The translations under genes were made by a program, and so were the position numbers. A DNA stretch of 64,000 nucleotides. Source: Candidatus Poribacteria bacterium. Lineage in GTDB: Bacteria > Poribacteria > WGA-4E > PCPOR2b. The notes beneath the pieces were generated by a model. The model did not search any database, was not told the DNA's origin, and worked only from the letters and a program-made list of their open reading frames with translations. This document shows positions 1 to 64,000 of the stretch, piece by piece. The stretch's first letter is position 1, and each line of letters begins with the position of its first letter. The DNA lies in NCBI GenBank assembly GCA_965198165.1, contig OZ240244.1, positions 1,258,061 through 1,322,060 on the forward strand. Reading direction: 5' to 3'.

Positions 1-568
1 GCTCACGGGCAAACAGAGCAGCAAGGATGGCGTTGCCCGCAAACAGTGCGGTCGCAACATCCACGATGGCAACCCCTACCTTCATCGGCGTACCGTCACG
101 TTCCCCAGTGATAGACATGAAACCGCCGCGCCCCTGAATCAGGAAATCGTAGCCGGGCAGATTACGGTCAGGGCCTGTGTGCCCAAAGCCGCTGATCGAG
201 CAGTAAATCAGGCGCGGGTTCATTGATTTTAGCGTCTCATAGCCGAAACCGAGTTCGTCCAAACCGCCAATGCGAAAGTTCTCAATCAACACATCGCTCT
301 GCTGAACGAGTGCTCGGACAATATCGCCCCCGCGCTCATGCTTGAGGTTGAGCGTGAGGCTTCTCTTGTTACGATTGCAGCACAGATAGTACGCCGATTC
401 CCCCCCGACAAACGGCGGTCCCCACTGTCGCGTCTCATCCCCGACATCAGGTCGCTCGACCTTGACAACATCTGCCCCCAAATCGCCGAGCATCATCCCA
501 CAGTAGGGTCCGGCGAGGTGGCGGGATAGGTCAAGGACGCGAATGCCGGTTAATGCACCTGCCATCAT
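1..568 (-). CDS. CoA transferase family III (CaiB/BaiF-like), C-terminal part lies beyond the window edge
   Basis: Reverse translation from 568 reads MMAGALTGIRVLDLSRHLAGPYCGMMLGDLGADVVKVERP... The GIRVLDLS..AGP motif and length are typical of family III CoA transferases. The ORF continues past position 1. Confidence 0.75.
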   Translation of the reverse strand, partial: MMAGALTGIRVLDLSRHLAGPYCGMMLGDLGADVVKVERPDVGDETRQWGPPFVGGESAYYLCCNRNKRSLTLNLKHERGGDIVRALVQQSDVLIENFRIGGLDELGFGYETLKSMNPRLIYCSISGFGHTGPDRNLPGYDFLIQGRGGFMSITGERDGTPMKVGVAIVDVATALFAGNAILAALFARE

Positions 569-602
569 CCCCCTCCTCACAAATAAGGCGTACGATTGTC
601 AT

Positions 603-1799
603 TTAACACGATTCAAACGGATAGGGCGGCAGTGGATTGGTGACCGGTTTATCAACGCGGTAGCCAAGCGCATAATCCGCCTGAATCAACTGATGAATCT
701 CCTGGGTCCCCTCATAGATCAGTGTCCCGCGCGCATTGCGGAAATAGCGTTCAACAGGGTACTCGTCGCTGTAACCGTGTGCGCCATGAATCTGTATTGC
801 GTCATCTGCGGCGCGGAAGGCATTCTGGCAGTTCGTCCACTTTGCGAGACTCACCTCGCGGGTGCACCGGTGCCCCTGATTCTTCATCCATCCAACCTGA
901 TAACTGAGCAACCGCCCAATGTCGCGTCCAGCGACCATGTTAGCGATTTTTTGCTGGACAAGTTGATGCTTACCGATGGGTTGTCCAAAGGTCTCACGCT
1001 GTTTGGCATAAGCCACGCTCGCCTCAAGACACGCCACTATCAGGCCAACGGCACCGGAAGCAACGGTATAACGCCCATTGTCCAGGGCACTCATTGCGAT
1101 TTTGAAGCCTTCGCCCTCCGCACCGAGACGGTTCTCTACAGGTACGCGCACATCTTCGAGGCGAATATGCCCTACGTTTCCCATCCGCCCGCCTAACTTG
1201 TGGTCAATGCTCGATGTACTCACGCCATCAAAACGCCGCTCAACAATGAACGCAGAGATGCCGCGATGTTTTGCCGAACGGTCAGTGTAAGCAAATATCA
1301 GAAAGTTATCGGCGATATCGGCACAGCCAATCCACGTTTTCTCGCCGTTGAGCAGGTAGGTCTCACCATCACGCTGGGCGGTTGTGCGGATGCCTGCGAC
1401 ATCACTCCCCGCACCCGGTTCCGTGAGGCCAAACGCCGCAAGTTTTTCACCCCGCGCTTGCGGCACGAGATACGTTTGCTTCTGCGCTTCGCTCCCCCAC
1501 TGAAACAACGCCAGCGAATTGAGCGCGAGATGCACCGCAATCAGGACGCGAAATGCGCTGTCACCACGCTCCAACTCTTCCGAAACGATACCGAGGCTCA
1601 AGTAATCCAAACCCAATCCGCCATATTGACGGGGGATGCAGACCCCCAACAGTCCCTCCGCCGCCATCTTCCGCACAACCTCGGATGGTAGATGCTGTGC
1701 TCGGTCCCAGTCACGCACACTGGGTAGAATCTCGCGCTGACAAAATGCGCGTGTGCGCTGGCGGATGGCTTCATGGTCTGAGGTTAATGTGAAGTCCAT
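603..1799 (-). CDS. acyl-CoA dehydrogenase
   Basis: 398-aa ORF with ACAD hallmarks (..GAHGYSDEYPVERYFRNARGTLIYEGTQEIHQL..) and an N-terminal alpha domain. Confidence 0.9.
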   Translation of the reverse strand: MDFTLTSDHEAIRQRTRAFCQREILPSVRDWDRAQHLPSEVVRKMAAEGLLGVCIPRQYGGLGLDYLSLGIVSEELERGDSAFRVLIAVHLALNSLALFQWGSEAQKQTYLVPQARGEKLAAFGLTEPGAGSDVAGIRTTAQRDGETYLLNGEKTWIGCADIADNFLIFAYTDRSAKHRGISAFIVERRFDGVSTSSIDHKLGGRMGNVGHIRLEDVRVPVENRLGAEGEGFKIAMSALDNGRYTVASGAVGLIVACLEASVAYAKQRETFGQPIGKHQLVQQKIANMVAGRDIGRLLSYQVGWMKNQGHRCTREVSLAKWTNCQNAFRAADDAIQIHGAHGYSDEYPVERYFRNARGTLIYEGTQEIHQLIQADYALGYRVDKPVTNPLPPYPFESC

Positions 1800-1814
1800 A
1801 ATTTAGCTCTCTGA

Positions 1815-1870
1815 CCCCTTCTGCTCTGCTTTGCGCCTTTGCATCTTTGCGCCTTTGCGTTAAAATTCTA
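1815..1870. repeat. short tandem/dispersed repeat (ctttgcgcctttgc units); an inverted copy lies at 61657-61725
   Basis: Reverse complement of 1815-1870 matches ttaacgcaaaggcgcaaagatgcaaaggcgca found at 61657-61725. Confidence 0.5.
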
Positions 1871-1904
1871 CGTCTTTGCGTTTTGTGTAAAGTGGCAACT
1901 CGGA

Positions 1905-2807
1905 TTATTCCAATAAGCTTTCAACGTGCTCCCGTAGCCCCTGTTCAATTGACGTACTCGGCACTTTGAGGCCGCTAGATTCCAACCGATTTAGGTCATA
2001 GATTCGATGGCAGAGGAACGGTGCCGCTTCAGGATGTGCTACCAAGTGCTCAGTCACTGAGAGTTCCTCAACGTTGAGTTCAACGCCAAGCAACTCGGCG
2101 ATGATTCGGTAATATTCACGAGATTCGATGATGTCTGGACCGGCGGCACAGAAAATCTGATTGTAAGTGTTTTCATTACCGCCTATGCTCAAGAGGAGGT
2201 CAGCCAGATCTCTAGCGAGGATCGGTTGCTGCAAAAAGTGTCCTCCGCCGACAAGTTGTAGCACTTCCCCCGCCCTGAGCTTTGAAATGAGTTGCGCGTC
2301 ACGCCCGTGCAACGGTAGGCAACCGAGTAGCGACCCGGGCCCATAAATGTGGCATGGTCGAACAATCGTGCACTGCATATCCCCCGTATCGCTGCCGGTC
2401 AGGGCCAACTCGCAAAGTCTCTTTTTGCCGCCATATCCGCCTGAGAAGTAATAATCGCTCTCCTCACCTTGTGGGAACTGGCGATGCGAAGGGTCAAACA
2501 CAAAATCGGTTGATACAAATACCAGATGCGGTGTTAAGTAGCGGAACACAGCGATATCTTGTTCGGCATCCTCCTCCTCGTAGCCGATGCAATCAATGAC
2601 GAGGTCCCAATTCGTCCCCGCCTCAGCAACCACTTGGGCAAATATCGCCCGCTCCTGCCGGTCAGCAATCAGACCAATAACCCCATCAGGGAGTGGTCGT
2701 TGACCGCGTGTTATCGTCCAAACCGTATGCCCATCAGCAACCGCCCTCTGCGCTAAAGTACCGCTAACGAAGCCGCTGCCGCCGATGATGAGAATGTTAG
2801 ATGACAT
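1905..2807 (-). CDS. NAD-dependent epimerase/dehydratase (extended SDR)
   Basis: MSSNILIIGGSGFVSG Rossmann motif. AGGAG RBS lies 7 nt upstream of the internal ATG at 2807. The longer ORF start at 2855 lacks an RBS. Confidence 0.8.
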   Translation of the reverse strand: MSSNILIIGGSGFVSGTLAQRAVADGHTVWTITRGQRPLPDGVIGLIADRQERAIFAQVVAEAGTNWDLVIDCIGYEEEDAEQDIAVFRYLTPHLVFVSTDFVFDPSHRQFPQGEESDYYFSGGYGGKKRLCELALTGSDTGDMQCTIVRPCHIYGPGSLLGCLPLHGRDAQLISKLRAGEVLQLVGGGHFLQQPILARDLADLLLSIGGNENTYNQIFCAAGPDIIESREYYRIIAELLGVELNVEELSVTEHLVAHPEAAPFLCHRIYDLNRLESSGLKVPSTSIEQGLREHVESLLE

Positions 2808-3195
2808 TGAAATTTCTCCTAATTGGAAGTCGTGACCAGTTTCAGAACGCGACATGCCCCAATTCCCACGCTCCAGATGAAGTTTCAGAATTTAAACGGG
2901 TAACCCCAGTTCCCCCCGGATAACGGTCCCACCCCGGTAGGTGCGGTTTTGCGTCAAGTTGCGTCGAGTCATCTGAAGACAGATGGGCAGAGGAATTTTA
3001 ACGCCAGGGCGGCGTAGAAACCAAGTTTTTTGCGTCGCGTTCATCGCGCCACCCGTAGGGGCGGGGTCTCCCCGCCCGTTCTACGGCAACCAAACTCGGT
3101 TGCTCTGAACAGGTGCTCGCACGCTCTATCGCCCATCCTGAAAATTATAGCATATATCTTAACCAAGTTGCCACCTTGGTAATATAACGAGAAAG

Positions 3196-3267
3196 AAACC
3201 GAGTTTTTTGCGTCTCGTCATCGGGTTTCCATCCGCAAGGATCGGCAAAACTCGGTTTCTTGAATTG
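3196..3267. repeat. MITE-like inverted-repeat element (gaaaccgagtttt...aaaactcggtttc)
   Basis: About 13-bp terminal inverted repeats. The same about 65-bp unit occurs in opposite orientation at 16131-16195. Partial copies lie at 3003-3030, 28786-28812, 44256-44290 and 49836-49860. Confidence 0.6.
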
Positions 3268-3276
3268 GTAGCAACT

Positions 3277-3540
3277 TATACCATTTCTGAAAATTTATAT
3301 CGCGTTAGCGGTTTTGATGAAATATCAAACGCCTGTAATCCCGGCTACGGGGGTGCGGTTGATGACGCTTTCTTTGAAAGTGGCAACATGAGTTGACGCA
3401 CATCGTTATCCGATGGGGCAAGATGCCCCGGCTACGGGGGGCTGATGCGTTTTTGCTTATGACTTTCTTTGAAAGTGGCAACATGAGTTGACGCAAATCG
3501 GACTTCCATTAACGAGTGATTTATTATCGGAATTGGTATT
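3277..3540 (+). repeat. about 260-bp dispersed repeat, copy 1 (copy 2 at 54886-55150)
   Basis: Near-identical sequence at both loci. It contains two internal direct repeats of tttctttgaaagtggcaacatgagttgacgca. Confidence 0.8.
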
Positions 3541-3674
3541 ACGTTAGGTTATCTGAATCAAGCAACTTCCAATATAAAATATGCACATTGTACGTTGATG
3601 GAGGGCGGGGGAACCCCGCCCCTACAGTCTTTGCGCCTGATGAAAATCGAAACATTATTTTTGAAACTTGCTCA

Positions 3675-3806
3675 ATAAGCAGGTTTAAGAATAAAAGTTT
3701 CGATTCCGATTCCAAAGAAATCAAGTTTTTGCAAGGGACGGGCGGGGGGACTCCGCCCCTACGGGTTCAAGAATGTGAAAATTACTATTAAAACTTGCTT
3801 ACTGAA
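3675..3806 (+). repeat. about 130-bp dispersed repeat (second copy at 35786-35912), ending in the aatgtgaaaattactattaaaacttgctt motif
   Basis: Near-identical copies. The 3' motif also recurs at 16085-16120, 16196-16230 and 50063-50092. Both long copies abut the 5' end of a + strand ORF. Confidence 0.75.
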
Positions 3807-3839
3807 ATTTTTATTGATAGATTATTGCATATATCTACA

Positions 3840-4190
3840 GTGACCGTTGATGTGATGAATCTCGCCCTAGCGGAGTTTGCCGATGCCGTGAATCCTGAGG
3901 GCAAGAAACAGATATTGTTAGTGTTGGATTGTGCGGGGTTTCACACGAGCGATGCGCTGGAAGTGCCAGCGGGTATAGAGTTATTTTATTTGCCCCCTTA
4001 TTCTCCGGAGTTGCAACCTGCCGAGAGGCTTTGGCCGTTACTAAAGGAGGTGATTGCCAACCGTGTAATGAAGACACTTTGTGCGCTTGAGGAAGTGATT
4101 GTGAATCGGTGTCGCTGGTTTTTGAACAACTGCGAGATTGTGCAATCTCATGTCGGTTTTGAGTGGATTTGCAAAACCGATACACAATAA
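3840..4190 (+). pseudogene. IS630/Tc1-mariner family transposase, C-terminal DDE fragment only
   Basis: The LPPYSPELQPAERLW motif (canonical IS630 DDE region) is present. No N-terminal HTH part or intact start is visible. Confidence 0.65.
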
Positions 4191-4681
4191 AATTCCAGTT
4201 AATTTGGTATTAGAGGTTCCCGGCTGTTCAGCGTATCGCACACTTCTTGATGCGATCTATTCAGCAAGAGGCATAGAAACTGACGAAGCGGGAGAAAAAA
4301 ATGTCGTCATGCACTACGAGAAGCCTCTGAAAAACTATGGGAAGAATACCGAAAAAAAACCTGTAGTTTCGCCAGACTACTCAAAGGTTGAGTATCAATA
4401 GGCGTATTTGTTACGCTACTTGCTGCCATATTCCCAACCTGTTCCTTATATTCTCAATCGTCCGATACTAAAGAAGAGCTTCTTATTTCAACTGCCAGAA
4501 GATGGGGTCTTGACCGCCTCTTTCTTTGGGTGTGGTCCTGGGCCAGAACTCTTTGGACTCATGCGTTACTTGGGCGGACCTGAATCTCGCATTAATATTT
4601 CCGCCACTATGTTGGATCGCTGCGACTGGAAACCCGGCAGAAAAATTGTCCGTGAGCACTTATCAATCTTGCGTGTAAGCC

Positions 4682-6118
4682 CCCATCCCTTTAGGGTGGG
4701 GATGTAACACGCCGCAGCGCGCGCGTCTGAACCATTCAGACGCGCGTAAAAAACCTTGTAAATTTCGATGGGATATGCTATGCTCCTTCTACCGTTTCGA
4801 GGCAAGGGTTCACACTCGCAACCTAGCGGGTGCTTGCCTCACCTTCTGAAACAAGGCATAAACGGTGAAACGGAATCCCATGCGAACATTTAAATACAAA
4901 CTACAAAACCACAAGCGCAACAAACACTTACATCGCGACTTGGAAATCATCGCCCACGTTTACAACCACTTCGTGGCATTGTGTCGCCGCCACTATCGCA
5001 TCTATGGACAGTGCGAAGGCTACAAGCGTTTGACATTCAGTCGAATGTCCAAGCACCTCACGAAACTCAAACGGCTTGATAAGTTTGCCCACTGGCACAT
5101 CCCGTTTTCGTGGGCAGTCCAAAACGCTTTGAAACGGATTGAACTCGGGTATATCAACTTCTTTGAGAACCGTGCCAAACGGCCACCCAAATTCCGTAGC
5201 CGTAAAAAATACCGGTCAATGACGTTTGACGGTTCGCAAATCAAAATAGAACCCTTCGCCGATGCGGAATATGGCATCCGCCATGTCCCCGTTGCGAAAA
5301 TCCGCGTCCGTGGGCGTTGGTATCGGTTCTGGTATTCGAGACCGATTGAAGGCAACATCAAGCAAGTCACAGTCAAGCGTGACGGGCTTGGCGATTTCTA
5401 CATTACCATTACAACAGATTTGAATGGGTCGCTTGTCGATAGGCGACCCATTCAAGAAGGATTAACCCCTGAACCACTAACTGGTGAAACAGCAGGGTTT
5501 GATTTTGGGTTAAAAACCTTTCTCACTTGTTCTGATGAAACGAAATACGAATCGCCCCTGTTCTATAAACGCTCTGCCCGCCAGGTTGCCAAAGCCTCAC
5601 GGTCGCTGTCCAAAAAGAAACGGGACAGTAACAACCGTGAAAAAGCACGAAAGCACCTTGCCCGTGCCCACCGTAAAATTCAACGCCAGCGTGAAGATAA
5701 TCACTTCAAACTTGCCATCGACCTCGTCCGCAGGTTTGACTTCTGCTTTTTTGAGGACTTAAACCTCAAGGGTATGGCACGGCTTTGGGGCAAAAAAGTG
5801 CTTGACCTCGCCTTCGGTGACTTCATGTTGAAAATACGATGGCAAGCCCATAAGCGGTGCAAGCGTGTTGAAACCATTAACCGTTGGATTGCCACAACAA
5901 CGGTTTGCCACAGTTGCGGTCAAAAACACGCCTTCATAGACCTCAAAGTCCGTGAATGGCGTTGTTCATGTGGTATCAAACACGACCGCGATGTGAACGC
6001 CGCAAAAGTGGTTCACAAGGTTGGGACATCAACCTTTGCCGGAGAGAGTGTTAGACTCGCTACAGCGGGCTTCCCTCTATGATAGCAGAATCCCCATCCC
6101 TTTAGGGTGGGGAGTATG
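4682..6118 (+). mobile_element. IS200/IS605-family tnpB-only (IS1341-like) element
   Basis: The imperfect palindrome ccccatccctttagggtgggg occurs at 4682-4704 and 6094-6116, flanking a tnpB gene. This is consistent with LE/RE subterminal hairpins. No tnpA is present. Confidence 0.6.
4865..6082 (+). CDS. tnpB: TnpB (OrfB) RNA-guided endonuclease-like transposase-associated protein
   Basis: 405 aa. N-terminal FKYKLQ motif. RuvC-I (GFDFGLK), RuvC-II (FEDLNLKGM), zinc finger (CHSCG...CSCG) and RuvC-III (HDRDVNAA) are all present. Confidence 0.85.
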   Translation: MKRNPMRTFKYKLQNHKRNKHLHRDLEIIAHVYNHFVALCRRHYRIYGQCEGYKRLTFSRMSKHLTKLKRLDKFAHWHIPFSWAVQNALKRIELGYINFFENRAKRPPKFRSRKKYRSMTFDGSQIKIEPFADAEYGIRHVPVAKIRVRGRWYRFWYSRPIEGNIKQVTVKRDGLGDFYITITTDLNGSLVDRRPIQEGLTPEPLTGETAGFDFGLKTFLTCSDETKYESPLFYKRSARQVAKASRSLSKKKRDSNNREKARKHLARAHRKIQRQREDNHFKLAIDLVRRFDFCFFEDLNLKGMARLWGKKVLDLAFGDFMLKIRWQAHKRCKRVETINRWIATTTVCHSCGQKHAFIDLKVREWRCSCGIKHDRDVNAAKVVHKVGTSTFAGESVRLATAGFPL

Positions 6119-6135
6119 TCAATACCTGAATCTTA
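6000..6135 (+). ncRNA. putative omega-RNA (reRNA) for TnpB, spanning the tnpB 3' end and the RE hairpin
   Basis: Assigned by position, by analogy with characterised IS200/IS605 TnpB systems. The hairpin at 6094-6116 would be the scaffold 3' stem. The guide would extend into flanking DNA. Confidence 0.3.
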
Positions 6136-6416
6136 TGATATTCACGAGTTCACGTCAGACCTCGTGGGAAAAGAAGCTGACTTTTTACCTGATGATTCGG
6201 GAGAGTGGGTGAGCAAATCTGACTTAGTCGTCATGCAACACTAACAAAAGCCTGGCAGACTTTGGAAATTCCTAATGTTTTTCATTGCACAAATAGCTTG
6301 ATCTGTGATAAAGTGTTATTGGGTTAGAAATGAGTCTTTGGTGATAGAGCCCGAAGAGAGCAAATTGACTCTGCTGCTGGGCTATTACAAGTTCAATACA
6401 AATTAAGGAGGGACAG

Positions 6417-7613
6417 ATGAAAAATATCAGACACTTAACCGTAATTTCTCTGGTCGTATTTGTTGGGATGATCAGTTTGGCACTGGTGAGTTGCGAGCAG
6501 AAAAGCGGGCAGAAAGATGAAGTTAAAATTGCTGTTGCGGGCCCCTTTACCGGGAGTGTCGCGGCGTTTGGAGAAATGATCAAGCGGGGTGCGGAACTTA
6601 GGGCGAAGGAGATTAACGCCGCTGGCGGTGTCAACGGCAAAACGTTGAAGCTCATCTTTGAAGATGATACCGGAAAAGATAAGGAAGCGGGAAATGTCGC
6701 AACCAAAATTGCAACCAATCGGCAGATTCTAGCGGTGATTGGTCACTTCAATAGTTCCTGTTCATTAGCAGGGAAACCGATTTATAAGCAATACGGAATC
6801 GTTGAGCTGTCCCCCGGCTCTACCAACGTGCGTGTCTGCAAAGGGAGCGATTGGACATTCCGCAACCTATATCATGACGGTTTCCAGGGAAGATTCATTG
6901 CAAAGTATATCAAAGACGTGTTGACAGATGTTCAAAGTGTTGCAGTTTTCTTTGATAACGATGATTACGGACGTGGTCTCAGAGATACGTTCACAGAAGC
7001 GGCAGAAAAAATTGGACTCGAAATTGTTGCGTCAGAGGCGTATGACCGGGATAACACTGACTTTAAGGCACAATTAACCAGCATTAAAGGGAAAAACCCA
7101 GATATGATTTTTATCTCTGGCTTATACGCACAAGCGAGTTTAATCGTTTCACAGGCGCGCGAAACCGGCATAACCGTACCATTCTTCGGTGCAGATGGTG
7201 TTGATTCTCCCGATTTTCTGAAAAACGCTGGTCAAGCCGCCGAAGGCACATACATTACAACACCGTTTGCGTTTGAAATCGGCACCCCTGAAGCCCAAAG
7301 GGTTTATGAGGCATTTGAAGCAGACTACGGCAAAGCACCTGATACATGGGCGGCGTTGACTTATGATGCGCTCGGAATGATCGTCGAAGCCATTGAAAAA
7401 GTGGGAGAAAATCGAAAGGCTATCCGCGACTATTTGGCATCAATTGATACGCCAGAAGAGGGATATGCAGGAATCACCGGATTGACTTACTTCGACGAAA
7501 ATGGGGATTGCGTGAAGCCTGCTTATGTCAAAAGGGTCAAAGACGGTAAATTTGTCGCTGCCGAAAAACAGATGACTGACACTGAAGTAACGGAAAGCCT
7601 TTTCAAGCAATGA
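6417..7613 (+). CDS. branched-chain amino acid ABC transporter substrate-binding lipoprotein (LivK/LivJ family)
   Basis: Signal peptide with LVSC lipobox. Periplasmic-binding-protein type I fold motifs (KIAVAGPFTGS..INAAGGVNGK). AGGAGG RBS. Confidence 0.85.
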   Translation: MKNIRHLTVISLVVFVGMISLALVSCEQKSGQKDEVKIAVAGPFTGSVAAFGEMIKRGAELRAKEINAAGGVNGKTLKLIFEDDTGKDKEAGNVATKIATNRQILAVIGHFNSSCSLAGKPIYKQYGIVELSPGSTNVRVCKGSDWTFRNLYHDGFQGRFIAKYIKDVLTDVQSVAVFFDNDDYGRGLRDTFTEAAEKIGLEIVASEAYDRDNTDFKAQLTSIKGKNPDMIFISGLYAQASLIVSQARETGITVPFFGADGVDSPDFLKNAGQAAEGTYITTPFAFEIGTPEAQRVYEAFEADYGKAPDTWAALTYDALGMIVEAIEKVGENRKAIRDYLASIDTPEEGYAGITGLTYFDENGDCVKPAYVKRVKDGKFVAAEKQMTDTEVTESLFKQ

Positions 7614-7700
7614 AGTTACATACATTGGAACGAAACAGCATATCAAAATCGTGTGTAGCCTAACAATCGCTCGGTAGCCAAGGAGGATAATCAACATTTC

Positions 7701-8594
7701 ATGGCAGAACTGCTAGAACAGGTAATAAATGGTCTTATCCTTGGCGGCATCTATGCGCTGATTGCCGTCGGGTATACCATGGTGTATGGAATTATTCAAC
7801 TGATTAACTTTGCCCACGGTGAAATTTTCATGTTCGGGGCATATTTTGCGTTCCTATGCGTCACCACCTTTGGACTTCCATTTTGGGTCGCCCTACCAAT
7901 CAGCATGTTACTCTGCGCGACAATGGGCATGTTAATTGACTTCATCGCCTATCGCCCGCTTCGTAATGCACCCCGCCTATCTGCGCTAATCACCGCAATC
8001 GGCATATCACTCGTGCTGCAAAATCTCGCCCGAATGATTTGGGGTGCCGAATGGCGTGTATTCCCATCCGCAACCATACCGACTTTTCTGACCGAGAATT
8101 CCATTCCGTTGCCCGGGGGCGCCCAACTCCTATTTCGAGATATGTTTATTCTCGTACTGGCAGTCATCTTAATGGTGGGATTAAACCTAATTATTTACTT
8201 AACGAAAATCGGTAAAGCGATGCGGGCGTGTGCCCAGGACAAAGTTGCGGCACACCTGATGGGAATCAACACAAATTGGGTCATTTTGGTGACTTTCGCC
8301 ATTGGCTCTGCACTCGGAGCGGTTGCGGGTGTCATGGTCGGAGTGCGGGAGGTGATTGAGCCGACAATGGGGTATTACAAAGGAGTCGCGGCGTTTGCCG
8401 CAGCTGTGCTTGGCGGAATCGGCAATATCACAGGCGCAATGCTCGGCGGCCTGCTGCTCGGCATTGCTGAAACTCTCGGTGCAGGTTATATTTCGTCGGG
8501 CTATCGCCTTGCTATCGCCTATATTATCATGATTCTTGTGATTATCTTCCGTCCGTCTGGTCTGCTCGGTAAATCAACAGGGACACGGGCTTAA
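7701..8594 (+). CDS. branched-chain amino acid ABC transporter permease (LivH-like)
   Basis: 297 aa, polytopic. N-terminus INGLILGGIYALIAVGYTMVYG is typical of LivH. Confidence 0.85.
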   Translation: MAELLEQVINGLILGGIYALIAVGYTMVYGIIQLINFAHGEIFMFGAYFAFLCVTTFGLPFWVALPISMLLCATMGMLIDFIAYRPLRNAPRLSALITAIGISLVLQNLARMIWGAEWRVFPSATIPTFLTENSIPLPGGAQLLFRDMFILVLAVILMVGLNLIIYLTKIGKAMRACAQDKVAAHLMGINTNWVILVTFAIGSALGAVAGVMVGVREVIEPTMGYYKGVAAFAAAVLGGIGNITGAMLGGLLLGIAETLGAGYISSGYRLAIAYIIMILVIIFRPSGLLGKSTGTRA

Positions 8595-8681
8595 TGTTTC
8601 TCTATCCATTATCAAGGATTGGCGATTATAGTAAAGCCCATAATTACTGATACACCGTCGCCCCGCGTGCTTTGATGAAGA

Positions 8682-9030
8682 TTATCCGAGGACGGATGGT
8701 CGTCCGAAGACGGATGGCAACATGAGTTGACGCACGTGAGCGAGCGCAAAAAATAAGTAGGGTAATTTCATACGAGTGCCCGGTGTGGTTTCATGACGTT
8801 TATCCGAGGACGGATGGTCGTCCGAAGACGGATGGCAACATGAGTTGACGCACGTGAGCGAGCGCAAAAAATAAGTAGGGTAATAGCATACGGACACCCG
8901 GTGCGGTTGCATGACGTTTATCCGAGGACGGATGGTCGTCCGAAGACGGATGGCAACATGAGTTGACGCACGTGAGCGAGCGCAAAAAATAAATGGGGTA
9001 ATGGCATACGGGCGGTGCGGTAAACCGCAC
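8682..9030. repeat. three tandem copies of an about 118-bp satellite-like repeat
   Basis: Units begin at 8690, 8807 and 8925. Copies differ by point changes, not by unique spacers. Related copies lie at 20462-20600 and, inverted, at 49862-50040. Confidence 0.85.
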
Positions 9031-9119
9031 CTACCGGGCCTGGGAAAAACCTGGGTTACCCGATTAAATACTTAAACTTCATTAAACCGCACCTACCTTG
9101 GTTGGGGTGCCCCGTTTAA

Positions 9120-9190
9120 GTTCTTAAACTTCATCGAAGTACGCCTACCGGTAAATGTCACCATATTTTTGGATTTCACTACAAATTCAC
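9120..9190 (+). promoter_or_regulatory. conserved upstream element (cgcctaccggtaaatgtcaccatat...gatttcact), candidate promoter/leader
   Basis: The same about 40-bp block lies immediately 5' of a + strand gene at 15000-15043. It could be a promoter or operator carried on a repeat. Confidence 0.3.
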
Positions 9191-9207
9191 AATTGGAGCA
9201 TCGCATC

Positions 9208-10638
9208 ATGATACACCTCCCGATTCTGAGAGGCGGACGTACGTACAAAAGTCTAAATACCGCTCGTGTGGTGCATATCAAAACGGGCGAACCGGTTGCG
9301 GTCGTTAGCCAAGCCAATCAAGGGTTAATTGCCAAAGACTTACTCGACGTTGCGGACAACAAACGCGCATTCGACGCACTCTCCGTCTCAGATCTCTTGA
9401 GCATCTGCAAAAAAGCGGCGCGTTTTTTTATGGAATCCGATTTGCCGCTGGACAGCACCCTGCAATCGCCTGACGATTACATCCAACAGTTGTCTGCAAC
9501 CACGGGGATGCCAGAAACTCTCTGCCGAAAGAATATGAATAAAATTCAACGGGCACTGGAAGAGATGGAAACAATCTTGAGTGGATTGACGCACAATTTA
9601 GACCTCTCCATTCTCGATACCGGTTGGGGTGTGCAAGACGAACGCGTTCTGAGCTATGTTTGTCAAACCAACGCATTGGGGGCTGTGTTGCCGAATAATT
9701 CCCCGGGCGTACATTCCCTCTGGCTTCCAGCGATCCCGCTCAAAGTGCCAGTCGTGCTCAAGCCAGGGAGTCAGGAACCGTGGACACCGTTTCGCATCGC
9801 ACAAGCTTTTATTGAGGCAGGTTGTCCCTCTGAAGGGTTCGGATTTTATCCAACGGATTATTCGGGTGCCGCGGAGATACTGCTCCGTTGCGGTCGAACG
9901 ATGCTCTTTGGAGGGGGCTCGACGGTAGCCCCATGGCAAACTGACCCGCGTGTGGAAATTCACGGCCCTGGACAGAGCAAAATTATCATCGCAGAAGACA
10001 AGATTGATGGGTGGAGGAACTCTCTTGATGTGATGGTCACTTCGATTGCTGAAAACGGTGGGCGGTCTTGTATCAATGCTTCCGGTGTCTGGGTACCGAT
10101 GCACAGTCGTGAAATTGCGGAGGCGTTGGCGAGAGAATTGGTCAAAATTAATGCGCGACCTCTGGATGACCCAAACGCTCAGATTGCGGCTTTTACGGAC
10201 GCAACGTTTGCCCATCGTCTCTCGGCAATAATTGATAGCCAGCTTAAAGTCCCCGGTGCAATGGATGTGACGGCCGAGCTGCGTGGCGGGGAACGGGTGG
10301 TGAAAAAAGATGGCTGTACATTCCTGCTTCCAACTGTCATTTGGTGTGAAACCCCGGAGCATCCACTCGCAAACACTGAATTTCTGTTCCCATTCGTCAG
10401 TGTGGTCGGAGTGCCGCAAAGGGAGATATTGGAACACATCGGGCCCAGCTTAGTGGTCACGGCCATCACGGAAGACGAACAATTTACCCGCACCCTGCTC
10501 GCCTCGCCTGATGTGGAACGTTTGAATTTGGGACCCATTCCCACGAACCAGATCTCCTGGGATGACCCGCACGAAGGAAATCTGTTTGAACACCTCTATC
10601 AGCAACGCGCATTGCAGGTCAGCACTTCGATTCGCTAG
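9208..10638 (+). CDS. aldehyde dehydrogenase superfamily protein (acyl-CoA reductase-like)
   Basis: Catalytic Cys context GGRSCINASGVWV. NAD-binding region LKPGSQEPWT. GGAG RBS lies before the ATG at 9208. The ORF is open from 9169. Confidence 0.75.
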   Translation: MIHLPILRGGRTYKSLNTARVVHIKTGEPVAVVSQANQGLIAKDLLDVADNKRAFDALSVSDLLSICKKAARFFMESDLPLDSTLQSPDDYIQQLSATTGMPETLCRKNMNKIQRALEEMETILSGLTHNLDLSILDTGWGVQDERVLSYVCQTNALGAVLPNNSPGVHSLWLPAIPLKVPVVLKPGSQEPWTPFRIAQAFIEAGCPSEGFGFYPTDYSGAAEILLRCGRTMLFGGGSTVAPWQTDPRVEIHGPGQSKIIIAEDKIDGWRNSLDVMVTSIAENGGRSCINASGVWVPMHSREIAEALARELVKINARPLDDPNAQIAAFTDATFAHRLSAIIDSQLKVPGAMDVTAELRGGERVVKKDGCTFLLPTVIWCETPEHPLANTEFLFPFVSVVGVPQREILEHIGPSLVVTAITEDEQFTRTLLASPDVERLNLGPIPTNQISWDDPHEGNLFEHLYQQRALQVSTSIR

Positions 10639-10649
10639 GAGGGACATAT

Positions 10650-11855
10650 ATGACTACGGTTAATACGCCATCTATCAGCAAGGAACAGGTCGATTTTTAC
10701 AATGAGAACGGCTTTCTGATTGTTCGCAATGTACTGTCCACTGACGAAGCGGGTGAACTTCGTAGTATCGTCCAACAGGAGGTACAACGTGACGCATACC
10801 CATCGTCGCTGAAGTATCCTGAGCCATCGAAGTACACGGTTAGCGGCAATCGGATGGCTGATGCCGGTATGGCATCCATTGTTGAACATCCGACGGTTGT
10901 TGATGCCGTTGAGGGCTTGCTGGGTCAACCAGCGCATCTGACCGCTTTCGTCGCATATCTGCGTACCCCGGGCGATAAAGGCTCTGGCGCGCATTGTGAC
11001 TATAAACGGTGGCGGCCTGTCGGTTCATCAATGAATTGGCTGTTTGCCATCATTCCACTGACCGATTTTGATCCGGCGTATGGGCCGTTTCTGGTGTCGC
11101 CGAAATCCCATAAACTGCCCCAGGTTATCGACGAAGAGGCGCACATATTAGATCTCACCCGTCCGGATGCCGCGCAACTGCCCCCCTTTATTGACCCTGA
11201 ACTCAAGGCGGGCGACCTACTGCTTGCCAACGAGCACACTTGGCATAAAGCACCGGCGGGCACGACCACAGAAGACCGTTGCGGTATTTTCAATAAGTAT
11301 TGTGCGGTCAACGCTCCCCCCGCGGCGGGCTACTATTCGTACAATCACGCCGCCCTTGATTCATTGAGTGATGCGGGCAAACGGTTGTTGCCCGCCTGTT
11401 TTGATAAGCCTATCACGACAGCACATTTGCTCATCGAGTGCCCGAACGGCGAGGAATCGAAATTCCTGCTTCTGCACGACAAGGAGAACGGCCGGTGGGA
11501 GTTGCCCGGCGGCGAAGCGTGGGAAGAAGAGACGGTCAGTTGGGATGTCGGGGCCCGGATCGGTTCGCTGCAAGCCCTGACCAAAGCGCAACTCGGGTTA
11601 GACATTCCTTGGATGTCCTATATCGCGGATGTTGAAGCGGAAAACGGTATCTGCCGTACGTACGGATACTCGGATGCGAATCTGACCGCCGACTCACTGG
11701 CCAATGGATACTGCGAGTGGTTCACCAAAGACCGCCTGCAACGGATGCTGGGTGAGAGCAACCCTATCTGTCGCACAATTGATACATGGAACCGAGCTGA
11801 TATAATCCGTGGCAAGGGCAAAGCGTGCAGTCAGAGTAAAACGCAATTTGAGTGA
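10650..11855 (+). CDS. phytanoyl-CoA dioxygenase (PhyH) family Fe(II)/2OG oxygenase with a C-terminal Nudix-like extension
   Basis: N-terminal YNENGFLIVRNVLS, then HCD...H(WHKA) facial-triad spacing. C-terminal 150 aa contain FLLLHDKENGRWELPGGEAWEEET, a degenerate Nudix box. Confidence 0.7.
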   Translation: MTTVNTPSISKEQVDFYNENGFLIVRNVLSTDEAGELRSIVQQEVQRDAYPSSLKYPEPSKYTVSGNRMADAGMASIVEHPTVVDAVEGLLGQPAHLTAFVAYLRTPGDKGSGAHCDYKRWRPVGSSMNWLFAIIPLTDFDPAYGPFLVSPKSHKLPQVIDEEAHILDLTRPDAAQLPPFIDPELKAGDLLLANEHTWHKAPAGTTTEDRCGIFNKYCAVNAPPAAGYYSYNHAALDSLSDAGKRLLPACFDKPITTAHLLIECPNGEESKFLLLHDKENGRWELPGGEAWEEETVSWDVGARIGSLQALTKAQLGLDIPWMSYIADVEAENGICRTYGYSDANLTADSLANGYCEWFTKDRLQRMLGESNPICRTIDTWNRADIIRGKGKACSQSKTQFE

Positions 11856-11906
11856 CCGATTCCCGCGAATCTCACAGTATCGGGAGTGGGAACTCCCTCC
11901 CACACA

Positions 11907-12950
11907 TCAGGTAGACACGTAAAGCGGAAGCGAAACTGCTGTGCCAGACACCATGCTCCGGGTGACGGCTTCCGTAAATTCCATATATTTCGCACCTGTA
12001 TCAAAGTCAGTGTGGGTGATAACCTCATTCCCGAGAATGGCATTGATAAATTCCTCTTCCACCCGCCAACCGCCTTCTTCTTCAGCAGGAATGTCGAGCT
12101 CGGCGAGTTCAGCATCGCCCTTCTGCCCGCCATAAAGTTTGTTGCCCGAAAAGCGAAGTGTGCCTGAACTGCCAAACAGTAACCCTTCTGGCGTGCCCGC
12201 TAAGCCAGCGACGTTGGATACTTGGACGTGCATCTGTGCGCCACACGCCATGTCCGCGATGATGTCAATGTGTTCGGGGATACGCACAGGACGCATGATT
12301 CCATTATCATCCTTACGCATCTTGACGAAGGTTTTGCCCATCGCCACCACCCGCGTTGCCTCACCGACCCAGCGTATCAACGCCTCGTACCAGATGCCCA
12401 TACTCATTATGTTCAAACCGCTCAGGTCGAAGTTTTCTCGCCAGTGCAAGGGGGTATCGGGGTCAAGAAATTCACCGCCTGCTCGCACTTCGATTGCCAG
12501 TAGGTCGCCGATATATCCCTCGGCAATGAGCCGTTTCACCGTGTTGTCCACACGCAGGGTGAACGGGGACGGAACGATCTGGGTAACGAGGTGCGGTTTT
12601 GCGCGAGCGGCATCACGCATGGCGTGAGCATCTTGGGCGTTCATCGCCATTCGTGCTTCACACATCACATGCTTGTCCGCTTCCAAAGCCGCGACTGTAC
12701 CGAGACAGTGCATATACGGCCACGTCCCGATGACGATAGCTCCTGTATCTGGGTCATCAATGGCTTCGCGCCAGTTATCGTAAATTTTCGGAATCCCAAA
12801 CTCCTGTGCGACCCGTCCCGATGATTCGCGGCTGCGATTGCAAACGCCAACAACTTCGACACCATCAATTTCTTGCAATCCCGGAATGTGACGGGACGTT
12901 GTGTTTTGACCCGCACCGATAATGCCGACGCGAATTGTCTCGTTGCTCAT
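11907..12950 (-). CDS. Gfo/Idh/MocA family oxidoreductase
   Basis: N-terminal Rossmann motif IRVGIIGAGQNTTSRHIPGL and the fold-typical C-terminal alpha/beta domain. Confidence 0.85.
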   Translation of the reverse strand: MSNETIRVGIIGAGQNTTSRHIPGLQEIDGVEVVGVCNRSRESSGRVAQEFGIPKIYDNWREAIDDPDTGAIVIGTWPYMHCLGTVAALEADKHVMCEARMAMNAQDAHAMRDAARAKPHLVTQIVPSPFTLRVDNTVKRLIAEGYIGDLLAIEVRAGGEFLDPDTPLHWRENFDLSGLNIMSMGIWYEALIRWVGEATRVVAMGKTFVKMRKDDNGIMRPVRIPEHIDIIADMACGAQMHVQVSNVAGLAGTPEGLLFGSSGTLRFSGNKLYGGQKGDAELAELDIPAEEEGGWRVEEEFINAILGNEVITHTDFDTGAKYMEFTEAVTRSMVSGTAVSLPLYVST

Positions 12951-13267
12951 ATTTATATCTCCCTCATAGATGTAGTTATGCCAAATTAACCAGATTCACA
13001 TTGTTTTTCCAGCTTGTATCTCTACTCTTTTTGTCCGAATCGCGGATTATAGGCTTTACTATAATATGCCAAAATCTCCAGCTCTCATTTTAGCCGAAAA
13101 CACCAATTGAGTCGATCCTTTTTTGCTCTGGTCAAAAAAAAGCATTTGACAGATTTCTGACTTTTCGGTATGATGAGAGTATACCATACACGACAAATGC
13201 TTCCGTTGGATTGCCAACCCCAACGGAATAACGAACATCGTCTAGCCTTTTAAGGAGGCAAGCCTAA

Positions 13268-14008
13268 ATGAACATCCTGATTACAGGCGCGTCGAGTCAG
13301 CTCGCAGATGCTATTGCCGATGAACTCGGCGAAGATCATAATTTGCGTCTTATGGATAGTGTGCCGCTTGATAAGGAGGGCAAATTTGAAGTGATACAGG
13401 GGAGCATCCTAGATGCTGGTGATTCATCGAGGGCAGTGCGTGAGATGGATGTCCTCATTCATACCAGCGAACCGCCGACTGAACTCCCCACAGATACGCT
13501 GGAGCGGGAACAGACAATCCTTGACCTCGCCACAAGAGGGACGCACGTCATCTTTACCGCTGGGGTGAACGCTGGTATCAAGCGATTCATCTATGCCAGC
13601 TCCTTGGCAATTTTTCACGAATACCCTGACGATATCTATATTAGCGAGTTGTGGAAACCGCTTCCATCGCCAGAAATCATAGAGATGACGAAGTATTTGG
13701 GTGAATTGACGTGTCGAGAGTTTGCACGCGTGAACAGGGTTACTGTGACTGCATTGCGGCTCGGGGAACTTGTGCGAGAGGAAGCGGTTCAGGGAGAAAC
13801 GCCGAATGCCTCATGGCTTGATATTAGGGATGCCGCTCAAGCGTTTCGTTGTGCCTTGAGTCGCGATAGTAGTGAGCAGATTGGATGGCAACAGCGGTGG
13901 GACTTCTATCATGTCTGTGCGGATATTCCGAATCCGAGGTTTCTGATTGATAAAGCCCGCGGTATTGGGTATCACCCCACGCACAATTTTGAGGCGCACT
14001 ACCAATAG
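13268..14008 (+). CDS. NAD(P)-dependent epimerase/dehydratase-like SDR
   Basis: MNILITGASSQLADAIADEL Rossmann motif. Preceded by AGGAGG. Confidence 0.7.
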   Translation: MNILITGASSQLADAIADELGEDHNLRLMDSVPLDKEGKFEVIQGSILDAGDSSRAVREMDVLIHTSEPPTELPTDTLEREQTILDLATRGTHVIFTAGVNAGIKRFIYASSLAIFHEYPDDIYISELWKPLPSPEIIEMTKYLGELTCREFARVNRVTVTALRLGELVREEAVQGETPNASWLDIRDAAQAFRCALSRDSSEQIGWQQRWDFYHVCADIPNPRFLIDKARGIGYHPTHNFEAHYQ

Positions 14009-14075
14009 AGATTCGCCCATTCGCAAATTCATCTGCTCATTTTAACACCGTTTCACGCATAAGGAGGATTCACCG

Positions 14076-14792
14076 GTGAAAAAAGTTCTCGTCCTCGGCG
14101 CGTCTGGTAACATTGCCCCCTACATCACGCCGGGGCTGGCAAAAGACTATGAGCTACACCTTACGGATATCGTCCCGCATCCAGCAGGCACACCGACTAC
14201 GACGGTTGATATAACCTGCTACGACCAAGTTTTAGAGGCATCTCGTGGGATGGATGCCATTATGAATTTCACTGTCATCCGCGACAACCCGACTGTAAGT
14301 TTTGACGTGAATGTAAAAGGCGCGCTGCATGTCATGAAAGCCGCCGTTGAGCATAATATAAAAAAAGTGATTCACACAGGCCCTCAACTGGTTCGTAGCG
14401 GATACGACCACGAGTTTGATGTTGATGACGTGCCGCGAATACCGGGGACGAATTATTACGGGATTACCAAGTTCCTCAGCATGGAAATCTGCAAAATCTA
14501 CTCGCGGGTCTATGATATTCAAACGGTCTGTTTTGTCTTTAACGGACTCGGCCCAAAGCCAACTGTCCCGGTGACCAAGCAGGATTTCCCGACCTTTACG
14601 GTGGTCTGGGAAGACCTAGAACACGCCTGTCGGCTCGCGTTGGAGATTGAGTCTGTTCCCGATAATTTCCAAGATTTTAATTTGCTCAGTTACCTCGCAC
14701 ACGGAAAATATCAGGTCGAGAAAGCGAAGCGAATCTTGGGATTTGAACCGTTGGAACGGGTTGAAGATTATTTCAAGCGACCAACCGATTAG
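14076..14792 (+). CDS. NAD(P)-dependent epimerase/dehydratase-like SDR (paralog of the previous gene)
   Basis: MKKVLVLGASGNIAPYITPGL motif. AGGAGG RBS. Confidence 0.7.
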   Translation: MKKVLVLGASGNIAPYITPGLAKDYELHLTDIVPHPAGTPTTTVDITCYDQVLEASRGMDAIMNFTVIRDNPTVSFDVNVKGALHVMKAAVEHNIKKVIHTGPQLVRSGYDHEFDVDDVPRIPGTNYYGITKFLSMEICKIYSRVYDIQTVCFVFNGLGPKPTVPVTKQDFPTFTVVWEDLEHACRLALEIESVPDNFQDFNLLSYLAHGKYQVEKAKRILGFEPLERVEDYFKRPTD

Positions 14793-14994
14793 GAACCTGT
14801 TTGAAAAGTCATCACGTATTAGGAGAAGGCGGGGCAAGATGCCCTGCCTACGGTATTATACCAAATTGCTTTAAATATTATTGCGTTATATCGGTTTTCA
14901 ATGGATTCGCAAAACCGAAAAACAATACCAATCAGGTTAATTTGGTATTATAGTAAAGCCCATAATTACTAATACACCGCGACCAGCGCGCTTA

Positions 14995-15043
14995 CAAAGC
15001 GCGCCTACCGGTAAATGTCACCATATAGATTTCACTATAAAAA
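14995..15043 (+). promoter_or_regulatory. second copy of the conserved upstream element (cgcctaccggtaaatgtcaccatat...gatttcact)
   Basis: Matches 9140-9185. Preceded by the shared gtaaagcccataattact module, also at 8625-8660. Confidence 0.3.
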
Positions 15044-16015
15044 ATGATTTTTTCATCTGCCGAGATTCTTGAGAGTGATTTTGCCAACCACAAACCGCGT
15101 TTAGCGTTTGACGGAGATACATTCGATGCGTGGCAGGAGTGGCGGAGGCGATTGTTGCCGGAATTGCGGCAGTTGCTCGGCCCTGTTCCCGACGCAATCG
15201 CTCCGTTGAACCCTCAGATTCTCTCCACACAGACGTTTGAGAAGTTTACTCTGCACAAAGTGATCTATTCGTCACGACCGAATGTTCCCATCCCGGCTTA
15301 TCTGCTAATTCCGAAAGGCGCGACCGAAAAAACGCCTGCCGTGCTATGCATCCACGGGCATGTCCCAAACGGCAAGGAGGATGTCGTCTTCAGTGAGGGC
15401 GAATACGGTGCCGCGTATGGGCGGACGCTTGCGGAGCAGGGCATGGTGACCTTGTGCCCCGATAACGCTGGGATGGGAGAGCGGACTCATCCCTCTGGTG
15501 GATGCGATTTCCTTTGGCGCAGGCTCAACCTACTCGGTGAAGACCTCACCGGGTATAGGGTTTATGACCTGATGCGCGGAATGGATTACCTCCAAAGCCT
15601 TCCAGAGGTCGATGAAACACGGATCGGAATTGCAGGTCTGTCTGGCGGTTGCTGGCTCGGAATCGTTCACGCGGCGTTTGATGCTCGTGTCAAGGCGGGG
15701 GTGCTGAGCGGTTATTTCACGACGTTCGCGCAAACGTCATGGTTCGGACATTGCATCTGCCATCATCCGCGCGGTATCGGAGCGCTCTGTGAGATGCCAG
15801 ATATCGCGGGGTTGATTGCGCCACGCCCAATCTTTGTCGAATGGGGAACGGAGGACGTAAGTCGCCCTGTACAACCCGCTTTTGAGATGGCACAGAAAAT
15901 CTATCGTGCTGCTGGTGCCGAGGATAGTATCCACCTGCACCAATTTGATGCAGGGCACCTCTTTTCGGGTGAGCGGTCGCTACCTTGGCTCGTTGAGACT
16001 TTGTCGGCACTGTGA
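15044..16015 (+). CDS. alpha/beta hydrolase (acetyl-xylan-esterase / dienelactone-hydrolase-like)
   Basis: GLSGG nucleophile elbow. CIHGH and the Asp/His region are consistent with an AXE1-like fold. Confidence 0.7.
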   Translation: MIFSSAEILESDFANHKPRLAFDGDTFDAWQEWRRRLLPELRQLLGPVPDAIAPLNPQILSTQTFEKFTLHKVIYSSRPNVPIPAYLLIPKGATEKTPAVLCIHGHVPNGKEDVVFSEGEYGAAYGRTLAEQGMVTLCPDNAGMGERTHPSGGCDFLWRRLNLLGEDLTGYRVYDLMRGMDYLQSLPEVDETRIGIAGLSGGCWLGIVHAAFDARVKAGVLSGYFTTFAQTSWFGHCICHHPRGIGALCEMPDIAGLIAPRPIFVEWGTEDVSRPVQPAFEMAQKIYRAAGAEDSIHLHQFDAGHLFSGERSLPWLVETLSAL

Positions 16016-16029
16016 CCAGCAGATTAGAT

Positions 16030-16053
16030 CTGCTGGATTTGTCAATCGAGCAG
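16030..16053. repeat. REP-like palindrome ctgctggatttgtcaat(c/g)cagcag
   Basis: Perfect or near-perfect inverted repeat with a 4-bp spacer. Recurs at 44214-44245, 44296-44316, 50111-50142 and 54611-54642. Confidence 0.7.
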
Positions 16054-16130
16054 GAGCGGCGGGGCCCAGGCGCGTCATGGTCTTTGTCAAAATGTAAAAT
16101 TTATTATTGAAAGTTGCTTATCCGCGAGAA

Positions 16131-16195
16131 ACCGAGTTTTGCCGATCCTTGCGGATGGAAACCCGATGACGAGACGCAAAAAACTCGGTTTCTAA
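16131..16195. repeat. MITE-like inverted-repeat element, inverted copy of 3196-3267
   Basis: Exact reverse-complement match to the 3196-3267 unit. Confidence 0.7.
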
Positions 16196-16246
16196 AATGT
16201 GAAGTTTATTATTAAAACTGATGACCGAATGTCAGGGAGTTCTATA

Positions 16247-17056
16247 ATGACCCCCAAACAACGCTACCAGTTTGATGTTACCGGCTACCTCCATTTGGAG
16301 AACGTCCTGAGTGCTGAAGAGTTAGCGGCGGCGCGAGAGGCCGCTTTTCGCTATATCAATACCCCTACGGAAGAACTGCCGCCCGGCTTCCGCTCAAATG
16401 GGAAAGGGTTTGAAAATGGCTTTGCGTTTGATAAGGCATTAGAGGCACTGGCGGTGCATCCGGTGACTTGGCCTATTGTCAAGGAGCTGACCAACAACAA
16501 GCCGCAGCTTATGCGGGGTACAATGATGGCTGACAGAGCCGGTGTGTCAGAGTCTGAAGCACCGCTATACCTGCATTGCGCTCGGGAAGATTTCGGGTGG
16601 GAGAGTACCCGTTACCTTGTAAAGGATGAGCGAATCTTCTGCAATGATTTTGTTATTTTCCCGTATTTGACCGATGTGTACCCGGGAGATGGAGGACTAT
16701 TGGTTGTGCCGGGGTCACACAAGGCTGAGTTTCCACGTCCCGAAACGCTGTTTAATCACGGCGTGGTCGAAGACAAAGACAGCCTTCCACCGGGCGTTGT
16801 CAACATCACGCCGAAAGCGGGGGATATGGTGATTATCTCCGAATTGCTGACGCACGGCGCATTGCCGTGGAAACCGAAAGACCGGTATCGTTGCTTTTTG
16901 GTGCTGCGCTATGGCCCACAGTATCGCGGAGAAAGCCGTGTATCCCAAGAGGTCAGAGCGCGTCTATCGCCTGAAACGTTGGAATTGATCGCCCGAGAAC
17001 ACTACACGCACCCGAAGGAAATCATCAAGATGGATGTCATCACTTTGACCACCTGA
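16247..17056 (+). CDS. phytanoyl-CoA dioxygenase (PhyH) family oxygenase
   Basis: PhyH-type N-terminus QRYQFDVTGYLHLENVLS. HxD...H spacing. GGGAG RBS lies before the ATG at 16247. Confidence 0.75.
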   Translation: MTPKQRYQFDVTGYLHLENVLSAEELAAAREAAFRYINTPTEELPPGFRSNGKGFENGFAFDKALEALAVHPVTWPIVKELTNNKPQLMRGTMMADRAGVSESEAPLYLHCAREDFGWESTRYLVKDERIFCNDFVIFPYLTDVYPGDGGLLVVPGSHKAEFPRPETLFNHGVVEDKDSLPPGVVNITPKAGDMVIISELLTHGALPWKPKDRYRCFLVLRYGPQYRGESRVSQEVRARLSPETLELIAREHYTHPKEIIKMDVITLTT

Positions 17057-17153
17057 GCAGGGTTTGGTATTAAAGCGTTCTGACCACACAATGCAGAAAG
17101 GAAGATTGGAAGATTGGGAGATTGGAAGAAGAGAAGGTTAAAAGAAAGGGAGG

Positions 17154-18206
17154 ATGGAAATGAGCAACGTTAAAATTGCTGTTGTCGGTATGGGGATTGG
17201 TCGCCCTAACGGCCGTGCGCTGGCAAAGCATCCGCGGGGCGTGGTCGTGGCACTATGTGACCTCGTCGAAGAGCGGATGCAGGCTTTTGCCAAGGAATTG
17301 CCGAATCCGGTGAAGCTTTATACGGACTACAAAGAGATGTGTCAAGACCCCGAAATTGATGCGGTCTTTGTTGGTACACCGAACCAGTGGCACGCGCCAA
17401 TCGGACGTGAAGCAGTGCGGAACGGCAAGCATGTCCTGATCACGAAACCGCTTGCTGACTCTGAGGGGGCGGCGGGACAGCTCGTCGCGGATGCAGAGTC
17501 GGCTGGTGTTGTCAACATGATGTCTTTGGCGATGCGCTTTAGTGATGCCTGCCAGCATCTTGGCGGTCTAGCGCGGGAGGATTATTTCGGCGAACTCTAC
17601 TATGCAAAGGCGCGCAGTATTCGCCGAAACGGGATACCCGTCTGGAGAGGTTCCAACCAATTGCGATTGGAATTCATTCAAAAAGGGGGCGGTGCTTTTA
17701 GAGATATGGGAGTGCATGTCCTCGATGCGGTCTGGTGGCTCTTGGGAAAACCTAAGCCGTTGCATGTCCTCGGAACCGGAGGGGCAAAGTTTGGACCGCA
17801 CGGTGCGGGGTATACGCAGGAAACGCCCAAAGATATCTACGAACAATTTGCTGTGGACGATTATGCCGGAGGGTTTATCGCTTTTGAAGGCGGGATTGGT
17901 TTACAGGTGGAGAGTTTCTGGGCATCGCATCAGCCAACGGAACGCCAGATTGAGCTCTTCGGCACGGACGGAGGCGCGCAACTATCGCCGTTGATAATCT
18001 ATCGGATGGAGAATGGGGTGGAGCAAAACCTCACTCCTGAACCGATCGAAAAAATGGAGGGGTTCGACCGCATTGCGAATCACTTCATTGGATCCATTCT
18101 TGACGGTGAACCGTGCAAAGCCCCTCTTCGAGATGGTCTAATTGTGCAACAGATGATGGAGGCGGTATTGAACAGTGCCGAGACGGGGCAACCTGTTGCG
18201 CTCTGA
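17154..18206 (+). CDS. Gfo/Idh/MocA family oxidoreductase
   Basis: VKIAVVGMGIGRPNGRALAKHP Rossmann motif. Classic EKPLA-like region (ITKPLADS). Confidence 0.85.
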   Translation: MEMSNVKIAVVGMGIGRPNGRALAKHPRGVVVALCDLVEERMQAFAKELPNPVKLYTDYKEMCQDPEIDAVFVGTPNQWHAPIGREAVRNGKHVLITKPLADSEGAAGQLVADAESAGVVNMMSLAMRFSDACQHLGGLAREDYFGELYYAKARSIRRNGIPVWRGSNQLRLEFIQKGGGAFRDMGVHVLDAVWWLLGKPKPLHVLGTGGAKFGPHGAGYTQETPKDIYEQFAVDDYAGGFIAFEGGIGLQVESFWASHQPTERQIELFGTDGGAQLSPLIIYRMENGVEQNLTPEPIEKMEGFDRIANHFIGSILDGEPCKAPLRDGLIVQQMMEAVLNSAETGQPVAL

Positions 18207-18211
18207 TTGCC

Positions 18212-18262
18212 AAAAAGGAAACGGACCGCCGCAAACCGCCGGTCCGTTCCCGATACGGTTTG
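18212..18262. terminator. bidirectional rho-independent terminator between convergent genes
   Basis: aaacggaccgccgcaaaccgccggtccgtt hairpin flanked by A-run and T-run (gccaaaaagg...ttcc). It serves 17154..18206 (+) and 18286..19035 (-). Confidence 0.55.
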
Positions 18263-18285
18263 ATACAAACTTGTAGAATGAAGTC

Positions 18286-19035
18286 CTAATACCCTGCCTT
18301 GATGAGGCCCCAAGCAATAGGCAGTTTTCCTGACGCTTCGACGGATAAAATGTTCCCCTCCATCGCCATTGTGACCTCTTCTTCCGATAAGGCTTTCTGC
18401 CACAGGCGAAGTTCGTCAAGAATGCCATCCCAATACCGCTCTGCCCGATATCGCCCAATTTCCAAAGGCGCGCCGTTGTCCGTTTTACCGGGACCGGCGG
18501 CGTTTTTGTCGTCTAGGTCAAGTTTGCCATCAAGATAGATCTGAATCGTAGTCTTATCCTTGCGAACCGAGACGACATGGTGCCACTTGTCATCGGCGAT
18601 AGGGGTTTTGCCGGGCACCTCTCCGCCTGCCGCACCGTCATGATAGCGGGTGTAAAGCAAGCCATCTCTCAGTTTGATGTAGTATCCAGGGCCGTCCCAC
18701 TTGATAAACATGAACCCTTGCCCAGTTTTCTTACCTGTCTTAAACCAAGCTTCCAGGCTCACGTCAGCCGTGCCCATGTCTAATATTTTATTTGCCGGCA
18801 CTGAGGCTCCCATTGATTTGCCGTCTGTGAACGCAACACCGCCCTTTACTTTCCCTTGCACCCACTTGGGTTTATTCTCAAGTTTTGCCACGAATTTGTT
18901 CGGAGAGATATCCGTAATTTTATCTCCGCTTCCTTCGTCTAGTGGAAAGTAGAACACCAAATTGGCGAAATCCGCGCTATATCCAGATGTGACCATGAGA
19001 CTCAAACCAACAGAAAACAGAACAACACATCGCAA
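18286..19035 (-). CDS. secreted LamG (concanavalin-A-like lectin) domain protein with conserved C-terminal tag ...SVEASGKLPIAWGLIKAGY
   Basis: Signal peptide MRCVVLFSVGLSLMVTSGYSA. Laminin_G_3 end motif LDELRLWQKALSEEEV. The frame starts at TTG, while an AGGAGG-ATGATG at 19054 is offset by 1 nt (see findings). Confidence 0.7.
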   Translation of the reverse strand: MRCVVLFSVGLSLMVTSGYSADFANLVFYFPLDEGSGDKITDISPNKFVAKLENKPKWVQGKVKGGVAFTDGKSMGASVPANKILDMGTADVSLEAWFKTGKKTGQGFMFIKWDGPGYYIKLRDGLLYTRYHDGAAGGEVPGKTPIADDKWHHVVSVRKDKTTIQIYLDGKLDLDDKNAAGPGKTDNGAPLEIGRYRAERYWDGILDELRLWQKALSEEEVTMAMEGNILSVEASGKLPIAWGLIKAGY

Positions 19036-19192
19036 ATCGTTTCAATTGCATCATTTTATTTTCCTCCTGTACAAGATTTAGAGTCTGGACGTATCTTTAC
19101 GCCCACAAGTTCAAGAAGGGTAGGAAAGGGATTTCCTACCCACGGGGCCAGGGTGGGGAAGGGATTTCCCACCTACGGAAGTTTTGTGCATA

Positions 19193-20434
19193 CTACTGCT
19201 GTCTCTTGAGCGTCCCCCAAAGCGTTGATAGTTTCCGTTTGGGTGTTACGGATAATCCCTTTTTGAATCTTTCCGCTTCCTCCTGTGTTTCAGGGAAAAC
19301 CGGATTTTGGGTCGCAGAAATTAGGATTCCGTCCAATTCCGTGCCGTCCTCCCGTTGAATGATATTTAACGTATATTCTCCCCTTCTGATGTCAACGGCG
19401 AGTTGTTGCTGTCCCGGTGCGCCAGCGCAGTTTCTGCTGTCCATCTTCGACCATCTCCACGTCGCGATTGGTTGACCTGTGTCCCAGATATGCGTCTGAT
19501 CTCCCGGCATTTTTCCGCCGCAGTTCTCACCAGACCGGGGTTTGGGATTATCAATGCTCCAAAAGAATGAGTCATTTCCCCCATCAGTGGCGATTACCCG
19601 GCCCCAAAAGTAATATGTTCCTGTCTTAGGGATAACGATTTCAAAGTTCGCAAGGCCGTTGCCATCGTTGCCTGCTCCCTGCGGTGCGACCACATATTTT
19701 CCACCGAAAGCGGTTTTTTTATCTTTTTTTATCTCAAAGGGGGCAGTGACTTTAGCCGCGTCTTCGGCATCAATGTAGATGGTGAAAACGGTAATCCTTT
19801 TAACTATCGGTGGCACAACGAGGTCTCTGTCTTTGAGATTGTTGGCACCCCGTTCTGTTTCAGGAAACTTTGGATTTTTCGTATCAGTAACCAGAATGCC
19901 GTCCAATTCTGTGCCATCCTCTCGTTGAATAATATTCAACGTATATATGCCTTTTTTCAGTTTAACGGCAAGTTGGTCTTGGCCGGCTGCTCCGTCACAG
20001 TTTCTGCTATCCATTTTAGACCATTCCCAATCGAGGCGAGGATTGCCGGTGTCCCAAATGTGTACCTGATCCCCTGGGATTTTCCCACCGCAATTCTCCG
20101 CTGACCTTGGAGCGGGATCATCAATGCTCCAAAAAAAAGAATCGTTGCCGCCATCGGTTGCAATCACACGCCCCCAAAAATAGTAGGTGTCATTTTTGGG
20201 CACCTCGAAGGCATACCGAACAAAACCGTTGCCATCATTCCCGGCTCCCTGCGGTGCCACAACATACTTCCCACCGAACGCTCCCTTTTTTTCTCTGACC
20301 TCAAGCGGTGCACTCAGGTCACCGGCATCTTCCGCGTCAATGTAGACCATAAAGGCGGAACTTATCCCACTCGTTGTGCTTAGGAGAAATAGAGTTAATA
20401 TTAGTTTTCTGAATGCCATGTTTGCTCTTTGCAT
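19193..20434 (-). CDS. secreted protein with two tandem CBM-like jelly-roll domains and conserved C-terminal tag ...RKLSTLWGTLKRQQ
   Basis: Signal peptide. Two about 180-aa repeats (YIDAEDA...GGKYVVAPQGAGNDGNG...YYFWGRVIATDGGNDSFFWSID...IIQREDGTELDGIL) resembling the CBM6/35-type xEAED sugar-binding fold. Confidence 0.75.
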   Translation of the reverse strand: MQRANMAFRKLILTLFLLSTTSGISSAFMVYIDAEDAGDLSAPLEVREKKGAFGGKYVVAPQGAGNDGNGFVRYAFEVPKNDTYYFWGRVIATDGGNDSFFWSIDDPAPRSAENCGGKIPGDQVHIWDTGNPRLDWEWSKMDSRNCDGAAGQDQLAVKLKKGIYTLNIIQREDGTELDGILVTDTKNPKFPETERGANNLKDRDLVVPPIVKRITVFTIYIDAEDAAKVTAPFEIKKDKKTAFGGKYVVAPQGAGNDGNGLANFEIVIPKTGTYYFWGRVIATDGGNDSFFWSIDNPKPRSGENCGGKMPGDQTHIWDTGQPIATWRWSKMDSRNCAGAPGQQQLAVDIRRGEYTLNIIQREDGTELDGILISATQNPVFPETQEEAERFKKGLSVTPKRKLSTLWGTLKRQQ

Positions 20435-20461
20435 AGAATATAGGTCAATATATGAAGATTA

Positions 20462-20600
20462 AAAAATAAGTTGGGTAATTTCATACGGATGGCCGGTGCG
20501 GTTGCATGACGTTTATCCGAGGACGGATGGTCGCGTGAGCGAGCGCAAAAAATAAATGGGGTAATTGCATACGGACGACCGGTGCGGTTACCCGTTTAAT
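20462..20600. repeat. dispersed copy of the 118-bp satellite family
   Basis: Shares aataagt(t/a)gggtaat..catacgga..ccggtgcggtt..gacgtttatccgaggacggatggtcg and gtgagcgagcgcaaaaaataaatggggtaat with 8690-9030. Confidence 0.7.
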
Positions 20601-20726
20601 TCTTAAGGTTAATATGAATGTAGGCCGAGATTCCAAAATGGACGAATTGCATACGTCAAGCTAGGAATCTCGAGCTACAATCAAATCAATGAACCTTCGG
20701 AAGTCGCAGGTTCAAATATCAACTGA

Positions 20727-21395
20727 TTAGCGTTGTGCCTTAATTGCTCCCCAAGCAGTCGCTAATTTGTCTTTCGCTTCGACAGCGACTATGGCTCGTG
20801 CTTCCGCATTCGTTTTCGGCAATTGATCGGCTTGCAGGTCTTCATCCGTGACGAGGATACCATCCAATTCTGTGCCATCCTCGCGTTGGATGATGTACAG
20901 CGTGTATGTTCCTTTCGTCAGGTCAACAACGAGCTGGTCTGCTCCATCGGTGCCAGCGCAATTTCTGCTGTCCATCTTTGACCATCCCCACGTTGTGATT
21001 GGTTGACCTGTGTCCCAGATATGCTTCTGATCTCCTGGGATTTTTCCACTACAGTTTTCGCCGGACTTCTGCTCGGCGGCGGAAACGTTAATGCCCCAGA
21101 AGAAGGAATCGTTACCGCCATCGAGCGCAACTACCCGTCCCCAGAACCGGTACTTGCCACCGGGGACAGAAAATTCATACGTCGCAATGGCATTTCCATC
21201 ATTTCCGCTCCCCTGTGGGGCCAGGATATACCCATCGCCGAACGCATCTGCCTTATCCTTTTTGACCTCAAACGGTTTCGTAATCGGTGTGGAAGTGTTC
21301 TCTGCATCAATGTAATGCTTGAAAGCCGATGCGATCCCAACGCATGTCAAGACCATGGCCAAAATAGCAATTAGTGAGCAAATTCTTGCAAACAT
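20727..21395 (-). CDS. secreted single-domain CBM-like protein with conserved C-terminal tag ...AKDKLATAWGAIKAQR
   Basis: Signal peptide MFARICSLIAILAMVLTCVGIASA. Same domain as the 19193..20434 repeats. AAGGAG RBS. Confidence 0.8.
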   Translation of the reverse strand: MFARICSLIAILAMVLTCVGIASAFKHYIDAENTSTPITKPFEVKKDKADAFGDGYILAPQGSGNDGNAIATYEFSVPGGKYRFWGRVVALDGGNDSFFWGINVSAAEQKSGENCSGKIPGDQKHIWDTGQPITTWGWSKMDSRNCAGTDGADQLVVDLTKGTYTLYIIQREDGTELDGILVTDEDLQADQLPKTNAEARAIVAVEAKDKLATAWGAIKAQR

Positions 21396-21534
21396 AGAAA
21401 ATTATCTCCTTAGTTTAGTTTTTCTGAATACAGCCTAAAGCTGTTTGTGTTGTGAATTATTATCAGGATGAACGACTCAACTTGTCGCATCCGGATTTCG
21501 AGGATAGCTGGCTACTGTAGCGTTCTGTGGGGCT

Positions 21535-22260
21535 TCACCGCTTAGCTTTGATGTTTCCCCAAATTTCAGCAAGTTTGCCAGTCGCCTCGACCGATTCCGC
21601 AGTCTTTTCCTTGGCCTTTTCATAGTCGTCATCGGTAGGACGGTATTGGGAGCTGTCTGTCCACACGAAGACATCCATGAACCGGGTAGAATTCCCTTGT
21701 CTGTGGTAGATATACATCCAGTTTTCGCCATTCTGAAGTTCCTTCTTATGCCCCTCGCGGCCGCCACCATCCCATCCCCAAGCGGCAACATTTGCCTCAA
21801 AAATTCGGTCAAGCGCATTGACGAATGGTGCGACTCCATCGCCCCCGGGAAAGGGTGCTTTGTCAGGAATCTTCTTGTTCGCCCCCTTGACAAGCAGGTA
21901 ATCCGATTGGTTACTTGGATTGACGACGCGCCCCCAGAAGTACCATAGACCTTTCTTGCCGCCATCCGTTTTACTGATGTCGAATGAATAGACAAGCCTC
22001 CCCCCTACACCACCGGTTCGAGTAACCGTTTTTCCGAATGCACCTTTCGGGGGGGCAGGCGTACCGCCTTCCTCTCCGGCGATCGGGAAGAATTGATGGC
22101 CTTTGGGTTCTCGTGCATCATACGCTTCGGCTTCAAACCAGATTTGAACTCCACCGCCGACTTTTGAGACTTTGAAGACATCGACGGCATCCGCTGGCAT
22201 CGTCACCAACAACAGCACCAGGGTAACGCAGAGTAGTGCTCGCTGATACCATTGAGACAT
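21535..22260 (-). CDS. secreted CBM-like (divergent subfamily) protein with conserved C-terminal tag ...ATGKLAEIWGNIKAKR
   Basis: AAGGAG RBS before the ATG at 22260. Signal peptide MSQWYQRALLCVTLVLLLVTMPADA. Domain motifs QIWFEAEAYD...WYFWGRVVNPSNQSDYLLV...IYHRQGN. Confidence 0.8.
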   Translation of the reverse strand: MSQWYQRALLCVTLVLLLVTMPADAVDVFKVSKVGGGVQIWFEAEAYDAREPKGHQFFPIAGEEGGTPAPPKGAFGKTVTRTGGVGGRLVYSFDISKTDGGKKGLWYFWGRVVNPSNQSDYLLVKGANKKIPDKAPFPGGDGVAPFVNALDRIFEANVAAWGWDGGGREGHKKELQNGENWMYIYHRQGNSTRFMDVFVWTDSSQYRPTDDDYEKAKEKTAESVEATGKLAEIWGNIKAKR

Positions 22261-22307
22261 GATGATTTTCTCCTTTCCATCATTTGAGGAGTGTATCGAG
22301 ATGCGAC

Positions 22308-23021
22308 TTAACGCCTCGATTTGATTCGTCCCCAAACGGTAGCAAGTTTGCCGGCGCGCTCAACTGCTACTGCGGCTGTGGCACTGTTATAATCGGCATC
22401 GGTAGGCGTATAATCAGGGCTGTCTGCCCACACGAAAACATCCATCTTCTTGGAATCATTTCCCTGTCGGTGGTATATGTGCATGGTGTTCACGCCATCT
22501 TGAAGGTCTTTGGTATGCCCTTCTCCATGGTCAGCTCTCCCCCAGTCCCAGGCACCTACGTCACCGATATTTTGTTCAAAAATCCGGTCATCGTCGTTGA
22601 CAAAGGGTGGGGTATCGTTGTCGCCCGGATATGGTGGACCACCAGGGATCTCTGCATCGTCCGGATCGCCCTCTACGAGCATATAATCCGAATTATTGGC
22701 AGGATTCACAACTCGCCCCCAGAAATACCATGTGCCACCCTTGCCACCGGCCGCACCGACATTAAATTTGTAGGTCAGCCGGCCGCCCGCGGCACCCGCA
22801 CGAGTAAGTGCTTTACCTATCGCACCAGCTTCGTCAACAAGCAGGAAAAACTCATCGGTATCGGGATCTCGTACATCCCAATCTTCCGCTTCAAACCAGA
22901 CTTGACTTCCGCCTCCATGGTTCGATATTTTGAGATTCTTGACCGCATGGGCGGGTATTGTCAACAGCAACAACGCAACAAAAATGGTAAGCGTTAGTTG
23001 CACATACCAACGATGTAACAT
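22308..23021 (-). CDS. secreted CBM-like protein (paralog of 21535..22260) with conserved C-terminal tag ...RAGKLATVWGRIKSRR
   Basis: AAGGAG RBS before the ATG at 23021. Signal peptide MLHRWYVQLTLTIFVALLLLTIPAHA. Motifs QVWFEAEDWD...WYFWGRVVNPANNSDYMLV. Confidence 0.8.
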   Translation of the reverse strand: MLHRWYVQLTLTIFVALLLLTIPAHAVKNLKISNHGGGSQVWFEAEDWDVRDPDTDEFFLLVDEAGAIGKALTRAGAAGGRLTYKFNVGAAGGKGGTWYFWGRVVNPANNSDYMLVEGDPDDAEIPGGPPYPGDNDTPPFVNDDDRIFEQNIGDVGAWDWGRADHGEGHTKDLQDGVNTMHIYHRQGNDSKKMDVFVWADSPDYTPTDADYNSATAAVAVERAGKLATVWGRIKSRR

Positions 23022-23697
23022 ATTAATCTTCTCCTTATTGAGAGTTTGCCTATAGAGCCGCAGATTTTGTAGGATCATGCGGATTTCCACTTCGTGAATC
23101 CGGATTTTCAGAATGTTGCGGAAGTATAGGTCGGTTTTGAAAGTTAAAATGTGATACGTGCTTCGGCCAAAACACCTTGGCCTTCAAACACGTTTTGGAT
23201 AACGGATGATGCACTTATACGGATTCAATTTGATCGGTTGAGAATCCGTGAAACACCCATCCGCTTTCTGCCCACTTGGGCTTGAATCGTTCCAGTCAAA
23301 TTTATGGAACGAAACGTCATTCCGATCCCCTAGTGCTTTGTCACGTCAAAGTTGATGGGTATAGAAGTCGCGAGCACAGCTCGCTCCTACAAGAAGATAA
23401 GCGCAGCGCGGAATCCAGACGCGCTCTAAATACTTTTCACCCATCATTTTAATGTGGACAGAACACTAGAGTGGAAGATTAGGGGAAAAACTTCTACCCA
23501 ACCTTCCATTCTTCCAACCTTCCATTCTTTTTCATCATATATGCAATTGCGATTTATGTCCAGTGAAATTTTCCCTTTTTCTATAATCAACCAGATCAGG
23601 ACATCTTGCTTGAATCCGACATACTCCCCTTGACGCGCTGCGTCGAAAATCGGACGCAGCGCATCATGGGAGCGAGTTGTGGGTGAACTGACCAAGG

Positions 23698-24480
23698 CTA
23701 TTGTTTAATGTCGCCCCAAACGGTGGCTAATTTCCCTTTTGGAGAAACAGCGAGAACGGAGCTAAATCCCTTACTCATAATCTGCTTAATATCCTTCTCA
23801 TCAACAGCGACATTAAAGATGGCAACCTCGTCAATCTTACCGCCGAAAAAGAGTGTGTGGTCGCCGAGGTTTCCAATCAAAACTTTTTTCGGGGTCACCA
23901 TAACGTCGTAGTCAATTTTTTTCTCACTCTCTTTGACCCCATTGACATAAATCGCAACCGTTTTCCCGTCTCTATCGTGAACGCCGGCAAGGTGGGACCA
24001 GGCGTTCTTCTTTATGTCGGTTGTGCCTTTCACATTAGATTGGGCCGTATTCCCGGGGTCTCGGTGTGATACAAATGCCTTCCCCTGCAAAATACTCATG
24101 TAATACGACCTCTCTGTTCCTGACCAACCCTTTCCCACAATCATTTCATGCGTGGCGAGATTAATGACCGTAGGAAATACCCATACGGACAATGTAAAAC
24201 TGTTGACATCTAGGCTTTTATCGTTTCCGCAATCCACAAAAGTCTTGCTGTCATCAAATTCCAAACTCTTGCCGAACTTCCCATTAGTCCATTTCGGACC
24301 ATCCAGTTTTCCGTCATTGCCATTCCCGGAGAGATCTTCGGCGACATTGCCTGAGCCCTGGTCAAAGAGCCACAGCCCGGCAAGCGTTTTGGGGTCAATC
24401 TCGGCATTACTTATGCTGGTGAACATCAGGCTTAGGATGACTATGCTGATGCTGAATACAGAATATCTTGCCCTTAACAT
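23698..24480 (-). CDS. secreted LamG domain protein with conserved C-terminal tag ...SPKGKLATVWGDIKQ
   Basis: GGGAGG RBS before the ATG at 24480. Signal peptide MLRARYSVFSISIVILSLMFTSISNA. Laminin_G_3 end motif IDEVAIFNVAVDEKDIKQIM. Confidence 0.8.
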   Translation of the reverse strand: MLRARYSVFSISIVILSLMFTSISNAEIDPKTLAGLWLFDQGSGNVAEDLSGNGNDGKLDGPKWTNGKFGKSLEFDDSKTFVDCGNDKSLDVNSFTLSVWVFPTVINLATHEMIVGKGWSGTERSYYMSILQGKAFVSHRDPGNTAQSNVKGTTDIKKNAWSHLAGVHDRDGKTVAIYVNGVKESEKKIDYDVMVTPKKVLIGNLGDHTLFFGGKIDEVAIFNVAVDEKDIKQIMSKGFSSVLAVSPKGKLATVWGDIKQ

Positions 24481-24596
24481 CTTAATGTCCTCCCTTTGCG
24501 TTTGGTGATAAAGTTCCGACAATTTTCCAATAATTTCATTCTAACAGAATCGCATAAAGATGTCAAGCAGTCTTTTTTCGCCTTCCCCCCTCTCAA

Positions 24597-25448
24597 TTAC
24601 CCACGCGAAGGCTCTGTCATCCGCTCTCGCGCTTGGCGGGACAGTTCGGCGAGATGCCCATCGTTCGCCATCACCTGTTCTAAATGCCGCATTCGCTGTG
24701 GGCCCGCGGTGCGAACCATTTTCTCACCGTATTTCCGGTCAATCCAAAAACGCGCCGAGTTGCCGATATATTTGCGTAAATCCTCCAAACGGTCTTCCGG
24801 GTAGCGTTGGCAGAGGTTCATCGTGAACATGCGTCGGTGGGTTCCACCCCCAAATGCCGCATGTTTGGTATTGTGGTTGAACAACACAACATCACCCGGC
24901 CCGGTTTCAAAGGCGACCGCGGGCACGTCTCTGCCGTGAACGCTCCATCGCTCTTGACTTTCTCGAATCTGCTGGGAAAGCACATCGGCATAACCATCCC
25001 CGAAGATATGACTGCCCGGAATCACGCGAAGGCTTCCGGTGTCGCGGGTCAACCGGTCAAGGTAAAACGCGATTTTGATGTGCATCGGGTCTTCCGGCTT
25101 ATGGCCCCCATCGGAATGCCAACCTGTGTCACCGACGTAGAAATTCCCATCGCTTCCCATATAGTTGAAGTCGTCGCCCAATAAAGAGGTTGCGATGTCT
25201 AAAATACGAGGGTCGTCTAGCAGAGCAGAGAGGACCTCGCTCTGATCAATAAATGGGACAATACAGGAACGGGCTTGTCCGTTGTGGGGTTTCCCGTCGT
25301 GTCCCCCGCCACGCTCTGCCCAAACTGCTTCAAACGCGCTATCAATTTCATCAATACGGTTTGCCATCAGCCCGGGGAAACTCAGATAACCGAAGGTCTG
25401 AAAGAAATTCATCTGCTGGTCTGTCAGTTTGAAATCTTGGTCGTTCAT
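24597..25448 (-). CDS. phytanoyl-CoA dioxygenase (PhyH) family oxygenase
   Basis: Motifs FFQTFGYLSFPGLM, GWHSDG (HxD) and the distal His (HNTKHAA). Confidence 0.8.
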   Translation of the reverse strand: MNDQDFKLTDQQMNFFQTFGYLSFPGLMANRIDEIDSAFEAVWAERGGGHDGKPHNGQARSCIVPFIDQSEVLSALLDDPRILDIATSLLGDDFNYMGSDGNFYVGDTGWHSDGGHKPEDPMHIKIAFYLDRLTRDTGSLRVIPGSHIFGDGYADVLSQQIRESQERWSVHGRDVPAVAFETGPGDVVLFNHNTKHAAFGGGTHRRMFTMNLCQRYPEDRLEDLRKYIGNSARFWIDRKYGEKMVRTAGPQRMRHLEQVMANDGHLAELSRQARERMTEPSRG

Positions 25449-25463
25449 TTTTTCCTCCTGTAT

Positions 25464-26525
25464 TTAGAAAAATCCGGATATCGAAATCCTCTGTGAATTG
25501 CCGAGGTCATGGGCGTTGAACGCATAATCTACAAATAGCGTCGCTTTGTCGATGCGAAGGCGCAGGCCGCTTCCTGCTGCAAGTCTGTCTCCGTCTGCAC
25601 CGACGCGAAACGCAACCACCTTGAATAACCGATACTCCGCCCCGATGCGAAAAAGGGTCTCGCTACCCTTACCTTCGGCGAGGTCTTTTGCACCTGTTTC
25701 TAGGTCTGCTCCGACTGTCACATCTCCAATTATCGGGGGGGTAACGTCGTAGGATACGCCGAGCCGCATTCGTCGGTTGCGAGTGAACGTCGGACGGGCG
25801 GGGGTGTTCCAGCGAATCTGTGTGCCCGTGGCATCCTGTAGCATCGCCCCAATCCGAAGTCCGTGCAGTGGCTCTACCATTAAACCGAGGTCAATGCCGA
25901 AACCGCTTCCGCTGTTTACGAAAATTGATTGGCGGAGTAGCTTGAGATTTCCACCGACCGCGAGTTCGGGGTTGATTTGACGAGCATAGGAGATTAATAC
26001 GGCATTGTCGGTGTTGCTGAAAAACTCTTCGATTGTAGGGCGGTCAATGTATAACTCCCCTTCATCTTTAATGCCGTTACCATTTTTGTCTTGGAAATCC
26101 CCCAAAATGCCGTTCTCGTTGGTATCAATGAAGGTTGTTTTCGGAATATCGTCCACACCGAGCCGAATCCAACTCACGCCGACAGTTCCGATGTCTTCAA
26201 TCTGCTGGACATAATTGACGAAATTGTACGTTACCAATCCCTTGCTCAAGAAACTGCCCCCTTCCACGCCGAAGGAGTCTGAGTACATCGCAGAGAAGGC
26301 GTGTTTTTGAACTCGCGTTAGCCCCGCTGGATTCCAGTAGGCCGCTGTCGCATCATCCGCGACCGATACAAACGCACTTCCCATCCCCAATGCTCGTGCA
26401 CCGACACCGTGACTGAGAAATTCCGCTGCGTGACTTCCTTCTTCGGCAGAGGTTCCCGCTGGTATGGAGACACAACCGATACATAGAAGGAGGAATACAA
26501 TATGATATTTGGATATTTTTCCCAC
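25464..26525 (-). CDS. PorV/PorQ-family-like outer-membrane beta-barrel protein
   Basis: Signal peptide. Hallmark N-terminal GARALGMGSAFVSVADDATAAYWNPAGL. Beta-barrel-like alternating pattern. C-terminal ...ISISGFF (aromatic terminal residue). Confidence 0.65.
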   Translation of the reverse strand: MGKISKYHIVFLLLCIGCVSIPAGTSAEEGSHAAEFLSHGVGARALGMGSAFVSVADDATAAYWNPAGLTRVQKHAFSAMYSDSFGVEGGSFLSKGLVTYNFVNYVQQIEDIGTVGVSWIRLGVDDIPKTTFIDTNENGILGDFQDKNGNGIKDEGELYIDRPTIEEFFSNTDNAVLISYARQINPELAVGGNLKLLRQSIFVNSGSGFGIDLGLMVEPLHGLRIGAMLQDATGTQIRWNTPARPTFTRNRRMRLGVSYDVTPPIIGDVTVGADLETGAKDLAEGKGSETLFRIGAEYRLFKVVAFRVGADGDRLAAGSGLRLRIDKATLFVDYAFNAHDLGNSQRISISGFF

Positions 26526-26624
26526 CAGTTTACCTCAACTGCCAAATGACTTTGTAAGACGTTTCTGTTATGTGCTCTAGTCGCATTCAATTCTTCAGAC
26601 AATTCACATGAACCGTCGAACTGG

Positions 26625-28598
26625 CTATCCCGGTGCAAAATCATAAATCGGTGTACGGATAATAACGCTCAACACGCTCCAGAATGCCCCAACGCAGTAT
26701 TCGCCTAGAATCACACCGAAGAAGAAACCGACCGCTTTTCTATACAACGCCGGCCCGCCGAACCTGAGAACAAACCATTTGATAGTTGTACTGATTACCA
26801 AGCAGGTCCAGAAATACCCGACACCACCGGTCATCGAGAGCGCGTAGCCAGCGGGGTGTAGCGGCCACCAGATAAATCGCATCCGCATCAACATTAACAG
26901 AAACGTAAAGCCCATGCTCCCTGCCATAAATCCCATCGCAGTTGGGTCTGGGTCACGCGGATATGCAAGCAAGCCCGCCAGCCACCGGAATTGATAAATG
27001 TGCCCGATTGAAGGGCCGACTCCGCCGCCCGCACCTGTGATGGCTCCACCGAGACGGTAGAGTTCACTCACAGTCGCCCAAAAGGATGCCAGCGCACCAA
27101 ACAGCACGGCAATCATCATCGCTGCCACAAGCCGCTTTGTATTCATCCCGGTTCTCTCGGCGATTTTGAACGCTTCCAACTGATGCGGCATAATGTGTTC
27201 CCGATAACCACGTCCACTGAAGAACCAGAAGTAGGGAAAGACTGTTAGGTTATTTGGCCCGATTCGGCGTGTTCCCAAAATATTAATTAGGAACTGTTGA
27301 CCGTTGACCATACCCGCCATCTCATGAGCAGGAGGCCCTATCTCCGCACGTACCCGGGTTATCGCCACGGAAAGGGCGTAGAAAAACGCAAAGTACGGCA
27401 GAATGATTAGGAGCGTCATCCCCGCTTTCAGGCAGAACCAAGTAATAAACAGCGCGGAGAGAATTATCAGCACAAGGCATGTTCGGTAGCGAATCGGTTC
27501 ATCAGAATCGTCAAGCCCATTCGGCCTTCCCAAAATCGTCCGTGCAACGTTGAGCAGATGCCTCCGTGTTATGACTAACGTTGCGACAAATATTGCCAGC
27601 CACGCCCCGATGGATTGTTCGCTGAAGTAAGGAAAAGGGGGTGGAATTGCAACGGCACTCCCAAAAACACGTTGGAGTTTTTCGACAATGTAGAAGAACC
27701 AGATCGAGAATGAGAGATCAAGTGGCAACAAAAATCCGAGCCCAATCACAAACGGATAGAGCGGGACAGTGATAGTTCCAACGGCGTTCCACGGTTTTTC
27801 AGTGAAGAACGTCCCCCAATTCCGGGCATTATGCCGGACGCTGAAATCTGGAAGGATGGGATAGAAATGGGCGAGACCGTGCCAGACATCGAGAGTCGCC
27901 GCGCTGATAAACCCTATCCACAGAATCCGATTTCGGAAAAAACTAGCAGACCCACCCCGCTCGGTAATCGCCAGCGGCAGTTGAATAATCGGGTAAGCGA
28001 GTTTTTCATGCTCTGTCCACTGCTTGCGAACAATCACGTTCAAACAGATCATGATTGTACCCCACGGGAGGATGAACGCTGTCCACCACAGTGTCGGCCA
28101 GAGCCATGCCCGGAGAAGTTTTTCTGTGTAGAACGGCGTATCGCCTTCGTAGAAGCCGCGGATGAGCTCCTTGTCCGCAACAACGAGATGTTTTGGAATA
28201 TGGTTGTGAAACAGGCCTGCCCAATCGTTTTCGAGCGTGGCGAACCAGAACGCATGGGGAATCGCGGGGATAGTCAGCGCCAGCGTATCGTGTCCCGCTA
28301 GGCCAGAGGCGATTGAGAGCATCGCGTAAATTGTAACCATTTCGCCTTGGGTCAAGGCCGCCCTCGGAGCGAACCGCTTGATAATTAGATTAAGCAGAAT
28401 GAGAAAAAACAGATTCAGGACAACATTCCAGAACAACGAAATCGTGGTTGGATGCCCAGAATGCCAGACGCATTCAACTTCGATAATCCAAAAAACGTTG
28501 GGCGGAATGAGAAGTAAGGCAATTAAAATCGCACGCCAGGTTACCCCTGATGTTTGGTGCGCGCGCTCTTTTTCAATGGCAACCATTGATGACCTCAA
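26625..28598 (-). CDS. large (657 aa) polytopic integral membrane protein of unknown function
   Basis: At least 12 hydrophobic helices. Trp/Phe-rich loops. No recognisable catalytic motif by eye. Co-oriented with, and 100 bp upstream of, the PorV-like gene. Confidence 0.6.
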   Translation of the reverse strand: MRSSMVAIEKERAHQTSGVTWRAILIALLLIPPNVFWIIEVECVWHSGHPTTISLFWNVVLNLFFLILLNLIIKRFAPRAALTQGEMVTIYAMLSIASGLAGHDTLALTIPAIPHAFWFATLENDWAGLFHNHIPKHLVVADKELIRGFYEGDTPFYTEKLLRAWLWPTLWWTAFILPWGTIMICLNVIVRKQWTEHEKLAYPIIQLPLAITERGGSASFFRNRILWIGFISAATLDVWHGLAHFYPILPDFSVRHNARNWGTFFTEKPWNAVGTITVPLYPFVIGLGFLLPLDLSFSIWFFYIVEKLQRVFGSAVAIPPPFPYFSEQSIGAWLAIFVATLVITRRHLLNVARTILGRPNGLDDSDEPIRYRTCLVLIILSALFITWFCLKAGMTLLIILPYFAFFYALSVAITRVRAEIGPPAHEMAGMVNGQQFLINILGTRRIGPNNLTVFPYFWFFSGRGYREHIMPHQLEAFKIAERTGMNTKRLVAAMMIAVLFGALASFWATVSELYRLGGAITGAGGGVGPSIGHIYQFRWLAGLLAYPRDPDPTAMGFMAGSMGFTFLLMLMRMRFIWWPLHPAGYALSMTGGVGYFWTCLVISTTIKWFVLRFGGPALYRKAVGFFFGVILGEYCVGAFWSVLSVIIRTPIYDFAPG

Positions 28599-28964
28599 GC
28601 CGAAATGATTGGCACATTATAGCACAGATACCCAAATCTCGCAAGCGTAAAACACAACATTGAGGTTGACAAAGCCAGCATGTTAGAGTAAACTAAAATC
28701 TAATTATTTGGGAAAAATCGTAAAAGCAGGTTTAATATAAAATTTGTAGTATTGTGGGCTATACCCGTTCTAGTTATCTGCGAGCAACCGAGTTTTGCCG
28801 ATCCTTGCAGGTGGAATTTTGTTTTCTCAGTTCCCTCCGCTGCAAAAGGCGTTGCGTTAGGATGGCGCGGGGATACGCCCTCTGTTGGTTTCCGTGCGTC
28901 AGTGGTATAAAACCCGTTTCAATATAAAAATTAAGCCAATTTCAGCATAAAGGGTCACGGTTGT

Positions 28965-29080
28965 GAAGCCAGGTCAGGCTGGGAAGCCAGGTCACGGCTG
29001 GGAAGCCGTTCCTACGGGGTCACGGCTGGGAAGCCGTTCCTACAAGGTCACGGCTGGGAAGCCGTTCCTACAAGGTTGCT
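28965..29080. repeat. tandem repeat, about 28-bp unit (ccgttcctaca(a/g)ggtcacggctgggaag) x3-4, plus 17-bp x2 at 29145-29180
   Basis: Direct inspection. No unique spacers. Confidence 0.8.
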
Positions 29081-29211
29081 TATTCTTAAAAATTGTCCAA
29101 AGGTTAGTAGGGATGGATAGTAGCTGTCCCGTGTAGTAACTTTCAGAGGTAGAATGCCGTTCAGAGGTAGAACGTTAGGTTTTCTCAACGACTGATAATC
29201 AGGAGATTGAC

Positions 29212-31545
29212 ATGCACATAAAGCGAGCCGTTCTCAAATTTGCGATAATGCTATTCTATTTGATTCCTGTTGTCTCTGCTCAACAAGCGGATATAAGTAC
29301 GCACCTCCAACAACTTAATCATAAAGATGTCCCCGTGCGCCTCTACGGTGCGTATGCGTTGGGCGTAATTGGAGATGAACAAGCCGTTCAACCGTTGATT
29401 AAACTGCTCAACGACTCCGACCTATACGTGCGCGTGGCGGCCATTGATGCACTCGGTGAAATCGGTCATTCTACTGCGGTTAAGTCTCTGAACGGCTTGC
29501 TAGAAGATGAGAATTATCTCATCCGTGCCCATGCGGCGAGGGCGTTGACGAAAATCGTACCCGAAGCGGAGCAAACGCACCAGATCAAACGTTACACCAA
29601 AGATCTCAGCGACCCTGCGCGCAGTATTAGATTGCGGGCCTTGAAGGCATTGATATCGCTTCAGCCAGATCTGGCAACGGTCTATCGGCGGCGGCTCGCA
29701 ATCATCGACCTCACTGATGCGGATGAAACGATTCGCGCAAACAGTGCCGTTGAGCTGGCGAGCATCGGCGATGAGGATGCTGTTGAACCGTTAAGCGGCA
29801 TCCTCACAGACCAGAGCCGTATGGTCCGCAGAACTGCGGTGATAGCACTGAGACAGATTGCCACACGTCTCGGTAGCAGGACGATAGCCGCCGCTACCCA
29901 ACTGCTTGTTGACGCTTTGCAGGATGAGGACAATCAGGTTCGTAGTCACGCAAGCGATGCGGTTGTACTAATTGGCCCTGATGTGGTGCAACGGTTAGTC
30001 GCTGCCTTGATGACCCCGGATGGGACGGCCAATTCAGCTGTTGTCAATACGCTGGTACAGATTGGCGAACCGGCAGTTCAGCCGTTGACCGCGTTGCTTG
30101 GAGCAGACAGTGTGACGACCCGCGCTGTTGCCGTAGGGGTACTGAGCCAAATTCAACCGGATAAGGCGGCGAGCTACCAGATTCTACGGAGTCTCACGGA
30201 GCTCAAAGACCCAGAGGTCTCGGTTCGGATATTGGCACTCAATCGTTTGGGCGCCATTGGGCATCTGCCGGATTCGAGAGGGTTGGTCGCTGCCCTCTCT
30301 GACCCAGATGCACGGGTTCGCCGAAGTGCGGCTCTCACGCTCGGCAAAATTGACCAACCTCCGCTCGGTGAACTTATCCTGCTCTTGAGCGATGAGAACC
30401 CTTCAACCCGGTGGAATGCGATGATGGCGATAGGAATCATCGCATCGCAACTGGAGACGCAGGAGCAACTGCAACCGGCGATTAATCCGTTGGTGAATGC
30501 ACTGATAGGTTCAGATGCCTCAAGTCGTTTAAGGGCGGCGGATACCTTAAAACGGATTGGCTCGTCAGCAAGTGACGCGATTGCAACACTGCTCAATGAT
30601 GAAAACGCGATGGCCCGTGCCGTAGCAGCAACCCTACTGACTGAAATTGAACCAGAGATGGCGATGACCTATCAACGAACCCGCTATCTCGCCGACTTAC
30701 AGGACGCAGATGCCACCATCCGTGCAGCGGCTATTGGTCCCCTGGGAAGGGGTGGCACCCCTGACACGGCGGAACTCTTGGTCGAAGTGCTTAAAGACAG
30801 AAACCCAATCGTGCGCCAACATGCGGCGACAGCGTTGGTACAGATTGGTGAATCGGCGATTTCGGCACTTTCAACACAGCTCAGTGCTCAAGCCTCAAAC
30901 ACACGTCTGAGTGCCATTCGCATTCTCGGCGAGATTGCGGAAACGCTTCCAAACACTACCCCAATGTCGTCCGTTGTGAACATGCTTATCGAGCGACTTC
31001 AGGATTCGGATGACGCGGTTCGACTTGCCTCCATCAATACACTGGTGAAGTGTGGGGTACCAGCTATTGATGCCCTTATCGCTCAAATGGGTGCTCCTGA
31101 TACCGTGGTGCGGTCAGCGGCAACGAAGGCGTTGGGTCGGATGGGAGATACGGCAAAGGAAGCGTTGATTAGGACATTGTCAAACCCCAAAAGCACCGTT
31201 CGGCAGAATGCCGCGGCTGCGCTTGGACAGATAGTTCCTGATGAGGCGCAATTCTACCAAGTGACGCGATACATCAACGATCTCAGGGATACAGATGAAA
31301 CGGTGCGAGCAAGCGCGGCAAGAATGTTAGGACACATCGGTGCCCCTCGTGCATTTGAACAGTTGGTTGCGACGTTGGGCGACACAGATTATCGGGTCAG
31401 ACTCCATGCAGCGGAAGCATTGGGCAAGCTCAATGACAAACGAGCGATGCCTGCACTGGAGGCGGCAAAGAACGACAAAGACGATGTGAAAGCCGTTGAG
31501 GAAGCGGCTAAAAATTCGTTTAATTGGCTCAAACGCCTTCCGTGA
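29212..31545 (+). CDS. HEAT/PBS-lyase repeat protein (secreted)
   Basis: 777 aa. Signal peptide. About 20 tandem HEAT_2-like repeats (VR..A..ALG.IG...AV..L...L.D). Confidence 0.8.
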   Translation: MHIKRAVLKFAIMLFYLIPVVSAQQADISTHLQQLNHKDVPVRLYGAYALGVIGDEQAVQPLIKLLNDSDLYVRVAAIDALGEIGHSTAVKSLNGLLEDENYLIRAHAARALTKIVPEAEQTHQIKRYTKDLSDPARSIRLRALKALISLQPDLATVYRRRLAIIDLTDADETIRANSAVELASIGDEDAVEPLSGILTDQSRMVRRTAVIALRQIATRLGSRTIAAATQLLVDALQDEDNQVRSHASDAVVLIGPDVVQRLVAALMTPDGTANSAVVNTLVQIGEPAVQPLTALLGADSVTTRAVAVGVLSQIQPDKAASYQILRSLTELKDPEVSVRILALNRLGAIGHLPDSRGLVAALSDPDARVRRSAALTLGKIDQPPLGELILLLSDENPSTRWNAMMAIGIIASQLETQEQLQPAINPLVNALIGSDASSRLRAADTLKRIGSSASDAIATLLNDENAMARAVAATLLTEIEPEMAMTYQRTRYLADLQDADATIRAAAIGPLGRGGTPDTAELLVEVLKDRNPIVRQHAATALVQIGESAISALSTQLSAQASNTRLSAIRILGEIAETLPNTTPMSSVVNMLIERLQDSDDAVRLASINTLVKCGVPAIDALIAQMGAPDTVVRSAATKALGRMGDTAKEALIRTLSNPKSTVRQNAAAALGQIVPDEAQFYQVTRYINDLRDTDETVRASAARMLGHIGAPRAFEQLVATLGDTDYRVRLHAAEALGKLNDKRAMPALEAAKNDKDDVKAVEEAAKNSFNWLKRLP

Positions 31546-31610
31546 TGCGCCTTCCGTGATGGAAGAGTTTGGGCATGAGTAGTCAAAAATTTAAATAAGG
31601 AGATATGTGA

Positions 31611-32390
31611 ATGCCACAAATACCACCAGTATGGGTAGGAGTTGCTATCGTTGTTTTTATCGTTTTCATGATGACCGTTGTGCGGATTTTGAAGGAGTAC
31701 GAGCGTGCGGTTGTCTTTCGGTTCGGGCGATTAAGTCGCGTGGGAGGTCCCGGGCTCGTCTGGCTGATTCCATTCTGGATTGAGCGAATAGAGCGGATAA
31801 GTCTCCGCGTTATCGTCCAAGACGTTACCCCCCAAGATGTCATTACGAAAGACAACGTTTCTGTGAGTGTGAACGCTGTGCTCTCCTTTCGGGTGATTGC
31901 CGCTGATAAGGCGGTCATTGAGGTTGAAGACTTTGGATTCGCAATCGGTCAGGTTGCTCAGACGACGCTTCGGAGTGTGCTCGGAAGGGCGGAACTCGAT
32001 GACCTGCTCTCAGAGCGGGAAAAGTTGAACCAAGACCTTGAGAATATCATCGCCCAACACTGCGAACCGTGGGGTGTCGAGGTACTTGCGATGGAAATCA
32101 AACACGTCGACCTGCCTGTGGAGATGCAACGTGCGATGGCAAAACAGGCGGAGGCGGAGCGGGAACGGCGAGCAAAAGTGGTTCATGCGGACGGGGAATT
32201 AGAATCTGCCCGAGCTTTAACGGATGCCGCCGCGATGCTCAGCTCCACACCCGCCGCTGTGCAACTCCGATTTCTCCAAGCCCTAATCGAAGTCTCTGCG
32301 AATTCCAAGAATTCTACGCTGGTCTTCCCACTTCCAATTGAGCTCCTGAAGGGATTGGTAAAGCTTGGCGACGATTCAGCAACATCATAA
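31611..32390 (+). CDS. SPFH/band-7 (stomatin-like) membrane protein
   Basis: N-terminal TM helix. [16 protein letters not shown]...[11 protein letters not shown]-terminal coiled coil ([11 protein letters not shown]). Confidence 0.85.
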
Positions 32391-32623
32391 GTTGCCTGAA
32401 TTGCGTCAAGTCATCTTGCCACCCGTTAGGGCAGGATTCACAGGATTAAGAAATCGGTTTAATATTCTGCGATTTTGTTGCCTCAGGTCACCCCGCAGAA
32501 AAAGGGCGTAGCGTTAGCATCGAGCGGCGATACGCCCTCTGTCGGTTTCCGTGCGTCAGTGCTATTATTCTTACAAAATTGTCCAAAGCTTAGGGGGTAG
32601 TCAATATCAGGGGGATTAAGACA

Positions 32624-33892
32624 ATGAAAAGCCTATATCTTTCTTCACTACGAGGAATTATCGGCGATTGGGAGTACTTTCCGTGTTTAATGAAATTCAG
32701 AGATATTGCTGAAAGAGTAAACTTAGCAGAAGAAATCTATGAGAGCAAAACCCTAAGTGAGCTAGTGGAGCGGGAGCTCCGTCAAAATCGCGGCAAAGAG
32801 ATAAAAGCATATCTGATTCAACAAGAACAACGCTTTGTCAATTCCTTAATCGTTGCAGTTTACGAAGGGGCCCCCAATTGGTATGGAATAACCAACCTGA
32901 AGCCAAACAGCATATTAGAGGTCAATACAATACCTGATGAGATCGTCGAAAATGTTGGATTTCTATGCTTGAGTGGTGGCGAGAGGCTTTTTACACTGGA
33001 CGGACAAGACAGGTTGGTGGGCATTAAAGACGCTGTGAAAGAGAATCCTGAGCTGGGTGACGACGAATTGACAGTCATCTTTATCGCTCATAATACAGAT
33101 TCGGCGGGCAAAGAGAGAAGTCGGAGGCTTTTCACAACATTAAACAAGAACGATAAACTTGTTTCAAAAGGGGGGATTATTGCTCTTGACGAGGATGATA
33201 CAATGGCTATTATCGCCCGGCGGTTGGTTATGGAAAATCCCATGTTTATGGAAAAACGCATCTTGAACAATGCCACCAATAATATACCACCTAGCAATTC
33301 TACTTGCCTAACAACGATTGGGAATCTGTACGATCTGCTCGGAATCCTTTTTACGAAAATCTATGTTATATCGAAAAAAAAGAGACAAGCAGATATAAAA
33401 GAGGAATTGACGAAAACGAGGTTAAGTGATAAAATTCTTGATAAGCACTACAAAAACGCTGGCGATTATTTTACGAGACTCGCATATAGCTTCGCTCCGT
33501 TGACCGAGTTTTGCACCGCCTCCGATTATTCTGCGGTCGTCAAAAAATACAGAAATCCAGAGGGTGGCAGTATTCTGTTTCGCCCAATCGGATTGACAAT
33601 TATCACTGAAATTGTTTCAACGCTGGTCAAGAAATACCCATTGGATAGGTGCTTCGAGTTGGTTTCAAAATTGCCTACTGATCTGACAGCAGAACCTTAT
33701 AACGGTGTTATCTGGCATCTAACGCGAAAGCGGATGACGGGTGGGAAAACTCTCGTCAGAAATCTTTTGCTGTATATGTTGGATGCGTATGATGGGGATG
33801 AAGATAAACTGCACCAAGATTACGCAAAAGCATTAGGGGTAGAACAGAACAAAATCCAGCTTCCTGTATCTGTGATTAAGTGTGTGTCCTGA
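32624..33892 (+). CDS. DGQHR domain protein (DndB/DpdB-like, ParB/Srx-fold), paralog 1
   Basis: FTLDGQDRLVGIK motif. 422 aa. The C-terminal two-thirds are near-identical at DNA level to paralog 2. Confidence 0.8.
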   Translation: MKSLYLSSLRGIIGDWEYFPCLMKFRDIAERVNLAEEIYESKTLSELVERELRQNRGKEIKAYLIQQEQRFVNSLIVAVYEGAPNWYGITNLKPNSILEVNTIPDEIVENVGFLCLSGGERLFTLDGQDRLVGIKDAVKENPELGDDELTVIFIAHNTDSAGKERSRRLFTTLNKNDKLVSKGGIIALDEDDTMAIIARRLVMENPMFMEKRILNNATNNIPPSNSTCLTTIGNLYDLLGILFTKIYVISKKKRQADIKEELTKTRLSDKILDKHYKNAGDYFTRLAYSFAPLTEFCTASDYSAVVKKYRNPEGGSILFRPIGLTIITEIVSTLVKKYPLDRCFELVSKLPTDLTAEPYNGVIWHLTRKRMTGGKTLVRNLLLYMLDAYDGDEDKLHQDYAKALGVEQNKIQLPVSVIKCVS

Positions 33893-33983
33893 GAATCACT
33901 ACCCAGGAGCAGGTCACCAAAATGCGCGGCAACAGGATAGGGAATCTGGTAGACTTGTTGTAGGAGTAGATACGGATTAGGCA

Positions 33984-34493
33984 GTGACAGGAAATGCTAT
34001 GGCACATTATGATGTGGTGAGTCAGCAAAAAGAGGTAAGAATCTATCAGACGAATTTCCTTCTTTGGAAAACACAATGGGATGCTTACACTGACCCGCCG
34101 ATTCCATTGGATTGGAAATGCGTGAAGTTTGAAGAAAATAACATAAACCAGGTTCCTACCGAGAAAGGAGTTTATGCTTTTTTCATTGAGCCAAGACTTG
34201 CCAAATTTCCATCGCACGGCTATTTAGCATATATCGGACAGACAGGATATAAGAGCGAGCGTAACTTGCGAAAGAGATTTGGGGATTATCTCCAAGACAA
34301 AAAGAGATCCAAAAGAGTACGAGTCAATTTAATGTTGAATACATGGGAAGACTATCTGTATTTTTATTACGCTGAAGTTGATCCGGCTCTGGATTTAAGA
34401 CAACTAGAACAAATGCTGTTAGATACTTTCACGCCCCCTTTCGTTGAGCGAGGACATTCAACGCACATAAGTGACATAATCAAAGGAATATGA
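33984..34493 (+). CDS. GIY-YIG nuclease family protein
   Basis: EKGVYAFF...GYLAYIGQTG...NLRKRFGDY matches GIY-(10-11)-YIG plus the conserved Arg. Its stop overlaps the next start (ATGA). Confidence 0.7.
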   Translation: MTGNAMAHYDVVSQQKEVRIYQTNFLLWKTQWDAYTDPPIPLDWKCVKFEENNINQVPTEKGVYAFFIEPRLAKFPSHGYLAYIGQTGYKSERNLRKRFGDYLQDKKRSKRVRVNLMLNTWEDYLYFYYAEVDPALDLRQLEQMLLDTFTPPFVERGHSTHISDIIKGI

Positions 34494-35758
34494 TGATGGA
34501 AAGACTATATCTTTCTTCGCTAAGAGGTCTAATCGGTGATTGGGTGTATTATCCTGCCCTAGTGAAACTCAAGGTTATTGCTGAACGGGTGAGTATCGCT
34601 GAAGAGATTTATCAAAGCCCAGCCTTGAGCAAAATGGTACAGAGATGGATAAAAAGGAATGGTGGTAGGGAGATAAAAAATTATCTCCTCAAACAAAAAG
34701 AGCGTTTCTTTAATTCACTAATCGTAGCAGTCTATGAAGGAGAGCCCGATTGGCATGCGATTACTCGTGTTGACAGCAACAATCCATTGGTAGATGCCGA
34801 GGACATCCCCGACGATGTAGTTGCTGGAATTGGATTTCTCAGTTTGAGCGGCGACGAAAAACTATTCACACTTGATGGGCAACACCGACTTATAGGAATT
34901 AAGGAAGCTGTGGAGGAAGACCCTGAACTGGGCGAAGAAGAATTGACGGTAATATTTATCGCCCATCGCACAGATGAAGCAGGAATGGAAAGAAGTCGGA
35001 GGCTTTTCACAACATTAAACAAGAACGATAAACTTGTTTCAAAAGGGGAGATTATTGCTCTTGACGAGGATGATACAATGGCTATCATTGCTCGGCGGTT
35101 GGTTATGGAAAATCCCATGTTTATGGAAGACCGCATCTTGAACAATGCCACCAGTAATATACCACCCAGCAATTCTACTTGCCTTACGACCATTGGGAAT
35201 CTGTACGATCTGCTCGGAATCCTATTCACAAAAATCTATGTTGTATCGAAAAACAAGCGGCTGGCAAAGATAAAAGAGGAATTGACCCAAACGCGGTTAA
35301 GCGATGAAATCCTTGGTCAGCACTACAAAAACGCTTGCGATTATTTTACGAGACTCGCATATAGCTTCGTTCCGTTGACCGAGTTTTGCACCGCCTCCGA
35401 TTATTCTGCGGTCGTCAAAAAATACAGAAATCCAGAGGGTGGCAGTATTCTTTTTCGCCCAATCGGATTGACAATTATCACTGAAATTGTTTCAACGCTG
35501 GTCAAGAAATACCCATTGGATAGGTGCTTCGAGTTGGTTTCAAAATTGCCTACTGATCTGACAGCAGAACCTTATAAGGGTGTTATCTGGCATCCAACGC
35601 GAAAGCGGATGACGGGTGGGAAAACTCTCGTCAGAAATCTTTTGCTCTATATGTTAGATGCGTATGATGGGGATGAAGATAAACTACATCAAGATTACGC
35701 GAAAGCATTAGGGGCACCCCAGTTGCTACCTGTTCCATACAAACTAAAACAGGGTTGA
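34490..35758 (+). CDS. DGQHR domain protein, paralog 2
   Basis: FTLDGQHRLIGIK. 422 aa. Translationally coupled to the GIY-YIG gene. Confidence 0.8.
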   Translation: MMMERLYLSSLRGLIGDWVYYPALVKLKVIAERVSIAEEIYQSPALSKMVQRWIKRNGGREIKNYLLKQKERFFNSLIVAVYEGEPDWHAITRVDSNNPLVDAEDIPDDVVAGIGFLSLSGDEKLFTLDGQHRLIGIKEAVEEDPELGEEELTVIFIAHRTDEAGMERSRRLFTTLNKNDKLVSKGEIIALDEDDTMAIIARRLVMENPMFMEDRILNNATSNIPPSNSTCLTTIGNLYDLLGILFTKIYVVSKNKRLAKIKEELTQTRLSDEILGQHYKNACDYFTRLAYSFVPLTEFCTASDYSAVVKKYRNPEGGSILFRPIGLTIITEIVSTLVKKYPLDRCFELVSKLPTDLTAEPYKGVIWHPTRKRMTGGKTLVRNLLLYMLDAYDGDEDKLHQDYAKALGAPQLLPVPYKLKQG

Positions 35759-35904
35759 TATAACCGACAACCTCACATATAATATTAAGCAGGTTTAAGA
35801 ATAAAAGTTTCGATTCCGATTCCAAAGAAATCAAGTTTTTGCAAGGGACGGGCGGGGGGACCCCGCCCCTACGGGTTCAAGAATGTGAAAATTACTATTA
35901 AAAC

Positions 35905-36777
35905 TTGCTTATTATGGCACAACAATATGATAGCGTCTCAAAATATATCATCTCGGCGTATCCGCAAGCGATGGCAAAACTGGTCTTCAGCAGTCAAACC
36001 GTCGAAGTGCAGGAAACCCTCTCTACTGAGCAGATTATTGTCGATGTCGGCTACACCGATATCACCCTCAGGGTGAAACGTCCTGATGGCACATTAGCTA
36101 CGCTCCACATTGAGGTGCAAACCCGCGATAGCCAGGAACCGATGCCGTTGCGGATGGCAGCGTATCATGGATACCTGCTTAGAGAGTATAAGATGCCCGT
36201 CTGCGGCTGTGTTATTTATCTTGCCCCGAATGCTGGCAAAACCGACCCCGGTCACTATACCTATGAATGGGACGGGTACCAGTATCTGATGCAGTACAAG
36301 GTGATACGATTGATTGAGATAGATGGGCAAGCGATTTTGGAAACGCAGGACCCCGGTTTACTACCACTCACGCCTTTGATGAAACGGCCTAATGATATGG
36401 ATGCCGATCGCTGGTTGGACGAATGTGTTAAAGCGACCAAGGCGGCAGCCGTGGCACCGGAGGTTTTGCCCAATTTATTGGCGGTTTTGAGTATCTTTAG
36501 CAGTTTGGTTTATGACTCTGAACAGATTAACCAACACATCCCGGAGGTCATGATGCACGAATTTCCGTTAGTCCAACACTTTATTGAACAAGGGATTAAG
36601 CAAGGGCGTCAAGAAGGGCATCAAGAAGGGCGCCAAGAAGGTACTGAGCAAGCCCTGACAGCAATTGCGATTGCCATGCTGAACGATAATCAACCGATTG
36701 ATACGATTGTCAAATACACCGGCTTATCTGAAGCGGAGATTAAACAATTAACCGAATCGGTTGATTCAACGACCTAA
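35905..36777 (+). CDS. Rpn/YhgA-like PD-(D/E)XK recombination-promoting nuclease / putative transposase
   Basis: C-terminal QGRQEGHQEGRQEG repeat. Family-typical tail ...IDTIVKYTGLSEAEIKQL. The likely start is the ATG at 35914; the ORF track uses TTG at 35905. Confidence 0.7.
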   Translation: MLIMAQQYDSVSKYIISAYPQAMAKLVFSSQTVEVQETLSTEQIIVDVGYTDITLRVKRPDGTLATLHIEVQTRDSQEPMPLRMAAYHGYLLREYKMPVCGCVIYLAPNAGKTDPGHYTYEWDGYQYLMQYKVIRLIEIDGQAILETQDPGLLPLTPLMKRPNDMDADRWLDECVKATKAAAVAPEVLPNLLAVLSIFSSLVYDSEQINQHIPEVMMHEFPLVQHFIEQGIKQGRQEGHQEGRQEGTEQALTAIAIAMLNDNQPIDTIVKYTGLSEAEIKQLTESVDSTT

Positions 36778-36872
36778 GCCTAACCCCTTTTCAAACAGAC
36801 TCTGAACACAGGTGCGAATAGTATGCAAGGGCTTGGATTGGGCGATCCAACCCGAACGACTGGCAGATCAGA

Positions 36873-36908
36873 AAAGCCCCAACCATATCAAATGGCTGGG
36901 GCTTTTTG
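36873..36908 (+). terminator. rho-independent terminator
   Basis: aaaagccccaaccatatcaaatggctggggctttttg is a GC stem plus T-run. A duplicate lies at 37344-37380. Confidence 0.7.
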
Positions 36909-36960
36909 AATAACGGGTTCGACCCGGGTTGCCCTCTACACGGTAGATTATCGCTTAGGT

Positions 36961-37248
36961 ATGTACGAAAATGACTCTGAACAGATTAACCAACACATCC
37001 CGGAGGTCATGATGCACGAATTTCCGTTAGTCCAACACTTTATTGAGCAAGGTATTGAACAAGGGATTAAGCAAGGGCGTCAAGAAGGGCATCAAGAAGG
37101 GCGCCAAGAAGGTACTGAGCAAGCCCTGACAGCAATTGCGATTGCCATGCTGAACGATAATCAACCGCTTGATACGATTGTCAAATACACCGGCTTATCT
37201 GAAGCGGAGATTGAACAATTAACCGAATCGGTTGATTCAACGACCTAA
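36961..37248 (+). CDS. free-standing Rpn C-terminal fragment ORF (95 aa), possibly an RpnS-like small protein or a pseudogene
   Basis: Near-identical to the last about 90 aa of the 35905..36777 protein. Preceded by the duplicated terminator block. Confidence 0.4.
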   Translation: MYENDSEQINQHIPEVMMHEFPLVQHFIEQGIEQGIKQGRQEGHQEGRQEGTEQALTAIAIAMLNDNQPLDTIVKYTGLSEAEIEQLTESVDSTT

Positions 37249-37489
37249 GCCTAACCCCTTTTCAAACAGACTCCGAACACAGGTGCGAATAGTATGCAAG
37301 GGCTTGGATTGGGCAATCCAATCCGAACGACTGGCAGATCAGAAAAGCCCCAACCATATCAAATGGCTAGGGCTTTTTGAATAACGGGTTCAACCCGGGT
37401 TGCCCTCTACACGGTAGATTATCGCTTAGGTATGTACGAAAATCTATGCTCCCTCCGCAAAAAAGAACGCAGCGGACATAAAAGATGGA

Positions 37490-37966
37490 TTGACTAAAAC
37501 ACGATTCAGTGATAAAATTCTTGATACGCACTACAAAAACGCTTGCGATTATTTTACGAGACTCACAGATAGCTTCGCTCCGTTGACCGAGTTTTGCACC
37601 GCCTCCGATTATTCTGCGGTCGTTAAAAAATACAGAAATCCAGAGGGTGGCAGTATTCTTTTTCGCCCAATCGGATTGACAATTATCACTGAAATTGTTT
37701 CAACGCTGGTCAAGAAATACCCATTGGATAGGTGCTTTGAGTTGGTTTCAAAATTGCCTACTGATTTGACAGCAGAACCTTATAACGGTGTTATCTGGCA
37801 TCCAACGCGAAAGCGGATGACGGGTGGGAAAACTCTCGTCAGAAATCTTTTGCTCTATATGTTAGATGCGTATGATGGGGATGAAGATAAACTGCACCAA
37901 GATTACGCAAAAGCATTAGGGGCACCCCAGTTGCTACCTGTTCCATACAAACTAAAACAGGGTTGA
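37490..37966 (+). pseudogene. DGQHR paralog-2 C-terminal fragment (158 aa)
   Basis: Near-identical to the C-terminus of 34490..35758. The N-terminal DGQHR motif region is absent. Confidence 0.6.
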
Positions 37967-37988
37967 TATAACCGACAATCAGTATCTG

Positions 37989-38501
37989 ATGCAGTACAAG
38001 GTGATACGATTGATTGAGATAGATGGGCAAGCGATTCTGGAAACGCAGGACCCCGGTTTACTACCACTCACGCCTTTGATGAAACGGCCTAATGATATGG
38101 ATGCCGATCGCTGGTTGGACGAATGTGTTAAAGCGACCAAGGCGGCAGACGTGGCACCGGAGGTTTTGCCCAATTTATTGGCGGTTTTGAGTATCTTTAG
38201 CAGTTTGGTTTATGACTCTGAACAGATTAACCAACACATCCCGGAGGTCATGATGCACGAATTTCCGTTAGTCCAACACTTTATTGAGCAAGGTATTGAA
38301 CAAGGGATTAAGCAAGGGCGTCAAGAAGGGCATCAAGAAGGGCACCAAGAAGGGCGCCAAGAAGGTACTGAGCAAGCCCTGACAGCAATTGCGATTGCCA
38401 TGCTGAACGATAATCAACCGATTGATACGATTGTCAAATACACCGGCTTATCTGAAGCGGAGATTAAACAATTAACCGAATCGGTTGATTCAACGACCTA
38501 A
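37989..38501 (+). CDS. Rpn C-terminal half fragment ORF (170 aa) with one extra HQEG repeat unit
   Basis: Matches residues about 125-290 of the 35905..36777 protein. The junction at 37966-37990 fuses the DGQHR 3' end to Rpn internal sequence. Confidence 0.4.
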   Translation: MQYKVIRLIEIDGQAILETQDPGLLPLTPLMKRPNDMDADRWLDECVKATKAADVAPEVLPNLLAVLSIFSSLVYDSEQINQHIPEVMMHEFPLVQHFIEQGIEQGIKQGRQEGHQEGHQEGRQEGTEQALTAIAIAMLNDNQPIDTIVKYTGLSEAEIKQLTESVDSTT

Positions 38502-38632
38502 GCCTAACCCCTTTTCAAACAGACTCCGAACACAGGTGCGAATAGTATGCAAGGGCTTGGATTGGGCAATCCAATCCGAACGACTCGGGGTGGAAAAGAA
38601 TCAAATCCATCTTCCTGTATCTGTGATTAAGT

Positions 38633-39625
38633 GTGTGTCCTAAGAATCACTGCCAAAGTATCACGAAAAATATGTCCCCCGATATCCTACAAAACTATGT
38701 CCAAAGGATGGAACGCTTGCGAATAGACAGGGCGCACGGAGACGCTCCTCACAAGCCTCTCCTCCTGTTGGCAGTCATTGAACTGATTGAGCAAGGACAG
38801 ATTCACGAAAATAGGATCCACCTCTCCCCAGATTTGGCTGAGACCTTCATGAAATATTGGTCAACAGTAACGAATCGAAGGACCAATATCGCCTTGCCAT
38901 TTTTCCACTTAAGAGGTGATGAATTCTGGCATCTCCATCCAAATCCTGGATACGAAACAGCCTTGAACGTCGCCAGTCGAATCAGAGGGATTTCTCGCCT
39001 TCGCGAAGTTATTGCGTATGCGAGTTTGGATGACGACCTTTTTGTTTTACTCACTAATCCCCTGCATCGAGAAGTCATCCGCCAAACCCTTATCCAAACC
39101 TATCTTTCGGATTTCGAGCAAGAGATCGAAAGTCTCCTTGCAGAAGAACAGCAGATTGGAGAATATAGGGCTTTGCTAATCCGACAAAGCGAACTTCCCT
39201 TTTCATCTCAGGAACCAACAGCACCAATCCAAGCAGAAACTTCAATTCGTGACGCGGGTTTCCGTCAAGCAATCATGGGATTGTACAATTACACCTGCGC
39301 TGTCTGTGAGTTGCGTATTGTCACAATGGACGGAGAAAGTGCGACTGACGCTGCCCACATCATTCCCTTTAGTCTTTCGCAGAATGACGATGTACGAAAT
39401 GGAATTTCTCTGTGCAAATTGCACCATTGGGCTTTTGACAAAGGATTAATTTCCTTGAGCGAGACCTATCAAGTTATTGTTTCGGTGCTTATGTCCGATC
39501 AGCGTCCAACGGAGGACAGGCTAACTGAACTGCGCGATAGATCTATATTGTTGCCCGAACACAATCAACTATACCCTGCCCAAGATGCCTTGGAGTGGCA
39601 TCGTGAGGAAGTGCTTAGACAGTAA
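38633..39625 (+). CDS. HNH endonuclease with an N-terminal recognition-like domain
   Basis: HNH core CAVCEL...AHIIPF...NGISLCKLHHWAFDKG. The N-terminal 230 aa, uncharacterised, contain GDAPHKPLLLLAVIELIEQG. Confidence 0.75.
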   Translation: MCPKNHCQSITKNMSPDILQNYVQRMERLRIDRAHGDAPHKPLLLLAVIELIEQGQIHENRIHLSPDLAETFMKYWSTVTNRRTNIALPFFHLRGDEFWHLHPNPGYETALNVASRIRGISRLREVIAYASLDDDLFVLLTNPLHREVIRQTLIQTYLSDFEQEIESLLAEEQQIGEYRALLIRQSELPFSSQEPTAPIQAETSIRDAGFRQAIMGLYNYTCAVCELRIVTMDGESATDAAHIIPFSLSQNDDVRNGISLCKLHHWAFDKGLISLSETYQVIVSVLMSDQRPTEDRLTELRDRSILLPEHNQLYPAQDALEWHREEVLRQ

Positions 39626-39678
39626 CTTAATACGATCCTCAATGAAGCTCTTAACCACTAAAATAGATGAGGTGCTCT

Positions 39679-41265
39679 ATGGGTAACTGGCACAAAATTA
39701 AGGTCAGTTCAAAAATATTGGGGCACATTAGTGGAGGCATATATCGTAGCCCCGCTGATGCGATAAAAGAATTAGTCAGTAATGCGTTTGATGCCGATGC
39801 GACTCGTGTTGCGATTACCACGAATTGGCCGAGCTTCGATATCATCACATGCCGTGACAATGGCAGTGGGATGGAGCAAGAGAAGTTTGAAAGGATAATG
39901 ACTCAGGAAATCGGCGAAAGCACGAAGCGGGTTGCAACTGATGGGAACCCTAATGATGTGACAGAGCTGGGTAGACCAATAATTGGGTGGTTAGGGATTG
40001 GTATGTTGGGAATTGCTCAAATTTGTCGCGAGTTCAGAGTTATATCGCATCATAAGGAGACTCAAACGGCTTTTAGGGCAAGGGTACGTTTGGAGGATTT
40101 CCTCCGTGAAAAAGTGAGTGATATTCCACCAGACCCCGTCGTCCAGCAGTCAATCAACGTTGGGGAATTTATGGTCGAACCGATTGACTATGAACCGGAC
40201 AACGCAGGCACTTATGTGATTGCCTCGCGGGTGCGCTCGGCTTTTCTGAGGCAATTTCGAGCAACTGTAGGCGAAGAGCGGTTGCCATCAAAATTTTCAG
40301 CATTTTTGAAGACCATCCACCGCGCCAGATCTGTGAAAGCTCTCGGTGACTATTGGCAGATGGTTTGGGAGCTAACTGTGGCATGTCCAGTTCCCTACGC
40401 CGAGGCAGGTCCCTTTGATTGGGATAAAATTGAGGTAGAACCGAAACTCAAAAAACGGTTAATTGACCTGCAAGAAACATTAAGAGCGTACCAATTTCAG
40501 GTAGTTGTTGATGGTTTATCGTTACGCAAGCCGAATCAATATCCACTTGCCGCTCCGCAAATACCAAAGCATAAACAAACAACAGGAAAGTTATTCTCTG
40601 TCAATAAAGAGGGAGAAGTATATGGGCAGACTTTCAAATTATCTGGCTACATTTACTTGCAAAATGGTCACGCAGTTGAACCGATGGAACTACGTGGCTT
40701 GTTGGTAAGAATACGAAACACCGCTATCGGGACTTACGACCCAACTCTCTTTACATACCCGAGCATTCCGGCACCGTGTTTCAATTGGTTATCCGGTGAA
40801 ATCTATGTTGAAAAGGGCTTGGAATTCGCGCTAAACATAGACAGGGACAGTTTCAATGAGATGCATCCTCACTTCGTGAAACTCAAAGAGATTATCCACA
40901 ATTTGCTCAAGCAGGAAGTTTTTCCCGAAGCACACCGAGGCCAAAGAAAAAGGTCTCAAGGAATACATGAGGATAGGGAAAATACAAAACGAGCCATCCT
41001 CAAATCTTTAATTCGTCAAGAGCTCGGCGGCGATTATGTACTCACTCGAACAGATGAAAAACCATTTCCCCTGACAATTGATACAGTTCAAGACATGATA
41101 TTCGAGAACAATCAAAGCCCCTTATTACCTAACGCTAAAAGCAAACGGGAACTCATACAACGCATCGCGTATGCCTTTGAAATTTCTATGGAAGCTCCAG
41201 AGGACAAACGTAGGGAAAAATTTTACCTGCTACTATCAGAGTTCGTAAAGTTAGGTTTGTTGTAA
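39679..41265 (+). CDS. GHKL-superfamily ATPase (HATPase_c_3-like)
   Basis: N-box ELVSNAFDADAT. G1 box CRDNGSGM. Length and architecture are typical of defence-associated MORC/HATPase proteins. The ATG at 39679 (MGNWHK) is likelier than the one at 39667. Confidence 0.7.
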   Translation: MGNWHKIKVSSKILGHISGGIYRSPADAIKELVSNAFDADATRVAITTNWPSFDIITCRDNGSGMEQEKFERIMTQEIGESTKRVATDGNPNDVTELGRPIIGWLGIGMLGIAQICREFRVISHHKETQTAFRARVRLEDFLREKVSDIPPDPVVQQSINVGEFMVEPIDYEPDNAGTYVIASRVRSAFLRQFRATVGEERLPSKFSAFLKTIHRARSVKALGDYWQMVWELTVACPVPYAEAGPFDWDKIEVEPKLKKRLIDLQETLRAYQFQVVVDGLSLRKPNQYPLAAPQIPKHKQTTGKLFSVNKEGEVYGQTFKLSGYIYLQNGHAVEPMELRGLLVRIRNTAIGTYDPTLFTYPSIPAPCFNWLSGEIYVEKGLEFALNIDRDSFNEMHPHFVKLKEIIHNLLKQEVFPEAHRGQRKRSQGIHEDRENTKRAILKSLIRQELGGDYVLTRTDEKPFPLTIDTVQDMIFENNQSPLLPNAKSKRELIQRIAYAFEISMEAPEDKRREKFYLLLSEFVKLGLL

Positions 41266-41286
41266 ACTCTATAGGAGCCTGCATAG

Positions 41287-42396
41287 ATGAATCACATCAA
41301 TTTTGAAACAGATCTTCCCAAACATTACGTCAGAAGATACGGATGGTTGCGGGCTATTCAGCAACAAAAACAGGCAATCAGAAAACGGTCAAAAAGGATT
41401 CCCTTGCGCTATTTTACGTTCTGTGCAGAAGATGCAATTGATGTCTTTATGTTAGAACGCGAGGAAATTCTTAAAAGGTCAGAGGAAACAGGGTACCTAG
41501 AAGGTGTCTACTTTTGTGAGGAGGACCTTGAGAAGTTCGGGAAAATAGCTAATTTAATAGGCTCCGCTGAACAAGGGTTTCAAGGCGCATTTGAAAAGAT
41601 TGTACTGTTTGAGGACGATGAAGAAACAACGGGGAAAACATTGGAAGATGAGGATTCTTATCCACCTGAGATCCACGAAAAGCTTATATTCAAAGATGCA
41701 CATCATCGCTTACATGAAGCGTTCCCATTCGATATTATCAACCTTGACGTGTTTGGTGTCATGTTTCCCGCCAGAAAGGGGATTATAACACCCCTTCTGG
41801 AATCAATTATTCAAATTTTAGAGTGGCAAACGGAATCAAGGTTTTCAATCAACAATCGCGAATGCGACCAATTCACGTTATTTCTTACCTCTCACATTGA
41901 TCCAGATCTGACAGATCAAACCGCAATACAACAACTTGAAAATCGAGTCATTGACAATATCAGTACGAGTGTGGATTTTGAATCTGCTTTTGTCAAGCAA
42001 TATGGACACAATCAAGTTCAGAAACTCGTAAGTGAGAATTTCGCCGAATTTTTCTGCGTCGCCCTTCCGAAATTTATGATTTATCAGGCCCTATTTGAGC
42101 TCGGGTGGCAAGTCACCTGTGGCCCGACATATTTGTATAATCGTGATGACAGGTGGATGGAAAATAAGCAGTATCAAATTATGCACACGGTTTCAGTTTA
42201 TGAACGTATTCCCAACTTTCAAAAACGTCTTGATGCTCCCAGTGCAGGTCAATATATTCAGTTAGTCACCCAACTTGTCAATGATGGCGTTGAATGGGTG
42301 GATGATGTTATAGCAAATCCTGATATCAACCGGGAATTAAAGGAAGATCTGGAAGGGATTGTCGAATTGAGAAATCGGTATCAGAGACCGCAATAG
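41287..42396 (+). CDS. hypothetical protein (369 aa), probable partner of the GHKL ATPase
   Basis: Long ORF, 22 bp after the ATPase stop. No motif I can assign with confidence. Confidence 0.5.
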   Translation: MNHINFETDLPKHYVRRYGWLRAIQQQKQAIRKRSKRIPLRYFTFCAEDAIDVFMLEREEILKRSEETGYLEGVYFCEEDLEKFGKIANLIGSAEQGFQGAFEKIVLFEDDEETTGKTLEDEDSYPPEIHEKLIFKDAHHRLHEAFPFDIINLDVFGVMFPARKGIITPLLESIIQILEWQTESRFSINNRECDQFTLFLTSHIDPDLTDQTAIQQLENRVIDNISTSVDFESAFVKQYGHNQVQKLVSENFAEFFCVALPKFMIYQALFELGWQVTCGPTYLYNRDDRWMENKQYQIMHTVSVYERIPNFQKRLDAPSAGQYIQLVTQLVNDGVEWVDDVIANPDINRELKEDLEGIVELRNRYQRPQ

Positions 42397-42415
42397 TTTC
42401 AGTCGCAAGACTTAA

Positions 42416-43099
42416 TCACTCTCCACGTTTTTCCAACCCCACCTCAATCAATTTTGCCGTTGAGGTTGGGATGCCGACCACTTCAATCTGGGCGGTCTGA
42501 TATGCCTCCTTTTTAACCGTGACAATTGAAGCGAGATCTGCCCAGATTGTAACTTCAAATTTTCCTTCCGAATTTGAGATACTCTCCAGGATGCTACAGA
42601 TACCCTCTGTACACTCGACACGAATTGATGCGCCAGCAATCGGGGCTCCGCTGTCGGCATCAAACACGGTTCCGATGAGGCGGGTTGGAATATATTTCCC
42701 GGTCTCTTGGGGGTAGATAATCGCACGGCCTACGTCGGTTGTTTCGCCTGCTATAACTTCTACGTTTTTGAGGGCACTGTTCGTCGTGTAACCGGGTGCC
42801 GTGACGTGAAGTTGATAGGTGCCAGCGGTGAGATTGTCAATCTCAAAGACCCCGTCTTTAACCCTGACAACGGTGATAACTTCCCCGTCTTGTAACACTG
42901 TTACTTCTGCGTCGGTAACGGTGATTGGTGAAATATTGCCGAAAATTGAGCCTGTCGCGTGTTGCGCCTCAAGATGCTCATCTGTTCTTTCACCTTCCGC
43001 GCAACCAATGACCCATACCATCCCGATCAGTCCGCTCAAAGTACAACAGCACACCAACCGATCCCAGCCTTGAGGTTGCGAATGTGACGTACGGTTCAA
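42416..43099 (-). CDS. lipoprotein with carboxypeptidase-regulatory-like (CarbopepD_reg) beta-sandwich domains
   Basis: Lipobox VIGC. Two NLTAGTYQL-type transthyretin-like repeats. Confidence 0.6.
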   Translation of the reverse strand: MNRTSHSQPQGWDRLVCCCTLSGLIGMVWVIGCAEGERTDEHLEAQHATGSIFGNISPITVTDAEVTVLQDGEVITVVRVKDGVFEIDNLTAGTYQLHVTAPGYTTNSALKNVEVIAGETTDVGRAIIYPQETGKYIPTRLIGTVFDADSGAPIAGASIRVECTEGICSILESISNSEGKFEVTIWADLASIVTVKKEAYQTAQIEVVGIPTSTAKLIEVGLEKRGE

Positions 43100-44187
43100 A
43101 ACTGAATTACTCCTCGTGCCACTTCTCCGTTCAGCATGGCGGTAAAGGCTTCGTTGACTTCCTCCAGTTGATAGGTTCGTGTGACCAGTTCATCTAACTT
43201 GAGCACACCGGCACGATAGAGCGCAAGCAAACGGGGCATGTCGTAGCGCGGACGTGCGGAGCCGTAATTACTGCCCATCACGGTTTTTTCGCCCCAAAAG
43301 ACGATGCTGGCATCAAGGGAAATCGGTTCACGGGGTGGAGCACCAATCCAGATTGCCTTCCCGCGATTCCGAATGGCACGCACTGTCTGTTCGTAGGTTA
43401 TCTTTGTACCAATTGCCTCGAACGCGTAATCCGCCCCTAAGCCATCGGTCAAGTCTTGAATCTCGGCGATGACATCCCCTTCGCTGGCATTAATCGTATG
43501 GGTTGCCCCGAACTGCCGTGCGAATTCCAATTTCGAGTCCATTATATCCACAGCGATGATTCTCTCTGCCCCAGCGATGACCGCGCCTTGAAGCACATTC
43601 AAGCCAATCCCGCCCGCACCGAAAACGACGACACTGCTTCCCGGTCGGACTTGGGCGGTATTCGTCGCTGCACAAACTCCTGTCGTGACACTACATCCGA
43701 CTAGAGCTGCCTTATCCAACGGCATCTCTTTATCGATCGGAATCGCGCATTCTTGCGGGATTACGCTGTACTCGGCGAAGGACGCAACCATCCCAAAATG
43801 GTGGATAGCCACTCCGTTCTTGCTGTAGCGGGTCGTGCCGTCGGGAAGGTTTCCGCGTCCGCCCTTTCTCGAATTGAGGCAGATATTGGCGTAGCCTTGC
43901 GTACAGTATATACAGTGACCGCAGGATGGCACCCACGAGAGAATGACGTGGTCACCGGGCTTGACCAGAGTAACCCCTTTTCCAACTTCCGCAACGACCC
44001 CGGCACCCTCGTCGCCCAATACGACGGGAAGAGGTATATCGAGTTTGCCGGTGACAGCGTGGTAACAACTATGACAAACGCCTGTCGCCGCTACTTTCAC
44101 AACGATTTCGCCTGCTTTGGGGGCTTGCATTTCAATGTCTTCAACGACAACAGGTTGATTTAATTCATACAGAACAGCAGCTTTCAT
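43096..44187 (-). CDS. zinc-dependent alcohol dehydrogenase (MDR family)
   Basis: GVCHSCYH..GDEGAGVV zinc motif and a GAGGIGL Rossmann motif. Confidence 0.9.
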   Translation of the reverse strand: MKAAVLYELNQPVVVEDIEMQAPKAGEIVVKVAATGVCHSCYHAVTGKLDIPLPVVLGDEGAGVVAEVGKGVTLVKPGDHVILSWVPSCGHCIYCTQGYANICLNSRKGGRGNLPDGTTRYSKNGVAIHHFGMVASFAEYSVIPQECAIPIDKEMPLDKAALVGCSVTTGVCAATNTAQVRPGSSVVVFGAGGIGLNVLQGAVIAGAERIIAVDIMDSKLEFARQFGATHTINASEGDVIAEIQDLTDGLGADYAFEAIGTKITYEQTVRAIRNRGKAIWIGAPPREPISLDASIVFWGEKTVMGSNYGSARPRYDMPRLLALYRAGVLKLDELVTRTYQLEEVNEAFTAMLNGEVARGVIQF

Positions 44188-44213
44188 AGCTCCTCCTTGT
44201 CTAGTTTCTCAGG

Positions 44214-44245
44214 GATCTGCTGGATTTGTCAATCCAGCAGGAGCA
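44214..44245. repeat. 32-bp perfect palindrome (gctcctgctggatt-tgtc-aatccagcaggagc family)
   Basis: See 16030-16053. A degenerate second copy lies at 44296-44316. Confidence 0.7.
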
Positions 44246-44332
44246 CTATGGGGGATTAGAAACCGAGTTTTGAGGAAAAAACTTGGTTTCTCACAGGGAT
44301 TTGGCAATCTAGCAGGAGCGGTGTGGAGAATG

Positions 44333-45139
44333 TTACTCTTCCGCTTCTTCGCCCAAGAGTTCCGCTAACTCCCCTAAGAGGTCTCGCTCTTCGTCCTCAT
44401 CCGTTTCATCTACGTCATCGTCGTGACGGTTTCTGCGTTGTTCCAATCCCTCCTCCACTGATTCAAGGTCTGACCGAAATTCGATTAGGTTGCTCAGATA
44501 CCGTTCGCGTGTGATATTCTCTGCCTCGCCGTAGCCTTCGCGTAGACATTCGCCACAAAATTGTCCGATGCGTTGAATTCCCAAATCGATCTGCCTTAAC
44601 GCTTCCTCCTCGTCGCCTTCCCTGAGACTGAGTTCGGCATTCGCAATCCCACTCATCATTAGCATGTAGCCTTTGTATTGGTAGTGTTGCCACGCGATGG
44701 CTGGAGGCGCGTATTTGCGGGCGAAATCCGTAGCGGCAATGTTGGTCTCGGTATCCCGCTTGACATCAGTCCAGCGTTTGATTGATGCGAAATGTAAATA
44801 CCTAATGTATCGGTCAGTGGATTCATCAAATAGAGAACGCCAATCCTCTGGCGTTAATCGAAATCCTTCATCGCTACCGTGCTGATTTTTATAATCCGCA
44901 AGTTGGTCGTGAAAGTATTCATAGTAGGACTCGCGCCCGTGCGGTTTTGTGCCATCTGGACGGCCGGAGGCGTAAAGACGCATGAGCGTAAACGCATTCG
45001 CCTGTATAATAACGACCTCCCTGCCATCTGCAAGTGATAAGACTTGAACAGGTTGGACAGCATCAAATGACAGACTCTCCAGAACTTTATCTAGCGTTTG
45101 CATTAGATGTGTGTTTCTTTCAATAACATTGTTTGGCAT
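44333..45139 (-). CDS. hypothetical protein with an acidic C-terminal tail
   Basis: 268-aa ORF. The C-terminus is D/E-rich (DDDVDETDEDEERD). No assignable family. Confidence 0.5.
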   Translation of the reverse strand: MPNNVIERNTHLMQTLDKVLESLSFDAVQPVQVLSLADGREVVIIQANAFTLMRLYASGRPDGTKPHGRESYYEYFHDQLADYKNQHGSDEGFRLTPEDWRSLFDESTDRYIRYLHFASIKRWTDVKRDTETNIAATDFARKYAPPAIAWQHYQYKGYMLMMSGIANAELSLREGDEEEALRQIDLGIQRIGQFCGECLREGYGEAENITRERYLSNLIEFRSDLESVEEGLEQRRNRHDDDVDETDEDEERDLLGELAELLGEEAEE

Positions 45140-45249
45140 TTCTCACCTCTCCTGAAAAAAATGATATATGTGAACGGAAAATGAATTCCTCCAACAGATA
45201 GCCCGCAAATTCTCCCATTCACAGCTTCGTAAATTCTCTGATTTGTGAA

Positions 45250-48200
45250 TCACACCTCCTGATAATAATCTTGAACGGGTACGACGGAAGCCTTACCACG
45301 ACGGAGCGCGTCAATGCCGTTGACAGCGGCCGCCGCGCCTGAAATCGTCGTAAAAATTGGGATGTTGTGTTCTATTGAAAGCTTCCGAATCAACTGTTCG
45401 CTCGGTTGGTGTGCATATCCCGTTGGGGTGTTGATGATAATATCTATCGCGTTATTTTTGACGTAATCTTGAATTGTCGGTCGTCCTTTTCCGATGCTAT
45501 GGACTAATCCAACCTTCAGACCGTTTCGGCGAAGTACCCTCGCTGTCCCGTGGGTCGCGATGAGTTGAAATCCCATATCATGCAGTTTTTGGGCGATAAA
45601 GATAACGGTGCGCTTGTCCTTGTTCTTTACGCTGATAAAGGCACGTCCCTCGAATGGTAGCCCGGAGCCAATCGCTTTTTGGGCTTTCGTGAAGGCGATG
45701 CTGAGGTCTGAATCAATGCCCATGACTTCACCCGTTGATTTCATTTCAGGGCCGAGTTGCGAATCCGCGCCCGGAAAGCGGTTGAATGGGAAAACGGGGG
45801 CTTTCACACTGAAATAATCGGGTTCGATCTCTTTGGTAAATCCAAGTTCTGTAAGGGACTTCCCTGCCATGATGCGCGCCGCAAGTTTTGCCAATGGCAC
45901 ACCAATCGCTTTGCTGACAAAAGGAATTGTCCGTGATGCCCGCGGGTTGACTTCAAGCACATAGATCTGGTCATTTTTAATTGCATACTGGACATTCATC
46001 AGTCCACAGACGTTCAGTGCCTTCGCGAGGGCGTAGGTATACTCTTTTAGGGCATCGAGCTGCTCCTCAACGAGGGTATACGGGGGTAGAACGCAGTCGC
46101 TGTCACCAGAGTGGATGCCGGCTTCCTCAATATGCTCCATAATACCGCCCACCACGGTAATTTCTCCATCGGAGATCGCGTCCACATCAACCTCAATGGC
46201 ATCCTCGACATATTTGTCAATCAGTACCGGATGCGCTGGCGAAACGGCAACCGCTGAACGCATGTATTCAGCCAAGCCCGTATCATCGTAAACGATTTGC
46301 ATCGCTCTGCCGCCGAGCACATACGACGGCCGCACCATGACAGGGTATCCAACGGACTCGGCAATCGGCTTTGCCTCTTCGAGGCAGGTCGCTGTACCAT
46401 TCGGCGGTTGCGTCAATCCGATTTTGTCTAGCACCTCCTTAAATAACTTCCGGTCCTCACTTCGGGCAATGTCATCCGACCCCGTTCCGATAATTGGAAC
46501 GCCTGCGTCTTTAAGGGCCATTGCGAGATTCAGCGGTGTTTGCCCCCCGAACTGAACAATGACACCCATCGGCTGTTCGCGGTCAACGATGTTGAGGACA
46601 TCTTCATAAGTCAGCGGTTCAAAATAGAGTCGGTCGGAGGTATCGTAGTCTGTACTGACGGTCTCAGGGTTGCTGTTGACCATGATTGTTTCATAGCCAT
46701 CCTCTTTCAGCGCGAGGGTTGCGTGAACGCAACAGTAATCAAATTCAATTCCCTGACCGATCCGATTCGGGCCACCGCCCAATATCATGATTTTCTGCTT
46801 ATTGGTCGGACGAACCTCATCCTCGCTGCTGTAGGTCGCGTAGTAATACGGCGTTTCGGCTTCAAACTCAGCCGCACAGGTGTCTACGGTCTTAAAAGTC
46901 GCTTCGAGCCCGTGCGCGTTCCGTTGCCTCCTCACATCTTCCTCTGAAGCATTCCACATTTCGGCAATTTGCCGGTCTGAAAAGCCGAGCTGTTTTGCGT
47001 TCCGAAGCGTTGACAGTATCTCGTGGTCCCACTCGCCTTCGATCGGATAGTTTTGAAGGTCAGCCGCAAGTGCCTCCTCAGCATCAACCAGTTCTTTGAT
47101 ATTATACAGGAAAAATGGGTCAATATGTGTATAATTATAAATCTGTTCAACACTCATTGCACGTTGCAACGCCTGCTTAATGTAAAAGATTCGTTCAACG
47201 TTTGGAATCGTCAGTTTCTGGGGGAGTTCAGAGAGCGGCAATGTTTCGAGTGGGTGATTATCAAGCCCGTACCACCCCGCTTCTAGTGACCGCAAGCCCT
47301 TCTGCAAGGCTTCCTTGAACGTTCTGCCAATCGCCATTGCCTCACCTACGGACTTCATCTGGGTCGTTAGGGTTTGGTCTGTGCCATTAAATTTCTGGAA
47401 ATCCCAACGCGGGATTTTGACAACGACGTAGTCGATAGTCGGCTCAAAGCTGGCAGGGGTCTGGCGGGTAATATCGTTAGGGATTTCATCAAGGGTGTAC
47501 CCAACCGCCAGTTTCGCTGCGATTTTCGCAATCGGGAATCCGGTGGCTTTGGAGGCGAGTGCGGAGCTCCGGGAGACGCGCGGGTTCATTTCAATGACAA
47601 CCTGCTGTCCCGTATCTGGGTTGACAGCGAATTGGATGTTGGAGCCGCCGGTGTCAACCCCAATCTCACGGATAATCTGGATGGCCGCGTCTCGCATCTG
47701 TTGATACTCTTTGTCGGTCAAGGTTTGGGCGGGTGCGACCGTTATGCTATCACCGGTATGAACTCCCATCGCATCAACATTTTCAATCGAGCAGATGATG
47801 ACGACGTTATCGGCATGGTCGCGCATCACCTCAAGCTCATACTCTTTCCACCCGATTACCGATTCCTCAATGAGCACCTCATTGACCGGACTTAACGCCA
47901 CCCCGTGTGCGACCATCTGTCGAAATTCCTCGATATTATACGCAATCCCACCGCCCGTGCCGCCAAGGGTAAACGCCGGACGGATAATCGCCGGGTAACC
48001 GATCATTGTGATGAATGCCACCGCGTCTTCAACGGAATGAGCAATGCCGCTCTTAGGTACAGCCAACCCGATTTCCTGCATCGCCTTTTTGAACAACTCC
48101 CGGTCTTCTGCCTTCTTAATCGCATCCAGCTTCGCGCCAATCAGCTCCACATCGTATTTGTCAAGCACCCCCGCCTCTGCGACCTCGACAGAGACATTGA

Positions 48201-48486
48201 GGCCCGTCTGCCCCCCTATAGTTGGGAGCAACGCCTGCGGACGCTCTTGGGCGATAATCTGTTCAACCACATCTGCGGAGATCGGCTCGATGTACGTCCG
48301 ATCCGAGAATTCGGGGTCTGTCATGATTGTAGCGGGGTTGCTGTTGACAAGCACCACCTGATAGCCTTCTTCTTTCAGGGCTTTACAGGCTTGAGTCCCG
48401 GAATAATCAAACTCACACGCTTGACCGATAATAATCGGCCCGGAGCCGATAATCAAGATCTTTTCGATGTCAGTTCGTTTTGGCAT
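45250..48486 (-). CDS. carB: carbamoyl-phosphate synthase large subunit
   Basis: 1078 aa. Duplicated ATP-grasp halves. N-terminus [33 protein letters not shown]. Confidence 0.95.
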
Positions 48487-48685
48487 AATATGTCATAATG
48501 AGTCAACCCTGATTTTCGTGGAATCCTTCAATCGGAAATTGAAAGAATTGAAGATAGGAAGGGGAATCCGTTACCCTTGTGTGTCGAGTCATCCTGCCAC
48601 CCGAAGGACGGGTGATTCGGAAGCCTGTTCACGCCCCAAATGCAAAGTTTCCTCCTGAAGCTTGCTTAAAAAAACTTGGGATAAC

Positions 48686-49816
48686 TCACGCTTCTCCCTT
48701 CATCAGATTGGTGAATTTTGCGAAGAGGTAGCTTGCGTCGTGTGGGCCCGGGGCTGCCTCTGGATGATATTGCACAGAAAAGACCGGGTGTTCCTTGTGT
48801 TCAAAACCTTCGAGCGTTTGGTCGTTTAAGTTGATGTGGGTAATTTCTACAGCATTCGGGAGCGAATCAATATCCACGCAGAACCCGTGATTTTGCGAGG
48901 TAATCTCTACTTGGTCAGTTTCAAATCGTTTGACAGGTTGGTTCACCCCCCGATGTCCGAATTTCAGTTTGAAAGTCTTTCCACCTAAAGCAAGCCCTAA
49001 GAATTGGTGCCCCAAGCAGATACCGAAGAGCGGCTTTTTACCGATGAGTTGCCGCACGGTCTCTATTGCGTATCGAACAGGGGCCGGATCTCCGGGGCCA
49101 TTTGATAAGAAGATACCATCGGGATTGGCGGCAAGGATGTCTTGGACAGATGTGTGCGCCGGTACAACCTGCACCTGACACCCGTGTTGCGTTAACTGAC
49201 GGAGGATATTATATTTCACGCCGAAGTCCATTGCGATGACACGAAATCGCGGTTTGGGCGGTGTCTCAACGGATGTTAGCAGTTGCCCATTGAGCACATC
49301 TGCCCCCGGCTGATTCCACGCATAGGGACTGGGACAGGTGACATATTGAACAAGGTCGTGCCCGACCAATCCGTGCCACGCCTGCGCTTTGGCGACGAGC
49401 CGTTCAGCGTCAAGGCTCTCTGTTGAGAGCACACCATCCATCACCCCATGCACCCTAAGCCGCTTCGTCAACGCACGGGTATCAATCCCCTGGATACCGA
49501 TGATTCGATTTTCTTCAAGATAGTCGCCCAAGCTCCAATTGGCGCGCCAGTTGCTGTGATGGCCACTGTATTCCCGCACGACGAACCCTTCAACCTGAAC
49601 CTGCATTGATTCAACATCAATCGTGTTGCAACCGTAGTTTCCAATCAACGGATAGGTCATTGTCACAATCTGTCCTTTGTAGGACGGATCGGTGAGCACT
49701 TCCTGATAGCCGGTCATGCTTGTATTGAAAACCACTTCGCCTTCCGTTTCGCCCGTTGCGCCGAAGTGTTCGCCTTCAAAAATTGTCCCGTCTGCTAATG
49801 CTAGAATTGCTTTCAT
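48686..49816 (-). CDS. carA: carbamoyl-phosphate synthase small subunit (glutamine amidotransferase)
   Basis: CarA-type N-terminus [23 protein letters not shown]. GATase catalytic Cys (GICLGHQ). The ORF is open upstream to 49909, but the conserved start is at 49816. Confidence 0.9.
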
Positions 49817-49835
49817 ACGTTTTATTGAGATTAGA

Positions 49836-50040
49836 AACCGAGTTTTTTGCGTCAAGTCATCTGAAGACAGATGGGCAGATGACTGCGCGCATCTTGTGCG
49901 CTCGCTCACGCGATGCGCTCGCTCACGTGCGTCAAGTCATCTTGTGCGCTCGCTCACGCGATGCGCTCGCTCACGTGCGTCAAGTCATCTTGTGCGCTCG
50001 CTCACGCGACCATCCGTCCTCGGACCACCCGCAAGGGTCG
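49836..50040. repeat. composite repeat: MITE fragment plus inverted 118-bp-family sequence plus 48-bp tandem (tgcgctcgctcacgcgatgcgctcgctcacgtgcgtcaagtcatcttg x2)
   Basis: Direct inspection. Shares gcgctcgctcac and ccatccgtcctcgga with the 8690-9030 satellite, in reverse complement. Confidence 0.75.
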
Positions 50041-50110
50041 GCAAGACTTGGTTTCTGCCGAAATGTAATTGATTTATTCAAAGTTGCTTGGATCCGAAGA
50101 AGCTTGGGTG

Positions 50111-50142
50111 AAGCTCTGCTGGATTTGTCAATCCAGCAGGAG
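50111..50142. repeat. REP-like palindrome copy
   Basis: ctgctggatttgtcaatccagcag. Confidence 0.7.
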
Positions 50143-50152
50143 CCGCCTGGGT

Positions 50153-50698
50153 TTAGACTTCATTTCTTAAAATTGAATACAACTTCATGTCGTGAAATTG
50201 GCCTTTTGCATAGGAATGCTTCCGTAAGATGCCCTCGAATGTCATACCCGCTTTTTCCAGCACGCGAGCGGAAGCGATATTTTCAACCATGCAGGTTCCC
50301 TCAATTCGGTTCAGACACCAATACTCGAAGCCGAATAGAATCAACGCTTGAGCGACTTCTGTCCCGTATCCGCTCCCCCAATATTTTCGTGCGAGATTGA
50401 ACGCAATTTCTGCTCTCCGATTTTTAAAGTCAAAGGAGTGTAGAAAGGTGGTTCCAATGACCTTATCGGTTCCTTTATGGATAATACCCCAACAGGCAAA
50501 GTTATCGCTAATCAGCCATGAAATAAACGCTTTGCTGTCCTGTATTGATTTATGGTGATACCAAAAAGTGTGTTTTGTGACCTCCGGGTCTGAAGTGTAT
50601 TCAAATGTATCTGCGGCATCACTCAGCTTCAGTGCTCTGAGCAATAATCGTGCTGTTTCTATTGAGGGTAAATCCTTCAGCCTTGGGTCTTTCCTCAT
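50153..50698 (-). CDS. GNAT family N-acetyltransferase (RimJ/RimL-like)
   Basis: Acetyl-CoA-binding motif RKYWGSGYGTEVAQALI. 181 aa. Confidence 0.8.
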   Translation of the reverse strand: MRKDPRLKDLPSIETARLLLRALKLSDAADTFEYTSDPEVTKHTFWYHHKSIQDSKAFISWLISDNFACWGIIHKGTDKVIGTTFLHSFDFKNRRAEIAFNLARKYWGSGYGTEVAQALILFGFEYWCLNRIEGTCMVENIASARVLEKAGMTFEGILRKHSYAKGQFHDMKLYSILRNEV

Positions 50699-52017
50699 TT
50701 TGCGGTTCTCTCGCTCAGTTCATATCGGATTATGCCGTTGCGGATGGTCATCACCGGCCAGCCCTTCAAGGTCGCGCCATCAAAAGGCGTGTTGCGACTT
50801 TTGGATTTAGAACGGGTGGCATCAACAGTGGCACCCTTTTCGGGATGGATTAATGCGACATCCGCAACGGCACCGATTGAGAGTGTGCCCCGGTCAATTC
50901 CCAAGAGCTCCGCAGGCACACACGTCAGCTTGGCAATTGCGTCTGATAAAGTGAGCCGACCAGTATGAACCAAATGTGTAAACACGAGTGGGACACAGGT
51001 TTCTAAGCCAATGATGCCGGGCGGTGCCTCAAGCATCCCCCATTCTTTTTCAAACGGGGCGTGAGGAGCATGGTCGGTAGCGATGGCATCAATCGTACCG
51101 TCGCTCAACCCTTCGATGATGGCATCAACGTCAGTCTGTGACCGTAGAGGCGGGTGCATCTTTGCGTTCGTGCCGTGTTTTTCGACCGCTATATCTGTTA
51201 ACGCAAAATGATGCGGCATGGCCTCAGCGGTCACACGAATCCCCTTCTGCTTTCCCCATCGGACGAGTTCAACTGCGCCAGCGGTACTAACATGCAGGAT
51301 ATGGATATGTCCACCGGTTAGCTCCGCCAGCATAATCTCACGGGCGACGATGATGTCCTCGGCGGCGTTTGGACTGCCCGGTAGGTTTAGTTTGGCTGAA
51401 GTTTCGCCAAGATTCATGACTGTTCCGGCGTTCAGGTTGTGCTCTTCACAATGGACTACGACCGGAAAACCGAGTTCGGCACTGAACGCCAAAGCATCCC
51501 GCATCAAGGCGGCGTTCATGACCGTTTTTCCATCATCGCTTAGTGCGACAGCCCCCGCTTCAATCAATGCAGGCACATCTGTCAATTCTTCCCCAATCAG
51601 GCCTTTGGTAATACTGCCGATTGGGAATACATTCGTCGCGCCGTATTTTCCCGCCTGCGCTCGGATAAATGCGATGACCTCCGGCGAATCCGCCACCGGT
51701 TGGGTATTCGCCATACATGCGACCGATGTAAATCCACCGGCGACTGCTGCACGGGTTCCGGTAGCGATTGTCTCTTTATACTCGAATCCCGGCTCCCGCA
51801 GGTGAACGTGCATATCAACGAGCCCAGGCGTAACAACTAATCCCGTTGCGTCAATTTCATTTACGGTTGAAGCTCCTCCTGCCTCAATTCGTTCACCAAT
51901 CCGACCGATTTTCCCATCATCAATCAGCACATCCTGAATCGCATCAATTCGATTCGCTGGGTCAACTACATGGCCGCCACGGATAAGCAATTGACTCACG
52001 GTGCACCCTCCTCGCAA
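50695..52017 (-). CDS. pyrC: dihydroorotase (multifunctional-complex type)
   Basis: [13 protein letters not shown] metal-binding motif. The likely start is the GTG at 51999, overlapping the pyrR stop (GTGA coupling). Confidence 0.9.
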
Positions 52018-52523
52018 ATCACGGCGCAGTCAACCCCTTGTTCCTCAATCAACTGGACACGGACAATCTCTTTCCGCGAAGTGGGCAGGTTTTTGCCGAC
52101 GTAATCGGCATCAATCGGTAGTTCACGGTGTCCCCGATCGATTAAGACTGCCAACTGGATGGCAGCCGGGCGTCCGAAATCGGTGATTGCGTCCATCGCC
52201 GCGCGGGTTGTGCGCCCTGTGTAAAGCACCTCGTCAACCAAGATAATGCGTTTTCCCGTCACATCAAAAGGGATATCCGTGCGGTTCACTTTGGCCGCGT
52301 GATGGTAGAGGTTTACATCGTCCCGATACAGGTACACATCAACTGCCCCAACAGGAATTTCGATGTTTTCAATTTGCTCTAGATTTTTGGCAATTCGTTG
52401 GGCGAGATGGTCACCTCGGCTCTTAATTCCGATGAGTGCCAGATTGTCGAGTGCTTGATGATTTCGTTCCAAAATCTCGTGTGAAATCCGGATTAAGGCC
52501 CGTCGAATATCCTCTGCTGTCAT
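51996..52523 (-). CDS. pyrR: bifunctional pyrimidine operon regulator / uracil phosphoribosyltransferase
   Basis: PRTase motif [20 protein letters not shown] and a PyrR-type N-terminus. The start at MTAEDI (52523) abuts the upstream gene. Confidence 0.9.
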
Positions 52524-53125
52524 AACTTGGGCTTTTTCGCGCATCTGCCTAGCTCCTCTTTTCTTCTTTCAAGCAGGACATCCATAATTTCCCGAATCTG
52601 TGGATAAGCGTCGAATCCTAACTGATTCCAGTCATTTTCCCAGAATTTATCCAAAGATCGATAACCAATTTTCTCATACTCAAATGCTTGAATCATCAAT
52701 TCCAACTTGTCAGCCGCCCGGACCAATTTTGCCTCAAGGGAAGTGCCTTTCTCAAATTCCTCCCAAAGCAGGGTGTATTGCTCCCCAAGGCTTCCAAAGT
52801 CGGCAAGCATTGCACTGACCGCTGCTTGTTCCGCATCCGCCTTTACCACCTCTGGAATATATTCGAGAGCGGGAAACGGCACGTCACCAATCCGCGCTTC
52901 GGCAATTTCGTGGAGTAGTGCCAACCGCATCACCTTTTCCGCATCCAGTGGGATATCCTCCGCTTTCAACACATCGGCGAGAATCATCGACAGCAGTGAG
53001 ACCCGATAGCAGTGGTCTGCAACACTCTCCGCATCTTTGATTCCTCGGAATCGCCACCCCGTGCGCGGGATATTTTTCAGCACACCAATCTCTTGAATGA
53101 AATCCAATATCACTTTTGCGTTCAT
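52520..53125 (-). CDS. HD-domain phosphohydrolase (YfbR-like 5'-deoxynucleotidase family)
   Basis: [15 protein letters not shown] and [15 protein letters not shown] (H..HD...D motif). Confidence 0.8.
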
Positions 53126-53171
53126 ATCTGCTAAAGCACACTTAAAGAATAAGAGCCTGTTTGAAAAGTCA

Positions 53172-54275
53172 TTATGTGGATGAGCTAACCGATTCCGTTA
53201 ACTGTTCAATCGCCTCCTCAGACAATCCTGTATATTTCGCAATCGCATCAATCGGTTGATTATCATTCAACATCGAAATCGCAATTGTCGTAAGAGTTTG
53301 CTCAGTACCGCGTTCAATACCGCGTTCAATACCTTCTTCACGACCGCGTTCAATACCTTCTTCACGACCGCGTTCAATACCTTCTTCACGACCGCGTTCA
53401 ATACCGCGTTTTTCGCCTTGTTTAATGAGGCGATCTGCCATTGTATATACCATGTCTGTCACATCCTTTCTACGTGAAAGTGGAATTTGGTCCTGAACGA
53501 CTGCTTTCAAGTCCTCGTGTTGGTCAACCGGACGGCGATGTAGGATTAGCAACAGCAGATAGGAAATCGCCTTCTCCCACTGTTGCCTTTGTGCTTCACC
53601 AAGGGTGTTGATCTGCGAGAGGGCTTCTATCAACGCGCCCCTTATCTCTGCCTCGCTCGCATTTTCCTTTTTCAAGACGGTCAGCAACCACCCCAACGGA
53701 TGACCGCTTTGCGTTAGGATGGCATCATCTGTCCCCTTTACGTCTAGGAGCAGTATTTTGAATTGCGGAACAAACTCAGAGAGCACATCCGGGATGTCCA
53801 TTATGGCATCGAGGGTCAGCGGGGCATTCCATCCCTGCTCGCCGGTGTAAAACACAATCGGGATTATCGGACGCAAACGTTGCTGACTGGCGGGAACGTC
53901 GTTCGATTCCCACTCCCGGCTTTGCAAATCCAAAATATGGTTCATGTAAGAATTGACTCGAAGTGCCATTTTCACATCCACCGTGGATTGGTGTTCTATG
54001 AGAATATAGATGAACAGCTCTTTGGGACCCGATTCGCTACGAAGTGGCACCTTAAATACGATGTCTGCGAACCGCTCTCGCAGGTCGTCGGCAAGAAAAC
54101 TCGTGTTGATGAGTTCGAGTCGACTAAAATCAATGAGGGGCACCAGTCTGTAGGCGAGGATTTCAAACAATCCTCGGACGTACTCTCTGTCTTGGAGCAA
54201 CCATCGGGCACTTCGGTCTGAGAAGCGCCCAATCGGCATGTCGAAAAATTTAATTATTTCTGTTACGTTTGCCAT
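53172..54275 (-). CDS. Rpn/YhgA-like PD-(D/E)XK nuclease / putative transposase, second copy
   Basis: Tail ...IDAIAKYTGLSEEAIEQL. The (EEGIERGRE)x3 amino-acid repeat is encoded by perfect 27-bp DNA tandem repeats at about 53300-53400. The N-terminal core FADIVFKV...ELFIYILIEHQSTVD is family-typical. Confidence 0.7.
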   Translation of the reverse strand: MANVTEIIKFFDMPIGRFSDRSARWLLQDREYVRGLFEILAYRLVPLIDFSRLELINTSFLADDLRERFADIVFKVPLRSESGPKELFIYILIEHQSTVDVKMALRVNSYMNHILDLQSREWESNDVPASQQRLRPIIPIVFYTGEQGWNAPLTLDAIMDIPDVLSEFVPQFKILLLDVKGTDDAILTQSGHPLGWLLTVLKKENASEAEIRGALIEALSQINTLGEAQRQQWEKAISYLLLLILHRRPVDQHEDLKAVVQDQIPLSRRKDVTDMVYTMADRLIKQGEKRGIERGREEGIERGREEGIERGREEGIERGIERGTEQTLTTIAISMLNDNQPIDAIAKYTGLSEEAIEQLTESVSSST

Positions 54276-54610
54276 AATTCCGCAGATTTGCAAAAAGGTT
54301 CTAAATCCATATACCGTAGGCGGGCAATCCCTTTCCCTCCCACAGGTACCGCTTAAAATCGAGCATAAAAAAACCCCACCCATGGAAATGGAAGAGGCTC
54401 TAAGTCAATAACAGTACAATAAGAGTAGAAGTCGTTTATTTTCAGCATTCCTTTCCCAACCTCTCTGGATCAGATTAAAAGGATAGTTTGAAAGTAGGAT
54501 TAAGTGTAACACACAATCACTCTCTTTCGCAAGAAAAATCTTAAATTTACATTCTGAAGCAAGGCCCACACCGCTGTAGATGCCCCCGGCCGCTCCCGAT
54601 CGTCCCTGTT

Positions 54611-54642
54611 GCTCCTGCTGGATTGCCAAATCCAGCAGAGAT
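54611..54642. repeat. REP-like palindrome copy
   Basis: gctcctgctggattgccaaatccagcag. Confidence 0.7.
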
Positions 54643-54885
54643 TATGAATGAACATTCGGTGTCACCTGTTGAGTTGCTAAAAAGCCCCACCCCGAATGGT
54701 CGGGATGGGGCTCTTAGGGGTTGGCGCGCTGTTGATTACTCAAAGCGATATTCTCCTCATCGCACGATGAACTGCGTATGCTCGATAAGCTATTCGAGTT
54801 TTACGCTTATATACCACAGAAGAATTTGAATGGCGGTGCCGTAGATTAACAGAATGCTTGCCCAATTCGGCATCCTCTGCGAAAA

Positions 54886-55150
54886 CTTATACCATTTCTG
54901 AAAATTTATATCGCGTTAGCGGTTTTGATGAAATATCAAACGCCTGTAATCCCGGCTACGGGGGTGCGGTTGATGACGCTTTCTTTGAAAGTGGCAACAT
55001 GAGTTGACGCATATCGTTATCCGATGGGGCAAGATGCCCTGGCTACGGGGGGCTGATGCGTTTTTGCTTATGACTTTCTTTGAAAGTGGCAACATGAGTT
55101 GACGCAAATCGGACTTCCATTAACGAGTGATTTATTATCGGAATTGGTAT
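54886..55150 (+). repeat. about 260-bp dispersed repeat, copy 2 (copy 1 at 3277-3540)
   Basis: Near-identical over about 260 bp, in the same orientation. Confidence 0.8.
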
Positions 55151-55382
55151 TAGGAACCCTCTGCGGATCCGCCGATTCCATAACGATAACCGACAACGAG
55201 AAGCTTCCCCATAAAAAACCATGTAGGGCCATCGTCTTTAAAAGATCGTCGGGTAGCAATAACCAGACCGCAAACAAACCAAATGTTGCGACCATTGCAA
55301 GCGACTTGTTGCGTGTAAGAATGTCCCAATTCTTCATGGAAAATATTCGCTTCATGTTATTCATCCTGACTTTGGATGCGTT

Positions 55383-56165
55383 TTATTCATCCTGAACCGC
55401 ACTAATTTCGTCCTCGGAGATTTTATGCACACTCTTGGGATTAAAGGTCTGCTGCGTGTCCACCCTGAGCGCAACTTCAATCCGACCGCCGGTTAGGACG
55501 AAGAACTGGATGAGAAAACCGTCGCCCTGCATAGATTCAACCTGATACTGGTCGGCATCCAATCCATCAAACCACTCCGCCGACGCTGAATCGAAATCTG
55601 GGTGCTCAATAACCGCTTGCGGTAAGGCAGTAATCAGCGTCCCAGGTGCATCGCCAATGACCGACCCGATTTGCTCCCGCGTCTCAACCATAAACGGCAC
55701 AACTCGGTTCGCGTACTCAAAATCGTCGTCACTGGTGCGTTCAGGCGCGACGATTCCCCACGTCAGATGGTGGATAAACGGATTCCCGTAACCCTGACTC
55801 AACATGTGCTCCCGCGCATCCGTGTCAACGGGATGCACAACGGCGACGTAATCAAACCAGCCACCCTCCTTTGCACGGCTATCGTCGGGCAATCGGGCGG
55901 ATACATTGATATAATCACAGCCATCCACAGGTGACGGATAGCATCGCGTATCCCAACCGGAGATGTAACCGAGCTGTTTCAACGGGCCAGCCACAAGATA
56001 CGGTGGGTCGGTGAAAATGGCGGCGTGGTCAAGGTTCGGCAACAGGCCGATTTGCGCCGCTGTTACCTTTTCGGCGACTTCTGTCGCTTCCCCAAAGCGT
56101 TGGGGTGCGTTTTTGATCTTCAGATAATTTGCGAAATCATCCGGTAATCGGATTGAACTTGCCAT
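55383..56165 (-). CDS. hypothetical protein (possibly VOC/cupin-like small-molecule-binding fold)
   Basis: GGAGGG RBS before the ATG at 56165. About 260 aa. The fold assignment is uncertain. Confidence 0.45.
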   Translation of the reverse strand: MASSIRLPDDFANYLKIKNAPQRFGEATEVAEKVTAAQIGLLPNLDHAAIFTDPPYLVAGPLKQLGYISGWDTRCYPSPVDGCDYINVSARLPDDSRAKEGGWFDYVAVVHPVDTDAREHMLSQGYGNPFIHHLTWGIVAPERTSDDDFEYANRVVPFMVETREQIGSVIGDAPGTLITALPQAVIEHPDFDSASAEWFDGLDADQYQVESMQGDGFLIQFFVLTGGRIEVALRVDTQQTFNPKSVHKISEDEISAVQDE

Positions 56166-56368
56166 GATGAACCCTCCAATTTCAAAGTTACTTTCGATTC
56201 GGTTTTGATTTAAGTTTAACAGAGATTGCACCATGTATCAAGACAAATTTATGCCCTCCAACCGATCTAACGGAATTGCACCGTTTCCTGCTTGACAGCA
56301 AATCGTGCTTGTGCTAAACTAGATTTTAATTTTAACCACCGATACGCGTTCTCTGAGGAGGGAAAAAC

Positions 56369-56989
56369 ATGAAAAACGGTTCGGTCTATTTGATTACGGC
56401 TTATGTGGTACTATGTCTCATTTTTACAGGCTGTGTGGCTTCGACACAGAAAGAGGAAGGGGCAACTGCGAGTTCGCCAACCCCAACGCCCCCGAAAGCC
56501 ACTTCAACCTCATCTGCTAAAGACCCAACTCTGCCAGAAGCGGGTCGGATCGATATGAGGGGGTTAACCCTGTTACGGATAATTTTTAGAACCCAACTTA
56601 ACGTCAACCAACTGGATTCACTCTACGCCACAACGCGGGGACAGGTTGCGCATATCTGCATCGTCTCTAACGGTGAACTCGATGTATTAAAAGCATTTGT
56701 GGCGCAACGCTGGTCTCCGCTCGTTCTGCTTCGATACGGGAATAAAGTCCATCTGTGGAGCATGATGGGTTATGATAACGCGGCACAGCAATTTCAGTTA
56801 GGAAACCCCGTAACGGGTGCTATTCGCCTCATTTCGTATGCAGAATTTGAGAAAGAATGGCGCACTGGCTCCAGAAAGAAATGCGCCATTGTTACACCGT
56901 TGAGACTGACCCAAGCCAAAGTGCATTCGGTTTTGGGAAAATATCTTCCAACATCGAAAGTCTCTCAAGTTACGGTTAGAGGCCGGTAA
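56369..56989 (+). CDS. lipoprotein of unknown function
   Basis: Lipobox LIFTGC. Ser/Thr/Pro-rich linker. RBS GGAGGG. Confidence 0.6.
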   Translation: MKNGSVYLITAYVVLCLIFTGCVASTQKEEGATASSPTPTPPKATSTSSAKDPTLPEAGRIDMRGLTLLRIIFRTQLNVNQLDSLYATTRGQVAHICIVSNGELDVLKAFVAQRWSPLVLLRYGNKVHLWSMMGYDNAAQQFQLGNPVTGAIRLISYAEFEKEWRTGSRKKCAIVTPLRLTQAKVHSVLGKYLPTSKVSQVTVRGR

Positions 56990-57013
56990 CACGCCACGCC
57001 GAGGAGCAATGCC

Positions 57014-57820
57014 GTGATACTCGCCATCGACATCGGAAATACGACGATTGAGGTCGGCATCTTAGACGAGGAAAAAATAAAAACAAGCTGGCGATTACGG
57101 ACAGACCGGCACAGGCTTGCCGACGAGTACGGCGTTCAGATTTGCGAGTTGTTACGGATTAGCGAAATCCCACGACACAGTTTTGAGGGAATCGTTATCT
57201 CATCGGTCGTTCCTTCTGTCCGACGCGAGTTTGTCACGATGTGTGATCGGTATTTCCAGATTTCACCGACCATCGTTTCTACTGACGAGGAACTCGGTAT
57301 CGAACTGCGATGCGACTACCCCGAAGAGGTGGGATCAGACCGTATTACAACTGTGGTGGGAGCATATCATGAATATGGCGGTCCCCTTATCGTTGTGGAC
57401 TTCGGCACAGCAACCACATTCGATGCGGTTTCGGATGATGGTGCTTATCTCGGGGGCGTGATTGCCCCCGGTATCCACATCTCAATGGATGCCCTATTTG
57501 ACCGCACGGCACTCATTAGACGGATTGGCCTCTCGCAACCACCGAACATCATCGGCAGAAACACGAATGATTGTGTTCGATCTGGATTCTACTACGGATT
57601 TCTCGGACAGATGGAAGGCATCATTCACCGCATGAAAGCGGAACTCGGAATAAATGTGAAGGTCATCGCAACAGGTGGGCTCGCAGACCTGATTGCCAAA
57701 GATTCAGAACTGGTTGACCGGATTGATCCGGAATTGATGTTAAAAGGGCTTCAAATCCTGTATCACCGGATAAAGAGTGGAAGAATGGAAGGGAAGGAAG
57801 GTTGGAAGGGTGGAAGGTGA
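57014..57820 (+). CDS. coaX: type III pantothenate kinase
   Basis: GTG start after GAGGAG. ILAIDIGNTTIEVG and VVDFGTATTFD motifs. Unusual G/K/E-rich tail encoded by a ggaagg simple repeat. Confidence 0.85.
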   Translation: MILAIDIGNTTIEVGILDEEKIKTSWRLRTDRHRLADEYGVQICELLRISEIPRHSFEGIVISSVVPSVRREFVTMCDRYFQISPTIVSTDEELGIELRCDYPEEVGSDRITTVVGAYHEYGGPLIVVDFGTATTFDAVSDDGAYLGGVIAPGIHISMDALFDRTALIRRIGLSQPPNIIGRNTNDCVRSGFYYGFLGQMEGIIHRMKAELGINVKVIATGGLADLIAKDSELVDRIDPELMLKGLQILYHRIKSGRMEGKEGWKGGR

Positions 57821-57875
57821 ACACCCATTCTTGCACTCTTCCAGATCTCGCTTTTTTTGGAGGTGACGGTAAACA

Positions 57876-58670
57876 ATGACGCAAAAACAGCTATATATGA
57901 TTGGCGGTGGGGTGGGGTTGATTCTGATTATCCTCGTTACACTGGTCAGTTACTACAACGTGAAGTACAGGAAAACATACAAGGATTTCCTCGCGGAACA
58001 AACGGATCGGATGAAGTACGCGGGAGAATCCGCAACGCGACTCCGGCAGTTGAACCAGACAAAGGAAGAACTTGCGGCAAAAGTCAGCAAGATTGAGTAT
58101 TTGCAAGGCCTTATAGACGAAGAGCAACAGCGGTCGGCGAAGTTGAGCGAGGCTAAAAAGCAGATTGAGGCGGAAAAGGCAAGACTTGAAGCCGAAAAGC
58201 GGAAACGGGAGGAAGAGTCTCGCGACTTGATTAACAGCTTGCAAAAGGAAATTCAAAACAAAGAAATCAAGATTACCGAGCTCAGAGGGATGCTGACAGT
58301 GAACCTGATGGACAAAATTCTCTTTGACTCTGGGAGGTCAGAGATTAAGCCTGCGGGGAAACGTGTACTGGATAAAATTGCGAAGACCTTCTTAAATCGC
58401 TATCCCGACCGGGAGATTCGCGTCGAAGGGCATTCGGACAACGTACCGTACAAAGGCTCACGGTTAAACAATTGGGGGTTATCCACTGCACGGGCAATCT
58501 CGGCGGTGCGCTATCTACAAGAACACGCCAGCGTCGCTCCCGCCCGTCTCGCCGCTGTTGGCTATGCTCATTATCGACCCATTGACACAAACGATACCTC
58601 GGATGGCAGAGCGAGAAATCGCCGTATTGAGATTATTGTCATGCCGCCGAAGAAAGCGGATTCACAATAG
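57876..58670 (+). CDS. OmpA/MotB-family peptidoglycan-binding protein with N-terminal TM and coiled coil
   Basis: OmpA_C motif RVEGHSDNVPY...NWGLSTARA...NRRIEI. Confidence 0.85.
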   Translation: MTQKQLYMIGGGVGLILIILVTLVSYYNVKYRKTYKDFLAEQTDRMKYAGESATRLRQLNQTKEELAAKVSKIEYLQGLIDEEQQRSAKLSEAKKQIEAEKARLEAEKRKREEESRDLINSLQKEIQNKEIKITELRGMLTVNLMDKILFDSGRSEIKPAGKRVLDKIAKTFLNRYPDREIRVEGHSDNVPYKGSRLNNWGLSTARAISAVRYLQEHASVAPARLAAVGYAHYRPIDTNDTSDGRARNRRIEIIVMPPKKADSQ

Positions 58671-58733
58671 AATAGGCTACCAGCCGATTCACCAATGATG
58701 CACCGCGCATCATCTTCAAAAAGGATTTTTCTG

Positions 58734-59516
58734 ATGCGAGTCACTACATTTGGACCAGAAGAACATGAACAGTTTATGGAACAAGGTTACCTGCGTCTCG
58801 GAAAGTTGCTGTCAGACGACGAGTTGACAGCTTTGCAAGGTCGTATTGACGACATCATGCTTGGGCGAGTGCCTTATGAGAACATGAGATTTCAACTGGA
58901 TGGCACAACCAGCGTTTATCGCGAGATGCCCCGCGAGTCAGTTGGCCACAAGGGGGCAACGCTCAAATACCGAAAAATTATGGATCTTGAGCAAGACCCG
59001 TTGTTCCTCACGTACATGCAACACCCGCTGTTCCGGGAGCTCACGCTCCGCTACATTGGTGAGAATGTCTCAATTTTTCGCTCCATGTTCATGAACAAAC
59101 CCGCCGACCAAGGAACGGTGTTACCGTGGCATCAGGATGTCGGTGTGGGATGGGGGCTTGACCGCAACCCGACTACGACCGTTTGGACAGCGTTGGACAA
59201 AGCCACGACAATCAACGGATGTATGCAGATTGTGCCGGGATGCCATAAATTCGGGGTGCTCAGCGAAGGGCATTTCATCTCGGATACAGACATCGAAAAG
59301 TACGCGCCGGAGGAAAAGGTCATCAATTTGGAGGCAGAGGCAGGGGAAGCTATCCTGATACATAATTTCATGATGCACCGATCTGGCGTGAACCATACCG
59401 GACACCCCCGACGTGCATTCAGTGCCGCCTATATGGATGCCGAAACCCGGTCCGTGTCTACAGGTAAGACGTTTTCCGTGATTTTCGGTGAAAACTGCTT
59501 GAAACCTGCGAACTAA
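58734..59516 (+). CDS. phytanoyl-CoA dioxygenase (PhyH) family oxygenase
   Basis: LPWHQDVG (HxD)...distal HNFMMHRSG. PhyH-type N-terminus. Confidence 0.8.
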   Translation: MRVTTFGPEEHEQFMEQGYLRLGKLLSDDELTALQGRIDDIMLGRVPYENMRFQLDGTTSVYREMPRESVGHKGATLKYRKIMDLEQDPLFLTYMQHPLFRELTLRYIGENVSIFRSMFMNKPADQGTVLPWHQDVGVGWGLDRNPTTTVWTALDKATTINGCMQIVPGCHKFGVLSEGHFISDTDIEKYAPEEKVINLEAEAGEAILIHNFMMHRSGVNHTGHPRRAFSAAYMDAETRSVSTGKTFSVIFGENCLKPAN

Positions 59517-59526
59517 GGAGCAACCT

Positions 59527-60231
59527 ATGCTAACCCTGAAACCGACACCCGGCACAGTCATCGCTGACCTGCCGACAATCAACTGCGTTATGACCGAGTG
59601 CGAGCCGGGACAAGACACCCCACTGTATAGCTATCCCGACTCCGATGCGGTCTACTTCTTTCTTGAAGGGAGTGGTGAGATTGTCGCGATGGATGGCGGC
59701 GAACAGGTGGAGCGATTTACTGCACCGATGCAAGCCTACATCCCCGCTGGTACACCTTATATGTTAAAAAACGTTGGTGCCGCTTCGCTTAAATTTGTAT
59801 CGGGCGTGACCCCAAACTACCCTTCTGAGGAGGGCGTGTCATCTGCGCCATCCGAGATGGAACCTGTCGTCATGCTGGGGACAGAGAACGGAGAACGCTT
59901 CCCAGAATCGGGAAAGATTCGGGGTGGGATGCTGACATTTCCGCCAAACATTGAATGCGATTATCATAGCCACGATGAAGCGGATGAGGTCTTTCTGTTC
60001 TTGAGTGGGAGTGGTCTGGTCACCGAGGAGGGCGAAGTTGCCCCCGTTGGCCCGGGCGATGTCGTGGTCACACTTGCCGAACGGAAGCACAAAATCAAGT
60101 CTTTCGATGGCCCTCTCGTAATGTGGCTCACAGTAACCCCCAACCTCGTGCCGAGCCATACGCACTACAAGCAGTTGGAAGATGGCACATGGGAGCGGAT
60201 TACACCGCGCGGAGGCATAAAATATGGCTGA
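59527..60231 (+). CDS. bicupin domain protein
   Basis: Two cupin-like beta-barrel halves (..YFFLEGSGEI.. and ..HSHDEADEVFLFLSGSG..). Confidence 0.65.
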   Translation: MLTLKPTPGTVIADLPTINCVMTECEPGQDTPLYSYPDSDAVYFFLEGSGEIVAMDGGEQVERFTAPMQAYIPAGTPYMLKNVGAASLKFVSGVTPNYPSEEGVSSAPSEMEPVVMLGTENGERFPESGKIRGGMLTFPPNIECDYHSHDEADEVFLFLSGSGLVTEEGEVAPVGPGDVVVTLAERKHKIKSFDGPLVMWLTVTPNLVPSHTHYKQLEDGTWERITPRGGIKYG

Positions 60232-61657
60232 TACACGACCAAACATCCTTTTTATCTTAACAGACCAACAACGCGGCGATTGCCTCGGCATTGAGGGGCA
60301 TCCCGTCCTCCAGACCCCTAACCTCGACTGGCTGGCGCGTTCAGGGACGCATTTTCGACGGGGTTACTCCGAGTGTCCAAGTTGCATCCCGGCTAGACGC
60401 ACACTGATGAGCGGACAAGCACCCGCGGTCAATGGAATGGTCGGATATAAGGGTGGGGTACAGTGGAATCCAGCCCATACGCTCGCCGGTGAGCTTGCGA
60501 AAGCGGGCTATCAGACGGAAATGGTCGGGAAACTCCACCTGTTCCCCTCCCGCAAACGGTATGGCTTCGATCACATTCGGCTGGCGGAATCCACACGAGG
60601 CGGAAATAACGATTACACCGACTGGCTCATGGAAGGCGGCGCAGTGCCACTTGAGGGAGGTGCCTCACATGCGGGTGTAGCGCACGGCGTTTCAGCGAAT
60701 GGGTGGGTTGGCAGACCCCACTACCTCCCCGAAGATCGAACCCATACCTTCTGGTGTGCCACGCAGGCGATAGACTTCCTTCGCAAGCGCGACCCTTCTG
60801 CTCCGTTTTGTCTCAATGTTTCGTTCATTGACCCACACCCGCCGCTCACTCCGCCGCAATTTTACTACGACCGCTACATCACCCAAGACCTACCCATGCC
60901 GGTTGTTGGCGATTGGGCACCCCCGTTTGACGGCCCAGAGAAAGGGTTGGATATCAACGCCTCAATTCTGTGTCTCGACGAAGACGCGATGCGTTGCGCC
61001 CGTGCGGCTTACTACGGGATGATTAATCACATTGACGACCAAGTGGGACGGTTGGTTAACTTCATGAGTGATACCGGGCTTCTTAACAACACGTTCATTC
61101 TGTTCACCTCCGACCACGGCGAAATGCTCGGGGACCACAATATGTTCCGCAAAACCTTCGCGTACGAGGCTTCAGCGCGAGTGCCGTTCTTCGCTCGGGC
61201 ACCGAGGGGATGGGGATATCCACAGGAGGTAATAACCCGCGCCGCAGTTGGATTGCAGGACATCATGCCTACCTTTTTGGAAGCGGCTGACGTACAGATT
61301 CCTGAGACCGTTACCGGAAGCAGTTTGCTCCCTCTGATGCGGGGCGAGGAGGATGGCTGGCGCGAAGTTTTACACGGCGAGCACTCCGGCTGCTACCGCT
61401 ATGAAGACGGTGTGCACTACCTGACTGACGGTCACACAAAGTATGTCTGGTATAGCCAGACCGGTCAAGAGCACCTTTTCAACCTTGACGAAGACTCAAA
61501 CGAACTGCACGACATCGCTTTGGAGACAGACCGCGATGCACACCTGTCACCGTGGCGTACGCGTTTGATCCAAGCCCTCAAGGACCGGCCAGAAGGGTTC
61601 ACTGATGGTGAGCGATTAATTGCAGGCAAACGGCATGACCAGTTGGTGCCCAATTAA
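60224..61657 (+). CDS. Cys-type (formylglycine-dependent) sulfatase
   Basis: N-terminal ILFILTDQQRGD. Sulfatase signature [14 protein letters not shown] (C-x-P-x-R). The start overlaps the upstream gene (ATGGCTGA). Confidence 0.85.
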   Translation: MADTRPNILFILTDQQRGDCLGIEGHPVLQTPNLDWLARSGTHFRRGYSECPSCIPARRTLMSGQAPAVNGMVGYKGGVQWNPAHTLAGELAKAGYQTEMVGKLHLFPSRKRYGFDHIRLAESTRGGNNDYTDWLMEGGAVPLEGGASHAGVAHGVSANGWVGRPHYLPEDRTHTFWCATQAIDFLRKRDPSAPFCLNVSFIDPHPPLTPPQFYYDRYITQDLPMPVVGDWAPPFDGPEKGLDINASILCLDEDAMRCARAAYYGMINHIDDQVGRLVNFMSDTGLLNNTFILFTSDHGEMLGDHNMFRKTFAYEASARVPFFARAPRGWGYPQEVITRAAVGLQDIMPTFLEAADVQIPETVTGSSLLPLMRGEEDGWREVLHGEHSGCYRYEDGVHYLTDGHTKYVWYSQTGQEHLFNLDEDSNELHDIALETDRDAHLSPWRTRLIQALKDRPEGFTDGERLIAGKRHDQLVPN

Positions 61658-61725
61658 AAATTTAACGCAAAGGCGCAGAGAAATTTAACGCAAAGGCGCA
61701 AAGATGCAAAGGCGCAAGGCAGAGA
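61657..61725. repeat. tandem cgcaaaggcgca-type repeat, inverted copy of 1815-1870
   Basis: Direct comparison. Confidence 0.5.
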
Positions 61726-61858
61726 AGAGAAGATAAGCAGGTTTTAATAGACATTATAATGATTTAATCAACAGTTGTCTGATAACACCAAGGTCGGAAG
61801 TTGAGCCGGAGTGTAAACCGCAACACGTTTCCATCACAAGATCGCTGAACCCTTTTTT

Positions 61859-62161
61859 CTAGTTCCGTAGCTTATCTTTTACGATGCGGTATCTTTTGAT
61901 GCCTCCAATCGCATGTTCAATTCTTATGCGGATCGACGAAATGGCCCGATTCTTCGCTTTGTCCGAGACCGTGAGCACCCGGCCCTTCGGTTTCTTTTTC
62001 GGTTGAATGATGGTTATGCCGGGAAGACGAAACCCTTGAAAACCGGTATCTTGATACAACACGCTTCCCCTTGGCAACAGATCATATCCGGTTGAGCCCG
62101 CAATGCGTTTGTCGTGTGTGCGCCCTTCAAACGAAGGGGTCAATAACACCACTTTCGGCAA
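61859..62161 (-). pseudogene. IS5/IS1182-type DDE transposase C-terminal fragment
   Basis: ...DTGFQGF...IIQPKKKPKG...KNRAISSIRIRIEHAIGGIKRYRIVKD is the canonical IS5-family C-terminus. No intact N-terminal part is in frame. Confidence 0.6.
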
Positions 62162-62375
62162 TGGACTATTTTTGTACGTGGTATATGCCAGTTTTTTCCG
62201 CGTGTTTCTTCTTCAAGGGTATGTCCTGTGAGGGAGAGGAATTTTCTCGGTTTTTGCTTTAGATTTTGATATCGTGTCATCGATGGGTATCCAAAATTCA
62301 GATTTTAAGAGTCTACCATACACCAACAATGACTCGCAATTAAATTGTTATAATGTCTAATCCTACACTCCGCAG

Positions 62376-64000
62376 TTACAAATCAGGAATATAACATTTT
62401 TTGACTTCTCCACCGAATAGGTCGAGAATTTGATAATGAATCGGTTTGAGATTCAATACCACGCGATGGATTTGACCCTCTTGTTCGGTCAATAACACAT
62501 CAATCCCTTCAAACACTTGAAAAATGCGCCGTAGCGTCGGGCGTTGGGTGCGCTTACCCACTTGGTTCTCAATCGTTTGTTCGCACTTGACCAATGCAGC
62601 GCGCACAAACCGTTCTGCCAGCGCATAAACGAGTAATGAAAGCCCCATCACCATTAACAAAGCCATGATTCGTTGCGGTTTTTCTAAAAATAGACTTGAC
62701 GCAAAGAATAACGGATCTTTGAGAAACCTAAATCCTCGTTCAACAGAGACGTTCTGCGATTTGTAAGCGGAAAGGAGCGTCTCTTCATCAAGCACCGTGG
62801 TATCTAATTCATTCGTCGCTAGAACAAACTTCCCTTTACTTTGCTTTGCGGCTTGTATGGCCTGATCGTCTTCAACCACCTCACCTGCAACGCGAAAGCC
62901 GAACCGGGTGGGCATCGCCGTTTTGCCGGGTCTGCCCCGGGTGCCGTAATGCGGGACAGAGCGAATTTCGGCACCCGGCTTATGATACCGCCATTGACCG
63001 GAAAGGGTGTCAACCGCTTCGCGCGCACTCTGTGCGGTGTCAAATTCTTTGTGGCTTAATTGCTTGAGTGATTTTGCCGCCTCTTGGTGTGCTTTAGCAA
63101 TCTGTTTCTCCAAAGTGGCAACTTCCCGACGATACGCCGATTCGGAGTGCACAACTAACCATCTTTGCTCAACATCACCGTAGATGCTACCAACGGAGAG
63201 GTAACGATAGCCGGGGGGCTTTGAGACCGCCATCGCTTCAATTCAGAGGCGTTCATAGAGGGCTTTGACCGCCTTAATCGTCTCGGGGACTCGAGTGATG
63301 AATCGGACATTTGATAATGTGGCGATGTTGGCAGTGGTGTATAGGGCACTATCGGCAATAAAATAGGGCGTTTGCGCTCCCTGAAGTTGTGTGGTATACG
63401 CCTTAATCGTCTGAGGGAAACTGGTTTTGTCTCCTGTGTTGCCATCAAGGGCTTCTAACCAAATCGGAATCTGAGACCGATACGAACAAATCATCTGTAC
63501 CACCACTTGTTTGAGATCGGGACGAGAATCCCGACTATACCCATGAGTGACTTCAATGACGTTTTGATTGTCGCTGTCCGCATCATACGCCCCATGGAGA
63601 CTAAAGGGGGTGCTATCGAGATGAACAAAGCGATGGTGTATCTCAAAAGTGGCTAACGCCTTGGAGGCGACGGTAGCGAAGAGTGCGGTGATTCCATTTT
63701 CATAGAGGGTATCTAATGCGCGTCCAAGACTGTCATCGGTGAAATCGGTGGCTTGGAGATGTGGGTTAATCAAGAGATTGACCGGTTTATTTGAAAAGAA
63801 CTCGGTTGTCAAATAGAGGGGTCGTGAGACAAAGCCCAAAGCGTTGAGTATCATAGCCATAACGGCTTCTCCAACAGTGATGTTGCGTTTGGTTTTCCCG
63901 ATGAATGTATCAATGGTGTCAATCAAGTCAATGCGATGGCAAATGCCGGCAACAATTCCGAGATGGTCTAATCGTTGTGTAGTAAAGGTGGGTTGTGTCA
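62376..64000 (-). pseudogene. IS1634-family (IS4 superfamily) transposase, interrupted by an in-frame TGA at 63243-63245; the 5' part runs off the window
   Basis: C-terminal ...RIFQVFEGIDVLL...LNLKPIHYQILDLFG and N-terminal LDHLGIVAGICHRIDLIDTIDTFIGK are typical of IS1634. The two ORFs, 63243..>64000 and 62376..63233, are in the same frame, separated by a single stop. Confidence 0.6.

Follow-up and report, generated by a model that had tools for sequence, protein, structure and literature searches.

A 64-kb window of DNA (the whole stretch that was analysed) from a Candidatus Poribacteria bacterium carries six genes, all on the minus strand within 18286-24480, whose products finish with the same short ending, KLxxxWGx[I/L]K plus 1-4 residues. 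This raises the question of whether the ending is an address label read by a common partner, as a first-pass annotation of the letters had suggested in proposing a new sorting signal, or a structural part of the proteins that carry it.

Six tagged genes and their cargo domains

Each of the six reading frames listed by that annotation is present where it had been placed, with the tail quoted for it, and the N-termini of all six read as the Sec-type signal peptides it had described, of the SPase-I type (e.g. ...GIASA↓F, ...IPAHA↓V and ...SISNA↓E). Two of the proteins had been taken for LamG proteins, and PF13385 was found in the products of the first and last genes. The secreted 249-aa LamG_3 protein (18286-19035, minus strand; tail LSVEASGKLPIAWGLIKAGY, tag at 18289-18348) matches the model over residues 75-221 (89.1 bits versus a gathering score of 27.6), and the secreted 260-aa LamG_3 protein (23698-24480, minus strand; tail LAVSPKGKLATVWGDIKQ, tag at 23701-23754) over residues 81-232 (85.7 bits versus 27.6). 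The model stops ~28 residues short of the C-terminus in the LamG proteins; in the 260-aa protein it ends at residue 232, leaving the tag uncovered.

The four genes between them encode secreted 'xEAE' proteins, putatively with the CBM-like jelly-roll fold that the annotation had proposed, for which no sequence match was found in Pfam, NCBIfam or the PDB. These are a 413-aa protein with two copies of an uncharacterised 'YIDAED' domain and without a Pfam or NCBIfam family (19193-20434, minus strand; tail LSVTPKRKLSTLWGTLKRQQ, tag at 19196-19255), a 222-aa protein with one 'YIDAEN' domain (20727-21395, minus strand; tail VAVEAKDKLATAWGAIKAQR, tag at 20730-20789), a 241-aa 'WFEAEAYD' protein (21535-22260, minus strand; tail ESVEATGKLAEIWGNIKAKR, tag at 21538-21597), and a 237-aa 'WFEAEDWD' protein (22308-23021, minus strand; tail VAVERAGKLATVWGRIKSRR, tag at 22311-22370). 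The 222-aa protein has only five homologues among 5.8 billion proteins, and the tag is present in 4/4 of those with an intact C-terminus. The claim that the globular parts differ holds for LamG versus 'xEAE' domains. The two 'xEAE' subfamilies, in contrast, are distant homologues (26% identity, E 3e-6, for the 241-aa and 222-aa proteins), so the window alone has two cargo classes; the wider data have at least six.

Gene calls made independently on a 99%-identical contig gave the same lengths for the 260-, 237-, 241- and 222-aa genes, called the 413-aa gene as 408 aa and divided the 249-aa LamG gene into two. Comparison with the 99%-identical strain L001 revealed the junction of a 2.25-kb indel at 23325-23469, where L001 has two extra tagged CBM9 genes (340 aa, tail DKLPTMWGKIKRGYK; 320 aa, tail DKLPTIWGKIKHTRE). 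The copy number in tandem arrays of tagged genes differs between 99%-identical strains.

Distribution and conservation of the tag

The pattern [KR]L...WG.[IL]K, run on the 64-kb window in all six frames, gave exactly six matches, each within 13 residues of a stop and closing a reading frame of 212-409 aa; 0.005-0.01 matches were expected from shuffled windows. A degenerate DNA pattern for the tag was then used to scan 185,579 species genomes. It returned at least 118 stretches, almost all from Poribacteria MAGs, against an estimated chance background of about 6. Their labels were mostly Poribacteria and otherwise 'uncultured bacterium', with three bearing other labels; the tag is essentially confined to one phylum, Poribacteria. 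At the genome loci, the stop follows within 1-12 residues in 170/171 peptide matches and within 1-3 residues in 81%, and among database fragments the tag is at the extreme C-terminus in 34/35. In the MAGs sampled, there are at least 7-11 tagged genes per MAG, often in tandem.

A Pfam census of 135 full-length carriers found 89 Laminin_G_3 proteins, 10 3keto-disac_hyd (DUF1080) proteins, three Kelch propellers, two CBM9 proteins and one each of Big_12+LTD, ankyrin and BNR. LamG_3 proteins thus make up 66% of carriers, with very similar lengths (median 268 aa). A signal-peptide-like N-terminus was present in 94% of carriers versus 33% of the remaining ORFs at these loci (P 1e-39), and the spread to cytoplasmic proteins that the first-pass annotation had named as evidence against a sorting signal did not clearly emerge among the genome hits. 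With two-thirds of the carriers being LamG proteins, part of the tag's spread could have come from the growth of a single family whose 3' ends were occasionally shuffled.

The consensus at the genome loci is wider, [LF][APS]V[ED][PA]xGKLAT[T/R/V]WGx[L/I]K-x1-3, or ~17-20 residues. Although the tag logo was shaped in part by the patterns that gathered the tails, conservation reaches 96% for Val at -5 and extends to E/D at -4 and P/A at -3, positions that were in none of the search patterns. The synonymous differences that had been noted among the tail DNAs are extensive: 60% of same-residue codon pairs use different codons, and in the six tails of the window the invariant Leu appears with four codons, and Val and Gly, also invariant, with three each. 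The tag is under selection at the peptide level. Conservation is nearly contiguous from G-1 to G+6 and the distance to the C-terminus is fixed, whereas the 13 residues upstream form an unconserved linker. This arrangement of a variable linker and then the tag, on different domains, bears out the view that the tail is modular and not part of a shared domain.

The final residue of most tails is R, Q or K. The tag has a strand-type periodicity (hydrophobic moment at 170 degrees 0.405 versus 0.206 for shuffled tails), and the same hydrophobic moment analysis gave no helical signal. The 17-mer has a mean Eisenberg hydrophobicity of 0.09, in keeping with the lack of a hydrophobic transmembrane segment noted earlier. 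An AlphaFold model of one tagged LamG protein was of low quality (pLDDT 55). When isolated tails were searched against Pfam and NCBIfam with E values up to 10, no model matched, and a literature search found no paper matching the tag; the impression that the motif is unlike described sorting signals thus stands for Pfam, NCBIfam and the searchable literature.

Neighbouring genes and candidate partners

All genes from 28598 down to 18286 lie on one strand. Upstream of the tagged genes are a 657-aa polytopic membrane protein with DUF6785 and DUF6784 (26625-28598, minus strand; PF20581, 536 bits), a 353-aa outer-membrane barrel of the PorV/PorQ family (25464-26525, minus strand) and, between the barrel and the tagged genes, a PhyH-family Fe(II)/2-oxoglutarate dioxygenase (24597-25448, minus strand); the gaps between transporter, PorV-like, PhyH and first tagged gene are 15-150 bp. 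The first-pass annotation had suggested the PorV-like and 657-aa proteins as machinery for the tag. The 657-aa protein has no PDB sequence match, and among its Pfam matches at E up to 0.1 only DUF6785 and DUF6784 appeared and the OPT model was absent. Its predicted structure (pLDDT 89, pTM 0.92), in contrast, matched solely the OPT-family Yellow Stripe 1 of barley (7wst/7wsr; Foldseek E 3e-9, probability 1.00, TM 0.66-0.72 over ~670 columns, 13% sequence identity). DUF6785/DUF6784 is thus predicted to have an OPT/Yellow-Stripe-like transporter fold, and we rejected a sortase or other sorting enzyme for this protein, the predicted fold being that of a secondary transporter. As a by-product, the Pfam families DUF6785/DUF6784 gain a putative fold assignment.

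The association of DUF6785 with tagged genes is recurrent and modest. DUF6785 paralogues (28-49% identity) were present in 9 of the 118 tag-selected loci, mostly directly beside a tagged gene, and the other 109 had no DUF6785 gene in the 8-kb block. At 80 loci picked by DUF6785 alone, tagged genes occurred at 0.60/10 kb within 1.5 kb and at 0.15-0.29/10 kb beyond 3 kb (P 0.035). The DUF6785 family is also present in Armatimonadota; in three loci from Armatimonadetes-labelled MAGs, and for an orthologue in one thermophilic poribacterial MAG, no tagged gene lay within 10 kb of DUF6785. DUF6785 is the sole recurrent membrane protein near tagged genes in the 118 loci, where no sortase-like enzyme family was among the commonest neighbours. 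GFO/IDH/MocA and PhyH genes are commoner neighbours than DUF6785, and its co-location may therefore merely reflect gene-family abundance; PhyH genes recur near tagged genes, yet the family is abundant in these genomes.

The 353-aa barrel passes the NF033709 PorV/PorQ subfamily cutoff (105.2 bits, cutoff 90) and falls below the equivalog cutoffs for PorV (21.9/250 bits), PorQ (46.7/220) and 'PorV2' (142.6/325). A PorV-like gene accompanies DUF6785 in the closest orthologues only, where it adjoins DUF6785 even without a nearby tagged gene (loci L125, L126, L127 and L141), and the 118 tag loci contain just two PorV-like matches, both weak and N-terminal. The barrel follows the DUF6785 transporter, not the tag, and is at most a weakly linked possible partner. 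Of the proposed machinery, then, DUF6785 retains a modest enrichment near tags, but with a transporter fold.

In one alternative, the tag would dock on the OPT-like membrane protein DUF6785. Periplasmic binding proteins that carry it, of the LamG, CBM, Kelch and DUF1080 types, would plug their free C-terminus into this protein for inner-membrane tethering or ligand hand-over, as in binding-protein-dependent secondary transport, and the locus would be a nutrient-capture unit of OPT-like permease, FadL/PorV-like channel, PhyH oxygenase and binding proteins. The confident model with a transporter as its sole match, the paralogues adjoining tagged genes, the density of tagged genes within 1.5 kb of DUF6785 and the closely spaced one-strand gene run in the window are in line with this, and a tag 1-3 residues from the free C-terminus would suit a peptide-terminus binding site. 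We nevertheless regard such docking as unlikely, since the enrichment is modest, over 90% of tagged genes lie away from DUF6785, the Armatimonadetes-labelled and thermophilic orthologues stand apart from tagged genes, and GFO/IDH/MocA and PhyH are even commoner as neighbours; we know of no OPT transporters that work with periplasmic binding proteins, tagged or otherwise. A minimal T9SS-related signal, which the adjacent barrel would read in shuttling cargo to the cell surface, is in our view likewise unlikely. Besides its subfamily-level match, the barrel partially matches 'putative type IX sorting system protein PorV2', both signals are on Sec substrates with basic end residues, and genuine T9SS type A domains occur in Poribacteria (TIGR04183, 45 bits; cutoff 23), in some cases at loci that also contain tagged genes. 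From these type A domains, and with indirect support from PorV-family proteins in Poribacteria, a T9SS-like pathway is probably present in the phylum, and the PorV homologue could serve the proteins that bear them instead of the tag. The six proteins and the isolated tails (E up to 10), on the other hand, gave no TIGR04183, PF18962 or TIGR04131 match, and profile-profile comparison with poribacterial CTDs found none either (hhalign probability 0.2%), in agreement with the earlier reading that the tail is unrelated to the T9SS CTD. The tag is also one-quarter the length of any CTD known to function, the barrel fails all three equivalog cutoffs, and PorV-like genes stand beside the closest DUF6785 orthologues with or without tagged genes and are essentially missing from the tag loci.

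The tag might instead be a structural or self-association strand that folds back on its cargo or is swapped into oligomers or arrays, having spread by LamG family expansion and recombination among tandem paralogues. Such an origin would fit the predominance of LamG_3 carriers of near-equal length, the tandem arrays that vary in copy number between near-identical strains, and the strand-type periodicity. Yet the same 17 residues occur on Kelch, CBM9, Ig/LTD, ankyrin and DUF1080 proteins, which have no common packing surface, the upstream linker is unconserved, and the near-contiguous conservation at a fixed distance from the C-terminus resembles a feature recognised by a single shared partner; we therefore regard this account, too, as unlikely.

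Proposed role and comparison with known systems

Since the tag recurs at the C-terminus of unrelated exported folds and has no catalogued match, it probably serves as a tag for envelope sorting or docking that has yet to be described. More specifically, we infer, with a probability of about one half, that it acts in sorting or docking as a strand-forming, lineage-specific tag at the C-terminus of Sec-exported, mostly lectin-like binding proteins. Three findings had been set out in advance as arguing against such a signal (tails on cytoplasmic proteins, a tail that is the last strand of a shared domain, and no co-occurrence with candidate machinery), and none of them clearly emerged: carriers overwhelmingly have signal-peptide-like N-termini, the linker is variable, and there is some, albeit modest, co-location with candidate machinery. 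Export by Sec would come first, and the tag would be recognised afterwards in the periplasm, where a shared envelope partner may bind the amphipathic, strand-forming peptide near its free C-terminus, probably by beta-strand augmentation. This partner would sort, retain or dock diverse cargo domains at one site, with the cell surface, the outer membrane or a membrane complex as candidates. A new poribacterial pathway, in which a ~17-residue tag would guide dozens of lectin-like Sec substrates in each genome to one shared partner, maybe DUF6785 as a peptide-binding receptor or a PorV-family barrel, is a more tentative proposal.

Poribacteria have not been cultivated; many of them live as abundant symbionts of sponges, and the lectin-like and 'eukaryote-like' proteins on their surface are considered to act in nutrient capture and in interaction with the host. 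With a common address label, the poribacterial surface or periplasmic proteome could be defined computationally, and the tag would provide a handle for finding the machinery, as a pull-down peptide or a profiling motif.

Several known systems resemble parts of this arrangement. OPT/Yellow-Stripe-like transporters (TC 2.A.67) share the predicted fold of DUF6785 and differ in sequence, with 13% identity only. The outer-membrane beta-signal (BamA/BamD) is likewise an amphipathic beta-strand motif at the extreme C-terminus of Sec-exported proteins, but it forms the final strand of a transmembrane barrel, usually with an aromatic end residue, whereas tag carriers are soluble lectin-type domains with tails mostly ending in R, Q or K. 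The T9SS CTD (type A, TIGR04183/PF18962; type B, TIGR04131) is, like the tag, C-terminal on Sec-exported, often lectin-, Ig- or adhesin-like cargo of diderm bacteria, without a transmembrane segment, with basic end residues and with a PorV-family barrel encoded nearby. In contrast to the tag of ~17-20 aa, it is a folded beta-sandwich of ~70-100 aa, and similarity between the two is undetectable; in Poribacteria, the true type A form is borne by proteins other than the tagged ones.

PEP-CTERM/exosortase, GlyGly-CTERM/rhombosortase, LPXTG/sortase, MYXO-CTERM and PGF-CTERM/archaeosortase signals are, as the tag is, short, lineage-specific and C-terminal, with many copies per genome on otherwise unrelated exported proteins. 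Those sortase-type signals continue beyond the motif with a hydrophobic transmembrane helix and then a basic cluster, and a dedicated transpeptidase co-occurs with them; the tag lacks this tripartite architecture, its motif being followed by only 1-3 residues in 81% of tails. LPXTG, PEP-CTERM, GlyGly-CTERM and the T9SS CTD each led to new secretion or anchoring machinery. The tag has a genomic signature like theirs (multiple copies on unrelated cargo, a strictly C-terminal location and restriction to a lineage) and a different architecture, with neither membrane helix nor folded domain, and would, if our reading is correct, represent a new class of bacterial C-terminal sorting signal.

Six tandem tagged genes and the anatomy of the tag

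The six minus-strand open reading frames described in the first-pass annotation (window 18286-24480), each ending in the quoted C-terminal peptide of about 17-20 residues that we call the tag, were all found. When the 64-kb window was searched in all six reading frames with the pattern [KR]L...WG.[IL]K, exactly 6 matches were returned, none more than 13 residues away from a stop codon and each closing a frame of 212-409 residues, compared with 0.005-0.01 matches when the window was shuffled by mononucleotides or triplets. Each of the six proteins begins with what reads as a classical SPase-I type Sec signal peptide, as had been proposed. The synonymous differences noted in that annotation were also borne out: over the 17 aligned tag codons, 60% of same-residue codon pairs differ, with four codons in use for the invariant Leu and three each for the invariant Val and Gly. 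The conservation therefore acts on the peptide and not on a DNA repeat, and this codon divergence rules out a DNA-level repeat or a recent duplication. Chance, artefact and DNA-repeat explanations of the tag are excluded.

The LamG domains expected in the first and last genes were recovered as PF13385 matches, with the model stopping ~28 residues before the C-terminus. The other four proteins had no match in Pfam, NCBIfam or PDB sequence searches, including a PDB search with the 222-aa protein; the two subfamilies that they form are distantly homologous. An AlphaFold model of a tagged LamG protein, built from a shallow alignment, placed the tail as coil at a pLDDT of 55 and was too poor to inform.

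The consensus drawn from 168 distinct tails is [LF][APS]-V-[ED]-[PA]-x-G-K-L-A-T-[T/R/V]-W-G-x-[L/I]-K, with 1-3 further residues after it in 81%. Val at position -5 (conserved in 96% of tails), E/D at -4 and P/A at -3 lay outside every search pattern and thus independently confirm the conservation, while positions -20 to -8 show no conservation and serve as a linker. In line with the earlier observation that the tail has no hydrophobic anchor segment, the 17-mer lacks hydrophobic character. Its residues alternate in the manner of a strand (hydrophobic moment 0.405 versus 0.206 for shuffled sequences) and, by the same test, show no helical amphipathicity; an amphipathic-helix membrane anchor was rejected because the helical moment does not exceed the shuffled value. 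With its near-contiguous conservation at a fixed distance from the free C-terminus, the tag looks like a motif that would be read by one common partner.

Carriers and distribution of the tag

We extracted 135 full-length tagged proteins (median length 268 aa) and classified them with Pfam. Laminin_G_3 was present in 89 carriers and the 3-keto-disaccharide hydrolase domain (DUF1080) in 10, followed by Kelch propellers (3), CBM9 (2) and single cases of Big_12 with a lamin-tail domain, Ankyrin and BNR. By a crude signal-peptide criterion, 94% of tagged ORFs scored positive, versus 33% of other ORFs at the same loci (Fisher P 1e-39). The tag is therefore neither the last strand of one shared domain nor a feature of cytoplasmic proteins, which upholds the view that it sits on exported proteins and is separate from their domains.

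A tail profile run against a 5.8-billion-protein index returned 35 short fragments of 31-79 aa, a length sufficient to establish C-terminal position and Poribacteria origin and insufficient for a census; 34 had the tag as their extreme C-terminus, and those with names were 'Candidatus Poribacteria'. Against 1.84 billion representatives, the profile, which took in the final strand and helix of LamG (positions 5-25), gave 5,682 matches dominated by giant multi-LamG proteins; these swamp the list, so that the figure does not count tags. Only matches that extend to profile position 47 or further carry the tag, and these end at the C-terminus.

We then scanned 185,579 species, each represented by a single genome, with a degenerate DNA pattern encoding GKLATxWGx[ILMF]K and obtained at least 118 stretches, as against an estimated ~6 chance matches. 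Most of the stretches listed carry a Poribacteria label and the others are named 'uncultured bacterium', save three: a Prosthecobacter contig and two tiny contigs assigned by binning to Planctomycetota and Deltaproteobacteria. A peptide-level rescan of the 118 listed loci gave 171 matches, 170 of which sit 1-12 residues before a stop. Among the matches listed, single MAGs carry at least 7-11 tagged genes, often in tandem.

Variant tags (e.g. SKLTTTWGSMK, GKLATSWAAIK and SKLTATWGSIK) occur in further metagenomic loci (L171, L176, L180, L193-L198, L201 and L202), often directly adjoining genes of the DUF6785 family. Their contigs are taxonomically unplaced and come from varied environmental metagenomes, one sample name pointing to Hainich groundwater; thus, the tag is probably not confined to sponge symbionts.

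The array also differs between close relatives. A 2.29-Mb ENA contig (L001), 99% identical to the window and encoding a residue-for-residue identical copy of its PorV-like protein, carries a 2.25-kb insertion (L001 13057-15308 versus window 23325-23469) with two further tagged genes, both for CBM9 proteins, whose tails are DKLPTMWGKIKRGYK and DKLPTIWGKIKHTRE. The copy number of the tandem array therefore varies within the population. The gene order of the locus is kept in two more relatives.

Neighbouring genes

The first-pass annotation had named two neighbours as candidate machinery, a 657-aa membrane protein (26625-28598, minus strand) and a 353-aa PorV-like barrel (25464-26525, minus strand). 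The former belongs to the DUF6785+DUF6784 family, and a PDB sequence search gave no match. Its AlphaFold model (70-sequence alignment; pLDDT 89, pTM 0.92) is all-helical and polytopic, and the sole significant PDB neighbour found with Foldseek is the OPT-family transporter Yellow Stripe 1 of barley (7wst, E 3e-9, TM 0.66-0.72). On this model, we are confident in predicting a secondary-transporter-like protein with the OPT/Yellow-Stripe fold; the fold match rules out a sortase-like enzyme. DUF6785/DUF6784, a Pfam family with no assigned function, thereby gains a fold assignment.

Besides the window, DUF6785/DUF6784 genes were found in L022, L035, L059, L090, L105, L110 and L122-L205, Poribacteria having several paralogues and Armatimonadota having orthologues; three loci from MAGs labelled Armatimonadetes had neither tagged genes nor a PorV-like gene. 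Paralogues (28-49% identity) occur in 9 of the 118 listed 8-kb blocks selected by the tag, usually adjoining a tagged gene. Conversely, 16 of 80 metagenomic loci chosen only for DUF6785 contain tag-like ORFs, and tagged genes fill 8 of 128 immediate-neighbour slots. Tagged-gene density is 0.60 per 10 kb within 1.5 kb of DUF6785 versus 0.15-0.29 beyond 3 kb (P 0.035), the control being distance decay within these 80 loci and not a genome-wide background. The association is real but modest; its small extent and the transporter fold weaken the case for this protein as tag machinery.

The PorV-like protein scores above the PorV/PorQ subfamily cutoff and below every equivalog cutoff. Its gene lies after DUF6785 at the loci of the closest orthologues (L001-L003, L125-L127, L134 and L141), at four of which (L125, L126, L127 and L141) no tagged gene was found, and it is essentially absent from the other listed tag loci. 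It therefore tracks the transporter and not the tag, which likewise counts against it as machinery.

The commonest neighbours of tagged genes in the 118 listed loci, commoner than DUF6785, are PhyH-family dioxygenases (27 copies) and GFO/IDH/MocA oxidoreductases (23 copies); genes of these families lie in the window at 10650-11855, 16199-17056, 24597-25448 and 17154-18206, and in many of L004-L121. Their proximity may reflect a functional link, or these families may simply have expanded in Poribacteria. Divergent from the DUF6785 gene, in the window as in L001 and L002, is a gene for a HEAT-repeat protein of 777 aa whose N-terminal segment resembles a signal peptide (29212-31545, plus strand). 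A second conserved set stands beside a tagged gene and a DUF6785 paralogue (L022:880-1521 and 1692-2609; L055:1870-3276, 3266-3877 and 4281-5186), comprising a 468-aa PorV/BamG-like barrel (NF033709, 61 bits, below cutoff), a ~205-aa lipoprotein and a ~303-aa protein with no family match.

Elsewhere in the window, the region 32000-42000 has low GC (0.42-0.47 versus ~0.50) and looks like a defence island. Within it are two DndB-like genes (32624-33892 and 34490-35758; PF14072 in the L001 gene calls) and a HATPase_c_3 protein weakly similar to BbrUII/HgiDII restriction enzymes (39667-41265). The window also has two mobile-element genes, one encoding a protein of the IS605 OrfB/TnpB type that bears a Cas12f1-like TNB domain (4865-6082) and the other a YhgA-like Transposase_31 (53172-54383).

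Interpretation and comparison with known signals

We favor, at a probability of about one half, the reading that Sec-exported binding proteins carry a lineage-specific tag for recognition at their C-terminus. A common partner in the envelope would read it, probably via strand augmentation, and the cargo would then be sorted, retained or docked. The proposal of a new sorting signal is plausible and uncontradicted, and the observation behind it is confirmed and greatly extended; only the specific machinery has lost ground.

The tag might instead be the peptide by which its carriers dock onto the OPT-like DUF6785 protein, in a nutrient-capture locus that combines a permease, a FadL/PorV-like channel, PhyH enzymes and binding proteins; the adjacency of the two genes is consistent with this and its modest extent argues against it, and we hold it unlikely. 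We give the same low standing to a strand with a structural or oligomerising role that spread as the LamG family expanded, a reading that would suit the strand-type alternation and the many LamG carriers and would fit poorly with a tag spanning several families. Slightly less probable again is a minimal signal related to type IX secretion (T9SS) and read by a PorV-family barrel. Some Poribacteria proteins do carry genuine T9SS type A C-terminal domains (CTDs; TIGR04183, 45 bits versus a cutoff of 23), ending in ...NFPNPFNPETWIPYQL...RKLLIRK and sometimes encoded at the same loci as tagged genes (L025:5633-7999, L045:7540-7998, L098:4387-6261 and L117:4931-7081, all minus strand), which points to a probable T9SS-like pathway in a phylum other than Bacteroidota. 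Profile-profile comparison (hhalign) found no similarity between the tag and these CTDs, ruling out a CTD remnant, and the PorV-like gene of the window follows the transporter. The proteins at the four loci just named are LRR/cadherin proteins whose type A sorting domain also matches FlgD_ig, and their genes share 8-kb blocks with tagged genes.

Searches of NCBIfam (June 2026) and Pfam with full proteins or isolated tails gave no model matching the tag region at E up to 10, and full-text literature searches on the tag motif, DUF6785, 'PorV2' and Poribacteria sorting signals, LamG, laminin or type IX secretion turned up nothing relevant, in keeping with the first reading of the motif as undescribed. 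Sortase, exosortase and rhombosortase signals have a transmembrane helix, whereas the tag has none; the T9SS CTD is far longer, as had been pointed out, the tag measuring a quarter of its length. We would place the tag among C-terminal sorting or recognition tags, with an architecture unlike that of any catalogued one.

Follow-up and report, generated by a model that had tools for sequence, protein, structure and literature searches.

The gene for a membrane protein of the DUF6785 family and the gene for an outer-membrane barrel of the PorV/PorQ family form a conserved poribacterial module, and we tentatively favour the view that this pair carries a small solute through both membranes rather than sorting the tagged proteins encoded next to it.

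Gene arrangement and conservation of the pair

Both ORFs are carried by a sponge-associated Candidatus Poribacteria genome, of which a stretch of 64,000 nucleotides (hereafter the window) was analysed. On its minus strand, the gene of the 657-aa membrane protein (26625-28598, TTG start) is followed after a gap of 99 nt by that of the 353-aa barrel (25464-26525, GTG start, signal peptide), after 15 nt by a gene for a PhyH-family Fe(II)/2-oxoglutarate dioxygenase (24597-25448; Pfam PhyH, E = 1e-13), and after a further 74 nt by an array of six genes (from 24522 down to 18286) for tagged secreted proteins, two with LamG domains and four without a Pfam family. The sequence-only reading had described both ORFs at these lengths, with the barrel in the same orientation and within 1 kb of the first tagged gene; all of this stands, the distance from the barrel stop to the first tagged start measuring 942 nt. 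A database search recovered 1,899 and 1,471 homologues of the two proteins (E <= 0.001), the closest being 99-100% identical. Since the closest homologue of the DUF6785 protein is 653 aa long, its true start is probably situated four codons downstream, at 28586 (giving 653 aa).

Two promoter-like sites, both pattern matches only, were located on the minus strand: one 5' of the DUF6785 gene (28616-28644; TTGCGA-17-TATAAT with an upstream TG, 10/12 consensus positions) and one that follows PhyH and precedes the first tagged gene (24538-24566; TTGACA-17-TAGAAT with TG, 11/12 consensus positions), the latter being the region's best match in a consensus scan. Their placement suggests that the tagged genes constitute a transcription unit apart from the DUF6785-barrel pair. 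The PhyH gene is probably co-transcribed with the barrel in this genome only; in none of the other loci compared does one follow the barrel. Two further PhyH genes are present elsewhere in the window.

Of the poribacterial loci of this subfamily, 49 could be assessed, and in 45 of them the barrel gene lies directly downstream of DUF6785, the two often overlapping or separated by 0-300 nt. In two deep lineages (L081 and L069) a DUF6785 gene stands on either side of the barrel, the ORFs overlapping in L081, and within 10 kb there are neither tagged genes nor genes for proteins with a type IX secretion (T9SS) C-terminal domain (CTD). In the sponge clade, a galactokinase-like GHMP kinase gene sits immediately 5' of DUF6785 and a gene for a BNR/Ycf48-like protein is found upstream, together with TolC and membrane-fusion protein (MFP) genes. 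The latter two are restricted to the sponge clade (missing from the window and from L081), so that a general tripartite pump of TolC, MFP and DUF6785 was rejected. Unlike in the sponge clade, the flanks of the pair in the window hold no TolC, MFP, GHMP kinase or CTD genes.

Comparison of the poribacterial loci ruled out a conserved synteny from barrel to tagged genes, the arrangement by which the idea of a shared machinery was to be judged: among loci of the window's own subfamily, a tagged gene within 2.5 kb was encountered only in the window and in L039, a third lineage, where the tagged genes precede the pair by no more than about 1.5 kb. Most sponge-clade loci do have two tagged LamG genes 7-9 kb upstream on the opposite strand (with a pattern allowing W-A), which are uninformative because of the high density of tags. 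On the solute-route view, the position of the pair next to a tagged array is specific to the lineage of the window.

A strictly neutral account, in which tags are so frequent that one array simply landed by a functionally unrelated pair in this lineage, is, we consider, rather improbable. The abundance of tags, the wholly different flanks of the pair in window and sponge clade, and the promoter-like site that the first tagged gene has of its own agree with it; it is opposed by the recurrence of secreted arrays 3' of the barrel in both the sponge clade and the window lineage, by the tags about 1.5 kb upstream in L039, and by the short gaps (15 and 74 nt) in the window.

Families and folds of the two proteins

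The membrane protein, for which no family had been thought assignable, passes the Pfam gathering thresholds for both DUF6785 (residues 20-517, 535.8 bits, E = 1e-160, profile positions 1-498 of 498) and DUF6784 (residues 556-653, 104.1 bits, E = 5e-30, profile positions 2-99 of 101). Its predicted model has a single significant match among solved structures, the OPT-family transporter YS1, which places the protein, as modelled, in the OPT/Yellow-Stripe transporter transmembrane fold. This amounts to a first structural assignment for DUF6785/DUF6784, widespread in Poribacteria and Armatimonadota. A relationship visible in the sequence itself, be it with OPT or with any other solved structure, was rejected, as no Pfam OPT match appeared even at E <= 10 and searching PDB sequences with a profile returned nothing. 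The checks proposed earlier against GT-C glycosyltransferases and exosortase/archaeosortase families likewise came back negative: by HMM and by fold, nothing sortase-, protease- or GT-C-like was matched (exosortase, archaeosortase, rhombosortase, GT-C and Wzy included), and a GT-C, Wzy or exosortase identity was dismissed. A search of the accessible literature found no paper mentioning DUF6785. The family is multi-copy and diversified in Poribacteria; in Armatimonadota it adjoins PBP2/RodA, and neither tag nor barrel was found in about 200 kb of flanks there.

The barrel belongs to the PorV/PorQ family, as had been proposed: it scores 105.2 bits against NCBIfam NF033709 (cutoff 90; residues 32-350, profile positions 2-323 of 326), and a Foldseek search with its AF2 model (moderate confidence, pLDDT 67.5) ranked PorV chains first (8gl6_F and 6h3i_F; E = 2e-11 and 2e-9; TM 0.55-0.58), followed by TbuX, FadL and TodX (E about 1e-7). 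It falls below the equivalog cutoffs for the T9SS proteins proper, namely PorV (NF033710; 21.9 bits, cutoff 250), PorQ (NF033711; 46.7 bits, cutoff 220) and PorV2 (NF052325; 142.6 bits, cutoff 325, N-terminal half only), as well as below the gathering scores of Pfam PorV (PF19572; 17.6 bits vs 27), Toluene_X (PF03349; 20.1 bits vs 29.7, N-terminal 48 residues only) and DUF5723. The N-terminal signature that had been read as the mark of the T9SS PorV family (motif GARALGMGSAFVSVADDATAAYWNPAGL, residues 42-69) did not keep that meaning. Residues 36-69 form a hatch-type motif ending in NPAG, and the segment aligns to PorV and equally to the hatch region of E. coli FadL (BLASTP: 32% identity over 68 aa, E = 0.001, including ADDA...NPA), which rules it out as PorV-specific; the motif marks the FadL superfamily at large. 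In Poribacteria a PorV/PorQ-family barrel, usually taken as a T9SS marker, is tied to a transporter gene, and we caution that a PorV-like match or an N-terminal FadL-type motif alone is no proof of secretion machinery.

About 35 of the roughly 62 ORFs called in the window were scanned, chiefly the larger ones; none of these matches SprA/Sov, PorU, PorK/L/M/N or PorT, in line with the earlier remark that PorU/Sov/SprA-like genes are missing from the window, and none matches a TIGR04183-type CTD. Proteins with such a CTD are encoded by related Poribacteria: those of T9SS type A (TIGR04183, 35.8 and 30.4 bits, cutoff 23) stand directly after the barrel, a run of one to five of them starts there in 23 sponge-clade loci, a custom CTD HMM matched 29 loci, and CTD and tag genes co-occur on the same contigs. 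A GldK-like match in one related locus (L070; 132 vs a cutoff of 350) corresponds to a generic FGE-sulfatase-fold protein. Genuine type-A CTD proteins are hereby documented beyond the Fibrobacteres-Chlorobi-Bacteroidetes (FCB) group, where reviews place T9SS (PMC11205867). A literature search gave no match for T9SS in Poribacteria.

These observations give some substance to the notion of a poribacterial pathway akin to T9SS in which the barrel serves as a genuine PorV-type shuttle. It would bind cargo by C-terminal signals (type-A CTDs, perhaps also the short tag) and pass these on at the outer membrane, with DUF6785 in an accessory role (e.g., taking up signal peptides after their release, or exporting the precursor of an anchor). 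The family cutoff, the chains of the Flavobacterium johnsoniae translocon as top structures, the CTD proteins right after the barrel in the 23 sponge-clade loci, the tagged array 3' of the barrel in the window and the shared contigs of CTD and tag genes all point that way. We nevertheless hold it to be unlikely, given the equivalog and Pfam PorV scores, the window ORFs scanned without translocon, sortase or motor components, and the fact that the transporter gene is the barrel's only constant neighbour, with deep lineages lacking cargo nearby. Moreover, motifs B, D and E, which even T9SS CTDs of the short type retain (PMC11969387), are missing from the short tag, and tag-selected DNA (126 loci, 0.80 Mb, picked only for carrying the tag) yielded a single weak match to the barrel HMM (46 bits), so that the barrel is essentially absent from it; this last is a weak point, because a shuttle of general use could work without genetic linkage to its cargo. 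Of the proposal that the locus is candidate secretion machinery beside tagged cargo, the PorV/PorQ family membership and the CTD cargo after the barrel in relatives speak for it, and the unconserved arrangement and the near-absence of the barrel from tag-selected DNA speak against.

The short C-terminal tag and its neighbourhoods

The C-termini of all six array proteins read KLxxxWGx[IL]K followed by 1-3 residues. A looser pattern ([KR]LxxxW[GAS]x[ILV]K plus 1-3 residues, admitting W-A and W-S) returned 50 matches at ORF C-termini vs 3 internal ones in 1.2 M six-frame residues, and outside the window tags number about 44 in 1.4 Mb of poribacterial loci and at least 158 in 0.68 Mb of metagenome loci. 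The KLxTxWGxIK tag is real, widespread and abundant in many environments. It was correctly described as short and unlike a T9SS CTD: with about 14-20 aa and no motifs B, D or E, it rules out as a model the short T9SS CTDs, which have about 60 aa and keep all three (PMC11969387). One LamG homologue bears a PEP-CTERM tail where the tag would stand, which shows that the tag acts like an interchangeable signal for sorting, albeit one without obvious dedicated machinery at this locus. The literature search found no match for the tag strings.

The tag-selected loci contain 11 DUF6785 genes (10 independent), nine of which lie within 2 kb of a tagged gene in tandem, divergent or convergent orientation; two loci (L208 and L156) look like operons of two tagged genes and DUF6785, with gaps of 77 and 99 nt, respectively. 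Among the loci selected for DUF6785, paralogues in L014 and L055 also adjoin tags. Statistical enrichment was not demonstrable: against control flanks that were biased, the rate ratio is 3.3-fold (p = 0.09), and the DUF6785 share among polytopic proteins shows no excess (5/27 in tag-selected vs 2/11 in control DNA). Where a tagged LamG gene was the sole ground of selection, the loci abound in glycoside hydrolases (GH10, GH4, GH123, GH127, GH95, GH43 and a fucosidase), and DUF6785 is sometimes present. For a second unannotated polytopic family (motif YFPxQDGPxHxYNS), no match was obtained in Pfam, NCBIfam or PDB.

The presence of DUF6785 paralogues beside tags in 10 loci fits the earlier idea of the membrane protein as a processing or translocation component. 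Taken further, DUF6785 could be the dedicated partner of the tag (a docking, retention or sorting platform), with paralogues serving different tagged sets as exosortase paralogues do, and the window pair would be one unit that also recruited an outer-membrane barrel. We judge this improbable: the proximity counts, the operon-like loci, the paralogues of L014 and L055 and the PEP-CTERM replacement fit it, but the protein has a transporter fold with no recognisable catalytic site, the excess near tags is that just given, most tagged genes have no DUF6785 neighbour, the Armatimonadota homologues beside PBP2/RodA show no tags, and the glycoside-hydrolase-rich contexts offer a simpler explanation in a shared pathway. 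A wider version is very unlikely, namely that Poribacteria and free-living relatives possess a new sorting system, with (A/S)V-x-P-x-G-K-L-x-T-x-W-G/A-x-I/V-K plus about 3 residues as signal, the OPT-fold DUF6785 and maybe the YFPxQDGPxHxYNS family as partners, and the barrel as an outer-membrane step in the window's subfamily; if true, a transporter fold would have been recruited to handle protein C-termini. Were either minority reading correct, the locus would be a way into a new sorting pathway of a major sponge-symbiont group.

The proposed solute route and known systems

We reason, tentatively, that the barrel would act as an outer-membrane channel and DUF6785 as an ion-coupled inner-membrane permease (a secondary transporter) for a peptide, an oligosaccharide or a chelate, all of which are possible. 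The module is set in nutrient-acquisition neighbourhoods, where the secreted lectin-like or enzymatic proteins encoded alongside bear the short KLxTxWGxIK tag, a dockerin or a type-A CTD of T9SS, and the pair would not be what recognises the short tag or cleaves it. The families and folds of the two proteins and the conserved adjacency of their genes are established; we infer their physical or functional cooperation, together with the direction and substrate of transport. This transport reading stems from the DUF6785 fold, which matches only YS1; from the barrel's place after DUF6785 in nearly all assessable loci and between two copies, without cargo, in the deep lineages; from the kinase and BNR/Ycf48-like genes upstream of the sponge-clade pair; from the glycoside hydrolases of tag neighbourhoods, sometimes with DUF6785; from a copy number and diversification such as a transporter family would display; from the Armatimonadota genes with no tag or barrel nearby; and from the promoter-like sites that separate the pair from the tagged genes. 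It has to contend with a barrel closer in HMM and fold to PorV, a cargo shuttle, than to FadL (on a model of moderate confidence), with arrays of C-terminally tagged secreted proteins encoded right behind the barrel, bearing T9SS CTDs in the sponge clade and the short tag in the window lineage, with the tagged genes close upstream of the pair in L039, with the DUF6785 paralogues beside tags in 10 tag-selected loci (L208 and L156 operon-like), and with a substrate that cannot be named, the OPT likeness being structural only.

Among known systems, the Bacteroidota T9SS resembles the poribacterial locus through PorV (LptO) and PorQ (the family cutoff and the best structure, F. johnsoniae PorV in the SprA translocon, 6h3i and 8gl6) and through the type-A CTD proteins encoded beside the barrel in related genomes. 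It differs in that the poribacterial barrel falls well short of the equivalog cutoffs for PorV, PorQ and PorV2, that the host is a Poribacterium, outside the FCB group, and that no translocon, sortase or motor genes are near. The poribacterial barrel is also paired with an OPT-fold transporter gene, to our knowledge not a feature of Bacteroidota porV loci. FadL, TodX and TbuX, outer-membrane channels that admit hydrophobic compounds, share with the barrel its superfamily and the NPA-ending N-terminal hatch motif; FadL is longer (446 vs 353 aa) and lacks the conserved Asp/Asn/Gly-rich insertion (residues 134-157) of the poribacterial protein. The OPT/Yellow-Stripe-like transporters (barley YS1; TC 2.A.67) have only 11-14% identity to the membrane protein, which is filed in Pfam as DUF6785 and DUF6784 and not as OPT.

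Exosortase/PEP-CTERM, archaeosortase and rhombosortase systems likewise combine a short conserved C-terminal tag on many secreted proteins with polytopic membrane protein genes that sometimes adjoin the tagged genes; the poribacterial tag, however, has neither transmembrane helix nor basic tail, and the transporter-fold DUF6785 matches no sortase family. Finally, the module may be likened to polysaccharide-utilisation-type loci, given the secreted LamG/CBM-like proteins, the glycoside hydrolases, the sugar-kinase-like gene and both transporters nearby, although the poribacterial neighbourhoods have, in place of a SusC/SusD pair, a FadL/PorV-type outer barrel and an OPT-fold permease.

The barrel and its DUF6785 partner

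In this Candidatus Poribacteria genome the 657-aa membrane-protein ORF (28598-26625, minus strand) lies 99 nt before the 353-aa barrel ORF (26525-25464, minus), which is followed after 15 nt by a PhyH dioxygenase gene (24597-25448, minus) and, a further 74 nt on, by the first of six tagged genes (24522-18286, minus), whose products all terminate in KLxxxWGx[IL]K plus 1-3 residues. Both ORFs and the gene order agree with the sequence-only reading, and barrel and membrane protein (the pair) each match over 1,400 homologues in the database (E <= 0.001), with best matches in poribacterial metagenome-assembled genomes. The membrane protein probably starts four codons downstream of the called ORF, since its closest homologue has 653 aa. 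Consensus matching alone gave two promoter-like sites, one upstream of the membrane-protein gene (10 of 12 positions) and the region's best (11 of 12) in the gap that separates the first tagged gene from PhyH; they hint that the pair and the tagged genes are separate transcription units. The PhyH gene is probably not specific to the locus, as 64 kb hold two more (10650-11855 and 16199-17056, both plus) and several GFO/IDH/MocA oxidoreductases.

The proposed affiliation of the barrel with the PorV/PorQ family held at the level of the family model (NCBIfam NF033709, 105.2 bits over the full length; cutoff 90) and failed at that of its named members: the PorV and PorQ equivalogs gave 21.9 and 46.7 bits (cutoffs 250 and 220), the 'putative type IX sorting system protein PorV2' 142.6 (cutoff 325, N-terminal half only), and matches to Pfam PorV, Toluene_X (FadL/TodX) and DUF5723 stayed under their gathering scores. 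The AlphaFold2 model is a beta-barrel of moderate confidence (pLDDT 67.5, pTM 0.67), closest among solved structures to 8gl6_F (E 2e-11) and to the PorV chain 6h3i_F (E 2e-9; TM 0.55-0.58 for both), with TbuX, FadL and TodX next (E about 1e-7). The N-terminal motif, previously taken as a PorV/PorQ mark, is indeed present, but besides the PorV N-terminus it aligns with E. coli FadL (68 residues, 32% identity, E 0.001), in the segment with the ADDA...NPA sequence to which PDB entry titles like 'FadL mutant delta NPA' refer, and therefore marks the hatch region of the FadL superfamily rather than PorV specifically. Family score and model place the barrel in the PorV/PorQ family within the FadL superfamily, as an orthologue of no characterised T9SS component. 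Residues 134-157 (window 26055-26126, minus) form a conserved Asp/Asn/Gly-rich insertion, DTNENGILGDFQDKNGNGIKDEGE, with many positions invariant in 22 homologues; it resembles two calcium-binding (EF-hand or dockerin-like) loops, lies in a low-confidence loop of the model, and has no counterpart in FadL.

The membrane protein, for which no family had seemed assignable, matches Pfam DUF6785 (E 1e-160, full profile coverage) and DUF6784 (E 5e-30); the literature searched held no mention of DUF6785, and the similarity to oligopeptide transporters (OPT) that structure matching assigns to its model went undetected at sequence level. Nothing similar to GT-C enzymes or exosortases, against which a check had been proposed, to Wzy or to proteases was found. 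OPT proteins carry oligopeptides or metal chelates by ion-coupled transport, and for that reason the suggested role in processing or translocation, with folded proteins of 25-45 kDa to be moved or cleaved, is unlikely.

A conserved pair with changing neighbours

Synteny was assessed in 80 genome loci with DUF6785 relatives and in the contexts of two further homologues, the ORFs being analysed with HMMs built from the window proteins. Of the 49 assessable poribacterial loci in the window's own DUF6785 subfamily (>= 62% identity; window included), 45 have the barrel gene directly downstream of DUF6785, often overlapping it or within 0-300 nt. Two deeper lineages (L081 and L069) show the order DUF6785, barrel, DUF6785, with overlapping ORFs in the former (a 3.95-Mb contig) and no tagged or CTD genes (CTD, the T9SS C-terminal domain) within 10 kb in either. 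What stays constant beside the barrel is therefore the transporter gene and not the cargo; the pairing, like the families and folds of the two proteins, is a matter of observation. More distant poribacterial paralogues and Armatimonadota homologues were found without a barrel. In Armatimonadota, DUF6785 is followed in the same direction by PBP2 (transpeptidase) and RodA (L082:10001-14861, L083:7654-12514), with neither barrel nor tags nearby; a prepilin-type N-methyl protein and an ABC-2 transporter set precede it. Of the synteny proposed for testing, the link of DUF6785 and barrel holds; tagged genes occur within 2.5 kb of own-subfamily DUF6785 only in the window and one other locus (L039). 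That the pair adjoins the tagged array by chance we regard as improbable.

In the sponge-symbiont clade the order runs from two tagged LamG genes (opposite strand), a Ycf48/BNR-like protein and TolC through an RND-type membrane-fusion protein, a galactokinase-like GHMP kinase, DUF6785 and barrel to an array of large secreted proteins (beta-propeller, LamG, dockerin-like; one to five per locus), most ending in a T9SS type-A sorting domain (TIGR04183, 35.8 and 30.4 bits; cutoff 23). With a CTD HMM built for this analysis, such proteins were recorded directly after the barrel in 23 loci of the clade (L005:13496-15988, L013:13991-15736 and 21 others, TIGR04183 above cutoff); in L031, L037 and L042 the protein in that position ends in dockerin-like repeats instead. 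Judged by these domains, bona fide type-A CTD proteins are encoded in a phylum, Poribacteria, that does not belong to the group to which T9SS is usually attributed.

The window has none of the sponge-clade flanking genes and no CTD protein, and the T9SS core genes (PorU/Sov/SprA type), already reported missing, are absent from the approximately 35 ORFs scanned (among them PhyH, GFO/IDH/MocA enzymes, sulfatase, CarAB, a dihydroorotase-like amidohydrolase, a DndB/HNH island and a transposase). The barrel's PorV-likeness and the cargo arrays downstream of it in the sponge clade and the window speak for a true PorV-like shuttle that would serve CTD cargo and perhaps tagged cargo; given that T9SS core genes are missing, that the equivalog cutoffs are not reached and that the deep lineages lack cargo, this is an unlikely reading, albeit one that retains some weight.

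Elsewhere in the window, a probable island for DNA modification or defence occupies a stretch of low GC (32624-42396, plus; 0.42-0.46 vs about 0.50) and encodes an HNH_2 endonuclease, a GHKL-type ATPase (HATPase_c_3) and two DndB-like proteins besides unannotated ORFs. A YhgA-like transposase (Transposase_31; 53172-54383, minus) adjoins the pyrimidine genes carB (45250-48486), carA (48686-49909) and the dihydroorotase-like amidohydrolase (50695-52017).

The tag and its genomic company

A wide tag pattern ([KR][LIVM]xxxW[GAS]x[ILVM]K, 0-5 residues before the stop, W-A and W-S variants allowed) matched 50 ORF C-termini vs 3 internal sites in 1.2 million six-frame residues, and the tag is genuine. 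A back-translated pattern recovered at least 120 metagenome stretches, with contig identifiers from many different projects; these carry at least 158 ORFs with the tag, frequently as tandem arrays. The tag strings were not found in the literature searched, and no NCBIfam model matched them. LamG homologues bear it in 105 of 120 cases, and since one homologue of the tagged LamG proteins (P0275; cf. window 23698-24522) carries a PEP-CTERM-like tail in place of KLxTxWGxIK, apparently a swap of sorting signals at the C-terminus, the data support an exchangeable sorting or anchoring signal. Neither is the tag limited to small LamG proteins, as it occurs on proteins of 689-784 aa (L006:15952-18306, L008:17544-19613, both plus). 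In these it comes after a segment resembling a T9SS CTD end (…TVYYYQIEDISHAGVRKQLATIRMRGFVSASGKLTTRWADLKAQQ); the L006 protein has leucine-rich repeats and weak, sub-threshold zinc-metalloprotease matches. In the window, a 413-aa tagged protein (19193-20434, minus) contains a tandem duplication of a roughly 190-aa domain present once in its 222-aa neighbour (20727-21395, minus), with shared FWGRVIATDGGNDSFFW… segments; neither Pfam nor NCBIfam gave a family for this domain or for its relative in the 260-aa and 266-aa proteins.

Seven long-contig loci were further picked by a tagged LamG gene, and the six that yielded DNA, added to the 120 stretches, gave a tag-selected sample of 126 loci (0.80 Mb). 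The barrel HMM returned one weak match in it (L149, 46 bits), a scarcity compatible with a general shuttle role because a shuttle needs no linkage to its cargo genes. Annotated neighbourhoods were rich in glycoside hydrolases (GH10, GH4, GH123, GH127, GH95, GH43, fucosidase). DUF6785-family genes, mostly of subfamilies other than the window's, were present in 11 of the 126 loci (10 independent), nine of them at most 2 kb from a tagged gene and in every orientation, with an operon-like look (tag, tag, DUF6785) in L208 and L156. An excess over background was undemonstrated: the rate was 3.3 times that of the outer flanks of DUF6785-selected loci (p=0.09), a control biased upward by paralogue clustering, and the share among polytopic ORFs was the same (5/27 vs 2/11 in the control). 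The recurrent adjacency speaks for DUF6785 proteins as the membrane partner of the tag; weighed with their transporter fold, these weak statistics and the Armatimonadota gene contexts, we find such a partnership doubtful.

A better candidate for the machinery of the tag may be an unannotated polytopic family whose N-terminal motif, YFPxQDGPxHxYNS, is invariant. Its genes (L098:9705-11276, plus; L108:159-1814, plus; L207:15209-16753, minus; L208:133-675, minus) directly adjoin tagged genes or DUF6785 paralogues, in L208 in the order tag, tag, DUF6785, family gene with overlapping ends, and it has no match in Pfam, NCBIfam or PDB sequences. The proteins are about 515-550 aa long, with roughly 9 hydrophobic segments and a C-terminal soluble part. 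Three other polytopic proteins of about 530-545 aa also adjoin tagged genes (L143:2230-3867, minus; L134:5136-6731, plus; L205:12166-13794, plus, the last after three tandem tagged LamG genes); they are mutually unrelated, one with a DUF6798 domain and two without a family. A new sorting system made of the tag and DUF6785-family proteins, possibly with the YFPxQDGPxHxYNS-type family, seems distinctly improbable.

A putative two-membrane transport module

The best-supported reading, which we hold tentatively, is that the pair would constitute a two-membrane solute transport module, with DUF6785 as the inner-membrane OPT-fold permease and the barrel as the outer-membrane FadL/PorV-type channel. 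The module would be embedded in nutrient-acquisition neighbourhoods encoding secreted lectin-like and enzymatic proteins, the tagged array of the window being a lineage-specific neighbour. That the two proteins cooperate, as well as the direction and substrate of transport, we infer. Barrel and membrane protein are each of a known structural kind; what is new is the predicted OPT fold of DUF6785/DUF6784, the conserved pairing of a PorV/PorQ-family barrel gene with an OPT-fold transporter gene, and the fact that, in a phylum not belonging to the Fibrobacteres-Chlorobi-Bacteroidetes group, T9SS-type CTD cargo is encoded next to the pair.

What the first reader, a model, noticed from the sequence alone, without database searches (positions are those of the whole stretch)
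32624..35758. DGQHR - GIY-YIG - DGQHR module: two ParB/DndB-like paralogs with identical 3' two-thirds but diverged N-terminal thirds, flanking a translationally coupled GIY-YIG nuclease
Both 422-aa proteins carry the DGQHR motif (FTLDGQDRLVGIK and FTLDGQHRLIGIK). By established knowledge this marks DndB (phosphorothioation regulator), DpdB (7-deazaguanine DNA modification) and several anti-phage systems. From about residue 150 on the two genes are almost identical at nucleotide level, for example gaagtcggaggcttttcacaacattaaacaagaacgataaacttgtttcaaaagggg in both. The first roughly 140 residues are clearly diverged at protein level. The extreme C-termini also differ (GVEQNKIQLPVSVIKCVS against GAPQLLPVPYKLKQG). 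That pattern fits gene conversion homogenising the core while the ends diversify, as expected for defence specificity determinants. The GIY-YIG gene (GVYAFF...YIGQTG...R) overlaps paralog 2 by ATGA. I do not recall a described DGQHR plus GIY-YIG pairing. The whole 32.6-42.4 kb stretch is visibly more AT-rich than the flanking PhyH and oxidoreductase genes.
Basis: partly seen in the sequence, partly recalled or inferred. Interest (0 to 1): 0.7.

Follow-up and report, generated by a model that had tools for sequence, protein, structure and literature searches.

The report
Scrambled phosphorothioate defence island, duplicated dndB
The 'DGQHR–GIY-YIG–DGQHR module' is a recombination-scrambled version of a phosphorothioate (dnd/pbe) defence island typical of sponge-symbiont Poribacteria: a widely conserved GIY-YIG-nuclease→DndB gene pair plus one extra mosaic dndB copy, next to a nuclease that reads sulfur-modified DNA, with no sulfur-writing genes in the window.

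Summary
Two 422-aa DndB-family genes flank a GIY-YIG gene whose stop overlaps the second dndB start (ATGA). They are 65% identical before position 33115 and 94.5% identical after it (max-chi2 177.6; permutation maximum 17.2).

It is not a new three-gene system. GIY-YIG→DndB is a conserved bicistron, found in every informative related locus, including members only 33–39% identical. It normally follows pbeABCD (the CxC-ABC module) and faces dndCDE, or in many Poribacteria is followed by an SBD-HNH nuclease. Only this window has two full copies.

D2 is the resident allele (86% identical to a syntenic relative). Its last 18 codons were cut off by a 2.9-kb block of Rpn-like repeats and survive at 38587–38643, just upstream of the SBD-HNH gene. 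D1's 5' third belongs to a second allelic lineage that occurs as the single dndB of locus L029 (82.5% identical). Synonymous sites between D1 and D2 are saturated there, so this is old divergence and not diversification. The 3' parts of D1, D2 and a third partial copy are homogenised, so gene conversion is supported. D1 alone has DGQDR.

Three close relatives carry three different cassette sets at this site. The window lacks dndCDE and pbeABCD. Novelty is modest.

The parts
32624..33892 (+). D1: full-length mosaic copy of the GIY-linked DndB paralogue (422 aa). The 5' third (to 33115) is beta lineage. The 3' part is homogenised with D2. It keeps the ancestral C-terminus (GVEQNKIQLP...) and has a private DGQDR motif.
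   Evidence: Pfam DndB 100.6 bits. Breakpoint after 33115. 5' third 82.5% identical to L029 dndB against 64.8% to D2. The C-terminus matches L001, L004 and L018. It is the only DGQDR among 23 DndBs, and L029 has DGQHR. RBS GGGGGA lies upstream of the start.
33904..33987 (+). Remnant of the 3' end of pbeD (DndE-cognate, PF27807 'dnd_assoc_4'), containing in-frame stops.
   Evidence: It translates to QEQVTKMRGNRIGNLVDLL*, against L001 assoc4 C-terminus QEQVAEMPGNRIANLVGLLQKWLPISP*. Nucleotide homology with L001 starts at 33904.
33999..34493 (+). GIY-YIG (URI) nuclease of the DndB-linked subfamily, 164 aa. Its stop overlaps the D2 start (ATGA).
34490..35758 (+). D2: the resident (alpha-lineage) GIY-linked dndB. 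dndB homology ends at 35714, and the last 15 codons (GAPQLLPVPYKLKQG) are read from the inserted Rpn-repeat flank.
   Evidence: 85.8% nt identity to L001 GIY+dndB over 33904-35711. 5' third 86% identical to L001. The junction sequence 35716-35785 matches the L001 Rpn flank 3536-3605. Self-BLAST.
35715..38586 (.). 2.87-kb inserted and duplicated block that splits the original dndB. It holds an Rpn-like ORF (35905-36777), Rpn-like fragments (36961-37248 and 37989-38501) and a partial dndB 3' copy, 'frag3' (37435-37966).
   Evidence: Self-BLAST repeat units are 95-96% identical (repeat finder). TIGR01784 Rpn family scores 37.6 bits, below the 52.1 cutoff. The frag3 left breakpoint is shared with the L001 fragment.
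38587..38643 (+). Orphaned original 3' end of the resident dndB (GVEKNQIHLPVSVIKCVS*), now ~2.9 kb from the body of its gene.
   Evidence: 90% identical to the D1 3' end 33836-33903. Sequence read. Other type B loci have HNH directly after or overlapping the dndB stop.
38672..39625 (+). SBD-HNH endonuclease (317 aa): an N-terminal sulfur-binding (wHTH) domain plus a C-terminal HNH domain, of the PT-DNA-dependent type IV restriction enzyme family.
   Evidence: PDB 8h0l SBDHga, E=1.2e-21. Cavity residues H25, K26, L75, P76 and H79 are all conserved, and the HNH motif is intact (residues from PMC10602919). Pfam HNH_2. NF045808 scores 140 bits, below the 180 cutoff.
39667..41265 (+). GHKL-type ATPase (532 aa), first gene of a recurrent two-gene cassette.
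   Evidence: Pfam HATPase_c_3, 2.2e-14. Weak N-terminal hit to BbrUII/HgiDII. Orthologues occur in L014 (68%) and L028 (80%).
41287..42396 (+). PP_RS20740-family protein (369 aa), partner of the GHKL ATPase.
   Evidence: NF047698 scores 73 bits, below the 200 cutoff. The L028 orthologue carries precomputed PF28273 PP_RS20740. 83% aa identity to L028 and 71% to L014.

Best explanation
The region is one allele of a cassette-shuffling phosphorothioate (PT) defence island of a probable Candidatus Poribacteria genome.

Its constant core is a bicistron: a GIY-YIG (URI) endonuclease gene translationally coupled to a distinct DndB paralogue (a ParB/Srx-fold DGQHR protein). In relatives this pair forms the 3' end of the pbeABCD (HKD-helicase / small protein / CxC-ABC ATPase / DndE-cognate) operon and faces the PT-writing genes dndCDE. 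Alternatively it stands alone behind its own promoter and is followed by an SBD-HNH nuclease.

In this window, pbeABCD has been deleted apart from 84 nt of pbeD. dndCDE is absent. The resident dndB (D2) has had its last 18 codons cut off by an Rpn-like repeat block that separates it from the downstream SBD-HNH gene. A second dndB (D1) from a different allelic lineage sits upstream, and its 3' 60% has been homogenised with D2 and with a third partial copy by gene conversion. The 'DGQHR-GIY-DGQHR' arrangement is therefore a by-product of recombination between dndB alleles, not a designed three-gene module.

Mechanism, inferred and not shown:
- DndB acts as an NTP-modulated DNA-binding regulator or licensing factor for the operon and for its co-translated GIY-YIG nuclease, an accessory or back-up effector.
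- The SBD-HNH protein binds Rp-phosphorothioate links through its conserved hydrophobic cavity and cuts PT-DNA.
- In a strain without PT writers, the island would therefore restrict PT-modified DNA arriving from PT-positive sister strains and their phages.
- D1 (DGQDR) is probably redundant or decaying.
For: Shown.
- Synteny of the flanks with L001 (85% nt) and L028 (88-93%), with three different cassette sets at one site.
- GIY is immediately upstream of DndB in every informative locus. These are Poribacteria, one Latescibacterota, one Phycisphaerales, and distant metagenomic members with GIY only 33-39% identical. The one exception is L025, which is degraded.
- The GIY subfamily has 476 clusters at 50% identity with E<=1e-10.
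- L034 and L035 show pbeABCD-GIY-DndB(411 aa) facing a complete dndB(374 aa)-C-D-E operon, so the GIY-linked DndB is a separate paralogue. The Pbe mapping comes from PMC10853773.
- The window holds no DndC, DndD or DndE hit.
- Junction anatomy.
- Two allelic lineages and 3' homogenisation.
- SBD cavity 5 of 5 conserved, HNH motif intact.
- GIY-YIG fold and conserved residues.
- GIY, DndB and HNH are under purifying selection in type B loci (median omega 0.16, 0.14, 0.16).
- Among the loci that carry the GIY-DndB pair, dndCDE and intact HNH never occur together: 11 loci have dndCDE only, 10 plus the window have HNH only, and 2 (L014, L023) have neither. At least 3 partner switches appear on the DndB tree.

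From the literature.
- DndB is an ATP-modulated repressor of dnd genes (PMC4507180; reference 21 of PMC10853773).
- SBD nucleases restrict PT-DNA (PMC10602919).
Against: - The functional roles of GIY and the DndB paralogue are inferred from homology and gene order only.
- PMC10853773 reports SBD-HNH genes immediately downstream of dnd modification genes in 698 taxa. SBD-HNH and PT writing can therefore coexist, and 'PT-dependent restriction in a PT-negative host' is not guaranteed.
- dndCDE could lie elsewhere in this genome. Only 64 kb was visible.
- D1, GIY and D2 are all intact ORFs, and D1/D2 differences in the 3' part are mostly synonymous (omega 0.2). 'By-product' does not mean non-functional.
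- The window lacks the conserved type B promoter upstream of GIY, so expression is uncertain.
- The direction of gene conversion is not resolved: the 3' parts are 84-85% identical to L001 and 81% to L029.
Confidence: 0.72

Rival explanations
1. One reading: a new defence system made of two DGQHR paralogues flanking a GIY-YIG nuclease. Gene conversion keeps the core identical while the N- and C-terminal ends diversify as specificity determinants.
For: Both copies are intact 422-aa ORFs with a sharp mosaic boundary. The remaining differences in the 3' part show omega ~0.2. PADLOC recognises no complete system here.
Against: - Only the window, among more than 30 related loci, has two full copies.
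- The 5' thirds are two old allelic lineages with saturated dS. Each occurs singly elsewhere.
- The D2 C-terminus is an insertion junction, and the true end survives at 38587-38643.
- The DndB N-terminal third is among the better conserved parts of the family.
- D1 carries a private H->D change in a nearly invariant motif.
Confidence: 0.04
2. GIY-YIG-DndB-SBD-HNH is an autonomous PT-sensing defence module that works without any PT writer in the cell. The DndB paralogue has a role beyond repressing dndCDE, for example licensing the two nucleases.
For: - Ten type B loci in Poribacteria, plus the window, carry GIY-DndB-HNH with no dndCDE within up to +-10 kb.
- Type B loci share a conserved promoter of their own.
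- The HNH start overlaps the dndB stop in L006, L016 and L024.
- All three genes are under purifying selection.
- Writer and reader are mutually exclusive among the sampled loci that carry the GIY-DndB pair, and partner switches are repeated.
Against: - Genome-wide absence of dndCDE could not be tested. The contig-length test missed 2 of 4 positive controls.
- SBD-HNH commonly coexists with dnd writers in other phyla (PMC10853773).
- Several type B contigs are short.
- The type B loci are phylogenetically clustered, so they represent few independent events.
Confidence: 0.25
3. The locus is a decaying relic. After the loss of pbeABCD and dndCDE, the dndB copies and perhaps GIY are no longer functional and are on the way to pseudogenisation.
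For: - A pbeD stump lies upstream of GIY.
- D2 is truncated and re-terminated by an insertion.
- D1 has DGQDR.
- The type B promoter is missing.
- Many fragments sit in 35.7-38.6 kb.
- L025 shows that such loci do decay.
Against: D1, GIY, D2 and SBD-HNH have no frameshifts or internal stops. The D1/D2 3' differences are biased towards synonymous changes. GIY is 89% identical to its L001 orthologue, with all invariant residues kept.
Confidence: 0.3
4. The duplication is an assembly artefact, a collapsed or chimeric repeat.
For: The region contains 95-99% identical repeats up to ~600 nt long, which can confuse short-read assemblers.
Against: - D1 and D2 differ at 216 of 1227 aligned positions and have unique junctions on both sides.
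- D1's 5' third matches an independent lineage (L029).
- L001, an independent assembly, shares the Rpn/dndB-fragment junctions.
Confidence: 0.03

Closest known systems
CxC-ABC ATPase / 'PbeABCD' systems coupled to DndCDE(A) PT modification (Xiong et al. 2019, as re-annotated in PMC10853773)
   Same: Close relatives at the same chromosomal site (L001, L028), and distant loci (L034/L035), carry pbeA (HKD/SF2 helicase), pbeB (small protein), pbeC (ABC ATPase) and pbeD (PF27807). These are followed by the same GIY-DndB pair and face dndCDE. The window keeps an 84-nt pbeD stump directly upstream of GIY.
   Different: The window has lost pbeABC and dndCDE. The GIY-YIG→DndB pair as a fixed 3' extension of the pbe operon is not part of the published PbeABCD definition.
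DndB, the DGQHR ParB/Srx-fold regulator of dndBCDE (Salmonella DptB; PMC4507180)
   Same: Pfam PF14072 and TIGR03187 are met. D2 has the DGQHR and FxxxN-type motifs. Orthologues are linked to dnd genes.
   Different: The score is far below the DndB equivalog cutoff (57-69 against 328 bits). The gene is not at the head of a dndBCDE operon. L034/L035 have this paralogue in addition to a canonical dndB. It is always preceded by a GIY-YIG gene. D1 has DGQDR.
SBD-HNH PT-dependent type IV restriction endonucleases (ScoMcrA, SprMcrA; SBDHga structure 8h0l)
   Same: The downstream gene has an SBD with all five sulfur-cavity residues and an intact HNH motif.
   Different: It has no SRA domain. It scores below the NCBIfam cutoff. 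In type B loci it is operonically linked to GIY-DndB, an association I did not find described. Activity is untested.
Stand-alone URI/GIY-YIG nucleases at the boundaries of dnd loci (PMC10853773, proposed back-up suicide effectors)
   Same: A small stand-alone GIY-YIG protein with conserved catalytic-type residues, encoded in dnd islands.
   Different: Here it is not peripheral or on the opposite strand. It is strictly upstream of, and usually overlapping, a DndB paralogue across a family of at least 476 50%-identity clusters. It has a conserved ~60-aa N-terminal extension.
SspE / GmrSD (a DUF262 DGQQR ParB-like NTPase fused to an HNH-like DUF1524 nuclease)
   Same: In concept, a ParB-like NTPase domain working with a nuclease in modification-sensing defence. 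L004 has a GmrSD gene just upstream of GIY-DndB.
   Different: Here the ParB-like protein and the nucleases are separate polypeptides, the nuclease fold (GIY-YIG) differs, and there is no sequence-level membership.

Membership tests
DndB / DGQHR domain family (PF14072, TIGR03187) | Profile score above the curated threshold | tested here: met
   Pfam DndB 100.6 bits (D1) and 105.7 bits (D2) against a cutoff of 29.1. TIGR03187 95.6 and 109.3 bits against 58.85.
DndB / DGQHR domain family (PF14072, TIGR03187) | Nearly invariant DGQHR pentapeptide | tested here: inconclusive
   D2 has DGQHR. D1 has DGQDR and is the only deviant among 23 full-length relatives. Its nearest 5' relative, L029, has DGQHR. 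No mutational data on the His were found.
Canonical DndB (TIGR03233 equivalog; head of the dndBCDE operon, repressor) | Equivalog-level score and position upstream of dndCDE in the same operon | tested here: not met
   57.3 and 69 bits against a cutoff of 328. Orthologues are convergent with dndEDC. L034/L035 carry a separate 374-aa dndB at the head of dndBCDE.
Dnd PT-modification system (DndCDE +/- A) | Presence of DndC (PAPS-reductase-like), DndD (ABC ATPase) and DndE | tested here: not met
   tblastn with L001 DndC, DndD and DndE gives no hit (E<=1e-6, at least 25% coverage) anywhere in the 64-kb window. The rest of the genome was not visible.
PbeABCD / CxC-ABC system | HKD-SF2 helicase, small protein, CxC ABC ATPase and DndE cognate | tested here: not met
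   Only an 84-nt pbeD 3' remnant at 33904-33987. There are no helicase or ABC ATPase hits in the window. All four are present in L001, L028 and L029.
GIY-YIG (URI) nuclease superfamily | Pfam PF01541 above the gathering score | tested here: inconclusive
   The window protein scores 18.7 bits, below 22.6. However, 24 of 28 family members match at E<=0.01, with a best value of 9.8e-7.
GIY-YIG (URI) nuclease superfamily | beta-beta-alpha-alpha-beta-alpha core with conserved Tyr (GIY), Tyr/Gly (YIG), Arg and Glu | tested here: met
SBD-HNH PT-dependent type IV restriction enzymes | Sulfur-binding domain with its hydrophobic cavity residues | tested here: met
   8h0l SBDHga, E=1.2e-21. H25, K26, L75, P76 and H79 are all identical in the window protein (residues from PMC10602919).
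SBD-HNH PT-dependent type IV restriction enzymes | C-terminal HNH catalytic motif | tested here: met
   Pfam HNH_2, 9.6e-13. CAVC...AAHIIPF...RNGISLC.LHH is conserved across paralogues.
SBD-HNH PT-dependent type IV restriction enzymes | PT-dependent DNA binding and cleavage; NCBIfam NF045808 cutoff | not testable with these tools
   NF045808 scores 140 bits, below the 180 cutoff. Activity needs biochemistry.
Dpd (7-deazaguanine) system, DpdB | DGQHR protein next to DpdA (TGT-like) and other dpd genes | tested here: not met
   PADLOC and NCBIfam give only DndB/DGQHR hits for D1 and D2. None of the seven island proteins scanned matched a Dpd family, and the Pfam scan of the same genes found no TGT-like domain.
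Rpn family recombination-promoting nuclease / putative transposase (TIGR01784) | Profile score above the cutoff | tested here: not met
   37.6 bits, below 52.1, with only the C-terminal ~90 residues matching. There is no Pfam hit. I therefore call it 'Rpn-like' only.

The most novel reading that the evidence does not exclude
The GIY-YIG→DndB bicistron is a self-standing, ancient functional unit: a ParB-fold NTPase that licenses a nuclease. It plugs alternately into PT writers (dndCDE/pbeABCD) or into a PT reader (SBD-HNH). That would imply that DndB-family proteins have a direct effector or licensing role, not merely transcriptional control of dndCDE.

A more speculative extension concerns the window itself. 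There, gene conversion keeps a common C-terminal domain on two different ParB-type N-domains, which could allow mixed DndB oligomers.
Probability: 0.22. Interest if true: 0.6.

Novelty: new variant of a known kind. Interest (0 to 1): 0.38.

Why it matters
As stated, the finding is mostly explained: it is a rearranged allele of a dnd/pbe defence island.

What is worth keeping is the comparative result.
- A specific DndB paralogue is always co-translated with a GIY-YIG nuclease, across a large family.
- At one poribacterial hotspot this pair stays fixed while its partner flips between PT-writing genes and a PT-reading nuclease.

It would also be an example of sister strains in one sponge microbiome carrying 'write' and 'read-and-cut' alleles of the same island.

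The locus is also a clean natural example of gene conversion among defence-gene paralogues, with mapped tracts and identified donor lineages.

Tried and rejected
1. DndC contig-length test. I tried to decide whether type B genomes carry dndC elsewhere by matching the 'longest_contig' values of DndC homologues to known chromosome lengths. The list was truncated at ~69% identity, and only 2 of 4 positive controls (L010, L018) appeared. The test is inconclusive and I dropped it.

2. Cluster c0. I tested whether these 265-290 aa proteins, found in tandem upstream of GIY in most loci, are Rpn-like and could explain the hotspot. They are not (HMM scores ~0) and look like secreted proteins.

3. Sequence search of DndB and of the GIY family profile against the PDB gave no meaningful hits.

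5. I first thought the dndB fragment in L001 was orthologous to D1. The alignment shows it shares its left breakpoint with frag3 instead.

6. I first read D1's 5' third as possibly fast-evolving after duplication. I rejected this because synonymous sites are saturated and because L029 has an 82.5% identical relative.

7. The word-indexed search with D1's N-terminal 164 aa returned only short proteins at <=67% identity. One 75% partial hit from that search led to L029.

8. There are no Rfam families or tRNAs in the window that might mark island borders.

9. Promoter and terminator scans gave only consensus-level matches.

10. A Dpd-system reading was rejected.

Full report
**1. Observation**

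D1 is at 32624-33892 and D2 at 34490-35758, both 422 aa. A small ORF at 33984-34493 has its stop overlapping the D2 start in ATGA. By comparison with homologues, its probable real start is ATG 33999, which is preceded by AGGAA.

Both large proteins exceed the Pfam DndB and TIGR03187 DGQHR thresholds. The quoted 57-mer is exact in both genes.

A maximum chi-square scan places a breakpoint after 33115:
- 35% differences to the left and 5.5% to the right;
- chi2 = 177.6, against a maximum of 17.2 in 1000 permutations;
- a weaker second step at 33443, with 9.1% against 2.5% differences.

GC is 0.40-0.49 over 32-43 kb and about 0.50-0.56 in the adjoining genes.

**2.

- The 35.7-38.7 kb stretch holds an Rpn-like ORF (35905-36777), two Rpn-like fragments, and a third, partial dndB copy (37435-37966).
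- The sequence at 38587-38643 encodes GVEKNQIHLPVSVIKCVS*. This is the missing original C-terminus of D2. It is 90% identical to the D1 3' end and lies just upstream of the next gene.
- D2's own last 15 codons (GAPQLLPVPYKLKQG) are read from the flank of the Rpn-like repeat. The same flank precedes the Rpn-like remnant in L001.
- Window 33904-33987, directly upstream of GIY, is a stump of the gene that precedes GIY in relatives (QEQVTKMRGNRIGNLVDLL* against QEQVAEMPGNRIANLVGLL...).

**3. Relatives**

A scan of species-representative genomes found 20 loci. Eighteen are Candidatus Poribacteria MAGs.

L001 is syntenic with the window. It has the same HEAT and Band_7 genes on the left and CarboxypepD_reg and ADH on the right, at ~85% nt identity. 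L028 is a third syntenic relative, with flanks 88-93% identical.

GIY lies directly upstream of a DndB homologue in every informative locus. The one exception is L025, which is degraded.

An exhaustive profile search shows the subfamily is large: 476 clusters at 50% identity with E<=1e-10. Distant members with only 33-39% identity are also followed at once by DGQHR proteins.

**4. The known frame**

In type A loci the order is:

SF2/HKD helicase – ~60-aa protein – ABC ATPase – PF27807 protein – GIY – DndB, convergent with dndE-dndD-dndC.

PMC10853773 identifies the first four genes as PbeA to PbeD of the CxC-ABC system. The same paper notes URI/GIY-YIG nucleases at dnd-locus boundaries and SBD(wHTH)-HNH nucleases downstream of dnd genes.

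L034 and L035 carry pbeABCD-GIY-DndB(411 aa) facing a complete dndB(374 aa)-C-D-E operon. The GIY-linked DndB is therefore a distinct paralogue that travels with the pbe module. This agrees with its low score against the DndB equivalog model (57-69 against 328 bits).

**5. A second architecture**

In 10 poribacterial loci, GIY-DndB is followed by one or two copies of an HNH gene. No dndCDE lies within up to +-10 kb. A conserved TTGAC-17-TGTTAAAAT promoter lies upstream of GIY.

The window's HNH protein (38672-39625) has these features:
- an N-terminal sulfur-binding domain (8h0l SBDHga, E=1.2e-21);
- all five sulfur-cavity residues conserved (residues taken from PMC10602919);
- an intact HNH motif.

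Once the 2.87-kb repeat block is removed, the window is a type B locus: GIY-DndB-(30 nt)-SBD-HNH.

Within type B loci all three genes are under purifying selection. Median omega is 0.16 for GIY, 0.14 for DndB and 0.16 for HNH.

Among the loci that carry the GIY-DndB pair, dndCDE and an intact HNH never occur together. Two of those loci (L014, L023) have neither. L026, a type A locus, keeps an HNH stump.

On the DndB tree the partner switches at least three times.

Three close relatives carry three different cassette sets at one site:
- L001: pbeABCD-GIY-DndB and dndCDE.
- L028: pbeABCD, GHKL-PP_RS20740 and dndCDE, with no GIY-DndB.
- Window: D1, GIY-D2, SBD-HNH and GHKL-PP_RS20740.

**6. Origin of the two copies**

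*5' third (32624-33115).* D2 is 86.2% identical to L001 dndB. D1 is 64.8% identical to D2, 65.7% to L001, and 82.5% to the single dndB of L029, which is an ordinary pbeABCD-GIY-dndB/dndCDE locus. Synonymous sites between D1 and D2 are saturated here (Sd 90/108; dN 0.25). These are two old allelic lineages, not post-duplication diversification. Across species the N-terminal third is among the better conserved parts of DndB.

*3' part.* D1 and D2 differ by dS 0.16 with omega 0.2, and both are about equally distant from L001 (dS 0.54). Over 33491-33840, D1, D2 and the partial copy are 97-99% identical. The orthologue in L001 is ~84-85% identical over 33444-33839. The partial copy's left breakpoint is shared with a fragment in L001, so it predates the split. 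That pattern indicates gene conversion among the three copies.

Segment trees show the expected incongruence.

D1 alone has DGQDR. L029 has DGQHR, so the change is private to D1.

**7. Mechanism**

*Shown:* gene content, gene order, conservation, selection, and the integrity of the SBD and HNH motifs.

*Inferred:*
- DndB, an ATP-modulated DNA-binding repressor in Salmonella (PMC4507180; reference 21 of PMC10853773), regulates or licenses its operon and the co-translated GIY-YIG nuclease.
- SBD-HNH binds and cuts PT-DNA.
- Without PT writers, the window's island would restrict PT-modified DNA coming from PT-positive sister strains.

*Caveats:*
- dndCDE may exist elsewhere in the genome.
- SBD-HNH coexists with dnd writers in 698 taxa (PMC10853773).
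- The window lacks the type B promoter upstream of GIY.

**8. Verdict**

The three-gene 'module' is a recombination product inside a known kind of island. Gene conversion is supported. The 'diversifying specificity ends' idea and the 'new system' idea are not.

The residual novelty has two parts: the strict, widespread GIY-YIG→DndB-paralogue bicistron, and its writer-free pairing with SBD-HNH. I did not find either singled out in the literature I could search.

Noticed in passing
window 39667-42396; L014 18231-20500; L028 14067-16793: A GHKL ATPase (HATPase_c_3) plus PP_RS20740-family protein pair recurs next to dnd/pbe modules in three loci. In L028 it is inverted relative to the shared flanks. 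PADLOC matches no known system, so it is a candidate two-gene defence cassette of unknown function.
   Followed up: partly
window 3676-3801 and 53152-53309: Further pieces of the Rpn-like repeat lie elsewhere in the window. One is a 126-nt segment 99% identical to 35786-35911. The other is a 78% identical piece of the Rpn 3' end on the minus strand. The repeat is therefore dispersed in this genome.
   Followed up: no
window 4880-6090; L001 18537-19714: This stretch is 76.6% identical to an IS605 OrfB/TnpB (Cas12f1-like_TNB) gene that lies just outside the island in L001. It sits at a different position in the window.
   Followed up: no
L008 3236-5164, L016 11733-13795, L022 9645-11605: Some type B loci carry two tandem SBD-HNH paralogues that differ at sulfur-cavity positions (H25 to N or Y, K26 to Q, L75 to M or N). 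This may reflect different PT sequence contexts or ligands.
   Followed up: partly
L006-L026, about 40-70 nt upstream of GIY: A conserved sigma70-like promoter (TTGAC-17-TGTTAAAAT) precedes GIY in type B loci and in L026. It is absent where pbeD precedes GIY.
   Followed up: partly
L001 11713-11850: L001 dndB has lost its normal stop and reads ~35 codons into the convergent dndE. This is another rearrangement junction at the very 3' end of dndB, the same place as the window's Rpn insertion and the HNH overlap in type B loci.
   Followed up: partly
L026 9214-9327; L025 10001-10859: There are relics of past swaps. A type A locus (L026) keeps an SBD-HNH N-terminal stump upstream of GIY. L025 retains only a GIY C-terminal piece fused near an HNH fragment, with dndB gone.
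   Followed up: no
L006-L026, upstream of GIY on the opposite strand: Two or three tandem copies of a 265-290 aa signal-peptide-bearing protein family (cluster c0, no Pfam hit) flank the island in most Poribacteria. They are unrelated to the Rpn-like protein.
   Followed up: partly
L029 6929-8691: GIY and dndB in this 11x long-read contig are broken by several 1-4 nt indels. These could be sequencing errors or real pseudogenisation, and I could not tell which.
   Followed up: no

Follow-up and report, generated by a model that had tools for sequence, protein, structure and literature searches.

A putative rpnL/rpnS-type toxin–antitoxin locus with downstream RpnS-only copies in Candidatus Poribacteria

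Why should a gene for an Rpn-like nuclease be followed on the same strand by truncated copies of its own 3' end, interleaved with pieces of a neighbouring gene? This question is raised by a locus in the window, the 64,000-nt stretch of Poribacteria DNA analysed here. Studies have shown that the RpnL/RpnS gene-within-gene toxin–antitoxin pairs of Escherichia coli (RpnA–E and RpnP2) are defence systems (Zhong et al. 2023, PMC10400941). In this study, we believe, with a probability of roughly two in three, that the region is an rpnL/rpnS-type toxin–antitoxin (defence) locus and that the downstream fragments are putative RpnS-only cistrons which correspond to E. coli ypaA.

The genes around the locus give its setting, and the genes and copies mapped between 32624 and 39625 lie on the plus strand. 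Two DGQHR paralogs, paralog 1 (32624–33892) and paralog 2 (34490–35758), are 82.5% identical, are both matched by Pfam DndB, TIGR03187 and PADLOC DndB, and have a weakly GIY-YIG-like ORF (33984–34493) between them. The duplicated DGQHR pieces derive from these paralogs (32624–35758). Immediately 3' of the last rpn copy is an SBD-HNH endonuclease gene (38672–39625) that resembles phosphorothioate-dependent restriction enzymes (Pfam HNH_2; NCBIfam PT-DNA_restrict, short of its curated cutoff at 8e-41; DNA-SBD_ScoMcrA on called genes). The first-pass annotation had placed the region inside a defence island, and this was borne out, since the neighbours (DndB-like DGQHR proteins, the SBD-HNH enzyme and a HATPase) resemble defence genes.

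The Rpn-like gene, rpnL (35914–36777), encodes 287 aa, with an N-domain of PD-(D/E)XK fold and a C-domain that is the RpnS module. It had been called a full Rpn/YhgA-like gene at 35905–36777; the full gene and the Rpn-like architecture stood, whereas the start is likely the ATG at 35914. The invariant residues of the N-domain, D49, H65, E67 and Q69, lined up in profile comparisons with the canonical D...E-H-Q motif, and the conserved, catalytic-type D49, E67 and Q69 suggest that the protein would be a toxic DNA endonuclease. The profile comparison of rpnL with canonical Rpn proteins, including E. coli RpnA and RpnE, was collinear, with a probability of 97.5% and an E-value of 5e-12; the N-domain alone reached only P = 0.017 against the canonical N-domain, with D..ExQ..PM..R..Y in register. 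No Pfam match to the N-domain was found in any of the 37 family members, the NCBIfam models likewise missed it, and it was not recognised by Pfam Transposase_31 (PF04754) or TIGR01784, whose match covers the C-terminal part only and falls below the cutoff. Unlike E. coli Rpn, the N-domain is tied to canonical Rpn only by fold, motif and a weak profile match, and we believe that rpnL belongs to a nuclease clade missed by current domain models. The C-terminal domain superposed on the crystal structure of E. coli RpnA-S and has the three-helix RpnS/HTH_Rpn_C form, with a weak match to PF27070 (HTH_Rpn_C) on called genes. Its tail was 78% identical in nucleotides to the tail of the window's canonical Transposase_31 gene (53172–54383). 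E. coli RpnL/RpnS is built likewise, from a PD-(D/E)XK nuclease and a C-terminal domain that is small and helical.

A nested RpnS(n) cistron was found within rpnL (36543–36777), with GGAGG at 36543–36547, an ATG ATG pair at 36550–36555 and a frame of 74 aa from 36553. All 15 copies, taken from the window and six related contigs, carry CCGGAGG-N5-ATG. Among 73 distant homologues (41–51% identity), the internal SD-ATG was kept at synonymous sites in 68; the Pro codon was CCG in 69 of the 73, the Glu codon was GAG in 68/68, and the five homologues without the internal Met also lacked the SD. Gene callers elsewhere have predicted proteins of 66, 74, 78 and 82 aa from the internal Met. At the sequence level, the internal ribosome-binding site and start of an RpnL/RpnS system are therefore present, and they are supported by the conservation at synonymous sites and the joint loss of SD and ATG. 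We believe that the last 74 codons of rpnL are probably also translated separately from GGAGG-N5-ATG into an antitoxin RpnS, as in E. coli RpnL/RpnS, in which an internal ribosome-binding site and ATG likewise yield a separate small protein. The predicted RpnS has 74 aa, versus about 49 aa in RpnA.

The 12-bp (4-aa) repeat tract of the full gene, EQGI KQGR QEGH QEGR QEG (36586–36636), starts about 11 residues after M214. In the 15-copy alignment and its translations the tract length differed among all copies, and across copies and strains the counts ranged from n-3 to n+3, always in multiples of 12 bp. The repeat number varies in related strains too, because full-length proteins of 275, 279, 287, 291 and 295 aa exist there. 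The tract belongs to the first RpnS helix, which is thereby one 4-aa repeat longer in copy 2 and two longer in copy 3 (both described below) than in the resident gene. The position of the tract after the Met (8–20 residues in the RpnL/RpnS type) and its strain-variable copy number are again as in E. coli RpnL/RpnS.

The first-pass annotation had described a patchwork of duplicated Rpn and DGQHR pieces downstream of the full gene, and self-BLASTN confirmed every block at about the positions given there. Segment 36512–36972 recurred at 36971–37443 (96%; 266 bp of the Rpn 3' end and a further 195 bp downstream, terminator included), 35270–35770 at 37478–37978 (95.4%; the paralog-2 DGQHR 3' end with 12 bp beyond it), 33352–33839 at 37435–37922 (93.6%), 36280–36861 at 37980–38585 (95%, with two gaps that are 12-bp units), and 33836–33903 at 38587–38654 (90%). 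Since all E-values lay between 1e-18 and 0, the matches are not due to chance. Copy 2 (36971–37443) consists of the Rpn 3' 278 bp followed by the downstream blocks t1 and t2; it has an SD at 37002–37006 and an RpnS(n+1) of 78 aa (37012–37248), which is a called gene in the public source genome (P0121). Copy 3 (37980–38585) consists of Rpn codons 123–287 followed by t1 only, with an SD at 38243–38247 and an RpnS(n+2) of 82 aa (38253–38501). Neither copy has lost the internal start or the open frame, so that separate RpnS-coding copies lie downstream of the full gene on the same strand (36971–37248 and 37980–38501), as ypaA does. Copy 3 had been said to carry one extra 12-bp HQEG unit; this holds against copy 2, whereas against the full gene there are two extra units, EQGI and QEGH. 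The 95-aa and 170-aa ORFs proposed earlier as fragment genes are maximal frames only and probably not products: their ATGs at 36961 and 37989 have no Shine–Dalgarno sequence, while the conserved GGAGG-ATG lies further in (37002–37014 and 38243–38255), and the conserved unit is the 74/78/82-aa RpnS. The DGQHR 3' fragment between the copies (37435–37978, with stop codon and 12 bp) had been read as a paralog-2 piece at 37490–37966; the paralog-2 match held, and the fragment proved to start at about 37435 and to be a mosaic with paralog 1, because 33352–33839 also matches it. The paralog-1 3' end noted earlier at 38590–38640 was recovered as a remnant with downstream bases (38587–38654) that abuts the HNH gene.

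A promoter-like TTGATA-17-TATAAT on the plus strand (35755–35783; 11/12 in a consensus scan only) overlaps the stop codon of DGQHR paralog 2 and, in MITE-free alleles (empty-site sequences, L004 and L006), stands 6 nt before the rpn ATG. A 122-bp MITE (35788–35909), whose terminal inverted repeats are AGCAGGTTT / AGCAAGTTTT and whose target duplication is TA/TTA, is inserted between this site and the rpn start codon. The patchwork had been drawn from 35786, and the MITE at its start was unrecognised. L001 and L005 share the MITE insertion with the window, whereas the site is unoccupied in L003, L004 and L006, and a second copy (99% identical) adjoins a DDE_3 remnant at 3678–3799. Downstream of rpnL, blocks t1 (36778–36861) and t2 (36862–36972) together span 36778–36972, and t2 holds a terminator hairpin (36868–36909; -25.5 kcal/mol, z -3.75 by RNA folding) followed by a U-run. 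The terminator-containing block is indeed duplicated, as had been claimed, with the second terminator at 37339–37380 in copy 2; copy 3 has no terminator because t1 only follows it. The consensus scan found no promoter-like site upstream of copy 2, and a search of 30–42 kb gave no inverted repeat of 25 nt or longer. The rpn unit was also considered as an insertion sequence or autonomous transposon and was rejected: it has no flanking terminal repeats or target duplications, and its junctions vary by allele with 1–9-nt microhomology. Inverted repeats with a target duplication belong only to the separate MITE.

Related metagenome contigs contained six structural versions of the locus in strains with about 99% identical flanks, which agrees with the earlier description of a recombination hotspot. 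Junction J1 (of copy 2, 36971–37443; 2-nt AT microhomology) also occurs in L005 and L006, J2 (the 5' end of the DGQHR fragment) is common to L001, L002, L003 and L004, and J4 (at the remnant abutting the HNH gene) is present in all six alleles; these three recur in independent assemblies. J3 (37978/37980; 1–2-nt microhomology) is unique to the window but arises by simple deletion from a second gene copy of the L004 type: L004 carries two full rpn genes in tandem, and its second gene is the parent state of copy 3, with the diagnostic T in 'gacaaTctcac'. Homologous unequal crossover between repeats of 84–500 bp would suffice for most inter-allele differences. In the window the full gene has n and one free copy n+1 repeats, in L005 the full gene has n+1 and a free copy n, and both share the non-identical GAGCAAGGTATT unit. 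Divergence of the HNH gene and insertion of the MITE indicate that the island varies by other routes too.

We infer that the six alleles explain the patchwork by tandem duplication, microhomology deletions and unequal recombination. A unit of the DGQHR 3' half, rpn and terminator would have been duplicated in tandem, the state still seen in L004. The J3 deletion would then have stripped the distal copy of its promoter and nuclease domain, and at J1 a 460-bp segment (RpnS part plus terminator) would have arisen by duplication or remained as a leftover. The repeats may then have undergone unequal homologous recombination, giving rise to the different alleles of related strains.

How such copies fare over longer times was seen in 79 distant Poribacteria loci. 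Downstream C-terminal-only copies were present in seven of them (nine copies), and N-terminal-only copies in none of the 79. The full rpn plus downstream RpnS-copy layout occurs in L005, L006 and L008–L069. All nine distant copies were intact from the internal start; eight carry the SD-ATG, and L069 has Val there and no SD. In one copy a stop codon stands upstream of the internal start while the RpnS frame is intact. The dS values were 0.08–0.47 and the dN/dS values 0.09–0.44 (pooled about 0.28), in comparisons of stand-alone with full-length copies; such values are means over the two lineages, and gene conversion could have distorted them. The pooled value indicates that C-terminal-only copies are maintained.

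The fragments could instead be neutral debris of recent duplication and deletion, unexpressed or without effect and bound to decay. The window itself would fit this: at 95–99% identity to the parent, its copies would have intact frames even if no selection acted, the RpnS-coding parts show about four point changes, three of them nonsynonymous, and a selection test is impossible on copies so young. Copy 2 also sits directly 3' of the intrinsic terminator, the repeat numbers are unlike that of the resident RpnL, and the upstream context of the extra copy differs per allele: the copy lies in a 170-aa ORF in the window, is fused in frame to DGQHR (DGQHR::Rpn) in L001 and L003, and stands as a bare gene of 74 aa in L005 and L006. 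However, at least one extra RpnS-coding copy adjoins the HNH gene in all six alleles, and the independent junctions J1, J3 and J3' all drop the nuclease part and spare SD-ATG-RpnS. Against decay also stand the distant copies, which persist with intact frames under low dN/dS to dS 0.3–0.47 and are C-terminal-only without exception, and the E. coli counterpart YpaA, which is synthesised (PMC10400941). We therefore consider debris rather unlikely.

A further explanation, raised in the first-pass annotation and compatible with the RpnL/RpnS reading, is that the RpnL nuclease itself made the breaks behind the illegitimate junctions, a possibility that Zhong et al. (PMC10400941) raised for downstream small homologues and repeats. 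All four illegitimate junctions lie in or beside rpn sequence with 1–9 nt of microhomology, but slippage during replication, or break repair of another kind, would leave the same traces in the sequence; most of the patchwork can be had from one tandem duplication, a few microhomology deletions and unequal homologous recombination, and MITE insertion and HNH divergence indicate that the island varies by further routes. We think this explanation doubtful. An assembly chimera of L006-type (J1) and J2/J3-type alleles is highly improbable, since, although several alleles co-occur in the same samples, J1 and J2 stand together on one contig in the window alone and J3 was found on no independent contig, the repeat count is different in each of the three copies, a private substitution (I to L at column 220, in no other allele of the 15-copy alignment) marks copy 2, assemblers tend to collapse repeats, not to expand them, the source contig is 7.03 Mb long, and arrays of two or three such copies occur in unrelated complete Poribacteria chromosomes.

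As a putative RpnL/RpnS locus, the region resembles rpnE–ypaA (RpnE_Ss) and rpnC–rpnC_Ss in having an RpnS copy just downstream on the same strand that derives from the adjacent gene. Whereas rpnE–ypaA has one stand-alone copy, the window has two and relatives have as many as three (L008); a duplicated piece of the adjacent DGQHR gene is interleaved with the copies, and one population holds six documented structural alleles. L004 is like the tandem rpn arrays of Zhong et al. (2023, section 5), with full genes each carrying the upstream gene's 3' end, variable ends and no target-site duplications, whereas the window's distal member has no nuclease half. By analogy only, orphan antitoxins and silent cassettes (pilE/pilS) are also truncated, non-identical copies of a variable segment beside a complete expressed gene; unlike silent cassettes, the copies here keep their own translation signals, and the sign of exchange is mosaic SNP patterns only.

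It had been suggested that the fragments could act as antitoxins to the full-length nuclease. They do carry the part that acts so in E. coli, but their repeat numbers are unlike that of the resident gene. E. coli RpnC_S blocks RpnC_L only with matching repeat numbers (PMC10400941), so the stand-alone copies should not neutralise the resident RpnL(n), and RpnS(n+1) and RpnS(n+2) may not act on it. Non-matching numbers are the rule in the window, L001, L005, all nine distant Poribacteria copies and E. coli rpnE/ypaA; K-12 YpaA has one 4-aa unit more than the RpnE tail, a mismatch of the same kind. In relatives, stand-alone RpnS copies are under purifying selection despite regular repeat mismatch, which the published 'same repeat number' rule leaves unexplained. 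We speculate, at low odds, that the mismatched copies are a maintained repertoire, a 'key' library of differing helix length beside one expressed nuclease gene. If so, the library could neutralise non-cognate RpnL variants of paralogues or incoming DNA, or could act as a donor for recombination that switches the repeat number, and hence the specificity, of the resident pair, a cassette-style diversification of the toxin–antitoxin lock and key.

All elements of the locus match those of Zhong et al. 2023 (PMC10400941), and its novelty is lower than the first-pass annotation implied, because stand-alone RpnS, 4-aa repeat variation and tandem rpn arrays had already been published. The basic Rpn picture is unchanged and the value is incremental. 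The RpnL/RpnS gene-within-gene model would be extended from E. coli to an uncultivated, sponge-associated phylum, and the six co-existing alleles offer a ready series for studying how such loci diversify.

Self-comparison of the window bore out every duplicated block that the first-pass annotation had listed around the 287-aa Rpn-like gene rpnL (35914-36777). The segment 36512-36972, comprising the last 266 bp of this gene and 195 bp downstream, was repeated at 36971-37443 with 96% identity (copy 2). The 500 bp at the 3' end of DGQHR paralog 2 (DndB-like), plus 12 bp, was repeated at 37478-37978 with 95.4% identity, and DGQHR paralog 1 also matched this fragment, from 37435 on; the DGQHR fragment is therefore a mosaic, beginning at about 37435 instead of 37490. 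Rpn codons 123-287 plus 84 bp were repeated at 37980-38585 (copy 3), the sole gaps being two 12-bp units, so that copy 3 carries two extra units relative to the full gene and not the one counted earlier. A further repeat, at 38587-38654 with 90% identity, corresponds to the final 50 bp of a DGQHR gene of the paralog-1 type and the bases downstream. The interval had been described as Rpn/DGQHR patchwork from its start, where 35788-35909 is in fact a MITE, and the full gene most likely starts at the ATG at 35914 instead of at 35905. The Rfam scan of the window found no RNA family.

Each of the three window copies, and 12/12 copies from related contigs, has the sequence ccGGAGGtcATGATG ahead of its repeat tract, and the window repeats start about 11 residues past the second Met of this internal start. 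Across 73 homologues encoded in Candidatus Poribacteria genomes (41-51% identity, among the matches listed), the Pro-Glu codons upstream of the internal Met were CCG in 69/73 and GAG in 68/68, and the codons adjoining this fixed pair varied freely at synonymous positions. Five homologues among the same matches listed had Trp in place of the internal Met, and all five were without GGAGG. We believe that this joint loss of Met and GGAGG is good sequence-level evidence for an internal ribosome-binding site under selection. Public gene calls of 66, 74, 78, and 82 aa begin exactly at the internal Met, and the 78-aa call, on an NCBI contig, is identical to the product of window copy 2. Exact-protein look-ups of the 95-aa, 170-aa, 78-aa, and 82-aa products returned no record. 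With n as the four-residue repeat count of rpnL, the C-terminal product nested in it is the predicted RpnS(n) of 74 aa (36553-36777, plus strand). Because the internal start is conserved and gene calls begin at its Met, the relevant fragment products are the predicted RpnS(n+1) of copy 2 (37012-37248, plus strand, 78 aa) and RpnS(n+2) of copy 3 (38253-38501, plus strand, 82 aa). They replace the 95-aa and 170-aa ORFs proposed before, whose ATGs have no Shine-Dalgarno (SD) sequence.

In E. coli, an internal start within rpn genes also directs translation of the C-terminal domain alone, and this product, RpnS, serves as antitoxin to the nuclease RpnL (Zhong et al. 2023, PMC10400941). The four-residue repeats of E. 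coli RpnS begin 8-20 residues past its Met and differ in number among strains, and in the RpnC pair tested in E. coli, RpnS counteracts RpnL only at equal repeat number (PMC10400941). RpnS also occurs as a separate downstream gene, such as ypaA after rpnE, and rpn arrays originate by tandem direct duplication (PMC10400941). At the rpnE/ypaA locus of E. coli K-12 (NC_000913.3; locus L087, 11905-13002), YpaA, a pseudogene in the RefSeq annotation, has an extra KLEG unit compared with the tail of the adjacent RpnE; the type example, therefore, also shows a stand-alone copy whose repeat number departs from that of its parent. The nested RpnS, stand-alone RpnS genes, four-residue repeat variation, and tandem duplications have thus all been described already from E. 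coli. The earlier interpretation, that separate C-terminal fragments could act as antitoxins or be recombination debris at a hotspot, was broadly right, but none of its elements is new.

The debris reading predicts that a neutral fragment beside a constrained parent has a dN/dS ratio of about 0.5 or more and, at the distances considered here, often a broken frame. Within the part that encodes RpnS, the window copies show only about four point differences, of which three are nonsynonymous; because substitutions are so few, these copies are too young for a verdict on selection, and their own dN/dS was dropped. Among the matches listed, 7/79 distant Poribacteria loci had downstream same-strand C-terminal-only copies, one to three each and nine in total, and no N-terminal-only copies were found in these 79 loci. 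This asymmetry is not independent proof, because it is also expected if nuclease-only remnants are harmful. In the nine distant copies (among the matches listed), the RpnS frame was open from the internal start in 9/9, SD-ATG was present in 8/9, and the repeat number differed from that of the adjacent full gene in 9/9. The gene at locus L069 and its copy both have Val at the internal-start position and no SD. Compared with the adjacent full gene, the copies among the matches listed had a dS of 0.08-0.47 and a dN/dS of 0.09-0.44, or about 0.28 when pooled from summed counts. Locus L063 has a stop codon ahead of the internal start, with RpnS itself left in an unbroken frame. Set against the neutral expectation, these ratios and intact frames mean that stand-alone RpnS copies are most likely kept by selection in this family. 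At L008 6239-7655 (Candidatus Poribacteria chromosome OZ250160.1), three consecutive RpnS-only copies with 4, 8, and 2 GLER units stand behind a 7-unit full gene, and 3/3 are intact with SD-ATG.

By exact-protein look-up, five further contigs, all belonging to a single ENA study, proved to carry this locus, in each case between a Band_7 gene and an SBD-HNH gene, and tiling these contigs with window segments gave six structural alleles. Downstream of rpnL, t1 denotes 36778-36861 and t2 denotes 36862-36972, with a terminator hairpin inside. The simplest form, L006, reads rpn(n), t1t2, an RpnS part (n), t1, and tail. L005 has a similar order with a full gene of n+1, a free copy of n, and two DGQHR genes. 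L004 is an undeleted tandem duplication, in which DGQHR, rpn(n), and t1t2 are followed by a DGQHR 3' half, a full rpn(n+2), t1, the DGQHR tail, and HNH. L001 and L003 follow the L004-like order, with J3' joining the DGQHR fragment in frame to the distal copy, and the window combines J1 with J2/J3 and holds three Rpn C-terminal copies. Among the window junctions, J4 (t1 / DGQHR tail) was common to all alleles, J2 was found in five contigs, J1 in three, and J3 in the window only; the JGI metagenome contigs scanned yielded neither the J3 junction nor the conserved SD region. That 3/4 window junctions are present in independent assemblies and that copy 2 has a private substitution argue against a mis-assembly, with the exact block order in the window to be taken as provisional.

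Microhomology in the junction sequences measured 2 nt for J1, 1-2 nt for J3, and 8 of 9 nt for J3'. A diagnostic T points to the L004-type second copy as the parent of J3, and SNP haplotypes were mosaic across copies, as expected if copies recombine. The frameshifts of L003 were set aside, as this contig shows 41 gap openings in a 4.3-kb alignment and seems prone to indel errors. The minimal history would begin with a unit composed of the DGQHR 3' half, rpn, and the terminator, duplicated once in tandem. Independent microhomology deletions (J3, J3'), together with either a deletion or a small duplication at J1, would then each drop the nuclease half and keep the SD-ATG-RpnS part, and would be followed by unequal homologous recombination between repeats of 84-500 bp. 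The idea that the DGQHR fragment is a functional gene was set aside: the changes private to it are concentrated in its first 40 codons, and carriage as a passenger of the duplication accounts for it. Transposition of rpn was also rejected, as terminal inverted repeats and target duplications are absent and the ends vary. At L002 1786-8333, the same module of DGQHR tail, rpn, and DGQHR fragment has DndE, SNF2-helicase, and ParB_N neighbours; the module therefore travels with dnd-like clusters.

The 287-aa protein had no Pfam match, Pfam and NCBIfam scans of its N-domain were empty, and NCBIfam TIGR01784 (Rpn family) matched only its C-terminal 90 residues, below the cutoff; its identity was therefore tested by other routes. 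A profile search of the N-domain against PDB sequences gave no match, and Foldseek against PDB gave weak matches (E >= 0.01). D49, H65, E67, and Q69 were invariant in an alignment of 37 homologues (A1), a PD-(D/E)XK-type D...ExQ pattern. A1 was collinear with a canonical Rpn profile (A2, built from the window Transposase_31 gene at 53172-54383, its relatives, and E. coli RpnA and RpnE) at 97.5% probability and E 5e-12, with the score mostly from the C-terminal half; the N-domains alone gave only P = 0.017, with catalytic motifs in register. The C-terminal module is clearly Rpn. The N-domain appears right for Rpn in fold and motif and is a putative homologue of YhgA-like domains. The gene at 53172-54383 (minus strand, 403 aa, Pfam Transposase_31 2e-30) is a second, canonical Rpn gene with GIER/GREE four-residue repeats. 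Its HTH_Rpn_C tail is common to the 287-aa gene (78% nucleotide identity); the genome therefore has two different nuclease N-domains and one C-terminal module.

A strong intrinsic terminator (-25.5 kcal/mol, z -3.75) stands directly ahead of copy 2, which has no promoter-like site in front of it. In copy 3 the terminator is gone and the sequence continues into the HNH gene, and a promoter-like site lies within the DGQHR fragment (37490-37518). The 122-bp MITE has terminal inverted repeats AGCAGGTTT/AGCAAGTTTT and a TA/TTA target duplication, and its copy at 35788-35909 separates a promoter-like TTGATA-17-TATAAT from the rpn start codon. The window, L001, and L005 have the MITE at this site, whereas L003, L004, and L006 have the site empty. 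In the empty-site alleles, the TATAAT is 6 nt from the rpn ATG, so rpnL may be leaderless there. Another MITE copy (3678-3799) adjoins a DDE_3 (IS630-like) transposase remnant (3795-4190).

The neighbours, namely DndB-like DGQHR proteins, a weakly GIY-YIG-like ORF, an SBD-HNH enzyme, a HATPase_c_3 protein, and a PP_RS20740-family protein, fit a defence island; a HEAT/PBS-like gene is also among them. The GIY-YIG match (E 0.002, below cutoff) is in a 169-aa ORF at 33984-34493 between the DGQHR paralogs, whose stop codon overlaps the paralog 2 start and which is absent from the single-DGQHR alleles L004 and L006. The HNH gene was 86-91% identical between most strains and the Band_7 flank 99.5-99.9% (window 38672-42396; L001, L004, L005, L006), and in L005 and L006 a Trypsin_2 gene stands in place of the PP_RS20740-family gene. 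These comparisons indicate that both gene replacement and rearrangement contribute to variation of the island. A cyanobacterial origin, suggested by the HEAT/PBS-like neighbour, was rejected: the window has a GC content of 49.5% and no HIP1 sites, and its CarB, 79-81% identical to Candidatus Poribacteria proteins, assigns the genome to the Poribacteria lineage. The window also has a TnpB-like gene (OrfB_IS605, 4865-6082), a tandem array at 8660-9021 with a period of about 118 bp, a 269-bp direct repeat (3273-3541 / 54884-55152, 99%), and a 67-bp inverted repeat (3194-3260 / 16127-16193, 100%).

Mismatch in repeat number between the stand-alone copy and the full gene was the rule in the window, L001, L005, the nine distant copies (among the matches listed), and E. 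coli K-12. Under the published matching rule, such copies should not inhibit the neighbouring nuclease. The full gene has n and the free copy n+1 in the window, and L005 has the reverse with the same non-identical GAGCAAGGTATT unit; this reversal would be compatible with exchange between copies and also with independent loss of the GAGCAAGGTATT unit. In this study, we believe that the added value is modest and comes from the series of alleles, from the evidence that synonymous sites give for the internal start, and from the selection that most likely acts on repeat-mismatched stand-alone RpnS copies.
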